Source: Macrostomum lignano
Taxonomy: Eukaryota
DNA: 64,000 nucleotides
Reading direction: 5' to 3'
NCBI GenBank assembly: GCA_002269645.1
Contig: NIVC01001855.1
Span: forward strand, 1 to 64,000
Shown here: positions 1-64,000 of the stretch, in pieces
Numbering within the stretch: the stretch's first letter is position 1
Layout: every line of letters starts with the position of its first letter
Made by a program: the position numbers and the translations under genes
Notes under the pieces: model-generated
The model's input: only the letters and a program-made list of their open reading frames with translations
What the model was told of the DNA's origin: nothing
Database searches by the model: none

Positions 1-67
1 AGTTAAAACCATACTATTTCGAGTTCTCAAGCCGTTTTTTCTCACCCTCTTCCCCTTCTGGATCCAG

Positions 68-343
68 GAACCGTTTCCCCAGTCCACCTTCGCCAGCTGC
101 GGCAACCGGTTTCACAGCGGCTACGATCCGCACAAAGACCGGCTGCTGAAGCCGCCCTATTCTTTCTCCTGCCTCATCTTCATGGCGCTTGAGGCGGCGC
201 CAAACAAGTGCCTACCGGTGCGCCGCATCTACCAGTGGATTGAGCAGAAGTTCCCATTCTACCGCCAGGCTCAGAACGGCTGGAAAATTCCGTCAGACAT
301 AACTTGTCTCTGAATAAGAGCTTTACGAAAAGTGCAGCGGGAT
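68..343 (+). CDS. FoxN2/3: FoxN2/3-type forkhead transcription factor, forkhead exon (N-terminal part of the domain), with two compensating 1-bp indels; gene start lies upstream of the window
   Basis: Acceptor ccag|68, donor 343|gtaagt. Translates EPFPQ...KPPYSFSCLIFMALEAAPNKCLPVRRIYQWIEQKFPFYRQAQNGWK, then NSVRHNLSLNKSFTK in a shifted frame, then VQRD back in the original frame. Confidence 0.9.
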
Positions 344-399
344 GTAAGTAGTGTATTGTGTACTCATTCTTTCATTTTGTTGCATGCACTGTGGGTCTT

Positions 400-1090
400 T
401 TGAATGTCAGTCTTTATTTGCGATCTTTGTGGAATTCATACTCTGTATTAGGGATTTTTGGGATTTCAAATTCTGTGTATTGGGGATTTCGGGATACCAT
501 AATTCATATTCTGTATTGGGGATTTTTGGGATTTCATATTCTGTGTATTGGGGATTTTTTTTTAGATTTCATAATTCATATTCTGTATTGGGATTTTTGG
601 GATTTCATATTCTGTGTATTGCAGATTTTTGGGATTTCATATCCTGTTCGTTAGGGATTTTTTGGATTTCATATTCTGTTTATTGACGATTTTTGGGATT
701 TCATATTTTGTGTATTGGAGATTTTGGGATTTCATATTCTGTGTATTGGGATTTTGGGATTTCATATTCTGTATTGGGGATTTTGGAATTTCATATTGTG
801 TATTGGGAATTTTTTAAATTTCATATTCTGTATATAGGAAATTTTTGGGATTTCATATTGAGTTCATTGGGGATTTTGGGATTTCATATTGTTTGTATTA
901 TAGGGATTTTTTGGATTATATATTCTGCGCATTGGGGACTTTTGGGATTTTATATTCTGTATTGGGGATTTTCGGGATTTGTATTATTTCATATTGTATA
1001 ATGTGAATTTTTAGGATTTTATATTTCATTTTTTGGGGATTTTTTGGATTTCACATACGAGTACTGTCTTGGGGATTTTTTGGATTAAGA
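400..1090. repeat. Degenerate ~30-bp intronic tandem repeat
   Basis: Recurring ttttgggatttcatattctgtgtattgggga-like units. Confidence 0.85.
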
Positions 1091-1121
1091 ATATAATATA
1101 ATAATGATAAATTCGCCACAG

Positions 1122-1361
1122 ACTTCGGCCAAAGGCTCCCTGTGGACCATCGACCCCATGGCCAGGGCTGGCATGCTGCAGGCGCTCAAGAAGACCCCCT
1201 ACCATCCCTACGCTCAGGTGCAAATGTTCAGCGCCACCGGCACCATGTACAAAACTGGCGGCGGTGGAATGAGACGCGAAGCCAAGTCGCCGCTGCCCCT
1301 GCAACAGCAGCAGCAGCAAGGCTCCAGTTACAGTAGCGTGTTAGGCACCATGCTCTTCTAG
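1122..1361 (+). CDS. FoxN2/3: FoxN2/3 exon completing the forkhead domain
   Basis: Acceptor cacag|1122, phase 0, matching the previous donor. KGSLWTIDP...[11 protein letters not shown] matches the FoxN2/N3 signature (human FOXN3 KGSLWCIDP...[11 protein letters not shown], recalled). 3' end unresolved: this frame stops at 1359-1361. Confidence 0.85.
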
Positions 1362-1375
1362 CTCACAGCTCCGCT

Positions 1376-1567
1376 ATGGTCAAAATGGACGACAATGTCA
1401 GTAGCAACTGCGATGACGAACTCGCCAGCGTCTCTGATATCCAGCAGCAGCAGCAGCAGCAGAGAATGCAGTATCACCCCAATGTGAACAGTTTCAAAGG
1501 TCACGTGACGCCTGTCAAAGGGCCGCCGACTTTGAAGCAGCCTTCGCCTTCGGAGTCCCAGCCGCTG

Positions 1568-1599
<32 letters not shown>

Positions 1600-1761
1600 A
1601 CAGCAGCAGCCTGCGATTAAGTCGGAAACCTTCGATGAGGCAGATGAGGACAAGAGCAAGCAGCGCCAGCGCTGCCGTAAGCAGGACTTGCTGCCGTCAG
1701 CGCATCTCTACCCGTTTCTGGCCGCGAAAATGAAACGACTGGTGCACATTCTTGGGATCAG
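1376..1761 (+). CDS. FoxN2/3: Probable FoxN2/3 poly-Q/acidic coding segment
   Basis: GC-rich ORF with CAG poly-Q tracts ending at strong donor atcag|gtgagc (1761/1762). Its link to the preceding frame needs an indel or a short intron. Confidence 0.55.
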
Positions 1762-1769
1762 GTGAGCTG

Positions 1770-2333
1770 CTAAAGACATCTAAAAACAAATCTAGCGGTA
1801 CATCTAGAGACAAACCTAGCGATACATCTAGAGACAAATCTAGCAATACATCTAGAGACAAATCTAATGATACATCTAGAGACAAATCTAGCGATACGTC
1901 TAGAGACTAATCTAGCGATACATCTAGAGACTAATCTAGCGATACAACTGGAGACTAATCTAGCGATACAACTGGAGACTGATCTAGCGATATATCTAGA
2001 GACTAATCTAGCGATACATCTAGAGACTGATCTAGCGATATATCTAGAGACAAATCTAGCAATACATCTAGAGACTAATCTAGCTACATCTAGAGACTGA
2101 TCTAGCGATATATCTAGAGACTAATCTAGCGATACATCTAGAGACTGATCTAGCGATATATCTAGAGACAAATCTAGCAATACATCTAGAGACAAATCTA
2201 GCGATACATCTAGAGACAAATCTAGCGATACATCTAGAGACTAATCTAGCGATACATCTAGAGACTAATCTAGCGATACATCTAGAGACTAATCTAGCGA
2301 TACATCTAGAGACTAATCTAGCGATACATCTAG
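1770..2333. repeat. 24-bp intronic minisatellite
   Basis: Unit ctaatctagcgatacatctagaga. Confidence 0.95.
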
Positions 2334-2363
2334 CTCACTCGTCTTCCACCAATCATCCTAAAG

Positions 2364-3023
2364 GCCGCAGACGGTCAGCAACTGGCCGGCTCAGACGCCA
2401 CCAGCTTGCGCGAACTTCGCCGACAACGCGGCGACATTGTCGACGTCGACGTCGACGAAGACGAAGACGACGATGAAGACGAAGACGGCTACGTAGAGAT
2501 CGAGCAGCCAATCAAGCGGCCGCGCGGCCGGCCCCGCAAAGACTGCGCCCAGATGTACCGCCTGCTGCCGCCCGCGCGCCTGCTGAAGAAAAAGAAGCGC
2601 AAGCGCCGATCGTCGGGCATGCCGTCCGTCAATCAGCTGGTCGCCGCCGCCCAGATGGCCCAGATGAAGCGGGCAGCCACCGCCGCCACGGCCGCCACCG
2701 CCACCGCCACGGCTACCGAAGCCAAACCTGCCGTTTCGAATGCTACTATTAGTAGTGCTGCCACTGTCTCAAATGATACTAGTGACAATGCCAAGGCCGC
2801 CAATGACAAGCCGGCTAGCGACGCCGCTGCTCAATCGTCTTCCTCTTCCAAAGCTAAGCTGCCCGACGCTCGCGCGCTCTATTTGAAGTATCGATGCCAG
2901 AGTAGCGACGACGCGTCTGCGGCGGCGACAACGACAACCGACGCTGCTGCCGGCGAAGCGACGGTGCAGCCGCGACGACTGCCGCCTGTCTGTTGGCGGA
3001 TTGGCCGAGACGCGGGATAAAAT
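2364..3023 (+). CDS. FoxN2/3: Probable FoxN2/3 exon with acidic run, AT-hook-like KRPRGRPRK and basic KKKKRKRR NLS
   Basis: ORF 2406-3020 is GC-rich and low complexity. Candidate acceptor aaag|2364 and donor aat|gtgagc at 3023/3024; phases do not reconcile without a further indel. Confidence 0.5.
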
Positions 3024-3049
3024 GTGAGCGATTTTTTAACCTTTTGTAA

Positions 3050-3290
3050 CGATATGTATCGAAAAAGCATAGCGTTTATGACAAACGAAGCTCACTTGAT
3101 AGTAAAAAATTTGCCGATATGTATGCGAAATTATTTCGCAAAATTGAAGAATCGATATTTATTGAAACTTTATTTTTACTACAGACAAAGTTTAAGGGCC
3201 GATATGTATCGAAAGTTACTTTTACCATTATGTTAAATTAATAAAAGCTATTATAGCAGCTTTGCACTGCCGATATGTATCGAAAGTAGC
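3050..3290. repeat. Degenerate ~70-bp-period repeat (4 copies)
   Basis: Core cgatatgtat(g)cgaaa at about 3051, 3115, 3200 and 3271. Confidence 0.7.
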
Positions 3291-3319
3291 TTATTACTCA
3301 CAAATGCTCGCACCCGCAG

Positions 3320-3611
3320 CCCGATCGAGGAAGCCTCGGTCCTGGCCAGTCTGGCATTGAACGGCGCCACCAGGGAGTCGCAGCCAAGCAGCGAGCCCAT
3401 CGGCACCGCCAACAGCGCCAAGCAGCCACCTGTAGTGGCTTCTCCTATTGTCGTTAAATCGTCAGCTGCGTCGTCTCTGATTGGCTCTCGAGTTCATATT
3501 GTGACGTCATCAGCGAGTCGCTCAGCTTCCGCCGCTGGCTCTGGCAGATTCTCCATCGCCAATGGTGGCAGCGGCATTGTAGTGAAATTGGCCGGTAAAC
3601 CCCTGAATTAA
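3320..3611 (+). CDS. FoxN2/3: Probable terminal FoxN2/3 exon
   Basis: Acceptor cccgcag|3320. Frame reads PIEEASVLASLALNG..., resembling the FoxN3 C-terminal EAAxxLLxLA motif (recalled). Stop TAA at 3609-3611. Confidence 0.45.
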
Positions 3612-3783
3612 ATCAGATATTATTTGTTTTACCTAGTCGTTGGTTTTCCCCGATCGAATGCATGAGAAAGAGTCATTGAATTTTTTATTACTTTCTTTTT
3701 AAACGTTTATCTGTTCTGATCGTCACAGGTAGTAATAATACTATTATTATTAGTTTTTGTTTGATTCGGTCTTGAATAGCTGA

Positions 3784-4827
3784 CAGTAATTGGGGTTTAC
3801 CTGGATGAGTTACAGTGATTGGGTTTACCTGGATGAGCTACAGTAATTGCGGTTTACCTGGATGAGTTACAGTAATTAGGGTTTACCTGGATGAGCTACA
3901 GTAATTGGGTTTACCTGGATGAGTTACAGTAATTGGGGTTTACCTGGATGAGCTACAGTAATTGCGGTTTACCTGGATGAGTTACAGTAATTGGAGTCTA
4001 CCTGGATGAGCTACAGTAATTGGGGTTTACCTGGATGAGCTACAGTAATTGCGGTTTACCTGGATGAGTTACAGTAATTAGGGTTTACCTGGATGAGCTA
4101 CAGTAATTGGGGTTTACCTGGATGAGTTACAGTAATTGGGGTTTACCTGGATGAGCTACAGTAATTGCGGTTTACCTGATGAGTTACAGTAATTGGAGTC
4201 TACCTGGATGAGCTACAGTAATTGGGGTTTACCTGGATGAGTTACAGTAATTGGGGTTTACCTGGATGAGCTACAGTAATTGCGGTTTACCTGGATGAGT
4301 TACAGTAATTGGAGTTACCTGGATGGTTACTATAATTGCGGTTTACCTGGATGAGTTACAGTAATTGGGGTTTACCTGGATGAGTTACAGTAATTGGGGT
4401 TTACCTGGATGAGTTACAGTAATTGGGGTTTACCTGGATGAGTTACAGTAATTGGGGTTTACCTGGATGAGTTACAGTGATTGGGGTTTACCTGGATGTG
4501 TTACAGTGATTGGGGTTTACCTGGATGTGTTACAGTGATTGGGGTTTACCTGGATGTGTTACAGTGATTGGGGTTTACCTGGATGTGTTACAGTGATTGG
4601 GTTTACCTGGATGTGTTACAGTGATTGGGGTTTACCTGGATGTGTTACAGTGATTGGGGTTTACCTGGATGAGTTACAGTGATTGGGGTTTACCTGGATG
4701 AGTTACAGTGATTGGGGTTTACCTGGATGAGTTGCAGTAATTGGGGTTTACCTTGATGAGTTGCAGTAATTGGGGTTTACCTTGATGAGTTACAGTAATT
4801 GGGGTTTACCTGGATGAGCTACAGTAA
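3784..4827. repeat. 29-bp minisatellite between FoxN2/3 and FLCN
   Basis: Unit ttggggtttacctggatgagttacagtaa. Confidence 0.95.
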
Positions 4828-6039
4828 AAGCGACTGATAAACGAGTGTTGTGCAGTTTAAAGGTGACTCCAACTCCAAAACAGATCATACCCGATTTTGT
4901 TGTATTAGTTTATCTGCTGCCAAACTATTTTCAAACGAGGTTTATAGTTGTTAGAAAAACTTATTTTATAGTTAGTGCAATACAATCATTAGTCAGACTG
5001 TGCAATTATCAGTCAGACCCTTAACCACAATATTTTTGTTTGTCTGTTTGCGCTATTTTTTAGTAGGACAAAACGTACTCTTTTTTTCCCTGCTTTTTAT
5101 TGCTATATGTATTGTTTGTTGTACCGCTTATGCCGTTGTACTGTATATATTATTACTTAGTATTTATTTTGACAACGCAATTAACATATGTACTTTAATA
5201 ATAATTTATTTTTCTCATCAATGGCCTTCTGTTTATAATCGCAATCGTTTTTGCTGCCCAACTTATGAAACAAAGTCATTATTATTGTTTATTCAAATTT
5301 TACAAAGTCTACTATTATCTTCCTTACTACCTAATTAATAATGCTTCCTGTCTACCGTAGTAGTATGTGAAGTATTTTATGGCCTATTTTTGCTTTACAT
5401 ACGCCTATCTATTTGTAAATTGTCTTCTTAGTTTGGCTCTCTGTTTTCGTTTGACTCACCAGCTGCTAATTACCTTAGTAATCTCTTTGAGCCCTAGCAG
5501 CAAACGATAAAATATAAGCAAAATTTGTTCTGTACATATTTTCGATTAGTTCAGCGTGTATTTTCAGCATAGTGAACTAATTAACTAGTTATTAGTACCT
5601 GCCTGCTGCTCAATTAGTCTCCTATTAACTGCAATAATAATAATCAATTTATTGATCTCTGATGCAAAGCCTGTCCTCCAATATATTTTGTTTTTTTACC
5701 AACTTTTTGAAACTACAAGTTGCGCACAAGCTGATTTGAATTATCTAACTATTTTAAAGTCAGTATGGTGCTTCATCAAGTTCTTCAATAAAGCTGAATA
5801 TGACTACAACACTTAATTTATTACTGCTTTGTAATATAGGTCGAAATATATTGGACTAGTTGTAGTATAAAGCTTGGAAAGCAAAATTACTGTATTATTT
5901 CAAATTAGTCATTATTCAGTGTTGGTTTTTTGTATGCATTTCCTTGATATTGTTATAAAATAGGGCTTGTTTGGTCCAATCCAAAGTACTAATATTCATA
6001 AATATTAACTTATCGATCTGGTCTATTCCGTATTTTGTA

Positions 6040-6800
6040 TTACAATCAACCCCACTTCGTCGCTTTTATAGGGCTGCTGTAGGCCTGTTGTTATTGATAA
6101 TTACCGATAGGGTCGGCCTCTCAGCCCCACCCTCCTGTTCCTTTTCGGCCAACCCCATTTTATTGATTTTTATAGCGCGTGCTGTGAACCCCACCCCACC
6201 CTGTCCTTCCTATTCCAGTCAACTCCAGCGTGTGGGATGGTTATCGATTATTTGGTCTGCCTCTCGACCCCGCCCCCTTCTTTCCACTCCAGACAACGCT
6301 TATCTTTGCTGTTTTATAGCGTGTGCTGTGATGATCGATTATATGGCTCTGCCAACCAAACCCTCTCAATAGTCTGGCCAACCCTATTCTATTGATTTTT
6401 ATATCGCGTGATGTCATTATCGATCCATTTATCGGCTCTCTCAACTCACCCACTTTCCTATTCCAGCCAACCTCACTTTAACGCTACTACTTTACAATGT
6501 TTGCTGTGGTTATCGATTATCTGGTCTTCCTCTTTAGTCTCAACCCTTTCTTCTTTTCTGACCAACCCTATTCTATTGCTTTTTATTGCGCGTGATGTAG
6601 TTATCGATCCACTCACTTATCTGCTCTCTCAACCCACACCCTCTTTCCTATTTTAGCCAACCCCACTTTTTGTGCTACTGTGGGGTTAACTGGTCTTCCT
6701 CTCGAGTCTCAACCCTACCCTTTCTCCTTGCCGGGCCTCCCCATTTTATTGCTTTTTATCGCGCGTGCTGTTTTTATTGATCTTCTTGTCCATTGTCCAA
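6040..6800. repeat. Highly degenerate long-period (~180-230 bp) repeat
   Basis: Core aaccc(c/t)att(t/c)tattg(a/c)tttttat..cgcgtg(c/a)tgt at about 6151, 6381, 6564 and 6739. Confidence 0.6.
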
Positions 6801-7023
6801 CCCTACCCCTCTATCTTAACCACACCTACATCGCTGTCTATAGGGTGTGCCTGTGGCTATCATTTTCTTGTCTTCCTCTCAACTTCATCACCCCCTCTTT
6901 CTTATCCCTACGACAAGTAGTGAGTGAGCTTGAGAACTTGATAATATCTATTTGATTGGCACTTAAAACCGGAGCACTTAATTGGTTTTTATTATTTCTA
7001 AATCTCAATCCGAAATCTTTCAG

Positions 7024-7875
7024 AACTGTCTCATTGCGCTAACACACTTCTGCGAGGACCACGGTCCTTCAGTAGTGCTATGCATGCAGGTCATGCAACA
7101 GCTGCCCAGCAGCTCCCGTCAACTGCTGGAGGTGGCGCCGACTCCGCCATCCCCAGCCCGAGCCGAGGAGACACTGTTGACCCAGCAGCAGCCTCCGCCC
7201 GCATCCGTGTGCTTCCCAGTTGTCGCCTGCCCTTCCTGCCGATCCATGCCGCCAAACATTCTGGCTATGCACACCGAGGACGCCTCTGCCGGGGTGCACC
7301 TGGTCTCCAGTCAGCACCCCACCTGGCCTAGCCAGTTGTACAGCCGTCTCCGTCAGGCCTGCCTTCGCGTGCACTCCTGCGAAGTTTGTCCAACTAGCGC
7401 CATGTACTTTGGCGACCCGGTCAATGGTCACGTGATGGGCTCGCCGTTTCAACTGGACGATGCCAAGGCTCGGGGTCTGACTAGCCAATACGCTGTCGTT
7501 GTGATGTCCACCGACAGTCGCATGCTGTTGCAGGCCTGGCCTTGGCTGGTGGCTCAGATTGGCAGGATTAGCGGCGCATTGAAGCAGATGGCTACTGCAC
7601 AGTTTCAAGCTGAGCAGCTGCGTCAGGGCAGCGCCAAGGCGACTCGAATCAACGGCTCGAGCTGGTTGAGAATGCGCCGGTCGGATAATCCAGCTAGGTC
7701 ATTGGCTCAGCTCACCGGCGACCCGGCCGTGTTCAAGCGGCTTCATCTCTGGTTCTCCTGGATGCTGCGCGGCTGGCAACGGGAGGAGATTCGGGTGGGC
7801 CGGCCGACTGAGGACGAGCTGGTGGAGGAACTGCAGATGATGGCCGCTGATCAGGACTGCCTGCTGGATAGCGAG
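7024..7875 (+). CDS. FLCN: Folliculin, first coding exon (longin domain); lacks an in-frame genomic ATG
   Basis: Acceptor tctttcag|7024, then NCLIALTHFCEDHGP (human FLCN MNAIVALCHFCELHGP); LRQACLRVHSCEV, MYFGDPVNGHV and LDDAKARGLTSQY follow folliculin motifs. Donor gag|gtgctc at 7875. Confidence 0.92.
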
Positions 7876-8180
7876 GTGCTCATGGGTCATAGTTGAGCTT
7901 TTCAGTGGTCATGGTTTAGCTGCAAGATTGTTATGGATTATGCAGACTCATGAATGATAATGTAGATTTGCTCATAGGTCATAGTTTTACTTTCCTCATA
8001 GGTCATAATTTAAATTCGCTCGTAGGCCATAGTTAAAATTCGCTCATAAGTCATGGTTTAAATTCGCTCATAGGTCATAGTGTAAAATCGCTCATAGGTC
8101 ATAGTTTAAATTCGCTCATAGGTCATAGTTTAAAATCGCTCATAGGTCATAGTTTAAAATCGCTCATAGGTCATAGTGTA
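7876..8180. repeat. ~24-25-bp intronic minisatellite
   Basis: Unit cgctcataggtcatagtttaaaat. Confidence 0.85.
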
Positions 8181-8239
8181 ATTTCATTTAGCTACCGTAA
8201 GCACAATTGTAAATCTACTGTCTACTCAAACCTTCTCAG

Positions 8240-8400
8240 GATTCCGAGGACGAGGGCACCAGAACGGTGGTGCCAACTCCAACCGCTCCCACGGTTTGCA
8301 AACCCGCTGGCGGTAACGCGGTGGTCAGCATCGTGTTCCACTCGCTCAGGCACATCAGGCAGCGGCTAAAACGGGTGCCTGTTACCAACTTGATTGACAG
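8240..8400 (+). CDS. FLCN: Folliculin exon 2
   Basis: Acceptor ttctcag|8240 (phase 0), VFHSLRHIRQ motif, donor ag|gtatga (phase 2). Confidence 0.85.
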
Positions 8401-8446
8401 GTATGATGGAGTACAATGTGCTAAGCTGCATTGCGCAAAGGAACTG

Positions 8447-8718
8447 GTGGATTGCTAATCTAGCCAACTTGACGATTGTAAAATGGATTGCTAATCTAGC
8501 CAACTTGACGATTTTAAAATGGATTGCTAATTTAGCCAACTTGACGATTTTAAAATGGATTGCTAATCTAGTCAACTTAATGATTTTAAAATGGATTGCT
8601 AATCTAGTCAACTTGACGATTTTAAAATGGATTGCTAATCTAGTCAACTTAATGATTTTAAAATGGATTGCTAATCTAGCCAACCTGACTATTGTAAAAC
8701 GGATTGCTAATCTAGCCT
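8447..8718. repeat. 36-bp intronic minisatellite
   Basis: Unit tggattgctaatctagccaacttgacgattttaaaa. Confidence 0.95.
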
Positions 8719-8738
8719 ATTACACCATCTCCCCGCAG

Positions 8739-8960
8739 GTCCGTGTCAGTGCTGGACCCGGACTCGCCGCAGCTGAGTCTGCACAGACAGCCGCACATCT
8801 TCCTCCTCCTCCTGTACCACCTGGTCACCGGCAATCAGATTGTGTTCCGCACCAACCTGCCCGCTCTGGCCGCCTCATTTTTCAAGCTGATGCGACAGAT
8901 TTTGCCGCACAACTGCGTACAAGAGGTGCTGAATTCCAGCGTGTATGAAGAGCCTTACAG
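8739..8960 (+). CDS. FLCN: Folliculin exon 3 (DENN module)
   Basis: Acceptor ccccgcag|8739 (phase 2), LLYHLVTGNQIVFR...YEEPYR, donor ag|gtgagt (phase 2). Confidence 0.9.
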
Positions 8961-8994
8961 GTGAGTCTGGTATGTCATTTTCATTCCTCATTAG

Positions 8995-11040
8995 TCAATG
9001 ACTCATTTCCAACCAATCATCACCAATCAATGACTCATTTTCAACTAATCATCGCAAATCAATGACTCATTTTCAACTAATCATCGCAAATCAATGACTC
9101 ATTTTCAACTAATCATCGCAAATCAATGACTCATTTCCAACTAATCATCGCAAATCAATGACTCATTTTCAACCAATCATCACCGATCAATGACTCATTT
9201 TCAACTAATCATCGCAAATCAATGACTCATTTTCAACTAATCATCGCAAATCAATGACTCATTTCCAACTAATCATCACCAATCAATGACTCATTTTCAA
9301 CTAATCATCGCAAATCAATGACTCATTCCAACTAATCATCGCAAATCAATGACTCATTTTCAACTAATCATCGCAAATCAATGACTCATTTTCAACTAAT
9401 CATCGCAAATCAATGACTCATTTCCAACTAATCATCGCAAATCAATGACTCATTCCCAACTAATCATCGCAAATCAATGACTCATTTTCAACTAATCATC
9501 GCAAATCAATGACTCATTTTCAACTAATCATCGCAAATCAATGACTCATTTCCAACTAATCATCGCAAATCAATGACTCATTTCCAACTAATCATCGCAA
9601 ATCAATGACTCATTTTCAACTAATCATCGCAAATCAATGACTCATTTCCAACTAATCATCACCAATCAATGACTCATTTCAACTAATCATCACCAATCAA
9701 TGACTCATTTTCAACTAATCATCACCAATCAATGACTCATTTTCAACTAATCATCGCAAATCAATGACTCATTTCCAACTAATCATCGCAAATCAATGAC
9801 TCATTTTCAACTAATCATCGCAAATCAATGACTCATTTTCAACTAATCATCGCAAGTCAATGACTCATTTTCAACTAATCATCGCAAATCAATGACTCAT
9901 TTCCAACTAATCATCGCAAATCAATGACTCATTTCAACTAATCATCGCAAATCAATGACTCATTTCCAACTAATCATCGCAAATCAATGACTCATTTTCA
10001 TTTTCAATCAATCATCACCCATCAATGACTCATCTTTAATCAATCATCCTAATCAAAAACTTATTTTTAACCAATCACTATCAATCAATGACTCATTTTC
10101 AACCAATAGTCACCAATCGATTACTCTTTAATCGCCTCAATGACTCATTTTCAATCGATCATCGTCAGTCAATGACTCATTTTCAATCGATCATCAGCCA
10201 ATAACTCATTTTCAATCGATCATCGTCAGTCAATGACTCATTTTCAATCGATCATCGTCAGTCAATGACTCATTTTCAATCGATCATCAGCCAATGACTC
10301 ATTTTCAATCGGTCATCAGCCAATGACTCATTTTCAATCGATCATCAGCCAATGACTCATTTTCAATCGATCATCAGCCAATGACTCATTTTCAATCGAT
10401 CATCGTCAGTCAATGACTCATTTTCAATCGATCATCGTCAGTCAATGACTCATTTTCAATCGATCATCAGCCAATGACTCATTTTCAATCGGTCATCAGC
10501 CAATGACTCATTTTCAATCGATCATCAGCCAATGACTCATTTTCAATCGATCATCAGTCAATGACTCATTTTCAATCGATCGTCAGCCAATGACTCATTT
10601 TCAATCGATCATCAGTCAATGACTCATTTTCAATCGATCATCAGTCAATGGCTCATTTTCAATCGATCATCAGCCAATGACTCATTTTCAATCAATCATC
10701 AGTCAATGACTCATTTTCAATCGATCATCAGCCAATGACTCATTTTCAATCGGTCATCAGCCAATGACTCATTTTCAATCGATCATCAGCCAATGACTCA
10801 TTTTCAATCGATCATCAGCCAATGACTCATTTTCAATCGATCATCAGCCAATGACTCATTTTCAATCGATCATCAGTCAATGGCTCATTTTCAATCGATC
10901 ATCAGCCAATGACTCATTTTCAATCGATCATCAGTCAATGACTCATTTTCAATCGATCATCAGTCAATGACTCATTTTCAATCGATCATCAGCCAATGAC
11001 TCATTTTCAATCGATCATCAGTCAATGACTCATTTTCAGT
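8995..11040. repeat. Bipartite intronic minisatellite (32-bp units, then 29-bp units)
   Basis: aatgactcattttcaactaatcatcgcaaatc up to ~9990, then aatgactcattttcaatcgatcatcagcc from ~10140. Confidence 0.95.
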
Positions 11041-11081
11041 CATTGTCAGTCACTGACAAATTTGCAATTTCCAAACCGCAG

Positions 11082-11592
11082 GTGCAACTTCCTTGGCCTG
11101 GCCTGGGAGGCGGTCATCCCGGACATTGTGCTCACCGATCCCGTCAGCCATCCGATGCTCGTGCTGGAATGCCGCGCTGACCTTCGCAGCCTGGCAGCCG
11201 AATCCTTTGCCTCTGTTGACGACCTGGCCGTGAGCTGCGCCACCAACTGCCCCGTGCCCAGCAGCGCCTACAACTCCCTGCTGGGACTGCCCGGACTTAT
11301 CGACGAGCTGGACAAACTGCTGGACAGTCAGCAGCTTCCAGATGAAGCTCTGGACCTGCTGGTCACCAACGTCAAGGAGGACTGGTTGAACAGGGCAAGA
11401 CAGTTTTTCACCTGCTGCTACGTGCAAGGCGCTCAGCAGCAGCAGCTGAGCAATGCGCAGGTCTCTGAACTGCTCGACAGCCTGGGCTGCTCGCGTAACG
11501 ACGAACTGGTGCTGAAGTTCTGGACTAGAGGCCTGGCCGCCACCAGCAGGAGGGAGATTCAAGGCCTGGGTGGTAAGGTTGGTAGTAGGTAG
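11082..11592 (+). CDS. FLCN: Folliculin terminal exon
   Basis: Acceptor ccgcag|11082, RCNFLGL...VLKFWTRGL, stop TAG 11590-11592. The four exons total 1746 nt = 581 residues plus Met, similar to human FLCN (579 aa). A donor near 11574 cannot be excluded. Confidence 0.88.
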
Positions 11593-11890
11593 GTTGGTCA
11601 GGTAGGTAGGTTGTTGGGTTGGTCAGGTAGGTTGGTAGGTAGGCAGGTTGATCAGGTAGGTAGGTAAGTTGTTAGGTAGGCTGGAACGTAGGTTGGTAGG
11701 TTGGTCAGGTAGGTAGATAGGTTGATCAGTTAGGTAGGTTGGTAGGTTGGTTGGTAGGTTGGTCAGGTAGGTAGGTCATGTAGGTTGGTAGATAGGTCGG
11801 TAGGTAGGTTGGTTAGTAGATAAATAGTTTGGTAGGCAGGATTGTAGGTAGTTTAGAAGGCAGGTTTATAGCTACGTTGGTAGGCAGGTA
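11572..11890. repeat. Degenerate (GGTA/GGTT)n low-complexity tract
   Basis: Direct inspection. Confidence 0.85.
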
Positions 11891-13437
11891 GATCAGACAG
11901 AAAAATTGATTAGTTTTGATTATCAAATGACTTACTGCAGCATTTTTACCTACGCTAGCTCTGTATTTAATGCGTTGATGCTGATAGAATTTGTGGAACT
12001 AACGCCTAATACTGATTTATATTGTTAAAATAATAGATGTACTCCATGTACTTGAAGATATTGTTGTGTACATAGGAGATTCCTACAATGTACAATACTA
12101 AGCTAGAAAATTTTTCCTTTGGCAGTCAGGAATATGCTAAATTGTATGTACATGACATGTACGAGTCATCCTATGTACATTGTAGAATGTACTGTAGATT
12201 GAGAAAGATAAGATTTTATTGTTTTTTGCTTACTCATGTTTGAGTATTTTTCTTAATACGTTTGGAATTCGTTTTGGTGGCAAAGTTGTGGCTTTATATT
12301 GGAACTGCTGAACAGGATCTGCACTTCCATATTTTTACTGTTCGAGTGTTATTATTAAAAGTACAACTGTGCGAATTGCATATCTGGATGCAATCGGAAT
12401 TTTTGTTATTGTCTTGTTTAAAATTGCTGCACGTTACAGACAGTTTATTAATAATATATAAGATTATCTGTTTTCAATCTGCTCATATTTATAGTTTTGC
12501 CCCCAATCCTTTGGTGCAATAATTGCAAGCATATCGCGCTGCCAAAACTGTTTAGTGTTTGATGCCCAGCAGCACCATCAAAAGCTTTCACACCCCACAA
12601 TACTGGGGTGTTGCTTTATGAATAATACAGTAATATCGTGTCTCTTTCTCCTACTATTTTTGAAGAGCATATTTTCGTGGATTTTTTAAGCAACTGTATT
12701 GGAGCCCTGAATTAATCTTCGATGCGCGGAATTTGCGCATTCTATTAACAGTAGTATATGCTGCATGTAATACACGACAGTGTTCGGGAACTTGGCAGTT
12801 CGGGTTTTTTATGGCCAAAACAATCTTAAATCCAGTTTTTTGTTATTAACAACTAAATTCGAACAAAGCGTTGCAGTATTTGATTTATTTATTTCTGTAC
12901 AGCTGTACACTTATTGTCTACTGTAAGCACAGATACTAGATAACTGGATGGGCCACTCAGCACATTTGCGTGTAAGCTACTTTCAGTTCAGTAGTAAGTT
13001 AAACAGAAGCGTTTTAATGTATTTTAAAGCCAAGGCTCAATTTATTGGCTCTTACCCCCCCCCCCAGCTAAAAACCCTTCCAACGGCGCCTTTCCACACC
13101 ACCCCCAATTTTTATTGCCTTTCTCGGAATTCCAGCCTAAAGCTGCCATGTACATTTCAGTGGACTGGCTAATGTACATTATTGCTGAACCAATTAGCAA
13201 GTTGTTTACGCCTGCAAGCTTTGGGCTTCTAAACTTATCAAAGTCGTTTAAGCAGCCTTTATTTTTATAAAATAGCTTATGTATTCGTCTTTGCTACTGA
13301 ACTGGAAGTAAAAAGCTGTTTTACTTATTTACTAAGATGCCTGAGTGGCCCATCCAGTTATTCTGTGACTATAAGTAGTATCTGACGCAAATATGAAATC
13401 GCATTACAAAGTATGAATCCAACACCAAGAAAAGTGT

Positions 13438-13815
13438 TCAAACTCGTGCCAGCTCGCTAGTAGTGCAGTCAACCACCTGTTTCATGGGTTGCACAGAGTC
13501 GGAGATTGCGAAATGGCAGTCTGTACAGGCGGCCACTTGGCTCACTGTTACACCGTCCGCCAGCTCCAGCAGGGTCAGGCCGCGGTTCTTGTCCACGGAG
13601 AACACCGCCAGGTCCGTCACTATGAGATCGACGCAGCGTCTGCCAGTCAGTGGCAGGGTGCAGCTGGACAGGATTTTTGGCTGGCCATTCACAGTGCAGT
13701 GGCGCATGGCGACCACCACGCGGATGCCGCAGCTGACCAGCTCCATGGCGCCGCCCATGCCGACGGCGGCTGCGCCAGGGATGATCCAGTTGGCGATGTC
13801 GCCGAATTGCGACAC
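13438..13815 (-). CDS. OXCT1: SCOT/OXCT-like exon 2
   Basis: Acceptor cccttcag|13815; VSQFGDIANWIIPG...GMGGAMELV...CTLPLTG...TDLAVF. Total 485 aa from the ATG at 15258. Confidence 0.93.
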   Translation of the reverse strand: MSQFGDIANWIIPGAAAVGMGGAMELVSCGIRVVVAMRHCTVNGQPKILSSCTLPLTGRRCVDLIVTDLAVFSVDKNRGLTLLELADGVTVSQVAACTDCHFAISDSVQPMKQVVDCTTSELARV

Positions 13816-14178
13816 CTGAAGGGGGAAATTCAGATAAAATGAGGTTGATGCCAATTCTGCCACTGCCGTCGTGCAGCATGCTAACAACTACATTATGAAC
13901 CAGATTTTTAGAGAATTTCAAAATAATATACTCGTAATTTATGCCTGATAGACGTACTGTACTGAGTCTGTGATGGGGGTTGCAACTTGCACTCTGTACT
14001 GTATTTCTAACCTGTGTGCTTCCCAGAGTTGTTACCCAATTACAGTACAAGGACATCTTAAGTAGAGACTTACTTGAGAAGTCCGCTTAACCCATATACG
14101 CTCGACGCTGGTAGATTTACGCGTAAAATACTCGTTTTTAATTTTACATATTACTAGTAGTAGCAAGGATTTTTCTAC

Positions 14179-15258
14179 CTGAGTAGCGCCCAGCACAGTC
14201 ATGCTGAGATGGCCGCCGCTCACAATGGCAAAGCTGGTGGCCGAATCAAAGCAGACCGCCCCGGGCCGAAGCGTGACGCTCTCCCGACTGGCGTTGATGA
14301 GGTCCGGATCGAAGTCCGCCTCCGAGCTGGGGTAGGGGCCCAGGCCGAGCACCCCGTTCTCCGAGTGCAGGAAGACGTTCAGGCCGCGTGGCACGCAGCT
14401 GGCGGCCAGCATCGGGATGCCCAGGCCGACGTTCGCGAAGCTGTCAGCCTTGAACTCGGCGGCGACTCGGCGAGCGATGGTCATCAACGCCGGCTGCTGC
14501 TGGCGCGAGGTCGCCCGCTTCAGCACTCGCCTCGCCTCCGGCCGCTGCTTCTCCGCCAGCACCAGGCCCTGCACGAACACCGAGGGCACGTGGATCTGGT
14601 CCGCTGGCAACTGTCCGCAGTCGACAATCTCTTCGACCTCGGCGATGGCGACCCGAGCCGCCTGGCACATGATCCCGTTGAAGTTGTTCGCCGACATCCG
14701 GAACTGCAGGTTGCCGGCCCGGTCGGCGCGCCAGGCCTTCACCAGGGCGACATCGGCTTTCAGCGCCGTCTCGAGCACGTGCTCCACCCCGTCGAACAGG
14801 CGCGTCTCCTTTGCCGCGGTGACCTCCAGAACGCCGCCGTCGGGTCCGTATCGGAGCGGCACGCCGCCGTTTGCGATGGCGGTGCCAACGCCGGCGCGGG
14901 TGTAGAAGGCCGCCAGCCCGGAGCCGCCAGCCCGGATCCTCTCGGCGAAGGTGCCCTGCGGCAGGAGCTGCAGCTCCAGCTGGCCCAGCAGGTGACGCTG
15001 GTAGATCTCGCGGTTGGCGCCAATGTAGGTGGTGAGCAGACTTTGCACCCGACGCCTTGATATGAGCCGGCCGAGCCCAGAGTCCGGACTGCCCCCAGTG
15101 CCCGAGATCAGCGTCAGGCCTTCGGCGCCGCTCTGCAGCACCTGAGCCAGCAGGCCTTCGGGCGAGCCGCAGTGACCGAAGCCGCCAACCATGACTGAGC
15201 AGCCGGAGTGCACATTGTTGAGCACGGCTTCCAAGCAGCTGTCGTATTCGATTACCAT
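14179..15258 (-). CDS. OXCT1: Succinyl-CoA:3-oxoacid CoA-transferase (SCOT/OXCT-like, fused A+B), exon 1
   Basis: VGGFGHCGSPE, PQGTFAERIRAGG, KAWRADRAGN, GLGIP and HSENGVLGLGPYP (catalytic Glu motif). Donor cag|gtagaa at 14179/14178, phase 0. Confidence 0.93.
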
Positions 15259-15761
15259 ACTGAGTTTATTTGCCTCTCTGAAAGTTACACTTTAATGTTG
15301 CAGAGCACACTGAATCTTGGCCTCACTAGCCTCACCTGCATACTCAGTATATGTAGTGCAGTTTCTGAGCCTCCCTTGTGCAAACGACAACATCTTTAAA
15401 TAAATCTTGCATTGTATGACGTTTACTGACGATGTGTGCTAAAAATAGACTTTTAGCTGTGTCTGTGTGCTATTTTTAGACTCAGATTGCACTAGCATGG
15501 GAAAGCACTCTATTCAGTTAGATTTTCCTATGGAAAAGTACATCTAACTCCCAACTCAGTGTGTTGCTAGGTCGTCCGACAGTGCTAGCGAGCTATTTTC
15601 ACTCGTAGCCACCACCTAGTAAAATTGTTTGCCACCAATGCTTAACTTTCTCGACAAGAACAGGATACCATGGATCAACTGTACTGTACTGTGTACAGTG
15701 TACCTTACAGACAACACAGTCACCCCTGAGTCCCTGAGTCACTTGGATATTTCTTTGCTGA

Positions 15762-16435
<674 letters not shown>

Positions 16436-17450
16436 GTTGTACTACTTACAGCTAAACTCACACAGTAGTAAATTTGGTGTAGTAGCACTCCAATAAACGC
16501 TCAGCTTCCTGGGCTGGCACTCCATCAGTATCGGTAAATCCATAATGTTTAGATGGGAGTTATGGTTATTATTTACAACACTCGAGCTCTTTGCGAACAC
16601 CTACATACATGGGCCCGTTCCCCAGGATACAGAGCGGGGGGGGGAGCGGCGCAACTTGGGAAGGGAAAAAATCCCAACAAAAGCCTTGTGCAGTTGCTGC
16701 TAACAGACTCAGAATGCTTGCTACTGGCTTGCTAATGCTGCAAAAGCACAGATACTATAAACACTAGATAGGCCACTCCAGCTAATTTTCACAACACGAC
16801 AGTTTACTCTACTTTCTGCTTAGTAGTAGTAAAAACATTTTAGCGTTATTTATATTTTTTTAAAATAAAAAAACAGATGAATGCAATGCAGCAATTGTAT
16901 TGATTTTTTGCAAAAAGAAACTTATAATTATACTTTCCACAATTCAAAGCAACATTGTGAATGCTTTAGATTGCATAGAAGGCTATATTATTGCAGTCTA
17001 CTATTGTATATTTAGCAAATACGAGCTATATCATATACTCCATAATCCATATTCGTGAAGCAAAATAGAAAGATTTCTCATCTTAATCAGCTCATCTGTT
17101 TGTGAAACTCGCAGCGTGCTGTCGAAGAACAGGGTCGCCAGTCGCCCTTGTTCAGAGGCAGCATTCAGAACGGCCCAACAGATGAAAAAAACTGGCGAAT
17201 GCGCCACTTCAAGGTCCAGGGATGTATCCGATGGAGCCAATCCTCAGTGGTTTCGTAACAGGCAGCCGATAAGCAGCAGGACTTTTGTGGTGCAGCTGCA
17301 ATGAGCTGCTGATGAGATGACATCCTTTGACCAGAGCACCCCTGACTGCGAGCGCCCTGCCGCCCAGTCGACCGCTGGAAGCTGCGCTAGCCACGCCTCC
17401 ACAGTCCATGGATGCACGACTGCGCTGCACTTGCCTTGACCATCGAGAGT

Positions 17451-17710
17451 TGCCGCTGCAGCCGCTTGATTTGCCTGTCGCTTTCGGGATTGCCGCTGCA
17501 GCCGCTTGATTTGCCTGTCGCTTTCGGGATTGCCGCTGCAGCCGCTTGATTTGCCTGTCGCTTTCGGGATTGCCGCTGCAGCCGCTTGATTTGCCTGTCG
17601 CTTTCGGGATTGCCGCTGCAGCCGCTTGATTCGCCTGTCACTTTCGGGATTGCCGCTGCAGCCGCTTGATTCGCCTGTCACTTTCGGGATCGTTGCTGCA
17701 GCCGCTTGAT
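17451..17710. repeat. 40-bp tandem repeat (~6.5 copies)
   Basis: Unit gccgcttgatttgcctgtcgctttcgggattgccgctgca at 17461, 17501 and onward. Confidence 0.95.
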
Positions 17711-18904
17711 CTTTGCCTCTAGCGCTTGGAACCCGCGAATCGGCTGCAGAGGTGAGAGCTTTCAGCCGCAACAGCTGTTCTCGGCGCAGAATCTGGTAGC
17801 CGAAGGTTGCTCTGCCACAGCACTGGCAGCAGGCAAGTCGCAGGCTCGGCTGCAGATAGATTGCTAATTGGCCCCAGCACTGGAGGGTACATGTCGTCTG
17901 CCTCTTCATCGTTTATCAGTCCTTTGCACAGAGGGTAGCTGGTCTATTTGAACGAGCCGAGGCAGCATCAACTCTTGGTGTGGGATTGCGTCCCAGCGAA
18001 AACAGATGTCTTGCACATCCGTGGCACTTTGTAAGGCAGCAGTAGGCCTCGTCCATAAAGTGCAAGCTGAACACACGGAGGCCCCGTGATTTAATTGTTT
18101 ATAAAGATCAATATCCACGCTCCTGTAGTAGCTGCTGCCAGCGCTTCGCCAGTGTCATCTTTTGGTAATTTATGCATTCGCAACGGATTTTTCTTTCTCG
18201 GATGTTAATAGCACTAGTACAAAGCTCGTGCAAGTGGGAGCACAGCAGTGGTTCGAATCAAAACATTTCTCGAGTACAAGATTAGATAGAAAAGCTAGTA
18301 TGCACTCGAACTTTCTTTAACTCTGACTCTTGTCCTGTTCATCTATATAAGCTTGTATTTAAGCACGATTCGCCACCCCCAAATTTTCTAACCCACAACC
18401 TCTCAACCCCACCCCACCCTAACCCAGGCTAGCTATGTGCAGTCCTTTATTTTCTATCCCACCACCAGTAGGCCTAAATTATCGATCCACTCACCCTGCC
18501 TTATACGAAACTGATATTAACCCTATTCCAGACTACCCCCTTCCTCCACTTTGAAAGATAGCGGCATTGCACACTGTCTGTCGCGTCTTAATGTACACCA
18601 TTACTGCACAAAACAAGTTAGTTGTTTATGGCGTTAGCAAAACGATGTCTTAAAAACAGTCACTCGATTTGTCTAATTTAGCAAATAATACTGTTGCTTC
18701 CTTTCATTGCTACTAAGCAGAAAGTAGAATAAAAAACTTGCCCAGAAAATTAGCCTGAGTGGCCTATCTAGTGTTTATAGTATCTGTGTGCAAAAGTACT
18801 TTTATCTGGTATCTGGTTGGTATTGTGTAAATTCTGACAGCTTGCTGTTATTTCACTTGCTACTGTCAAACATAGACTGTTGATACTGTAACCCCAGTCT
18901 CGAT

Positions 18905-19211
18905 CACTGTAACTCTCACTGTAACTCTCACTGTAACTCTCACTGTAACTCTCACTGTAACTCTCACTGTAACTCTCACTGTAACTCTCACTGTAACTCT
19001 CACTGTAACTCTCACTGTAATTCTCACTGTAACTCTCACTGCAACTCTCACTGCAACTCTCACTGTAACTCTCACTGCAACTCTCACTGCAACTCTCCCT
19101 GTAACTCTCACTGTAACTCTCACTGTAACTCTCACTGTAACTCTCACTGTAACTCTCACTGTAACTCTCACTGTAACTCTCACTGTAACTCTCACTGTAA
19201 CTCTCACTGCA

Positions 19212-19246
<35 letters not shown>

Positions 19247-19625
19247 CATTCTCACTGTAACTCTCACTGTAACTCTCACTGCAACTCTCACTGCAACTCT
19301 CACTGCAACTCTCACTCTCACTCTCACTGTAACTCTCACTGGGACTCTCACTCTCACTGTAACTCTCACTGCAACTCTTACTGCAACTCTCACTGCAACT
19401 CTCACTGCAACTCTCACTCTCACTGTAACTCTCACTCTCACTGTAACTCTCACTCTCACTGTAACTCTCACTCTCACTGTAACTCTCACTGCAACTCTCA
19501 CTGCAACTCTCACTGTAACTCTCACTGTAACTCTCACTGTAACTCTCACTGTAACTCTCACTGTAACTCTCACTGTAACTCTCACTGTAACTCTCACTGT
19601 AACTCTCACTGTAACTCTCACTGCA

Positions 19626-19660
<35 letters not shown>

Positions 19661-19919
19661 CACTCTCACTGTAACTCTCACTGTAACTCTCACTGCAACT
19701 CTCACTGCAACTCTCACTGCAACTCTCACTCTCACTCTCACTGTAACTCTCACTGGGACTCTCACTCTCACTGTAACTCTCACTGCAACTCTTACTGCAA
19801 CTCTCACTGCAACTCTCACTGCAACTCTCACTCTCACTCTCACTGTAACTCTCACTGTAACTCTCACTGTAACTCTCACTGTAACTCTCACTGTAACTCT
19901 CACTGTAACTCTCACTGCA

Positions 19920-19954
<35 letters not shown>

Positions 19955-20390
19955 CACTCTCACTGTAACTCTCACTGTAACTCTCACTGCAACTCTCACT
20001 GCAACTCTCACTGCAACTCTCACTCTCACTCTCACTGTAACTCTCACTGGGACTCTCACTCTCACTGTAACTCTCACTGCAACTCTTACTGCAACTCTCA
20101 CTGCAACTCTCACTGCAACTCTCACTCTCACTCTCACTGCAACTCTCACTGTAACTCTCACTGTAACTCTCACTGTAACTCTCACTGTAACTCTCACTGT
20201 AACTCTCACTGTAACTCTCACTGTAACTCTCACTGCAACTCTCACTGCAACTCCCACTCAAACTCTCACTCAAACTCTCACTGCAACTCTTACTGCAACT
20301 CTTACTGCAACTCTCACGGCAACTCTCACTCTCACTCTCACCGCAACTTTCAGGGCAACTGTCTCTATAACACTCACTGCAACTCTCACC
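18905..20390. repeat. 12-bp/6-bp minisatellite with higher-order duplications
   Basis: Units actgtaactctc, actgcaactctc and actctc. Confidence 0.97.
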
Positions 20391-21404
20391 CAGTTACCTT
20401 AACCAACAGTCACTCAAAAAAACTTTCTCATCTCATGGTTTCGCATGCAGATCTGCAGATCCTGAGTATTCAAAGCCATAAAAATCAGAGGGACCAGCAA
20501 TCTGACCCGGCTGCAGGGATGGCTGTCTGACCAGGACTTCTCAAGCCACCGTGCTCAGGATTCCGTAGCAAAAAAATCCCCGAGAAACCTTTGAGTCTCG
20601 GTGCAACCATGCACTGTCCCATACAAGGTCACCTGCACCTCAGCACTTCGCTGCTTCCAATTAGCGCTAATTGAGAGCAACAACTGTTTTCTTTTGAAGA
20701 AGAATAGCTTCTATTTTGAAGAGAGGCAATCAGACAGACACGCGCCGCGTTCTGAGCTGCAAGCGATTCTCTGAAAGCTTTTTTCAATAATACTTTTGTT
20801 TTCAAGCAGCTCTCCGGAGTGAAACCGACCAAAAAGAGCATTTTGCTGTTTTCCCCACTCGAACAGAAGCAGAAAAACCTTCGAGCTAGTCAAGAGTTTC
20901 GGGACTCTCTTTGCCTGAGCTGCCTCCGGCCGTCTCTAGAAGTGGAGAGAGATTACTGTTTGACTTTCCCAGTCTACTCCTGCAGCTGGGAAATTGACAG
21001 CTGCTTTTGCCAAGTTAAAAGACGCTTGGAAGCAGCAGACTATTGGGAATGCCAGAGCAGTAAACTTGGCCCACCCAAGTTAAACCCGGCTCGATCACGC
21101 TTGGATTACTCGAGTGCTGAGAGAGGAGATGCTGCGTGTTCGACTGATGGAGAGTTGAGAAATTCGAAACCGAAATTCATTCGCTATTTTTACCGTTGAG
21201 CAGCGAGTGGGTCGGATAGCTGGCAGGAGAGCTGCTTCACCTCTTCTTTCATCTTGAAAAGAATCGAATATCAGGGGCAATCGATGCTTTGAACTCATTT
21301 TTTCTGACCTAATCGATTGTGTGGGATGCTCGTTAGTAAGATTTGTCCTTCATTTCTTCTCTTGTCCCCACATGCTTGCTAGATTTATAAGGTTTTTGAG
21401 CAAC

Positions 21405-21832
21405 CGTTAATGAGCTAAGGTTCCTGTACTCAATCATTAGCACACTGTTAATTAGCTCAGATTCCTGTACTCAATCATTAGCACACTGGTAATTAGCTCA
21501 AATTCCTGTACTCAATCATAAGCACATTGTTAATTAGCTCAGATTCCTGTACTCAATCATTAGCACACTGTTAATTAGCTCAGATTCCTGTAATCAATCA
21601 TTAGCACACTGGTAATTAGCTCAGATTCCTGTACTCAATCATTAGCACACTGTTAGTTAGCTCAGATTCCTGTACTCAATCATTAGCACATTGTTAGTTA
21701 GCTCAGGTTCCTGTACTCAATCATTAGCAGATTGTTAGTTAGCTCAGGTTCCTGTACTCAATCATTAGCACACTGTTAGTTAGCTCAGATTCCTGTACTC
21801 AATCATTAGCACACTGTTAGTTAGCTCAGATT
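21405..21832. repeat. 41-bp minisatellite (~10 copies)
   Basis: Unit ttcctgtactcaatcattagcacactgttaattagctcaga. Confidence 0.95.
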
Positions 21833-22209
21833 TCAGGCTCACTCTACTCAAATTTTAACCATTTTCAATCGCAACCAGAGCTCCAGCCCGAGCACTTTGA
21901 TCTCGCTCTCAAAGCTGCTACTCAGCTCGAGTTTGAGCAGCTGCCAAATTTCCCAATGCTGCCAACAAAGCTGATTCCCTAATCCGATCGGGACAGTTCG
22001 GCCTAAATTGTCACTTTCCCATCAGATCTCTCTGTGTTCTTCTGTTGATTGGTCTGTGAAGCATTCGAGCTGCAGGCAGACAGCAGATTGGGATTTGGCC
22101 ATTTGTCGTCCCCGCATCTGGAGCGCCTACATGTATATATACAAATAATTATGGGAGTTTTTGGTTAGGGAGGCAACAGGAAAAGAGTGAAATTCTTGGC
22201 CTAATGTGT

Positions 22210-22800
22210 TTTGATGTCTTTTGGTGTTTTAGTTTGTCTTGATGTGTCTTGATGTCTTTTGGTGTGTGTGTTAGTTTGTCTTGATGTGTCTTGATGTGTC
22301 TTGATGTCTTTTGGTGTGTGTGTTAGTTTGTCTTGATGTGTCTTGATGTGTCTTGATGTCTTTTGGTGTGTGTGTTAGTTTGTCTTAATGTGTCTTGATG
22401 TGTCTTGATGTCTTTTGGTGTGTTCTTGGTGTGCCTTGATGTCTTTCGGTGTGTTTTGGTGTGTCTTGGTCTGTCTTGATGTGTCTTGATGTCTTTTGGT
22501 GTGTCTTGGCGTGTCTTGATGTGTCTTGATGTGTCTTGATGTGTCTTGATGTCTTTTGGTCTGTCTTGGTGAGTCTTGGTGTGTCTTGGTGTGTCTTGAT
22601 GTGTCTTGATGTGTCTTGATGTCTTTTGGTCTGTCTTGGTGAGTCTTGGTGTGTCTTGATGTGTCTTAAAGTGTCTTGGTGTGCTTTGGTGTGTCTCGGT
22701 GTGTCTTGGTGGGTCTTGATGAGTATTGATGTGTCTTGTGTCTTTTTTGTCTTGATGTGTCTTGATGTGTCCTGATGTGACTTGGTGTGTCTTGGTGTGC
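22210..22800. repeat. Degenerate ~10-bp repeat
   Basis: Units gatgtgtctt and ggtgtgtctt. Confidence 0.9.
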
Positions 22801-23280
22801 CATGGTGGGATTTACCTGTATTGATGTGTCTCTGGGTCTGTCTCCATGAGCTTAGTTTGTATTTGTGACTGTGAAAAGTTTTATTTTCCTTCATTAATTA
22901 GCGGGGGCTCAAGATTGCTAGTCTACATCTGAAAGAATCGCAGGGCCAGTACGCCTGCACATCCATTTTAATACGATATCTATTCTCAGAGAAAGTACAA
23001 ACAGCCAAATCCAATAAAATATGTCGCATAGAAAACATGATCCGAATTTCATTTTCTATAGCCAGCTACTGTTAGATTAATTTAATCAACATCAGTACCA
23101 TGCGGCCGCAGACTCCCCAACAAGAATCTGATAGCTACGCCCCAAGCAGCCAATCATAACGCGCAGACTTGGGCTATAAGAGCCACGCGAAGTTTCTACC
23201 GCCAGTTTCTCCCGCTGTCGCGCAGAAAGTTGCCCTGAAAAATGGTCTCGAGCGCCAAGTCTCACCAGCTGCTCAGCACG

Positions 23281-23567
23281 ATGGATACAAATCTCACCTG
23301 TCAATCATCGCCCAGACTAATCGTGGAGCACCTGGCCAATCAGTCTGGCTGTCGCTTGCTTGACAGCGAGCTGCGCTGGGAGCTGGCGCTGACTTTCTAC
23401 TCGCCTCTGGCCCTGTGCTGCACCGGGTTCCTGTTGAACTTGGTCAACTTCTGCGTGCTGCGCAAGCCGCAGTTTGATGGCCAGGCCTACAAGTACATGG
23501 CGGCCATTGCGCTGGTTGATGCCGCCTTCTTGCTGGTGTACACCTTGTACGTGTCCACCGCGCAGAG
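23281..23567 (+). CDS. Class A (rhodopsin-like) peptide GPCR, exon 1 (N-terminus, TM1-TM2)
   Basis: ATG at 23281 (MDTNLT...NQS glycosylation sequons; an in-frame ATG at 23242 is an alternative). TM1 GFLLNLVNFCVL, TM2 YMAAIALVD. Donor ag|gtgagt, phase 2. Confidence 0.85.
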
Positions 23568-23599
23568 GTGAGTCACGGCCTGCGCATTTCGTTTCTAGC

Positions 23600-24230
23600 T
23601 CGTCTCTATCTCATGTCTATCTCATGTCTATCTCATCTCTATCTCATCTATTTCTCATCAATATCTCATGTCTATCTTATCTCTATCTCATGTCTATCTC
23701 ATCTCTATATCATGTCTATATCATCTCTATTTCACCTTAATCTCACGTCTATGTCATGTCTATCTCATCTATATCTCATTTATATCTCATCTCTATTTCA
23801 CCTTAATCTCATGTCTATCTCATGTCTATCTCATCTATATCTCATTTATGTCTCATCTCTATCTCATCTCTTTCTCATCTCTATCTTACGTCTATCTCAT
23901 GTCTATCTCATATCTATCTCATCTCTATCTCAAATCTATGTCATGTCTATCTCATCTCTATCTCATCTCTATCTCACCCATATCTCATCTCTATCTCAAA
24001 TCTATCTCACCCATATCTCATCTCTATCTCAAATCTATCTCACCCATATCTCATCTCTATCTCAAATCTATCTCACCCATATCTCATCTCTATCTCAAAT
24101 CTATCTCACCCATATCTCATCTCTATCTCAAATCTATCTCACCCATATCTCATCTCTATCTCATCTCTATCTCAAATCTATCTCACCCATATCTCATCTC
24201 TATCTCATCTCTATCTTATCTATACCTCAT
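23600..24230. repeat. Intronic (tctatctca)n-type repeat
   Basis: Direct inspection; includes a more regular ~36-bp sub-array at about 23960-24200. Confidence 0.9.
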
Positions 24231-25346
24231 GTTTTATCATTTCCACCTGATCTTAAGCGAGCACACTGAAAAATCTTGCAGAACCGCATCCACCTCAACT
24301 AATAGCATGGCGTTTATTATTAAAGGAAAAGAAATTTGCTACAAAAAAGCTTTCATGAAATTATCTGAGAACTAAGAGTAGCAATTCATTCAGATAGGCT
24401 AAGCAGTAGAAAATGAAGCAGTTTGACTTCTCCTATAGAAAGTACAGGCAAACACTCGAAGCAGATGGAAAAACAGTTGCACCTGACTGATCTCGTCAAT
24501 GCCAGATCAGAAAACAATATTTTTATTGTGAAAGAGAAATCCACCGTTTTTTATGACCTACAAAAAACCTCTTGAATGCCACCTTGCTCACAGCAACAGC
24601 AGCAGCACCTGCTAGGTGTCAGGGATCATTGTTCTGAGTAGGCCAGCTTTGCAGCATGACCAGTATCCTCATTGTCAAAGGATGCTTTGCTGAGCCTCAC
24701 ACCTTTGACACACAATCGCGTGTCTCTCCGCTCTTTTCTCGAGGCGTTTTCTAAGAAATTCAAAAGAAGCAATAGCTGCTCAAAGAAAGAATGTGACACT
24801 TCTCGGTACTCAACATGCCTACCAGGTGGAAAGCCTGAGAACGGCATCTATCCACCCACACCCACGCCTGATGGGCAGAGCCATATTAGTACACAGAATA
24901 TGAGCCCGAGCTTTCCAGAATTTCCGTCAGCTGGGAGAGTCTCATGGCTGAGAATGAGATCTCCGCGAAGCTCTGCTGATTTGGAGCCAAGCGGAAATCT
25001 CAAATATTTGCTCACCAGAGGCTCCCTGCTGTTTATCGGCTTGGAATGGGGGAGGAGGATGGGGCTGAGCGATAAGAGAGGCTGGAGTAGCTGAGATTTT
25101 GTTGTTTAGCAAAAAATTATATATTTGCACCTCAACTGCTTGCGGTATTGCTTCTTCTCTGATGCAGCATCGGGACATTGTCAGTCAGGAAGCTGGGCTG
25201 CTGAAGTGGTTCTGCAACTCCTCGATGCTAGCTGTTACTAGCTGTAATCAGAAGATATATGATTGCATCACAAATTGACAGATAAATAAATAAATTAACA
25301 TAGCTCAAATTCAATAATTGTTCTTGACGGAGATTGAGATATTGAT

Positions 25347-26689
<1,343 letters not shown>

Positions 26690-27044
26690 AAAATCAAGAT
26701 AATAAAATCATTCAAAACGCTCTCAAACTGATTAAACAGCTCATTCAATCAGATGAACTGCAGCAGAATAATGGAAATGCGCCGGTTTCTTGAAATTTCT
26801 CTGCCTCCAGCGTCAAGAAGAGTAAAATATGAATGGGGAAAATTTCTATAGAAGCAGAAGGGCATTCAGTGCTAAATTAATTGCCCTGCAACTGCAGCCT
26901 GACACTGGGAGTCAGACTTAATCCATCAAGCTGGAGTGCAGATTAGTACCCGTTCTGCAATTGTCGAGTATAGAGACAGGACAAGGAAATTGCGACTGAA
27001 AATAAGACATTAAATGTGTTTTAGTAACATTGAAAAAACGACTA

Positions 27045-27155
<111 letters not shown>

Positions 27156-27184
27156 CACGCAGACACCCAAACCTCTCCCCGCAG

Positions 27185-27743
27185 GTGCGAGGCGCACAGC
27201 AGCGAGTTCCCCTGCTCCTGGCTGCCCTACTTGCAATTCCGTTACTACCTGAGCGCGGCCAGCGTGTACTTCACCAGCACGCTGAACTTCACTCTGCAGA
27301 CTGTCTGCGCCTGGCTCTCCGTCGTGGTCGGCATCGAGCGCTACCTGGCGATGCGCTCCTGCCAGCTGCACCGAGCCAGCAACCGTTGCCATGGCTCCGC
27401 TGCCGCCACCGTGATCGTCGTGGTGACTGTCGTATGCGTCGCCAGCGTGATTCTGAACCTGCCGAACTCCTTCGCTCTGCGCACAGCCGACCTGCTGGTG
27501 GTCGATCACGACGGTGACAACGATACGGCCAGGCTGACGCGGACCATCGTGTCTACGGAGTTTGGAAAGTCCAGCCTGTACTCTGGCTACTCCATCGTGA
27601 AGCTGGTGGCTTCATCGCTGCTGCCCGCCCTGCTGCTGGCCGTGACCAACTCGGTATTGCTTGTCCAGGTGCTCAGCCTCCGACGCAAGAATCTCAGGCG
27701 GAAAAATACCGGCTACTCTGCCAGGGCGACCAAAATCATCCAG
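27185..27743 (+). CDS. GPCR exon 2 (TM3-TM5)
   Basis: Acceptor ccccgcag|27185 (phase 2). TVCAWLSVVVGIERYLA (E/DRY motif), ILNLPNSF, LLPALLLAVTNSVLL. Donor cag|gtgagc at 27743. Confidence 0.9.
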
Positions 27744-27782
27744 GTGAGCCGCACTGTAAACTGTGTAGGCAAATGCAAAAGA

Positions 27783-29512
27783 CCTGGGCGTGGGACATGC
27801 CAATGCTACATGACCCGTTATGGAAATCAATAATTTTGCTGCAGGGTGACAAAACACCGTGCCTTCGGCGCTAAAATGAGTGCCTTCGGCGCTAAAATGA
27901 GTGCCTTCGGCGCTAAAATGAGTGCCTTCGGCGCTAAAATGAGTGCCTTCGGCGCTAAAATGAGTGCCTGCGGCGCTAAAATGAGTGCCTGCGGCGCTAA
28001 AATGAGTGCCTTCGGCGCTAAAATGAGTGCCTGCGGGCGCTAAAATGAGTGCCTTCGGCGCCAAAATGAGTGCCTGCGGCGCTAAAATGAGTGCCTGAGG
28101 CGCTAAAATGAGTGCCTGCGGCGCTAAAATGAGTGCCCGCGGCGCTAAAATGAGTGCCTTCGGCGCTAAAATGAGTGCCTGCGGCGCTAAAATGAGTGCC
28201 TGCGGCGCCTAAATGAGTGCCTGCGGCGCTAAAATGAGTGCCTTCGGCGCTAAAATGAGTGCCTGAGGCGCTAAAATAAGTGCCTTCGGCGCTAAAATGA
28301 GTGTCTGCGGCGCTAAAATGAGGGCCTGCAGCGCTAAAATGAGTGCCTTCGGCGCTAAAATGAGTGCCTGAGGCGCTAAAATGAGTGCCTTCGGCGCCAA
28401 AATGAGTGCCTGCGGCGCTAAAATGAGTGCCTGAGGCGCTAAAATGAGTGCCTTCGGCGCTAAAATGAGTGCCTTCGGCGCTAAAATGAGTGCCTGCGGC
28501 GCTAAAATGAGTGCCTGCGGCGCTAAAATGAGTGCCTTCGGCGCTAAAATGAGTGCCTGCGGGCGCTAAAATGAGTGCCTTCGGCGCCAAAATGAGTGCC
28601 TGCGGCGCTAAAATGAGTGCCTGAGGCGCTAAAATGAGTGCCTGCGGCGCTAAAATGAGTGCCCGCGGCGCTAAAATGAGTGCCTTCGGCGCTAAAATGA
28701 GTGCCTGCGGCGCTAAAATGAGTGCCTGCGGCGCCTAAATGAGTGCCTGCGGCGCTAAAATGAGTGCCTTCGGCGCTAAAATGAGTGCCTGAGGCGCTAA
28801 AATAAGTGCCTTCGGCGCTAAAATGAGTGTCTGCGGCGCTAAAATGAGGGCCTGCAGCGCTAAAATGAGTGCCTTCGGCGCTAAAATGAGTGCCTTCGGC
28901 GCTAAAATGAGTGCCTTCGGCGCCAAAATGAGTGCCTGCGGCGCTAAAATGAGTGCCTGAGGCGCTAAAGTGAGTACCTGCGGCGCTAAAGTGAGTACCT
29001 GCGGCGCTAAAGTGAGTACCTGCGGCGCCAGAATGAGTGCCTGCGGCGCTAAAATGAGTGCCTTCGGCGCTAAAATGAGTGCCTTCGGCGCCAAAATGAG
29101 TGCCTGCGGCGCTAAAATGAGTGCCCGAGGCGCTAAAGTGAGTACCTGCGGCGCTAAAGTGAGTACCTGCGGCGCCAGAATGAGTGCCTGCGGCGCTAAA
29201 ATGAGTGCCTGTGGCGCTAAAATGAGTGCCTGCGGCGCTAAAATGAGTGTCTGCGGGCGCTAAAATGGGTGCCTGAGGCGCTAAAGTGAGTTCCTGCGGC
29301 GCTAAAATGATTACCTGAGGCGCTAAAGTGAGTACCTGCGGCGCTAAAGTGAGTACCTGCGGCGCTAAAATGAGTGCCTTCGGCGCTAAAATGAGTGCTG
29401 ACAACACCGATTCTGAAAATAATGTACATGTAGGAATTTAGTCATGTAAATGTACATGATAATTGTTGGCTTTGTCCCCCCCCACCATAAAATCCATGGC
29501 GACGTCCCTGGG
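27783..29512 (+). mobile_element. Putative non-autonomous TIR element (MITE-like) carrying a 21-bp minisatellite; right end intact, left end degenerate
   Basis: Right terminus tggcgacgtccctggg (29497-29512). Internal gggacatgccaatgct (~27792) is shared with the second copy, about 70 nt before the repeat in both. Confidence 0.5.
27860..29398. repeat. 21-bp minisatellite with a 526-bp higher-order duplication
   Basis: Unit gcgctaaaatgagtgcctgcg. Rare variants recur 526 bp apart (ORF-track offsets 28018/28544 and 28209/28735). Confidence 0.97.
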
Positions 29513-30258
29513 TTCTTTTTGAAAATCGATTTTTTGAAAGAAAAATAACACACCAAACTAGTCAATCATAACTTAAGTAATGAAAACTCTCTTTTTCTAT
29601 AGCACTCCTGAGCCTTCCGAAGCCTTCTGAGCAACCGAAACCTTAGAGCTATTCAATTAGCTAAAAGCAATTTTGTCCAGAAAGAGTGAGTAGCTCGCAA
29701 GATGGGAAGTTTTCCAGTTTTTTATATAGTTGGCAGTTCACATCTCAGCATTCAGCGCTCGTGTACAACAAACACTTGCTTATCTGCAAATCGGCTTTCC
29801 AGAAGAGGGGTTTTGCCACAGACAAACTCAGTCGGGAAAAGCCCGTCCGTAAAAAGTACACTACACCCGAACCTTCGCTTGTCCGCGTGTCCAAGTTTGT
29901 ACTTTTGAAACTTTTTTTTACTTTTCTTGTTAAATACAAGGACAACTTGATAACTCCTTGTCCTTGGTTAAATATCAGCTTGGGACCAAACACAGATCTG
30001 GATTCTGTATTTGCTAGCAGCGTCTTTCTGCTTTTATTTGTCCATGACTAACTTCTTTCATTATATAAGACTCATGAGACTCTCCGCAGCTGCTACACAG
30101 GCGTCAATCAGCTGATTCGTGACGTCCTATGACGTCACTGAGCGCTTGGCCTGTTTGCTACGTCTACATTTGAATATGAAAAATAAAAAAATTCTCTTTA
30201 GGGCAACTTCATCGCTAACTTTCGCCTGGTTGTTGGATGGGGCCAGAGAGTGTTCATG

Positions 30259-30590
30259 CCCAGGGGCGTCGCCACCGGGGGGGGGCGGACAAGGGGGACA
30301 TGTAAAAGTTATAAGGGGACATGTCAATGCTTTGTGCCCCCACCCCACCTTGCGACTCGTTGTGAGAATCAGTAATTTAGTTTAAGGGCGCTAAAATACA
30401 GCACCTGCGGAGCTAAAATGAGTGCCCGCGGCGCTAAAATGAGTGCCTGCGGCGCTAAAATGAGTGCCTGCGGCGCCAAAATGAGTGCCTGCAGCGCTAA
30501 AATGAGTGCCTGCGGCGCCAAAATGAGTGCCTGCAGCGCTAAAATGAGTGCCTGTGGCTCCAAAATGAGTGCCTGCGGCGCTACATTAAA
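30259..30590 (+). mobile_element. Second, 3'-truncated copy of the same putative TIR element
   Basis: Left terminus cccaggggcgtcgcca (30259-30274) is the reverse complement (15/16) of the 29497-29512 end. It is followed by a G-run, ggggacatgtcaatgct and the same 21-bp repeat. Confidence 0.5.
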
Positions 30591-30694
30591 ATGTTCATGT
30601 CTGACAATTAGATAGTCAACGGGCCGCTGTCTGCGGGACAATGTCACCGCATGCTGTGTTGTATTAAATGCCCCGCATTTTCTCCCTTCTGCAG

Positions 30695-31225
30695 GCGACG
30701 CAGCAGCGCCTGCAAGCGCAGCGCAACCTCACCATCCTGCTCATAGCCGTGATTTTCGTGTTCCTGTGCGGCCAGGTGCCCCGGTCCCTGCTGTTCAAGG
30801 AGGTCTTCTCGCTGCTGTACAACGGCTGCCCCTGCGGCAGCGCCTTCCTGTGGATCTGCTGCCCAACCCACCGCCGGCTCCACCCGATCTGCGAGCTCAT
30901 CTACCTGCTCTGCCTCAACTTGAACTTCTTCATCTACTTGGGGCTCAACGAGCACTTTAGAGGGCAGGTGAAGCTGGCCGTCAGCTTCATCTGCTGCGGC
31001 GCCGGGACTCAGGGCCGACAGTCAAACGCTAATAAAAAGCCTGAAGAAGTCAAGCTGGATGACGGAGAGGACGCTGATATCGACTTGGACCTGTTCTCCG
31101 CGGCTGGCGGCACCACCATCGGCTGCAGCCAGACTCCATCGCAGCCGAACAAGCAGCAGAGCTGCGATGAAGACATCGAAGAGTGTCAGGAAGAGGCGCA
31201 GAGGCTGGTGGTTAGCGAGCTGTGA
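30695..31225 (+). CDS. GPCR exon 3 (TM6, TM7, C-tail); FMRFamide/myosuppressin-receptor-like family
   Basis: Acceptor cttctgcag|30695 (phase 0). RNLTILLIAVIFVFLCGQVP and LNLNFFIY are typical of this peptide-receptor group. Total 458 aa. Confidence 0.88.
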   Translation, partial: ATQQRLQAQRNLTILLIAVIFVFLCGQVPRSLLFKEVFSLLYNGCPCGSAFLWICCPTHRRLHPICELIYLLCLNLNFFIYLGLNEHFRGQVKLAVSFICCGAGTQGRQSNANKKPEEVKLDDGEDADIDLDLFSAAGGTTIGCSQTPSQPNKQQSCDEDIEECQEEAQRLVVSEL

Positions 31226-31227
31226 TT

Positions 31228-31790
31228 CTGGAGTCACTCTGTGTGTGTCAGGGAGTCACTGTGTGTGTGTCAGGGAGTCACTCTGTGTGTGTCAGGGAGT
31301 CACTCTGTGTGTGTCAGGGAGTCACTGTGTGTGTGTCAGGGAGTCACTGTGTGTGTGTCAGGGAGTCACTATGAGTGTCAGGGAGTCACTGTGTGTGTCT
31401 CAGGGAGTCACTCTGTGTGTGTCAGGGAGTCACTGTGTGTGTCAGGGAGTCACTGTGTGTGTCAGGGAGTCACTGTGTGTGTGTGTCAGGGAGTCACTCT
31501 GTGTGTGTCAGGGAGTCACTCTGTGTGTGTCAGGGAGTCACTGTGTGTGTCAGGGAGTCACTGTGTGTGTGTCAGGGAGTCACTGTGTGTGTCTCAGGGA
31601 GTCACTCTGTGTGTGTCAGGGAGTCACTCTGTGTGTGTCAGGGAGTCACTGTGTGTGTCAGGGAGTCACTGTGTGTGTCAGGGAGTCACTCTGTGAGTGT
31701 CAGGGAGTCACTGTGTGTGTCAGGGAGTCACTCCGTGTGTGTCAGGGAGTCACTCTGTGAGTGTCAGGGAGTTAGTTTTTGTGTGTCAGG
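31228..31790. repeat. ~20-24-bp repeat starting right after the GPCR stop codon
   Basis: Unit gtcagggagtcact(c)tgtgtgt. Confidence 0.95.
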
Positions 31791-32303
31791 GAGTTACTTT
31801 GTGTGTCAATAATGCTTATCATAGCGAACGCCATTCCCAATAAAAAAACTTTGCTTATATTCATGCAGCTCTTTATAGTTTGAAAGTTGATCAAATTAGA
31901 AACACGAGTTCAAAATGTTCTGCAACAACTATTAATAAATTTTATGCTTATGTACAAGTAATACACATAGGTGTTGTGCAGACCTTTGTTGCACATTCTT
32001 TTCTAAATTTTATTATTACACCTACTAATACTTATTGATAATTTCTACTTAGTTTGTTAACCCTGTTGTACAGCCAAAAAATTATTATTATCATAACAAG
32101 GAAAAGTAATATTTATCAATTTTAAAAAGCTATATAATATTTTGACTCTGTTGTCAGCGTGAAGATTCTCGTTTCTCGTAATTTTCTGTGTACTTAACTC
32201 GATTATTGATCGAAAAATAAATCAAATAACTATCATATTACACTTGAGAAACAAATTTTAAACATAGTATCAAATTGTTCGATTTTTTTATCTGCAATCG
32301 GCT

Positions 32304-32775
32304 TGCTTCGCTGACCAATCCGATCCTGACCAATCAGGGAATCGCTGACCAATCCCATCCTGACCAATCAGGGAATCGCTGGCCAATCCCATCCTGACCA
32401 ATCAGGGAATCGCTGACCAATCCGATCCTGACCAATCAGGGAATCGCTGACCACTCCCATCCTGACCAATCAGGGAATCGCTGGCCAATCCCATCCTGAC
32501 CAATCAGGGAATCGCTAGCCAATCCCATCCTGACCAATCAGGGAATCGCTGACCAATCCGATCCTGACCAATCAGGGAATCGCTGACCAATCCGATCCTG
32601 ACCAATCAGGGAATCGCTGACCACTCCCATCCTGACCAATCAGGGAATCGCTGGCCAATCCCATCCTGACCAATCAGGGAATCGCTGGCCAATCCGATCC
32701 TGACCAATCAGGGAATCGCTGACCAATCCGATCCTGACCAATCAGGGAATCGCTGACCACTCCCATCCTGACCAA
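32304..32775. repeat. 34-bp minisatellite with two CCAAT motifs per unit
   Basis: Unit gaatcgctgaccaatccgatcctgaccaatcagg. Confidence 0.95.
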
Positions 32776-33346
32776 TACGGCAAACAGAAAAACAAAACAC
32801 TAATAGACAAAGCAAGCAGATATGTGTATCTTTTTTCTTGCGTGTAGAAATTTGGCATTGATAAATCGATATTAGCAATTTTGGCGTTGTTTATTAGAAT
32901 TTGATGATAAAAAGATGGGTTAAAATGACAAAATAGGTAGAATGGCTGTGAGGTTAGCAAATGTGAATTTTTTTTTCAAATAGGAGTGGCGTCAAAAAAT
33001 GATTTTAATGGCGCCAAAAGGAGCTATTTGCGCCAGAAGGGAATTCATGGCGCCATAAAGAAAAATAGTTTCTTTCACTTCCTAAAAAGTAATTTGTAAC
33101 TAAAATCTAAACAGTCAATTAATATTGTATTTCATCGAGCACAATTTGATTACCGATATGTAACGAAACTAACTCTATAGGTAGGAAAAAGGTTCTGGTT
33201 TGAAGAATCATTTTGCAAGTAAGTCTCAATAAAAATTGCAAAAAATCAAAAAGTAAACAGTTTTGCACCAATGGAAAAATCTTTATCGCTAAACGTTTCT
33301 TTTCAAATATCAATTACTTTTCTGAGGGTAATGACTAACTACATGT

Positions 33347-33436
33347 AACTAACTAACTAACTAACTAACTAACTAGCTAACTAACTGACTAACTAACTAA
33401 CTAGCTAACTAACTGACTAACTAACTAACTAACTAG

Positions 33437-33503
<67 letters not shown>

Positions 33504-33560
33504 GCTAACTAGCTAACTAACTAACTAACTAACTGACTAACTAACTAACTAACTAGCTAG

Positions 33561-33611
<51 letters not shown>

Positions 33612-33651
33612 GCTAACTAACTAACTAACTAACTGACTAACTAACTAACTG

Positions 33652-33694
<43 letters not shown>

Positions 33695-33784
33695 GACTAA
33701 CTAACTAACTAGCTAACTAACTAACTAGCTAACTAGCTAACTAACTAACTAGCTAACTAACTGACTAACTAACTAACTAACTAG

Positions 33785-33839
<55 letters not shown>

Positions 33840-33884
33840 GCTAACTAACTAACTAACTAACTGACTAACTAACTAACTAACTAG

Positions 33885-33939
<55 letters not shown>

Positions 33940-33979
33940 GCTAACTAACTAACTAACTAACTGACTAACTAACTAACTG

Positions 33980-34015
<36 letters not shown>

Positions 34016-34052
34016 GCTAACTAACTGACTAACTAACTAACTAACTAACTAG

Positions 34053-34100
<48 letters not shown>

Positions 34101-34101
34101 A

Positions 34102-34185
<84 letters not shown>

Positions 34186-34209
34186 GAACATACTAACTAA
34201 CTAACATAA

Positions 34210-34257
<48 letters not shown>

Positions 34258-34281
34258 GAACATACTAACTAACTAACATAA

Positions 34282-34327
<46 letters not shown>

Positions 34328-34353
34328 GCTAGCTAACTAACTAACTAACTAAC

Positions 34354-34393
<40 letters not shown>

Positions 34394-34417
34394 GAACATA
34401 CTAACTAACTAACATAA

Positions 34418-34493
<76 letters not shown>

Positions 34494-34517
34494 GAACATA
34501 CTAACTAACTAACATAA

Positions 34518-34555
<38 letters not shown>

Positions 34556-34560
34556 GCTAG

Positions 34561-34619
<59 letters not shown>

Positions 34620-34624
34620 GCTAG

Positions 34625-34694
<70 letters not shown>

Positions 34695-34715
34695 GACTAA
34701 CTAACTAACTAACTG

Positions 34716-34747
<32 letters not shown>

Positions 34748-34759
34748 GCTAACTAACTG

Positions 34760-34790
<31 letters not shown>

Positions 34791-34807
34791 GACTAGCTAA
34801 CTAACTG

Positions 34808-34854
<47 letters not shown>

Positions 34855-34887
34855 GACTAACTAACAAACAAACTAGCTAACTAACTG

Positions 34888-34918
<31 letters not shown>

Positions 34919-34935
34919 GACTAACTAACTAACTG

Positions 34936-35003
<68 letters not shown>
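33347..35003. repeat. (CTAA)n microsatellite, ~1.65 kb
   Basis: Direct inspection; CTAG/CTGA variants present. Confidence 0.98.
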
Positions 35004-35004
<1 letters not shown>

Positions 35005-35027
35005 ATAACAGTTGGAGTCAGTCAGTC

Positions 35028-35385
35028 TTATCTATTCTCAAGAAAGTCGTATCTCGGCTCCCGTCTCCAGTGCGACTCCACGAATGCCAGGTGCGCCCAG
35101 TCGGGCAGTCGAGTCGCTCGCACCGGCTCCGTCTCGGACATGGCCTCAGACCAGGTGGACAGGTGTCCGAGACTGTCCGGTAGCCTTGGCGGCAGGCAGT
35201 AGTGCTGCATCAGTGGCGGCAGTCGCTCTATCCATGGCCAGACCATGAAGTCCGCCAGTTGCGGCCGCGCGCCCCCGAAGAAGCCGCCGTCACGGAGGTC
35301 GGCCTGCAGGTTGCGCAGCTGCCACAGCAGGCGGTCCCACAGCAATTCGCGCTCTTCAGCCGGCTCGTCCTTCTTCAGAGCCCAC
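35028..35385 (-). CDS. GSTO: GST omega copy 1, exon 2
   Basis: Acceptor gctag|35385 (phase 2). FFGGARPQLADFMVWPWIERL...YDF, the omega C-terminal motifs. Confidence 0.9.
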
Positions 35386-35502
35386 CTAGCGGTTGGTTGG
35401 GGTGGCAGCTTCAGATTTTACTGGCGCACTGAGCAGCCACTGAAGGTTCAACTGAGTGGCATTTTCAATAAGACATAACCATCAAAGGTTTCGTCTGAAG
35501 CT

Positions 35503-36447
35503 CAGCATCTGAGCGCCTGAAGTATAGCATCTGAGCCCCTGAAGTATAGTATCTGAGTCCCTGAAGTATAGTATCTGAGTCCCTGAAGTATAGTATCTGA
35601 GTCCCTGAAGTATAGTATCTGAGTCCCTGAAGTATAGTATCTGAGTCCCTGAAGTATAGTATCTGAGTCCCTGAAGTATAGTATCTGAGTCCCTGAAGTA
35701 TAGTATCTGAGTCCCTGAAGTATAGTATCTGAGCCCCTGAAGTATAGTATCTGAGTCCCTGAAGTATAGTATCTGAGCCCCTGAAGTATAGTATCTGAGT
35801 CCCTGAAGTATAGTATCTGAGTCCCTGAAGTATAGTATCTGAGTCCCTGAAGTATAGTATCTGAGCCCCTGAAGTATAGTATCTGAGTCCCTGAAGTATA
35901 GTATCTGAGTCCCTGAAGTATAGTATCTGAGCCCCTGAAGTATAGTATCTGAGTCCCTGAAGTATAGTATCTGAGTCCCTGAAGTATAGTGTCTGAGCCC
36001 CTGAAGTATAGTATCTGAGCCCCTGAAGTATAGTATCTGAGTCCCTGAAGTATAGTATCTGAGTCCCTGAAGTATAGTATCTGAGCCCCTGAAGTATAGT
36101 ATCTGAGTCCCTGAAGTATAGTATCTGAGTCCCTGAAGTATAGTGTCTGAGCCCCTGAAGTATAGTGTCTGAGCCCCTGAAGTATAGTGTCTGAGCCCCT
36201 GAAGTATAGTGTCTGAGCCCCTGAAGTATAGTGTCTGAGCCCCTGAGGTATAGTGTCTGAGCCCCTGAGGTATACAGTAGTATCTGAGCCCCTGAAGTAT
36301 AGTATCTGAACCCCTAAAATACATCTTATTAAAAGCACAAATCGTTTCACCTGAACACACTGAAGCTCACAGCCTGAACACACTGAAGCTCACAGCCTGA
36401 ACACACTGAAGCTCACAGCCTGAACACACTGAAGCTCACAGCCTGAA
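35503..36447. repeat. Two 23-bp intronic minisatellites in GSTO copy 1
   Basis: ctgaagtatagtatctgagtccc (35503-36316) and ctgaacacactgaagctcacagc x4 (36351-36447). Confidence 0.95.
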
Positions 36448-36463
36448 CCAACTCAGACCTCAC

Positions 36464-36990
36464 CTGTAGAAAGCGGAGATCATGGCATCATTTCTGCTAA
36501 TCGTTTGTCTCTGAGCAGCCCTCAGCCGTGGGGCATCAGGTGTCCCCATCGAAGGCATCAGGTCGCCGTCAGTTCCATTCGAAGTCGCAGCAGCAAAAGC
36601 CTCCTCCAAGAACTCGCAGGTGATCAAAGAATCGGCTAAGCGAAGTTTCTCGTCACCCGGCAGCTCAATGATTGGCACCTTGGCGGAGGGCAGCGGAGCC
36701 CTGGCCAGGAACCAATCGGGTTTGCGCACCAAATTCACGTTGATGATGCGGTGCGGCAGCTGCTTGTGCTGCAGCACCAGGCGGGTTCGCTGTGCGTAGG
36801 GGCAGTACAGCATGGAGTACAAGGTGAGCACCTCACTGCCCCTGGGCAGCTCTGGCGGTTCGGGATCCCCGGCTTCTAGGTGACGCGTTTCCATGACAAC
36901 TAGACTGGCGCCTTCCCCGCTGCTGAACCATCGCTTTATAGTTCTGCGATGGAGCAGAGAGGCTGGGATGGTACTGCTTGGCAGTCGCAT
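36464..36990 (-). CDS. GSTO: Glutathione S-transferase omega, copy 1, exon 1 (start at 36990 or 36894)
   Basis: LYSMLYCPYAQRTRLVL...VNLVRKPDWF...KVP...DSLITCEFLEE. Donor ag|gtgagg at 36464/36463, phase 2. Confidence 0.9.
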
Positions 36991-37010
36991 GCATTTACAT
37001 TGGATTGGAA

Positions 37011-38007
37011 TTGATGCTGCATTGTGGCGCCAATCTGATGCTGCATTGTGGCGCCAATCTGATTCTATATTGTGGCGCCAATCTGATGCTGCATTGTGGC
37101 GCCAAGCTGATGCTGTATTTTGGCGCCAATCGGATGCTGTGTTGTGGCGCCAATTTGATGCTGTAATGTGGCGCCAACCTGATTCTATATTGTGGCGCCA
37201 ATCTGATGCTGTGTTGTGGCGCCAATCTGATGCTACATTTTGGCGCCAATCTGATGCTGTATTGTGGCGCCAATCTGCTGCTGTATTGTGGCGCCAATCT
37301 GATGCTGTATTGTGGCGCCAATCTGATGCTGTATTGTGGCGCCAATCTGATGCTGTATTGTGGCGCCAATCTGATTCTATATTGTGGCGCCATTCTGATG
37401 CTGTATTGTGGCGCCAATCTGATGACTGATGCTAAATTGTGGCGCCAATCTGATGCTACACTGTGGCGCCAATCTGATGCTGCATTGTGGCGCCAAGCTG
37501 ATGCTGTATTTTGGCGCCAATCGGATGCTGTGTTGTGGCGCCAATTTGATGCTGTAATGTGGCGCCAACCTGATTCTATATTGTGGCGCCAATCTGATGC
37601 TGTGTTGTGGCGCCAATCTGATGCTACATTTTGGCGCCAAGCTGATGCTGTATTGTGGCGCCAATCTGATGCTGTATTGTGGCGCCAATCTGATGCTACA
37701 TTTTGGCGCCAATTTGATGCTGCATTGTGGCGCCAATCTGATGCTGCATTGTGGCGCCAAGCTGATGCTGTATTTTGGCGCCAATCTGATGCTGTATTTT
37801 GGCGCCAATCTGATGCTGTGTTGTGGCGCCAATCTGATGCTGTATTGTGGCGCCAATCTGATTCTATATTGTGGCGCCATTCTGATGCTGTATTGTGGCG
37901 CCAATCTGATGACTGATGCTAAATTTTGGCGCCAATCTGATGCTGTATTGTGGCGCCAATTTGATGCTGTATTGTGGCGCCAATCTGATGCTAAATTGTG
38001 GCGCCAG
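37011..38007. repeat. 24-bp minisatellite with a TGGCGCCA palindromic core
   Basis: Unit tgtggcgccaatctgatgctgtat. Confidence 0.96.
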
Positions 38008-38544
38008 TACCCAGTCATAGAACTGGATATATACTTTTCTGAAGTTCTAGCAGCATTATGGCCATTAACCAAATAGTATAGGAAGTTCAAACAGCAAAAG
38101 AATTGTAAAACGTGCTGTTTGAATCTAAAAATAAATCAATTATTTGAGAAGACCCGTCTACACGAGAGAGACATAGTTGAATAGGTGTTTACCGCCTACA
38201 GGCTTGAAAGTGAGGGAGAATTCAGCAGGGGAAGACAGACTCAGACGTGTTTTTAGGACTTGTCAAGGTGGAAAAAACCAGCTACTCTCAAGTTAGCATT
38301 GCTCAGACAGGTCTTACTGTCTCAGGTGATGCTAATATCGATTTTCTTCGGCTTTTTATTCAGCAGGTATTGACTAGAAAGATACTCGGGTTGAGAGCTA
38401 AATATGGAAACTTGAGAGCTTGCTCTGTTGAAAGCATAGTGGGCGCCAATTAAACTGTCCTTGACATTGGATATCAGCTGGGTGTTTTTCCCAGGTGGCA
38501 GGTGAGAGAGGCAGGCTTCAGAAGATGAGGTGAAAAGCTACAGG

Positions 38545-40020
38545 ATAAAGGGTGCCGGACTACATGAGACAGGGTGAAGGTGACAGGCTACAGAGACAGG
38601 GTGACAGGTTACAGAAGACAGGGTGCCGGACTACAGGAGACAGGGTGCCGGACTACATGAGACAGGGTGAAGGTGACAGGCTACAGAGACAGGGTGACAG
38701 GTTACAGAAAACAGGGTACCGGACTACAGGAGAAAGGGTGCCGGACTACAGGAGAAAGGGTGCCGGACTACAGGAGAAAGGGTGCCGGACTACAGGAGAC
38801 AGGGTGAGGGTGACAGGCTACAGAAGACAGGGTGACAGGTTACAGAAGACAGGGTGACAGGTTACAGAAGAAAGGGTGACAGGCTACAGAAGAAAGGGTG
38901 ACAGGCTACAGAAGAAAGGGTGACAGGCGACAAGAGACAGGGAGACAGGCTACAGAAGAAAGAGTGACAGGCTACAGAAGAAAGGGTGACAGGTTACAGA
39001 AGAAAGGGTGACAAGCTACAGGAGACAGGGTGACAGGCTACAGAAGAAAGAGTGACAGGCTACAGAAGAAAGGGTGACAGGCTACAGAAGACAGGGGTGA
39101 CAGGCTACAGAAGAAAGGGTGACAGGCTACAGGAGACAGGGTGACAGGCTACAGGAGACAGGGTGACAGGCTACAGGAGACAGGGTGACAGGCTACAGAA
39201 GACAGGGTGACAGGCTACAGAAGAAAGGGTGACAGACTAGAGGAGACAGGGTGACAGGCTACAGGAGACAGGGTGACAGGTTACAGAAGACAGGGTGACA
39301 GGCTACAGGAGACAGGGTGACAGGCTAGAGGAGACAGGGTGACAGGTTACAGAAGAAAGGGTGACAGGCTACATGAGACAGGGTGACAGGCTACAGGAGA
39401 CAGGGGTGACAGGCTACAGAAGACAGGGTGACAGGCTACAGGAGACAGGGGTGACAGGCTACAGGAGACAGAGTGACAGGCTAAAGAACACAGGACGACA
39501 GGCTAGAGGAGACAGGGTGACAGGTTACAGAAGACAGGGTGACAGGCTACATGAGACAGGGTGACAGGCTACAGGAGACAGGGGTGACAGGCTACAGAAG
39601 ACAGGGTAACAGGCTACAGGAGACAGGGTGACAGGCTACAGGAGACAGGGGTGACAGGCTACAGGAGACAGGGGGACAGGCTAGAGGAGACAGGGTGACA
39701 GGCTACAGAACACAGGACGACAGGCTAGAGGAGACAGGGTGACAGGCTACAGGAGACAGGGTGATAGTCTACAGGAGACAGGGTGACAGGCTAAAGAACA
39801 CAGGACGACAGGCTAGAGGAGACAGGGTGACAGGCTAGAGAAGACAGAGTGACAGGCTAGAGGAGACAGGGTGACAGGCTACAGAACACAGGACGACAGG
39901 CTAGAGGAGACAGGGTGACAGGCTACAGGAGACAGGGTGATAGTCTACAGGAGACAGGGTGACAGGCTAAAGAACACAGGACGACAGGCTAGAGGAGACA
40001 GGGTGACAGGCTGGAGGAGG
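38545..40020. repeat. 22-bp minisatellite
   Basis: Unit gggtgacaggctacaggagaca. Confidence 0.95.
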
Positions 40021-40376
40021 CAGGTAGCTCAATGACCTTAATTTTCGGTAATGAAATTAATTAACAAAAAAGGAATATCTATTAATTATTTCCAGCTAAA
40101 AGTGTCTAAAGAAGTCAGAATAAAAGAAAACATATATTTCATTTTCTAAAAACAAAATTGTCTATCTAGCTACTTATAGCAAAAGCTACTTAGTAGTACG
40201 TTAAAAAGTAGAAATAGAAGGCGTCCATGGTTAAAATTTTTTTAAATAATTGGTGTCTTTTCATAGAAGAAGCTTTGGAATGATGGTTCAGCATCGAGAA
40301 ATATTTTATATAGAAAGAAACTAGTAAAAATATAGAGTGATAAGTGATAGGGCATAAATAGGACGGTCTGATAGGC

Positions 40377-41175
40377 ATATAATGACCTGATGGGTAATAT
40401 AATGACCTGATGTGTCATATAATGACCTTGATTGGTCATGTAATGACCTGATGGGTCATATAATGACCTGCTGGGTAATATAATGACCTGATGTGTCATA
40501 TAATGACCTTGATTGGTCATATAATGACCTGATGGGTCATATAATGACCTGCTGGGTAATATAATGACCTTGATGGGTAATATAATGACCTTGATTAGTC
40601 ATGTAATGACCTGATGTGTCATATAATGACCTGATGTGTCATATAATGACCTGCTGGGTAATATAATGACCTTGATTGGTCATGTAATGACCTGATGTGT
40701 CATATAATGACCTTGTTGGTCATGTAATGACCTGATGGGTCATATAATGACCTAATGGGTCATATAATGACCTGATGGGTCATATAATGACCTGATGTGT
40801 CATATAATGACCTTCTTGGTCATGTAATGACCTGATGTGTCATATAATGACCTGATGGGTCATATAATGACCTGATGTGTCATATAATGACCTTGATTGG
40901 TCATGTAATTACCCGATGTGTCATATAATGACCTTCTTGGTCATGTAATGACCTGATGGGTCATATAATGACCTGATGGGTCATATAATGACCTGATGGG
41001 TCATGTAATGACCTGATGTGTCATATAATGACCTGCTGGGTAATATAATGACCTGCTGGGTAATATAATGACCTTGATTGGTCATGTAATGACCTTGATT
41101 AGTCATGTAATGACCTGATGTGTCATATAATGACCTCATGAGTCACACAATGACCCAAGGTGTCATACATGTATA
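40377..41175. repeat. 20/21-bp quasi-palindromic minisatellite
   Basis: Unit ataatgacctgatgggtcat. Confidence 0.95.
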
Positions 41176-41338
41176 ATGACCCACATAGGTCTTTTATTGA
41201 CCCAATAAATCACACTGCGGCCCCCATAGGTCATACCGCACAGGAAAAGGGTAAGACAATAGAAGAAGCATAAATAGAAGTCAGTAAGCTCAGGTGCCAG
41301 CATCAACACGAGGCACAAGTTAACTGAAGATTTCGCTC

Positions 41339-41647
41339 TCAGTAGCCATCGTATTTCGGCTGGTTGGCCAGCAAGGACCGCGTGAACTCCACATGAGCCT
41401 CATCCGTGTTGCGCGTCTCCAGAACCGCCCGCTGCTGCTCCATCCTGCCCATCCAGGACATCAGCGATTTCAGCCGCTCCTCGGGCACCTGGAAGCCAGC
41501 CAGCGAGCACGAAGGCTTCAGGCGCTCGAACCATGGCCAGATCATGAGGTCGGCCATCTGGACCGACTCGCTACCGGCGAAAAATTTTGAGTCGCCCAGA
41601 GTGGACTGCATCGACTCGAGCTCGGTGACCAGCTGCTCGAATGCCGC
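41339..41647 (-). CDS. GSTO: GST omega copy 2, exon 2
   Basis: Acceptor ccccgcag|41647 (phase 0). FFAGSESVQMADLMIWPWFERL...PKYDGY*. Confidence 0.92.
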   Translation of the reverse strand, partial: AAFEQLVTELESMQSTLGDSKFFAGSESVQMADLMIWPWFERLKPSCSLAGFQVPEERLKSLMSWMGRMEQQRAVLETRNTDEAHVEFTRSLLANQPKYDGY

Positions 41648-41794
41648 CTGCGGGGTGGCGAGTTTGGCGAGCCCGAATGTGCTTCAGGCTACCCTCACTG
41701 TGCTTCAGGCTTCCCCTCGCTGTGCTTCAGGCTGCCCTCACTGTGCTTCAGGCCAAATTGGTCTACTCAACTCTGATCTTCCGTACCTACAAAG

Positions 41795-42250
41795 CTACCC
41801 TACTTTACCCAAAGCTACCCCACCCTACCCAAAGCTACCCCACCCTACCCAAAGCTACCCCACCCTACCCAAAGCTACCCCACCCTACCCAAAGCTACCC
41901 CACCCTACCCAAAGCTACCCCACCCTACCCAAAGCTACCCCACCCTACCCAAAGCTACCCCACCCTACCCAAAGCTACCCCACCCTACCCAAAGCTACCC
42001 CACCCTACCCAAAGCTACCCCACCCTACCCAAAGCTACCCCACCCTACCCAAAGCTACCCCACCCTACCCAAAGCTACCCCACCCTACCCAAAGCTACCC
42101 CACTCTACCAAAGCTACCCTACCCTACCCAAAGCTACCCCACTCTACCCAAAGCTACCCCACCCTACCCAAAGCTACCCCATCCTACCCAAAGCTACTCC
42201 ACCCTACCCAAAGCTACCCCACCCTACCAAAAGCTACCCTACTCTACCCA
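41795..42250. repeat. 20-bp C-rich intronic minisatellite
   Basis: Unit caccctacccaaagctaccc. Confidence 0.97.
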
Positions 42251-42283
42251 TAGCTCCAAAAGAAAGGTAACTTAGCTCCATAC

Positions 42284-42748
42284 CTTCTTTTCATCGCCGC
42301 TAACTCCGAACAATCTGTAGAACGCGGGAATGACTTTCTCGCCCATCTGAGCGATCACGCCATCCATCTGCGCTCGCTTGTCGGCGTTGCTTGGATACAG
42401 AGCCGACTCGCGGTGAGTTTCCTCAAGGTGCCGGCTTGTAACTAAGGAGTCCTCAAGCACCGAGCCGTCGGGCTCCTGCAGAGCCGGCACTTTTCCGGAG
42501 GCCGACTTGGCCAGGAACCAGTCGGGTTTGCGCACGAGGTTCAGGTTGACAATCTGGTGGGGCAGCTGCTTGTGCTGCAGCACCAGGCGGGTGCGCTGGG
42601 CGAACGGGCAGAACCGCATGGAGTACAGAGTGAGCAGGTTGGGCTTGAGCTGCGGCTCCGGCTCCCCAGACTCCAAGTGTTTGGCCGTCTCCATCAGCAC
42701 ATTCTTGCCACGGCTGCTGCCCGTGCCGGCTTTGAGGGCTTGGCGATA
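42284..42748 (-). CDS. GSTO: GST omega copy 2, exon 1 (acceptor at 42749; first ATG at 42694)
   Basis: LYSMRFCPFAQRTRLVL...KPDWF...GKVPAL...DSLV. Donor aag|gtatgg at 42284/42283, phase 0. Confidence 0.92.
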
Positions 42749-42782
42749 CTGCAAAGTTCGGAGCCAATCAGCATTGATTAAG

Positions 42783-43302
42783 GGGAGTGGGGTGGCTGTG
42801 CGGGGACGGGGAGTGGGGTGGCTGTACGGGGAGTGGGGTGGCTGTGCGAGGAGTGGGGTGGCTGTGCGAGGAGTGGGGTGGCTGTGCGGGGAGTGGGGTG
42901 GCTGTGCGAGGAGTGGGGTGGCTGTGCGGGGAGTGGGGTGGCTGTGGGAGGAGTGGGGTGGCTGTGCGGGGAGTGTGATGGCTGTACGGGGAGTGGGGTG
43001 GCTGTGCGGGGAGTGGGGTGGCTGTGCGGGGAGTGGGGTGGCTGTGCGAGGAGTGGGGTGGCTGTGGGAGGAGTGGGGTGGCTGTGCGAGGAGTGTGATG
43101 GCTGTGCGAGGAGTGGGGTGGCTGTGCGAGGAGTGGGGTGGCTGTGCGAGGAGTGGGGTGGCTGTGCGAGGAGTGGGGTGGCTGTGCGAGGAGTGGGGTG
43201 GCTGTGCGAGGAGTGGGGTGTCGCTGTGCGAGGAGTGGGGTGGCTGTGCGAGGAGTGGGGTGGCTGCATGTGCGAGGAGTGGGGTGTCGCTGTGCGGAGA
43301 GT
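42783..43302. repeat. 20-bp G-rich minisatellite between GSTO copies 3 and 2
   Basis: Unit gagtggggtggctgtgcgag. Confidence 0.97.
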
Positions 43303-43592
43303 GGGTGACAGGCTACAGGAAACAGGGTGATAGGCTACGGAGGTCAGGGTTGACAGGCTACAGTACACAGGGGGACATTAGTCTACGTTGATAAAAATGG
43401 AAGGAGAAAGACACAAACGAGACTGTGATTTGTAATGCTGTAAATTACTATAATCAAAATATAGAAAATGTCTCTATAACATTGTAAACGGTCGATTTTT
43501 CTACGCTATTTAAAATTATAAGAGACACTCTACGGATGATAAATTATTATGAGTTAATAATTCACAATTGTAAATATCAATAAAAAAATCAG

Positions 43593-43904
43593 TCAGTCAA
43601 GGCCGTCATATTGGACCTCCTTGGCCCAGTAGGCCTTGAAGAAGGCCGCGTGCACATCGTCAGAGATACGAGTCTCTTTCACAGCCCGCTGCTGCTCCAT
43701 CCGGGAAGTCCAGCCCAGCAGTTTGTCGAACCTGTCCGCGGGCAGCTGGAAGCCCAGCATCTTTGCGGCGACCGGCAGCCGCTCTATCCAGGGCCAGATC
43801 ATCAGGTCGGCCATTTGCACCTGGTCGCAGTCGCCAAAAAAGTTCGAATCGCCCAGCTGGGCCTGCAGCTGCGTTAGGCCGGCGAGTAGCGACTCCCATT
43901 CGGC
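43593..43904 (-). CDS. GSTO: GST omega copy 3, exon 2
   Basis: Acceptor cccgccag|43904 (phase 0). FFGDCDQVQMADLMIWPWIERL...QYDGLD*. Total 251 aa. Confidence 0.92.
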   Translation of the reverse strand, partial: AEWESLLAGLTQLQAQLGDSNFFGDCDQVQMADLMIWPWIERLPVAAKMLGFQLPADRFDKLLGWTSRMEQQRAVKETRISDDVHAAFFKAYWAKEVQYDGLD

Positions 43905-43989
43905 CTGGCGGGTGACGGGTGAGATTCAAGTGACTTTCACTATGGCTAGTTGCTAGGAGCACTGCTGTAGGAGAAAAGCATAGGACTGG

Positions 43990-44325
43990 CAGAGGGGAAC
44001 AGGGGAAGATGAGATGAGAGGGGAACAGGACAAGGTGAGAGGGGAACAGGACAAGGTGAGAGGGGAACAGGGCAAGGTGAGAGGGGAACAGGACAAGGTG
44101 AGAGGGGAACAGGACAAGGTGAGAGGGGAACAGGGCAAGGTGAGAGGGGAACAGGGCAAGGTGAGAGGGGAACAGGGCAAGGTGAGAGGGGAACAGGGCA
44201 AGGTGAGAGGGGAACAGGGCAAGGTGAGAGGGGAACAGGGCAAGGTGAGAGGGGAACAGGGCAAGGTGAGAGGGGAACAGGGCAAGGTGAGAGGGGAACA
44301 GGGCAAGGTGAGAAGAGAACAGAGT
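43990..44325. repeat. 21-bp intronic minisatellite
   Basis: Unit gtgagaggggaacagggcaag. Confidence 0.96.
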
Positions 44326-44381
44326 GAGACGCACAGAAAAGTAGCAAAGCCAGAAGCAACAGAAGAGCATTCTGCGCCCAC

Positions 44382-44825
44382 CTTCTGCTCGTCTCCTCTC
44401 CGCATGGCCCATCGATAGAAGGCGGGAATGACGGAGTCGCCCATCTTGCCAACAGCCAAGCGCATGGCGGCCCGCTTCCTGGCGTCGCCGGGGTACAGCG
44501 GCGGCTCCGGGTGCGCGTCCTCCAGGTAGTCGCAGGTGACTAGAGACTCAATGAGAGTCCAGCCGTCAGGTTCAATCAGAACTGGCACTTTGCCGGAGGC
44601 CGACTTGGCCAGGAACCAGTCGGGTTTGCGCACGAGGTTCAGGTTGACAATCTGGTGGGGCAGCTGCTTGTGCTGCAGCACCAGGCGGGTGCGCTGGGCG
44701 AACGGGCAGAACCGCATGGAGTACAGAGTGAGCAGGTTGGGCTTGAGCTGCGGCTCCGGCTCCCCAGACTCCAAGTGTTTGCTGGACTCGAAAATGATGT
44801 TGGCGGGCTGCTGCTGGTTGCTCAT
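44382..44825 (-). CDS. GSTO: GST omega copy 3, exon 1
   Basis: ATG at 44825 (MSNQQQ...), CPFA active site. Donor aag|gtgggc at 44382/44381, phase 0. Confidence 0.92.
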
Positions 44826-44874
44826 TGCTTTTTTCAAGGACGGAGCACTGGAGTTTTGAGTCGGTTTTTTTTTA

Positions 44875-44882
44875 CTTTTATA
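44875..44882 (-). promoter_or_regulatory. Candidate TATA box of GST omega copy 3
   Basis: TATAAAAG on the minus strand, about 50 nt upstream of the ATG at 44825. Confidence 0.5.
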
Positions 44883-45069
44883 TGTGCGAGCGAGTTGGCT
44901 TTGCATGATGCGCGATTCGGATTGAAACGTAGTGTATTCTGATGCGGTTAAAATTACAGATGAGTAGGCAGGTGAGATTTTGGCGCCCGTAGACGTAGAC
45001 AGAAGAGAAGTAGACACAGAGACGCAGACAGGGAGGTAGGCAGCAGATAAGCTTGGTAGAATAGAAATT

Positions 45070-45590
45070 AGAGAGAAGTAAGGAGAGGAGAAGTAGGGAG
45101 GAGAGAAGTAAGGAGAGGAGAAGTAGGGAGGGGAGAAGTAAGGAGAGGAGAAGTAGGGAAGGGAGAAGTAAGGAGAAGAGAAGTAGGGAAGGGAGAAATA
45201 AGGAGAGGAGAAGTAGGGAGGGGAGAAGTAAGGAGAGGAGAAGTAGGGAGGGGAGAAGTAAGGAGGGGGAAGTAGGGAGGGGAGAAGTAAGGAGGGGGAA
45301 GTAGGGAGGGGGGAAGTAGGGAGGGGAGAAGTAGGGAGGGGAGAAGTTAGCAGGGGGAAGTAGGGGGAGTAGAGATGGGAGAAGTAGGGAGGGAGAAGTG
45401 AGGGAGTATGGGGAGTAAGGGGAGTAGGAGGGAGAAGTGGGGGAGAAGTAGGGAGGGAGAATTAGGGGTTGTAGAGATGGGAGAAGTTGGGGGAGTAGGG
45501 ATATAAGAAGTGGGGGAGAAGTAGGGGGGTAAGACAAGAAGTAGGTGGGGCAGAGGATTAGTCAGGAGAAGTGGGGAAGAGAAGTTAGTG
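45070..45590. repeat. Purine-rich degenerate repeat
   Basis: Units like ggagaggagaagtagggagg. Confidence 0.9.
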
Positions 45591-46009
45591 AAAGAATCGA
45601 CAGGTGAGAATAGAGCAATGATCGTGCAAAAATCTCACCTGGTGTATACTTAATTCAACTCAAAATTAATTCAACTTTTAAATCGGTTCTGATTAAGTTC
45701 GAAAACTTGAAATCCAAATTTTATTAAAGGCCGTTCTCTGTTAAAAAGTGGATTTGTCGCTTTACTTATCTAGCCAAAAATGTCTCGATATGTATGTACT
45801 CTACAATTTCTGTTAGCTAAATAAACACAGCGAGAACTGCGGCCATCGTTTTGCGCGCTATTCGTTGAGAGCTGGCAGACACGCAGTTCTCAACTGAGCT
45901 GTCTATTTTGAGTAAAGATTAAAAAACGTTTTGTATACGTATGCGGGCACAGATAGAAGGGCACGTCGCAGAGAGCAAATCTCTACTCATTCAATGACTG
46001 CGTAATGAA

Positions 46010-49000
46010 GGTGGTCTAAGGGTGATTCCCAGAGCAGTTCATGGACTGCTATTCTGCAATGGGGCTTTAGGGCGATTGTCAGAGCAGTTCATGGACTGCT
46101 ATTCTGAAATCGGGTTTGGAGCGATTCTTAGAAAAGTTCATGGACTGCTATTCTGAAATCGGGTTTGGAGCGATTCTTAGAAAAGTAAATGGACTGCTAT
46201 TCTGAAATCGGGTTTGGAGCGATTCTTAGAAAAGTTCATGGACTGCTATTCTGAAATCGGGTTTGGAGCCATTCTTAGAAAAGTTCATGGACTGCTATTC
46301 TGAAATTGGGTTTGGAGCGATTCTTAGAAAAGTTCATGGACTGCTATTCTGAAATCGGGGTTGGAGCGATTCTTAGAAAAGTAAATGGACTGCTATTCTG
46401 AAATCGGGTTTGGAGCGATTCTTAGAAAAGTAAATGGACTGCTATTCTGAAATCGGGTTTGGAGCCATTCTTAGAAAAGTTCATGGACTGCTATTCTGAA
46501 ATCGGGGTTGGAGCGATTCTTAGAAAAGTTCATGGACTGCTATTCTGAAATTGGGTTTGGAGCGATTCTTAGAAAAGTTCATGGACTGCTATTCTGAAAT
46601 CGGGTTTGGAGCCATTCTTAGAAAAGTTCATGGACTGCTATTCTGAAATCGGGTTGGAGCGATTCTTAGAAAAGTTCATGGACTGCTATTCTGAAATCGG
46701 GGTTGGAGCGATTCTTAGAAAAGTAAATGGACTGCTATTCTGAAATCGGGTTTGGAGCCATTCTTAGAAAAGTAAATGGACTGCTATTCTGAAATTGGGT
46801 TTGGAGCGATTCTTAGAAAAGTTCATGGACTGCTATTCTGAAATCGGGTTTGGAGCGATTCTTAGAAAAGTTCATGGACTGCTATTCTGAAATTGGGTTT
46901 GGAGCGATTCTTAGAAAAGTAAATGGACTGCTATTCTGAAATTGGGTTTGGAGCGATTCTTAGAAAAGTAAATGGACTGCTATTCTGAAATTGGGTTTGG
47001 AGCGATTCTTAGAAAAGTTCATGGACTGCTATTCTGAAATTGGGTTTGGAGCGATTCTTAGAAAAGTAAATGGACTGCTATTCTGAAATCGGGTTGGAGC
47101 GATTCTTAGAAAAGTTCATGGACTGCTATTCTGAAATCGGGGTTGGAGCGATTCTTAGAAAAGTAAATGGACTGCTATTCTGAAATTGGGTTTGGAGCGA
47201 TTCTTAGAAAAGTTCATGGACTGCTATTCTGAAATTGGGTTTGGAGCGATTCTTAGAAAAGTAAATGGACTGCTATTCTGAAATTGGGTTTGGAGCGATT
47301 CTTAGAAAAGTTCATGGACTGCTATTCTGAAATTGGGTTTGGAGCCATTCTTAGAAAAGTAAATGGACTGCTATTCTGAAATTGGGTTTGGAGCCATTCT
47401 TAGAAAAGTAAATGGACTGCTATTCTGAAATTGGGTTTGGAGCGATTCTTAGAAAAGTAAATGGACTGCTATTCTGAAATTGGGTTTGGAGCGATTCTTA
47501 GAAAAGTAAATGGACTGCTATTCTGAAATTGGGTTTGGAGCGATTCTTAGAAAAGTTCATGGACTGCTATTCTGAAATTGGGTTTGGAGCGATTCTTAGA
47601 AAAGTAAATGGACTGCTATTCTGAAATTGGGTTTGGAGCGATTCTTAGAAAAGTAAATGGACTGCTATTCTGAAATCGGGTTTGGAGCGATTCTTAGAAA
47701 AGTTCATGGACTGCTATTCTGAAATCGGGTTTGGAGCGATTCTTAGAAAAGTAAATGGACTGCTATTCTGAAATTGGGTTTGGAGCGATTCTTAGAAAAG
47801 TAAATGGACTGCTATTCTGAAATCGGGTTTGGAGCCATTCTTAGAAAAGTAAATGGACTGCTATTCTGAAATTGGGTTTGGAGCGATTCTTAGAAAAGTT
47901 CATGGACTGCTATTCTGAAATCGGGTTTGGAGCGATTCTTAGAAAAGTTCATGGACTGCTATTCTGAAATCGGGTTTGGAGCCATTCTTAGAAAAGTAAA
48001 TGGACTGCTATTCTGAAATTGGGTTTGGAGCCATTCTTAGAAAAGTAAATGGACTGCTATTCTGAAATTGGGTTTGGAGCGATTCTTAGAAAAGTAAATG
48101 GACTGCTATTCTGAAATCGGGTTTGGAGCGATTCTTAGAAAAGTTCATGGACTGCTATTCTGAAATCGGGTTTGGAGCCATTCTTAGAAAAGTTCATGGA
48201 CTGCTATTCTGAAATCGGGTTTGGAGCGATTCTTAGAAAAGTAAATGGACTGCTATTCTGAAATTGGGTTTGGAGCGATTCTTAGAAAAGTAAATGGACT
48301 GCTATTCTGAAATTGGGTTTGGAGCGATTCTTAGAAAAGTTCATGGACTGCTATTCTGAAATTGGGTTTGGAGCGATTCTTAGAAAAGTAAATGGACTGC
48401 TATTCTGAAATTGGGTTTGGAGCGATTCTTAGAAAAGTTCATGGACTGCTATTCTGAAATTGGGTTTGGAGCGATTCTTAGAAAAGTTCATGGACTGCTA
48501 TTCTGAAATTGGGTTTGGAGCGATTCTTAGAAAAGTTCATGGACTGCTATTCTGAAATCGGGTTTGGAGCGATTCTTAGAAAAGTAAATGGACTGCTATT
48601 CTGAAATCGGGTTTGGAGCGATTCTTAGAAAAGTTCATGGACTGCTATTCTGAAATTGGGTTTGGAGCGATTCTTAGAAAAGTAAATGGACTGCTATTCT
48701 GAAATTGGGTTTGGAGCGATTCTTAGAAAAGTAAATGGACTGCTATTCTGAAATTGGGTTTGGAGCGATTCTTAGAAAAGTAAATGGACTGCTATTCTGA
48801 AATTGGGTTTGGAGCGATTCTTAGAAAAGTAAATGGACTGCTATTCTGAAATTGGGTTTGGAGCGATTCTTAGAAAAGTTCATGGACTGCTATTCTGAAA
48901 TTGGGTTTGGAGCGATTCTTAGAAAAGTAAATGGACTGCTATTCTGAAATCGGGTTTGGAGCGATTCTTAGAAAAGTAAATGGACTGCTATTCTGAAATC

Positions 49001-52000
49001 GGGTTTGGAGCGATTCTTAGAAAAGTTCATGGACTGCTATTCTGAAATTGGGTTTGGAGCGATTCTTAGAAAAGTTCATGGACTGCTATTCTGAAATCGG
49101 GGTTGGAGCGATTCTTAGAAAAGTAAATGGACTGCTATTCTGAAATCGGGTTTGGAGCGATTCTTAGAAAAGTTCATGGACTGCTATTCTGAAATTGGGT
49201 TTGGAGCGATTCTTAGAAAAGTTCATGGACTGCTATTCTGAAATCGGGTTTGGAGCGATTCTTAGAAAAGTTCATGGACTGCTATTCTGAAATTGGGTTT
49301 GGAGCGATTCTTAGAAAAGTAAATGGACTGCTATTCTGAAATTGGGTTTGGAGCGATTCTTAGAAAAGTTCATGGACTGCTATTCTGAAATCGGGTTTGG
49401 AGCGATTCTTAGAAAAGTTCATGGACTGCTATTCTGAAATCGGGTTTGGAGCGATTCTTAGAAAAGTTCATGGACTGCTATTCTGAAATTGGGTTTGGAG
49501 CGATTCTTAGAAAAGTAAATGGACTGCTATTCTGAAATTGGGTTTGGAGCGATTCTTAGAAAAGTTCATGGACTGCTATTCTGAAATTGGGTTTGGAGCG
49601 ATTCTTAGAAAAGTTCATGGACTGCTATTCTGAAATTGGGTTTGGAGCGATTCTTAGAAAAGTTCATGGACTGCTATTCTGAAATTGGGTTTGGAGCGAT
49701 TCTTAGAAAAGTAAATGGACTGCTATTCTGAAATTGGGTTTGGAGCGATTCTTAGAAAAGTAAATGGACTGCTATTCTGAAATCGGGTTTGGAGCGATTC
49801 TTAGAAAAGTTCATGGACTGCTATTCTGAAATCGGGTTTGGAGCGATTCTTAGAAAAGTAAATGGACTGCTATTCTGAAATTGGGTTTGGAGCGATTCTT
49901 AGAAAAGTTCATGGACTGCTATTCTGAAATCGGGTTTGGAGCGATTCTTAGAAAAGTTCATGGACTGCTATTCTGAAATTGGGTTTGGAGCGATTCTTAG
50001 AAAAGTAAATGGACTGCTATTCTGAAATCGGGTTTGGAGCGATTCTTAGAAAAGTAAATGGACTGCTATTCTGAAATTGGGTTTGGAGCGATTCTTAGAA
50101 AAGTTCATGGACTGCTATTCTGAAATTGGGTTTGGAGCGATTCTTAGAAAAGTAAATGGACTGCTATTCTGAAATTGGGTTTGGAGCGATTCTTAGAAAA
50201 GTAAATGGACTGCTATTCTGAAATTGGGTTTGGAGCGATTCTTAGAAAAGTAAATGGACTGCTATTCTGAAATTGGGTTTGGAGCGATTCTTAGAAAAGT
50301 AAATGGACTGCTATTCTGAAATTGGGTTTGGAGCGATTCTTAGAAAAGTAAATGGACTGCTATTCTGAAATTGGGTTTGGAGCGATTCTTAGAAAAGTAA
50401 ATGGACTGCTATTCTGAAATTGGGTTTGGAGCGATTCTTAGAAAAGTAAATGGACTGCTATTCTGAAATTGGGTTTGGAGCGATTCTTAGAAAAGTTCAT
50501 GGACTGCTATTCTGAAATTGGGTTTGGAGCGATTCTTAGAAAAGTAAATGGACTGCTATTCTGAAATTGGGTTTGGAGCGATTCTTAGAAAAGTAAATGG
50601 ACTGCTATTCTGAAATTGGGTTTGGAGCGATTCTTAGAAAAGTAAATGGACTGCTATTCTGAAATTGGGTTTGGAGCGATTCTTAGAAAAGTATGGACTG
50701 CTATTCTGAAATTGGGTTTGGAGCGATTCTTAGAAAAGTTCATGGACTGCTATTCTGAAATTGGGTTTGGAGCGATTCTTAGAAAAGTAAATGGACTGCT
50801 ATTCTGAAATTGGGTTTGGAGCGATTCTTAGAAAAGTAAATGGACTGCTATTCTGAAATTGGGTTTGGAGCGATTCTTAGAAAAGTTCATGGACTGCTAT
50901 TCTGAAATTGGGTTTGGAGCGATTCTTAGAAAAGTAAATGGACTGCTATTCTGAAATTGGGTTTGGAGCGATTCTTAGAAAAGTAAATGGACTGCTATTC
51001 TGAAATTGGGTTTGGAGCGATTCTTAGAAAAGTATGGACTGCTATTCTGAAATTGGGTTTGGAGCGATTCTTAGAAAAGTAAATGGACTGCTATTCTGAA
51101 ATTGGGTTTGGAGCGATTCTTAGAAAAGTAAATGGACTGCTATTCTGAAATTGGGTTTGGAGCGATTCTTAGAAAAGTAAATGGACTGCTATTCTGAAAT
51201 TGGGTTTGGAGCGATTCTTAGAAAAGTAAATGGACTGCTATTCTGAAATTGGGTTTGGAGCGATTCTTAGAAAAGTATGGACTGCTATTCTGAAATTGGG
51301 TTTGGAGCGATTCTTAGAAAAGTAAATGGACTGCTATTCTGAAATTGGGTTTGGAGCGATTCTTAGAAAAGTAAATGGACTGCTATTCTGAAATTGGGTT
51401 TGGAGCGATTCTTAGAAAAGTATGGACTGCTATTCTGAAATTGGGTTTGGAGCGATTCTTAGAAAAGTAAATGGACTGCTATTCTGAAATTGGGTTTGGA
51501 GCGATTCTTAGAAAAGTAAATGGACTGCTATTCTGAAATTGGGTTTGGAGCGATTCTTAGAAAAGTAAATGGACTGCTATTCTGAAATTGGGTTTGGAGC
51601 GATTCTTAGAAAAGTAAATGGACTGCTATTCTGAAATTGGGTTTGGAGCGATTCTTAGAAAAGTTCATGGACTGCTATTCTGAAATTGGGTTTGGAGCGA
51701 TTCTTAGAAAAGTAAATGGACTGCTATTCTGAAATTGGGTTTGGAGCGATTCTTAGAAAAGTAAATGGACTGCTATTCTGAAATTGGGTTTGGAGCGATT
51801 CTTAGAAAAGTATGGACTGCTATTCTGAAATTGGGTTTGGAGCGATTCTTAGAAAAGTATGGACTGCTATTCTGAAATTGGGTTTGGAGCGATTCTTAGA
51901 AAAGTAAATGGACTGCTATTCTGAAATTGGGTTTGGAGCGATTCTTAGAAAAGTAAATGGACTGCTATTCTGAAATTGGGTTTGGAGCGATTCTTAGAAA

Positions 52001-55000
52001 AGTAAATGGACTGCTATTCTGAAATTGGGTTTGGAGCGATTCTTAGAAAAGTATGGACTGCTATTCTGAAATTGGGTTTGGAGCGATTCTTAGAAAAGTA
52101 AATGGACTGCTATTCTGAAATTGGGTTTGGAGCGATTCTTAGAAAAGTATGGACTGCTATTCTGAAATTGGGTTTGGAGCGATTCTTAGAAAAGTAAATG
52201 GACTGCTATTCTGAAATTGGGTTTGGAGCGATTCTTAGAAAAGTATGGACTGCTATTCTGAAATTGGGTTTGGAGCGATTCTTAGAAAAGTAAATGGACT
52301 GCTATTCTGAAATTGGGTTTGGAGCGATTCTTAGAAAAGTATGGACTGCTATTCTGAAATTGGGTTTGGAGCGATTCTTAGAAAAGTAAATGGACTGCTA
52401 TTCTGAAATTGGGTTTGGAGCGATTCTTAGAAAAGTAAATGGACTGCTATTCTGAAATTGGGTTTGGAGCGATTCTTAGAAAAGTATGGACTGCTATTCT
52501 GAAATTGGGTTTGGAGCGATTCTTAGAAAAGTAAATGGACTGCTATTCTGAAATTGGGTTTGGAGCGATTCTTAGAAAAGTAAATGGACTGCTATTCTGA
52601 AATTGGGTTTGGAGCGATTCTTAGAAAAGTAAATGGACTGCTATTCTGAAATTGGGTTTGGAGCGATTCTTAGAAAAGTATGGACTGCTATTCTGAAATT
52701 GGGTTTGGAGCGATTCTTAGAAAAGTAAATGGACTGCTATTCTGAAATTGGGTTTGGAGCGATTCTTAGAAAAGTAAATGGACTGCTATTCTGAAATTGG
52801 GTTTGGAGCGATTCTTAGAAAAGTATGGACTGCTATTCTGAAATTGGGTTTGGAGCGATTCTTAGAAAAGTAAATGGACTGCTATTCTGAAATTGGGTTT
52901 GGAGCGATTCTTAGAAAAGTAAATGGACTGCTATTCTGAAATTGGGTTTGGAGCGATTCTTAGAAAAGTAAATGGACTGCTATTCTGAAATTGGGTTTGG
53001 AGCGATTCTTAGAAAAGTAAATGGACTGCTATTCTGAAATTGGGTTTGGAGCGATTCTTAGAAAAGTATGGACTGCTATTCTGAAATTGGGTTTGGAGCG
53101 ATTCTTAGAAAAGTAAATGGACTGCTATTCTGAAATTGGGTTTGGAGCGATTCTTAGAAAAGTATGGACTGCTATTCTGAAATTGGGTTTGGAGCGATTC
53201 TTAGAAAAGTATGGACTGCTATTCTGAAATTGGGTTTGGAGCGATTCTTAGAAAAGTAAATGGACTGCTATTCTGAAATTGGGTTTGGAGCGATTCTTAG
53301 AAAAGTATGGACTGCTATTCTGAAATTGGGTTTGGAGCGATTCTTAGAAAAGTATGGACTGCTATTCTGAAATTGGGTTTGGAGCGATTCTTAGAAAAGT
53401 AAATGGACTGCTATTCTGAAATTGGGTTTGGAGCGATTCTTAGAAAAGTATGGACTGCTATTCTGAAATTGGGTTTGGAGCGATTCTTAGAAAAGTAAAT
53501 GGACTGCTATTCTGAAATTGGGTTTGGAGCGATTCTTAGAAAAGTAAATGGACTGCTATTCTGAAATTGGGTTTGGAGCGATTCTTAGAAAAGTAAATGG
53601 ACTGCTATTCTGAAATTGGGTTTGGAGCGATTCTTAGAAAAGTAAATGGACTGCTATTCTGAAATTGGGTTTGGAGCGATTCTTAGAAAAGTATGGACTG
53701 CTATTCTGAAATTGGGTTTGGAGCGATTCTTAGAAAAGTAAATGGACTGCTATTCTGAAATTGGGTTTGGAGCGATTCTTAGAAAAGTAAATGGACTGCT
53801 ATTCTGAAATTGGGTTTGGAGCGATTCTTAGAAAAGTATGGACTGCTATTCTGAAATTGGGTTTGGAGCGATTCTTAGAAAAGTATGGACTGCTATTCTG
53901 AAATTGGGTTTGGAGCGATTCTTAGAAAAGTAAATGGACTGCTATTCTGAAATTGGGTTTGGAGCGATTCTTAGAAAAGTATGGACTGCTATTCTGAAAT
54001 TGGGTTTGGAGCGATTCTTAGAAAAGTATGGACTGCTATTCTGAAATTGGGTTTGGAGCGATTCTTAGAAAAGTATGGACTGCTATTCTGAAATTGGGTT
54101 TGGAGCGATTCTTAGAAAAGTAAATGGACTGCTATTCTGAAATTGGGTTTGGAGCGATTCTTAGAAAAGTAAATGGACTGCTATTCTGAAATTGGGTTTG
54201 GAGCGATTCTTAGAAAAGTATGGACTGCTATTCTGAAATTGGGTTTGGAGCGATTCTTAGAAAAGTATGGACTGCTATTCTGAAATTGGGTTTGGAGCGA
54301 TTCTTAGAAAAGTAAATGGACTGCTATTCTGAAATTGGGTTTGGAGCGATTCTTAGAAAAGTAAATGGACTGCTATTCTGAAATTGGGTTTGGAGCGATT
54401 CTTAGAAAAGTAAATGGACTGCTATTCTGAAATTGGGTTTGGAGCGATTCTTAGAAAAGTAAATGGACTGCTATTCTGAAATTGGGTTTGGAGCGATTCT
54501 TAGAAAAGTAAATGGACTGCTATTCTGAAATTGGGTTTGGAGCGATTCTTAGAAAAGTAAATGGACTGCTATTCTGAAATTGGGTTTGGAGCGATTCTTA
54601 GAAAAGTAAATGGACTGCTATTCTGAAATTGGGTTTGGAGCGATTCTTAGAAAAGTAAATGGACTGCTATTCTGAAATTGGGTTTGGAGCGATTCTTAGA
54701 AAAGTAAATGGACTGCTATTCTGAAATTGGGTTTGGAGCGATTCTTAGAAAAGTAAATGGACTGCTATTCTGAAATTGGGTTTGGAGCGATTCTTAGAAA
54801 AGTAAATGGACTGCTATTCTGAAATTGGGTTTGGAGCGATTCTTAGAAAAGTAAATGGACTGCTATTCTGAAATTGGGTTTGGAGCGATTCTTAGAAAAG
54901 TAAATGGACTGCTATTCTGAAATTGGGTTTGGAGCGATTCTTAGAAAAGTAAATGGACTGCTATTCTGAAATTGGGTTTGGAGCGATTCTTAGAAAAGTA

Positions 55001-58000
55001 AATGGACTGCTATTCTGAAATTGGGTTTGGAGCGATTCTTAGAAAAGTAAATGGACTGCTATTCTGAAATTGGGTTTGGAGCGATTCTTAGAAAAGTAAA
55101 TGGACTGCTATTCTGAAATTGGGTTTGGAGCGATTCTTAGAAAAGTAAATGGACTGCTATTCTGAAATTGGGTTTGGAGCGATTCTTAGAAAAGTAAATG
55201 GACTGCTATTCTGAAATTGGGTTTGGAGCGATTCTTAGAAAAGTAAATGGACTGCTATTCTGAAATTGGGTTTGGAGCGATTCTTAGAAAAGTAAATGGA
55301 CTGCTATTCTGAAATTGGGTTTGGAGCGATTCTTAGAAAAGTAAATGGACTGCTATTCTGAAATTGGGTTTGGAGCGATTCTTAGAAAAGTAAATGGACT
55401 GCTATTCTGAAATTGGGTTTGGAGCGATTCTTAGAAAAGTAAATGGACTGCTATTCTGAAATTGGGTTTGGAGCGATTCTTAGAAAAGTATGGACTGCTA
55501 TTCTGAAATTGGGTTTGGAGCGATTCTTAGAAAAGTAAATGGACTGCTATTCTGAAATTGGGTTTGGAGCGATTCTTAGAAAAGTAAATGGACTGCTATT
55601 CTGAAATTGGGTTTGGAGCGATTCTTAGAAAAGTATGGACTGCTATTCTGAAATTGGGTTTGGAGCGATTCTTAGAAAAGTAAATGGACTGCTATTCTGA
55701 AATTGGGTTTGGAGCGATTCTTAGAAAAGTAAATGGACTGCTATTCTGAAATTGGGTTTGGAGCGATTCTTAGAAAAGTAAATGGACTGCTATTCTGAAA
55801 TTGGGTTTGGAGCGATTCTTAGAAAAGTAAATGGACTGCTATTCTGAAATTGGGTTTGGAGCGATTCTTAGAAAAGTAAATGGACTGCTATTCTGAAATT
55901 GGGTTTGGAGCGATTCTTAGAAAAGTAAATGGACTGCTATTCTGAAATTGGGTTTGGAGCGATTCTTAGAAAAGTAAATGGACTGCTATTCTGAAATTGG
56001 GTTTGGAGCGATTCTTAGAAAAGTAAATGGACTGCTATTCTGAAATTGGGTTTGGAGCGATTCTTAGAAAAGTAAATGGACTGCTATTCTGAAATTGGGT
56101 TTGGAGCGATTCTTAGAAAAGTAAATGGACTGCTATTCTGAAATTGGGTTTGGAGCGATTCTTAGAAAAGTAAATGGACTGCTATTCTGAAATTGGGTTT
56201 GGAGCGATTCTTAGAAAAGTAAATGGACTGCTATTCTGAAATTGGGTTTGGAGCGATTCTTAGAAAAGTATGGACTGCTATTCTGAAATTGGGTTTGGAG
56301 CGATTCTTAGAAAAGTAAATGGACTGCTATTCTGAAATTGGGTTTGGAGCGATTCTTAGAAAAGTAAATGGACTGCTATTCTGAAATTGGGTTTGGAGCG
56401 ATTCTTAGAAAAGTAAATGGACTGCTATTCTGAAATTGGGTTTGGAGCGATTCTTAGAAAAGTAAATGGACTGCTATTCTGAAATTGGGTTTGGAGCGAT
56501 TCTTAGAAAAGTAAATGGACTGCTATTCTGAAATTGGGTTTGGAGCGATTCTTAGAAAAGTAAATGGACTGCTATTCTGAAATTGGGTTTGGAGCGATTC
56601 TTAGAAAAGTATGGACTGCTATTCTGAAATTGGGTTTGGAGCGATTCTTAGAAAAGTATGGACTGCTATTCTGAAATTGGGTTTGGAGCGATTCTTAGAA
56701 AAGTAAATGGACTGCTATTCTGAAATTGGGTTTGGAGCGATTCTTAGAAAAGTAAATGGACTGCTATTCTGAAATTGGGTTTGGAGCGATTCTTAGAAAA
56801 GTATGGACTGCTATTCTGAAATTGGGTTTGGAGCGATTCTTAGAAAAGTAAATGGACTGCTATTCTGAAATTGGGTTTGGAGCGATTCTTAGAAAAGTAA
56901 ATGGACTGCTATTCTGAAATTGGGTTTGGAGCGATTCTTAGAAAAGTAAATGGACTGCTATTCTGAAATTGGGTTTGGAGCGATTCTTAGAAAAGTAAAT
57001 GGACTGCTATTCTGAAATTGGGTTTGGAGCGATTCTTAGAAAAGTAAATGGACTGCTATTCTGAAATTGGGTTTGGAGCGATTCTTAGAAAAGTAAATGG
57101 ACTGCTATTCTGAAATTGGGTTTGGAGCGATTCTTAGAAAAGTAAATGGACTGCTATTCTGAAATTGGGTTTGGAGCGATTCTTAGAAAAGTAAATGGAC
57201 TGCTATTCTGAAATTGGGTTTGGAGCGATTCTTAGAAAAGTAAATGGACTGCTATTCTGAAATTGGGTTTGGAGCGATTCTTAGAAAAGTAAATGGACTG
57301 CTATTCTGAAATTGGGTTTGGAGCGATTCTTAGAAAAGTAAATGGACTGCTATTCTGAAATTGGGTTTGGAGCGATTCTTAGAAAAGTAAATGGACTGCT
57401 ATTCTGAAATTGGGTTTGGAGCGATTCTTAGAAAAGTAAATGGACTGCTATTCTGAAATTGGGTTTGGAGCGATTCTTAGAAAAGTAAATGGACTGCTAT
57501 TCTGAAATTGGGTTTGGAGCGATTCTTAGAAAAGTAAATGGACTGCTATTCTGAAATTGGGTTTGGAGCGATTCTTAGAAAAGTAAATGGACTGCTATTC
57601 TGAAATTGGGTTTGGAGCGATTCTTAGAAAAGTAAATGGACTGCTATTCTGAAATTGGGTTTGGAGCGATTCTTAGAAAAGTAAATGGACTGCTATTCTG
57701 AAATTGGGTTTGGAGCGATTCTTAGAAAAGTAAATGGACTGCTATTCTGAAATTGGGTTTGGAGCGATTCTTAGAAAAGTAAATGGACTGCTATTCTGAA
57801 ATTGGGTTTGGAGCGATTCTTAGAAAAGTATGGACTGCTATTCTGAAATTGGGTTTGGAGCGATTCTTAGAAAAGTAAATGGACTGCTATTCTGAAATTG
57901 GGTTTGGAGCGATTCTTAGAAAAGTAAATGGACTGCTATTCTGAAATTGGGTTTGGAGCGATTCTTAGAAAAGTAAATGGACTGCTATTCTGAAATTGGG

Positions 58001-61000
58001 TTTGGAGCGATTCTTAGAAAAGTAAATGGACTGCTATTCTGAAATTGGGTTTGGAGCGATTCTTAGAAAAGTATGGACTGCTATTCTGAAATTGGGTTTG
58101 GAGCGATTCTTAGAAAAGTAAATGGACTGCTATTCTGAAATTGGGTTTGGAGCGATTCTTAGAAAAGTAAATGGACTGCTATTCTGAAATTGGGTTTGGA
58201 GCGATTCTTAGAAAAGTAAATGGACTGCTATTCTGAAATTGGGTTTGGAGCGATTCTTAGAAAAGTAAATGGACTGCTATTCTGAAATTGGGTTTGGAGC
58301 GATTCTTAGAAAAGTAAATGGACTGCTATTCTGAAATTGGGTTTGGAGCGATTCTTAGAAAAGTAAATGGACTGCTATTCTGAAATTGGGTTTGGAGCGA
58401 TTCTTAGAAAAGTAAATGGACTGCTATTCTGAAATTGGGTTTGGAGCGATTCTTAGAAAAGTATGGACTGCTATTCTGAAATTGGGTTTGGAGCGATTCT
58501 TAGAAAAGTAAATGGACTGCTATTCTGAAATTGGGTTTGGAGCGATTCTTAGAAAAGTAAATGGACTGCTATTCTGAAATTGGGTTTGGAGCGATTCTTA
58601 GAAAAGTAAATGGACTGCTATTCTGAAATTGGGTTTGGAGCGATTCTTAGAAAAGTAAATGGACTGCTATTCTGAAATTGGGTTTGGAGCGATTCTTAGA
58701 AAAGTAAATGGACTGCTATTCTGAAATTGGGTTTGGAGCGATTCTTAGAAAAGTAAATGGACTGCTATTCTGAAATTGGGTTTGGAGCGATTCTTAGAAA
58801 AGTAAATGGACTGCTATTCTGAAATTGGGTTTGGAGCGATTCTTAGAAAAGTAAATGGACTGCTATTCTGAAATTGGGTTTGGAGCGATTCTTAGAAAAG
58901 TAAATGGACTGCTATTCTGAAATTGGGTTTGGAGCGATTCTTAGAAAAGTAAATGGACTGCTATTCTGAAATTGGGTTTGGAGCGATTCTTAGAAAAGTA
59001 AATGGACTGCTATTCTGAAATTGGGTTTGGAGCGATTCTTAGAAAAGTAAATGGACTGCTATTCTGAAATTGGGTTTGGAGCGATTCTTAGAAAAGTAAA
59101 TGGACTGCTATTCTGAAATTGGGTTTGGAGCGATTCTTAGAAAAGTAAATGGACTGCTATTCTGAAATTGGGTTTGGAGCGATTCTTAGAAAAGTAAATG
59201 GACTGCTATTCTGAAATTGGGTTTGGAGCGATTCTTAGAAAAGTAAATGGACTGCTATTCTGAAATTGGGTTTGGAGCGATTCTTAGAAAAGTAAATGGA
59301 CTGCTATTCTGAAATTGGGTTTGGAGCGATTCTTAGAAAAGTAAATGGACTGCTATTCTGAAATTGGGTTTGGAGCGATTCTTAGAAAAGTAAATGGACT
59401 GCTATTCTGAAATTGGGTTTGGAGCGATTCTTAGAAAAGTAAATGGACTGCTATTCTGAAATTGGGTTTGGAGCGATTCTTAGAAAAGTAAATGGACTGC
59501 TATTCTGAAATTGGGTTTGGAGCGATTCTTAGAAAAGTAAATGGACTGCTATTCTGAAATTGGGTTTGGAGCGATTCTTAGAAAAGTAAATGGACTGCTA
59601 TTCTGAAATTGGGTTTGGAGCGATTCTTAGAAAAGTAAATGGACTGCTATTCTGAAATTGGGTTTGGAGCGATTCTTAGAAAAGTATGGACTGCTATTCT
59701 GAAATTGGGTTTGGAGCGATTCTTAGAAAAGTAAATGGACTGCTATTCTGAAATTGGGTTTGGAGCGATTCTTAGAAAAGTAAATGGACTGCTATTCTGA
59801 AATTGGGTTTGGAGCGATTCTTAGAAAAGTAAATGGACTGCTATTCTGAAATTGGGTTTGGAGCGATTCTTAGAAAAGTATGGACTGCTATTCTGAAATT
59901 GGGTTTGGAGCGATTCTTAGAAAAGTAAATGGACTGCTATTCTGAAATTGGGTTTGGAGCGATTCTTAGAAAAGTATGGACTGCTATTCTGAAATTGGGT
60001 TTGGAGCGATTCTTAGAAAAGTATGGACTGCTATTCTGAAATTGGGTTTGGAGCGATTCTTAGAAAAGTATGGACTGCTATTCTGAAATTGGGTTTGGAG
60101 CGATTCTTAGAAAAGTAAATGGACTGCTATTCTGAAATTGGGTTTGGAGCGATTCTTAGAAAAGTAAATGGACTGCTATTCTGAAATTGGGTTTGGAGCG
60201 ATTCTTAGAAAAGTAAATGGACTGCTATTCTGAAATTGGGTTTGGAGCGATTCTTAGAAAAGTATGGACTGCTATTCTGAAATTGGGTTTGGAGCGATTC
60301 TTAGAAAAGTAAATGGACTGCTATTCTGAAATTGGGTTTGGAGCGATTCTTAGAAAAGTATGGACTGCTATTCTGAAATTGGGTTTGGAGCGATTCTTAG
60401 AAAAGTAAATGGACTGCTATTCTGAAATTGGGTTTGGAGCGATTCTTAGAAAAGTAAATGGACTGCTATTCTGAAATTGGGTTTGGAGCGATTCTTAGAA
60501 AAGTAAATGGACTGCTATTCTGAAATTGGGTTTGGAGCGATTCTTAGAAAAGTATGGACTGCTATTCTGAAATTGGGTTTGGAGCGATTCTTAGAAAAGT
60601 AAATGGACTGCTATTCTGAAATTGGGTTTGGAGCGATTCTTAGAAAAGTAAATGGACTGCTATTCTGAAATTGGGTTTGGAGCGATTCTTAGAAAAGTAA
60701 ATGGACTGCTATTCTGAAATTGGGTTTGGAGCGATTCTTAGAAAAGTAAATGGACTGCTATTCTGAAATTGGGTTTGGAGCGATTCTTAGAAAAGTAAAT
60801 GGACTGCTATTCTGAAATTGGGTTTGGAGCGATTCTTAGAAAAGTAAATGGACTGCTATTCTGAAATTGGGTTTGGAGCGATTCTTAGAAAAGTAAATGG
60901 ACTGCTATTCTGAAATTGGGTTTGGAGCGATTCTTAGAAAAGTATGGACTGCTATTCTGAAATTGGGTTTGGAGCGATTCTTAGAAAAGTAAATGGACTG

Positions 61001-64000
61001 CTATTCTGAAATTGGGTTTGGAGCGATTCTTAGAAAAGTAAATGGACTGCTATTCTGAAATTGGGTTTGGAGCGATTCTTAGAAAAGTAAATGGACTGCT
61101 ATTCTGAAATTGGGTTTGGAGCGATTCTTAGAAAAGTAAATGGACTGCTATTCTGAAATTGGGTTTGGAGCGATTCTTAGAAAAGTAAATGGACTGCTAT
61201 TCTGAAATTGGGTTTGGAGCGATTCTTAGAAAAGTAAATGGACTGCTATTCTGAAATTGGGTTTGGAGCGATTCTTAGAAAAGTATGGACTGCTATTCTG
61301 AAATTGGGTTTGGAGCGATTCTTAGAAAAGTATGGACTGCTATTCTGAAATTGGGTTTGGAGCGATTCTTAGAAAAGTAAATGGACTGCTATTCTGAAAT
61401 TGGGTTTGGAGCGATTCTTAGAAAAGTAAATGGACTGCTATTCTGAAATTGGGTTTGGAGCGATTCTTAGAAAAGTAAATGGACTGCTATTCTGAAATTG
61501 GGTTTGGAGCGATTCTTAGAAAAGTAAATGGACTGCTATTCTGAAATTGGGTTTGGAGCGATTCTTAGAAAAGTAAATGGACTGCTATTCTGAAATTGGG
61601 TTTGGAGCGATTCTTAGAAAAGTAAATGGACTGCTATTCTGAAATTGGGTTTGGAGCGATTCTTAGAAAAGTAAATGGACTGCTATTCTGAAATTGGGTT
61701 TGGAGCGATTCTTAGAAAAGTAAATGGACTGCTATTCTGAAATTGGGTTTGGAGCGATTCTTAGAAAAGTAAATGGACTGCTATTCTGAAATTGGGTTTG
61801 GAGCGATTCTTAGAAAAGTAAATGGACTGCTATTCTGAAATTGGGTTTGGAGCGATTCTTAGAAAAGTAAATGGACTGCTATTCTGAAATTGGGTTTGGA
61901 GCGATTCTTAGAAAAGTAAATGGACTGCTATTCTGAAATTGGGTTTGGAGCGATTCTTAGAAAAGTAAATGGACTGCTATTCTGAAATTGGGTTTGGAGC
62001 GATTCTTAGAAAAGTATGGACTGCTATTCTGAAATTGGGTTTGGAGCGATTCTTAGAAAAGTAAATGGACTGCTATTCTGAAATTGGGTTTGGAGCGATT
62101 CTTAGAAAAGTAAATGGACTGCTATTCTGAAATTGGGTTTGGAGCGATTCTTAGAAAAGTAAATGGACTGCTATTCTGAAATTGGGTTTGGAGCGATTCT
62201 TAGAAAAGTAAATGGACTGCTATTCTGAAATTGGGTTTGGAGCGATTCTTAGAAAAGTATGGACTGCTATTCTGAAATTGGGTTTGGAGCGATTCTTAGA
62301 AAAGTAAATGGACTGCTATTCTGAAATTGGGTTTGGAGCGATTCTTAGAAAAGTATGGACTGCTATTCTGAAATTGGGTTTGGAGCGATTCTTAGAAAAG
62401 TATGGACTGCTATTCTGAAATTGGGTTTGGAGCGATTCTTAGAAAAGTATGGACTGCTATTCTGAAATTGGGTTTGGAGCGATTCTTAGAAAAGTATGGA
62501 CTGCTATTCTGAAATTGGGTTTGGAGCGATTCTTAGAAAAGTAAATGGACTGCTATTCTGAAATTGGGTTTGGAGCGATTCTTAGAAAAGTAAATGGACT
62601 GCTATTCTGAAATTGGGTTTGGAGCGATTCTTAGAAAAGTAAATGGACTGCTATTCTGAAATTGGGTTTGGAGCGATTCTTAGAAAAGTATGGACTGCTA
62701 TTCTGAAATTGGGTTTGGAGCGATTCTTAGAAAAGTAAATGGACTGCTATTCTGAAATTGGGTTTGGAGCGATTCTTAGAAAAGTAAATGGACTGCTATT
62801 CTGAAATTGGGTTTGGAGCGATTCTTAGAAAAGTAAATGGACTGCTATTCTGAAATTGGGTTTGGAGCGATTCTTAGAAAAGTAAATGGACTGCTATTCT
62901 GAAATTGGGTTTGGAGCGATTCTTAGAAAAGTAAATGGACTGCTATTCTGAAATTGGGTTTGGAGCGATTCTTAGAAAAGTAAATGGACTGCTATTCTGA
63001 AATTGGGTTTGGAGCGATTCTTAGAAAAGTAAATGGACTGCTATTCTGAAATTGGGTTTGGAGCGATTCTTAGAAAAGTAAATGGACTGCTATTCTGAAA
63101 TTGGGTTTGGAGCGATTCTTAGAAAAGTAAATGGACTGCTATTCTGAAATTGGGTTTGGAGCGATTCTTAGAAAAGTAAATGGACTGCTATTCTGAAATT
63201 GGGTTTGGAGCGATTCTTAGAAAAGTATGGACTGCTATTCTGAAATTGGGTTTGGAGCGATTCTTAGAAAAGTAAATGGACTGCTATTCTGAAATTGGGT
63301 TTGGAGCGATTCTTAGAAAAGTAAATGGACTGCTATTCTGAAATTGGGTTTGGAGCGATTCTTAGAAAAGTAAATGGACTGCTATTCTGAAATTGGGTTT
63401 GGAGCGATTCTTAGAAAAGTATGGACTGCTATTCTGAAATTGGGTTTGGAGCGATTCTTAGAAAAGTAAATGGACTGCTATTCTGAAATTGGGTTTGGAG
63501 CGATTCTTAGAAAAGTAAATGGACTGCTATTCTGAAATTGGGTTTGGAGCGATTCTTAGAAAAGTAAATGGACTGCTATTCTGAAATTGGGTTTGGAGCG
63601 ATTCTTAGAAAAGTAAATGGACTGCTATTCTGAAATTGGGTTTGGAGCGATTCTTAGAAAAGTAAATGGACTGCTATTCTGAAATTGGGTTTGGAGCGAT
63701 TCTTAGAAAAGTAAATGGACTGCTATTCTGAAATTGGGTTTGGAGCGATTCTTAGAAAAGTAAATGGACTGCTATTCTGAAATTGGGTTTGGAGCGATTC
63801 TTAGAAAAGTAAATGGACTGCTATTCTGAAATTGGGTTTGGAGCGATTCTTAGAAAAGTAAATGGACTGCTATTCTGAAATTGGGTTTGGAGCGATTCTT
63901 AGAAAAGTATGGACTGCTATTCTGAAATTGGGTTTGGAGCGATTCTTAGAAAAGTAAATGGACTGCTATTCTGAAATTGGGTTTGGAGCGATTCTTAGAA
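46010..64000. repeat. 49-bp satellite array, at least 17.9 kb (about 365 copies by length/period), running off the window end
   Basis: Unit ggactgctattctgaaattgggtttggagcgattcttagaaaagtaaat, with a 47-bp variant ending aaaagtat. Confidence 0.99.

What the first reader, a model, noticed from the sequence alone, without database searches (positions are those of the whole stretch)
6979..7090. Folliculin has no genomic start codon: Met1 may be donated by the AUG at the end of a trans-spliced leader
Seen: the acceptor (tctttcag, 7016-7023) is followed in phase 0 by AAC TGT CTC ATT GCG CTA ACA CAC TTC TGC GAG (NCLIALTHFCE). This aligns to residue 2 onward of folliculin (human MNAIVALCHFCELHGP), so exactly one Met is missing. 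The frame has a TAA at 6979-6981 and no ATG before the acceptor. The first in-frame ATG (7084) would delete the conserved HFCExHGP motif. Established: flatworm spliced leaders end in AUG, which can act as the initiator codon. Inference: this gene depends on SL trans-splicing for its start codon. The ATG|GT candidates I noticed upstream (~4323, ~5765, ~6237) are weak donors, although the gene's own first donor (gtgctc) is weak too.
Basis: partly seen in the sequence, partly recalled or inferred. Interest (0 to 1): 0.85.

Follow-up and report, generated by a model that had tools for sequence, protein, structure and literature searches.

The report
Folliculin start codon supplied by trans-splicing
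In the flatworm Macrostomum lignano the folliculin gene begins in the genome at codon 2, right after a splice acceptor, so its start codon almost certainly comes from the AUG that ends the trans-spliced leader; this is a clean new example of a mechanism already known in flatworms, not a new mechanism.

Summary
The acceptor tctttcag (7016-7023) is followed by AAC TGT CTC..., which aligns to residue 2 onward of human folliculin. There is an in-frame TAA at 6979-6981 and no ATG between it and the acceptor.

The window is Macrostomum lignano Mlig_3_7, contig NIVC01001855.1, bases 1-64000. This flatworm has a 35-nt spliced leader that ends in ...TTGCATG. GenBank's RNA-seq-based model (PAA63318.1/PAA82963.1, "partial") starts its CDS at exactly 7024, without a Met. 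The annotation pipeline cut transcripts at sites where SL-containing reads mapped.

All six genomic folliculin copies show the same anatomy: YAG|AAC TG, an upstream in-frame TAA, and no ATG. They fall into two old paralog groups that are 51-60% identical. All eight protein models, from two independent annotations, lack Met.

Codons 2-21 are under purifying selection (8 synonymous against 2 conservative changes), so this segment is translated.

An SL-donated initiator AUG was documented in Schistosoma by Cheng et al. 2006 and in Echinococcus. I could not see SL-bearing reads for this gene; that step is inferred.

Verdict: interpretation supported (about 0.85). It is a new member of a known kind and of modest interest.

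The parts
3609..7023 (+). Putative outron or intergenic region between the stop of the upstream forkhead gene and the folliculin acceptor. It contains a 29-bp minisatellite (3783-4827) and degenerate repeats of about 90-190 bp (about 6030-6810).
   Evidence: There is no similarity to the upstream region of the paralog. No annotated exon lies here in any copy.
6979..6981 (+). In-frame TAA that closes the folliculin reading frame 15 codons upstream of AAC.
7016..7023 (+). 3' splice acceptor tctttcag. Its last six bases, TTTCAG, fit the M. lignano trans-splice acceptor motif [T/C]TNCAG.
   Evidence: the motif comes from PMC8629364.
7024..7875 (+). Folliculin exon 1, codons 2-285 of the inferred 582-aa protein. 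It starts at AAC (Asn2) and holds the HFCEDHGP motif and the Folliculin N domain.
   Evidence: It is identical to PAA63318.1/PAA82963.1.
7080..7086 (+). Out-of-frame ATG (7080-7082) followed 4 nt later by the first in-frame genomic ATG (7084-7086, codon 21).
   Evidence: The out-of-frame ORF 7002-7328 runs through this region.
8240..8400 (+). Folliculin exon 2.
8739..8960 (+). Folliculin exon 3.
11082..11592 (+). Folliculin exon 4 (Folliculin_C domain), with stop TAG at 11590-11592. The UniProt/ML2 models instead use an extra terminal intron (11578-11940).
2..3608 (+). 3' part of a forkhead-domain gene on the same strand, cut by the contig start. It is a possible upstream cistron.

Best explanation
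The folliculin pre-mRNA of Macrostomum lignano is SL trans-spliced at the AG at 7022-7023. The 35-nt leader CGGTCTCTTACTGCGAAGACTCAATTTATTGCATG is joined directly to AAC at 7024. The leader's terminal AUG is its only AUG. It becomes codon 1 and lies in frame, giving Met-Asn-Cys-Leu-Ile-Ala-Leu-Thr-His-Phe-Cys-Glu, the canonical folliculin N-terminus, and a 582-aa protein.

Shown:
- the genomic anatomy;
- the identity of the organism;
- the annotated 5' end of the CDS at the acceptor;
- conservation of the arrangement in all six copies and both paralog groups;
- purifying selection on codons 2-21.

Taken from the literature:
- the SL sequence and its GTAAG donor;
- the fact that the annotation's transcript ends were set by SL-read peaks;
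- the fact that flatworm SL AUGs can initiate translation.

Inferred:
- that SL reads map to this particular acceptor;
- that ribosomes start at the SL AUG on this mRNA.
For: 1. Organism: one search places the gene at 7024-11592 of NIVC01001855.1 (GCA_002269645.1, M. lignano), the same coordinates as the window.
2. Annotation: one search shows the annotated protein P0151 ("partial") equals my 4-exon model and starts at Asn, with no Met.
3. All models: searches show that all 8 M. lignano folliculin models (NCBI Mlig_3_7 and UniProt/ML2) lack Met. Four of them start at exactly NCL.
4. All copies: one search shows all 6 genomic copies have YAG|AACTG, an in-frame TAA upstream, and no ATG in between.
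5. Selection: one search finds 8 synonymous against 2 conservative nonsynonymous codon differences in codons 2-21 between the paralog groups. Identity is 48/60 downstream of the acceptor and 21/60 upstream of it.
6. No conserved upstream block: (blastn, E >= 2.3).
7. SL: (PMC8629364) give an SL that ends in ATG followed by GTAAG, report 30% of genes as trans-spliced, and give the acceptor motif [T/C]TNCAG.
8. Annotation method: (PMC5730564) describes TBONE, which cuts transcripts at peaks of SL-trimmed reads.
9. Precedent: searches cover use of the SL AUG as initiator in S. mansoni and E. granulosus. (PMC10468722) calls the final ATG of the Macrostomum SL a translation start codon.
10. Contrast: one search shows that the neighbouring genes Josephin, CoA-transferase and Branch have ordinary ATG starts, so partial starts are not a general defect of the annotation.
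Against: - No SL-bearing read, cDNA or peptide for this gene could be inspected.
- Searches for the gene ids and for folliculin in paper supplements found nothing.
- Two of the six models (L001 and L006) start 2-3 codons downstream of the acceptor rather than at it. I cannot explain this.
- The context of the SL AUG (U at -3) is weak by vertebrate Kozak rules.
- ATG|GT sites at 5765 and 6237 are present in all three near-identical copies. A rare cis-spliced isoform is therefore not excluded by sequence alone.
Confidence: 0.85

Rival explanations
1. A cis-spliced upstream exon that ends in ...ATG (for example at 5765, atg|gtgctt, or at 6237) supplies Met1 and a conventional 5' UTR. The annotation simply missed it.
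For: ATG|GT sites exist at 5765 and 6237 and are kept in the three near-identical copies. The donor at 5765 (gtgctt) resembles the gene's own first donor (gtgctc). Parasitic flatworms often share acceptors between cis- and trans-splicing (PMC12582326).
Against: None of 8 models from two independent transcript-based annotations has such an exon. A transcript with an upstream exon would have given either a complete CDS or a longer partial one. There is no conserved block upstream between the paralog groups. The 4323 site is missing from L002 and L004. The donors do not fit GT[G/A]AG.
Confidence: 0.07
2. Translation starts at the first genomic in-frame AUG (7084, codon 21) and gives a folliculin without the HFCExHGP segment. 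The SL AUG, if present, is skipped.
For: The SL AUG has a weak context (U at -3), and leaky scanning is possible. Some UniProt/ML2 models start even further downstream (P0153 and P0154).
Against: Codons 2-21 are conserved at the protein level with mostly synonymous change, so they are translated. Paralog group B has Thr, not Met, at codon 21 (MCTQ), although a Met sits two codons earlier at codon 19. An out-of-frame AUG at 7080 would capture scanning ribosomes first. The N-terminal motif is present at a fixed distance from Met1 in 89 of 118 homologues.
Confidence: 0.04
3. Non-AUG initiation occurs in the genomic sequence between the TAA and the acceptor on an unspliced transcript.
For: In the window copy, a TTG (6982) and two ATT codons lie between the stop and AAC.
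Against: In paralog group B only three codons (CCC TCT CAG) separate the TAA from AAC, and none is a near-cognate start. The 14 upstream codons are not conserved. The sequence ends in a strong acceptor.
Confidence: 0.02
4. The gene is a 5'-truncated pseudogene or an assembly or annotation artefact.
For: GenBank flags the models as 'partial'. The window copy lies near a contig start.
Against: Six copies on six contigs carry intact 544-581-codon ORFs with both folliculin domains. Purifying selection is evident. The models are built from RNA-seq.
Confidence: 0.02

Closest known systems
SL 3'-terminal AUG used as initiator methionine in flatworms (Cheng, Cohen, Ndegwa & Davis 2006, J Biol Chem 281:733; Schistosoma mansoni and S. 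japonicum; also Echinococcus granulosus, PMC3510090)
   Same: The SL ends in AUG. The acceptor sits exactly where codon 2 of a conserved protein begins. There is no in-frame genomic AUG, so the conserved N-terminus is restored only if the SL AUG is codon 1.
   Different: The species is a free-living macrostomorph, outside Neodermata, and the gene (folliculin) is not reported in those lists as far as I could search. Here the dependence is kept in two old paralogs. No cDNA or translation assay exists for this case.
Macrostomum lignano SL trans-splicing as annotated in Mlig_3_7 (Wudarski et al. 2017, PMC5730564; Ustyantsev & Berezikov 2021, PMC8629364)
   Same: Same organism, same SL and same acceptor motif. 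The gene model's 5' end coincides with an acceptor, as expected for a TBONE-cut trans-spliced gene.
   Different: Those papers do not discuss the SL AUG as a start codon and do not mention this gene. The GenBank record simply calls the CDS partial.
slORFs, i.e. ORFs created by start codons in spliced leaders (slORFfinder, PMC9851317)
   Same: The start codon is supplied in trans by the leader.
   Different: slORFfinder deals mostly with near-cognate NUG codons in nematodes, tunicates and kinetoplastids, and with novel ORFs. Here a canonical AUG restores a conserved protein's own Met1.
Human folliculin (FLCN; PDB 6ulg and 6nzd)
   Same: It aligns from residue 2 to about 289 at E = 1.9e-36. The HFCExHGP motif, the Folliculin N domain and the Folliculin_C domain are all present.
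   Different: By the sequence alignment here, the human protein carries Met1 directly ahead of Asn2. The worm gene has a splice acceptor at that point.

Membership tests
Folliculin (FLCN) protein family | Folliculin N-terminal (longin-type) domain, Pfam PF11704 | tested here: met
   E = 1.3e-39, 136 bits against a cut-off of 23.3, covering profile positions 2-165 of 166.
Folliculin (FLCN) protein family | Folliculin C-terminal (DENN-type) domain, Pfam PF16692 | tested here: met
   exon 4 scores E = 2.6e-11, 44 bits against a cut-off of 27. Precomputed hits for P0151 appear.
Folliculin (FLCN) protein family | Conserved N-terminal HFCExHGP motif at a fixed distance from Met1 | tested here: met
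   HFCEDHGP is present. It lies one residue closer to the model's start than in 89 of 118 homologues, which means Met1 is absent from the genome.
mRNAs that take their initiator Met from the flatworm SL 3' AUG | The organism has an SL RNA whose exon ends in AUG immediately before the donor | tested here: met
   Organism identified (M. lignano). The SL ...TTGCATG followed by GTAAG comes from PMC8629364 and PMC5173321. I did not see the SL RNA gene itself; it is not in the window.
mRNAs that take their initiator Met from the flatworm SL 3' AUG | The acceptor lies in phase, so that the SL AUG is directly followed by codon 2 of the conserved ORF | tested here: met
   AG|AAC, with Asn aligned to residue 2 of human FLCN, in all six genomic copies.
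mRNAs that take their initiator Met from the flatworm SL 3' AUG | No in-frame genomic AUG between the nearest upstream stop and the acceptor | tested here: met
   TAA lies 15 codons upstream in group A and 4 codons upstream in group B, with no ATG in between.
mRNAs that take their initiator Met from the flatworm SL 3' AUG | SL sequence observed on the mature mRNA at this acceptor (reads, cDNA or RACE) | not testable with these tools
   The evidence is only indirect. The annotated 5'-partial CDS starts at exactly 7024, and the pipeline set such ends from SL-read peaks.
mRNAs that take their initiator Met from the flatworm SL 3' AUG | Translation actually initiates at the SL AUG | not testable with these tools
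   This needs ribosome profiling, N-terminal proteomics or a reporter. Purifying selection on codons 2-21 shows only that initiation is at or upstream of codon 2.
Downstream gene of an SL-resolved operon (M. lignano definition, PMC8629364) | Same-strand upstream gene at a repeat-adjusted distance of 1 kb or less, with the downstream gene trans-spliced | tested here: inconclusive
   A forkhead gene lies upstream on the same strand in both paralog groups. The raw distance is 3.4 kb in group A and 4.2-5.1 kb in group B. About 1 kb is a minisatellite and about 0.8 kb more is degenerate repeat. The forkhead poly(A) site is unknown.

The most novel reading that the evidence does not exclude
Folliculin's complete dependence on the SL for its start codon has been kept through an old duplication, together with a same-strand forkhead-to-folliculin gene pair. 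This could mean that the two genes form a conserved operon. It could also mean that production of this mTORC1-pathway regulator is gated by trans-splicing and by the SL/TMG-cap translation route, linking nutrient signalling to SL-dependent translational control in a stem-cell-rich flatworm.
Probability: 0.1. Interest if true: 0.55.

Novelty: new member of a known kind. Interest (0 to 1): 0.3.

Why it matters
1. It corrects an annotation. The GenBank and UniProt folliculin entries of M. lignano are labelled partial, or are truncated, only because the SL with its ATG was trimmed. The true protein is very likely Met plus the 581 annotated residues. The same artefact probably affects many of the roughly 22,000-28,000 trans-spliced genes in this assembly. 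Counting 5'-partial CDSs that begin at an SL acceptor in phase with the SL AUG would give a genome-wide estimate of SL-AUG use.

2. It extends SL-AUG-dependent genes from parasitic Neodermata to an early-branching free-living flatworm. This supports the view that the terminal AUG of flatworm SLs is kept because some genes need it.

3. M. lignano is transgenic-tractable, so this locus would be a convenient reporter for testing SL-AUG initiation in vivo.

It does not reveal a new mechanism.

Tried and rejected
- a homologous-protein search with exon 1 returned nothing, although a 100% identical protein is in the collection. It was found only through, so the word index is patchy.
- the ATG7084-to-stop ORF is not on record.
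- there are no Rfam hits and no SL RNA gene in the window.
- no paper text or held supplement mentions Mlig027378, Mlig000131, Mlig009567, Mlig020878, folliculin or FLCN in a trans-splicing list.
- the search meant to recover the transcriptional-unit name of the upstream forkhead gene returned only a UniRef fragment.
- I tried to rebuild the 777-aa forkhead protein by enumerating GT-AG exon chains. This gave more than 200 solutions, so I abandoned it.
- homologues with odd N-termini turned out to be fungi and amoebae, plus one AT-rich Logan transcript of unidentified origin with no flatworm-type leader. No other flatworm folliculin locus was examined.
- the Wasik et al. 2015 paper is not held.
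- I considered and rejected the idea that the window came from a different Macrostomum species. The 60% identity to P0001 reflects a paralog, not an ortholog.

Full report
**1. The observation**

The sequence is as described.
- tctttcag lies at 7016-7023. AAC starts at 7024, and the frame reads NCLIALTHFCEDHGPSVVLCMQ....
- TAA at 6979-6981 is in the same frame. The 14 codons between it and the acceptor hold no ATG.
- The first in-frame ATG is at 7084 (codon 21). An out-of-frame ATG lies 4 nt before it, at 7080.
- The exon-1 translation hits Pfam Folliculin at 1.3e-39.
- Against solved structures, residue 1 of the query aligns with residue 2 of human folliculin (6ulg_L, E = 1.9e-36).
- Among 149 representative homologues from a 1.84-billion-protein library, 118 have a recognisable HFCE-type motif near the N-terminus. 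In 89 of these it sits exactly 8 residues after Met1, and 60 of the 89 begin with MN. In this gene it sits 7 residues after the first encoded residue, so exactly one residue, the Met, is missing from the genome.

**2. What and where it is**

The best relative in the representative search (P0001, 60% identical) comes from Macrostomum lignano assembly GCA_002269645.1. A second search found P0151, [quoted passage not shown]. Its sequence equals the four-exon model I had built by hand: 7024-7875, 8240-8400, 8739-8960 and 11082-11592 including the stop. P0151 is encoded at 7024-11592 of contig NIVC01001855.1, range 1-21592. The window is therefore bases 1-64000 of that contig.

**3. The organism's spliced leader**

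M. lignano has one SL, CGGTCTCTTACTGCGAAGACTCAATTTATTGCATG.
- In the SL RNA gene it is followed by the donor GTAAG.
- About 30% of genes are trans-spliced.
- The enriched trans-acceptor motif is [T/C]TNCAG (PMC8629364). The same leader appears in a longer form in PMC5173321.
- The window's TTTCAG fits that motif.
- By inspection, the leader contains no ATG other than the terminal one.
- Joined to 7024, it gives ...UUGCAUG|AAC UGU CUC, that is Met-Asn-Cys-Leu..., the canonical folliculin N-terminus.

**4. Indirect transcript evidence**

The Mlig_3_7 annotation was built from RNA-seq. Reads containing the SL were trimmed and mapped, and the TBONE pipeline cut transcripts at the resulting peaks before TransDecoder called ORFs (PMC5730564).

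A 5'-partial ORF starts at the first in-frame codon of its transcript. An in-frame TAA lies only 45 nt upstream, and the CDS begins at exactly 7024. The transcript model must therefore start at 7022-7024, on the acceptor. The only reason in that pipeline for a transcript to start on an AG| is a trans-splice peak, or an SL-trimmed de novo transcript.

This is an inference from the annotation logic. I did not see the reads.

Neighbouring genes in the related loci (Josephin, CoA-transferase, Branch) have ordinary ATG starts. Partial starts are therefore not a general flaw of the annotation.

**5. Conservation**

M. lignano has six genomic folliculin copies in two groups: A (window/L003, L002, L004) and B (L001, L005, L006). 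Proteins of the two groups are 51-60% identical.
- All six copies read YAG|AAC TG..., with an in-frame TAA upstream (15 codons away in A, 4 in B) and no ATG between.
- All eight protein models, six from NCBI and the rest from the independent ML2/UniProt annotation, lack Met. Four start at exactly NCL.
- Between groups A and B, codons 2-21 differ at 10 codons: 8 synonymously and 2 conservatively (I/V and L/M).
- The 60 nt downstream of the acceptor are 48/60 identical, against 21/60 upstream.
- blastn finds no conserved block anywhere in the 3.4-10 kb upstream regions (E >= 2.3).

The coding constraint therefore begins exactly at the acceptor, and this segment is translated. In group B the three codons between the stop and AAC (CCC TCT CAG) are not near-cognate start codons. 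That rules out genomic non-AUG initiation as a shared solution.

**6. Rivals**

*A cis exon ending in ATG.*
- The 4323 site is a variant unit of a minisatellite and is absent from L002 and L004.
- The 5765 and 6237 sites are kept, but in copies that are 99.3-99.7% identical overall, so this says nothing.
- 6237 lies inside a degenerate repeat whose other units lack the ATG.
- No model in either annotation has an upstream exon.
- I give this rival about 0.07.

*Initiation at codon 21.* This is contradicted by three things:
- selection on codons 2-21;
- the out-of-frame ATG at 7080;
- paralog B, which has Thr rather than Met at codon 21, although it has a Met two codons earlier, at codon 19.

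*Pseudogene or artefact.* This is contradicted by six intact copies with both domains.

**7. Comparison with what is known**

Flatworm SLs end in AUG.
- Cheng et al. 2006 showed this AUG can serve as the initiator. The SL AUG is in frame in 28% of S. mansoni trans-spliced transcripts, and more than 40 cDNAs need it (as summarised in PMC9851317).
- In E. granulosus the use of the SL AUG is conserved among orthologues in Neodermata (PMC3510090).
- The AUG is conserved in nearly all parasitic-flatworm SLs (PMC12582326).
- For Macrostomum, Wiberg et al. 2023 note that the final ATG of the SL is likely a translation start codon, and they left it untrimmed (PMC10468722).

The mechanism is therefore established. 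Folliculin in M. lignano is a further instance. It appears to be unreported: there were no hits for the gene ids or for folliculin in paper text or held supplements.

**8. Verdict**

It is a new member of a known kind.

Its practical value is twofold:
- it corrects an annotation, since the GenBank "partial" flag hides a complete gene;
- it offers a clean test locus in a transgenic-tractable flatworm.

Interest is about 0.3.

The most novel reading not excluded is a conserved forkhead-folliculin operon, or a regulatory coupling of this mTORC1-pathway gene to SL-dependent translation. It rests only on the conserved same-strand gene pair, and I give it about 0.1.

Noticed in passing
window 2-3608 (+); L002 1604-6640; L004 2291-6613; L005 1-4913; L006 1-5781: A forkhead-domain gene lies upstream of folliculin on the same strand in both old paralog groups, 3.4-5.1 kb away. 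This conserved gene pair may be a polycistronic unit resolved by trans-splicing.
   Followed up: partly
L002 about 1590-1610 and L004 about 2275-2295 (upstream of the window's contig start): The forkhead models are also 5'-partial and begin next to an acceptor (ttccag|TAA...). There the SL AUG would be followed at once by TAA, so that gene cannot use the SL AUG. This is a useful contrast to folliculin.
   Followed up: partly
window 46041-64000: An 18-kb array of a 49-bp satellite (about 369 copies, 98% matches, strong G over C skew) runs to the end of the window.
   Followed up: no
window 7966-8185, 8448-8717, 8995-11038, 3783-4827: Each of the three folliculin introns, and the upstream outron, carries its own minisatellite (units of 24, 36, 32/29 and 29 bp). 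The whole window is packed with such arrays (38 TRF rows).
   Followed up: no
window 11578-11958: The two annotations disagree on the folliculin C-terminus. NCBI reads through to ...GKVGSR* (stop 11590-11592). The UniProt/ML2 models splice AAG|gt (11577/11578) to 11941 and end in ...GKHFYLR* (stop at 11956-11958).
   Followed up: partly
L001 9995-10001 and L006 9992-10001: Two of the six paralog models start 2 or 3 codons downstream of the acceptor (LVAL..., VALT...) rather than at AAC. The cause is unknown; it may be read trimming or the mapping of transcript ends.
   Followed up: no
window 14035-15291 (-): A long exon of a CoA-transferase gene (SCOT/OXCT-like; Pfam CoA_trans, 1.4e-70) converges on the folliculin 3' end. 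It is annotated in L002 and L004 but is not listed for this contig (L003).
   Followed up: partly
window 35031-35417, 41342-41683, 43596-43925 (all -): Three exons carry a GST C-terminal domain (GST_C_2, E = 1e-6 to 4e-9) and share the motif MADLMIWPW. This looks like a tandem family of GST-omega-like genes.
   Followed up: partly
window 25344-26689 and 33346-35009: Two very long tetranucleotide microsatellites: (GATA)n with 336 copies and (TAAC)n with 416 copies.
   Followed up: no
tool behaviour: The word-indexed protein search missed a 100% identical database protein when queried with exon 1. It found the same protein when queried with a 51% identical paralog. Negative results from that tool should not be read as absence.
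   Followed up: yes
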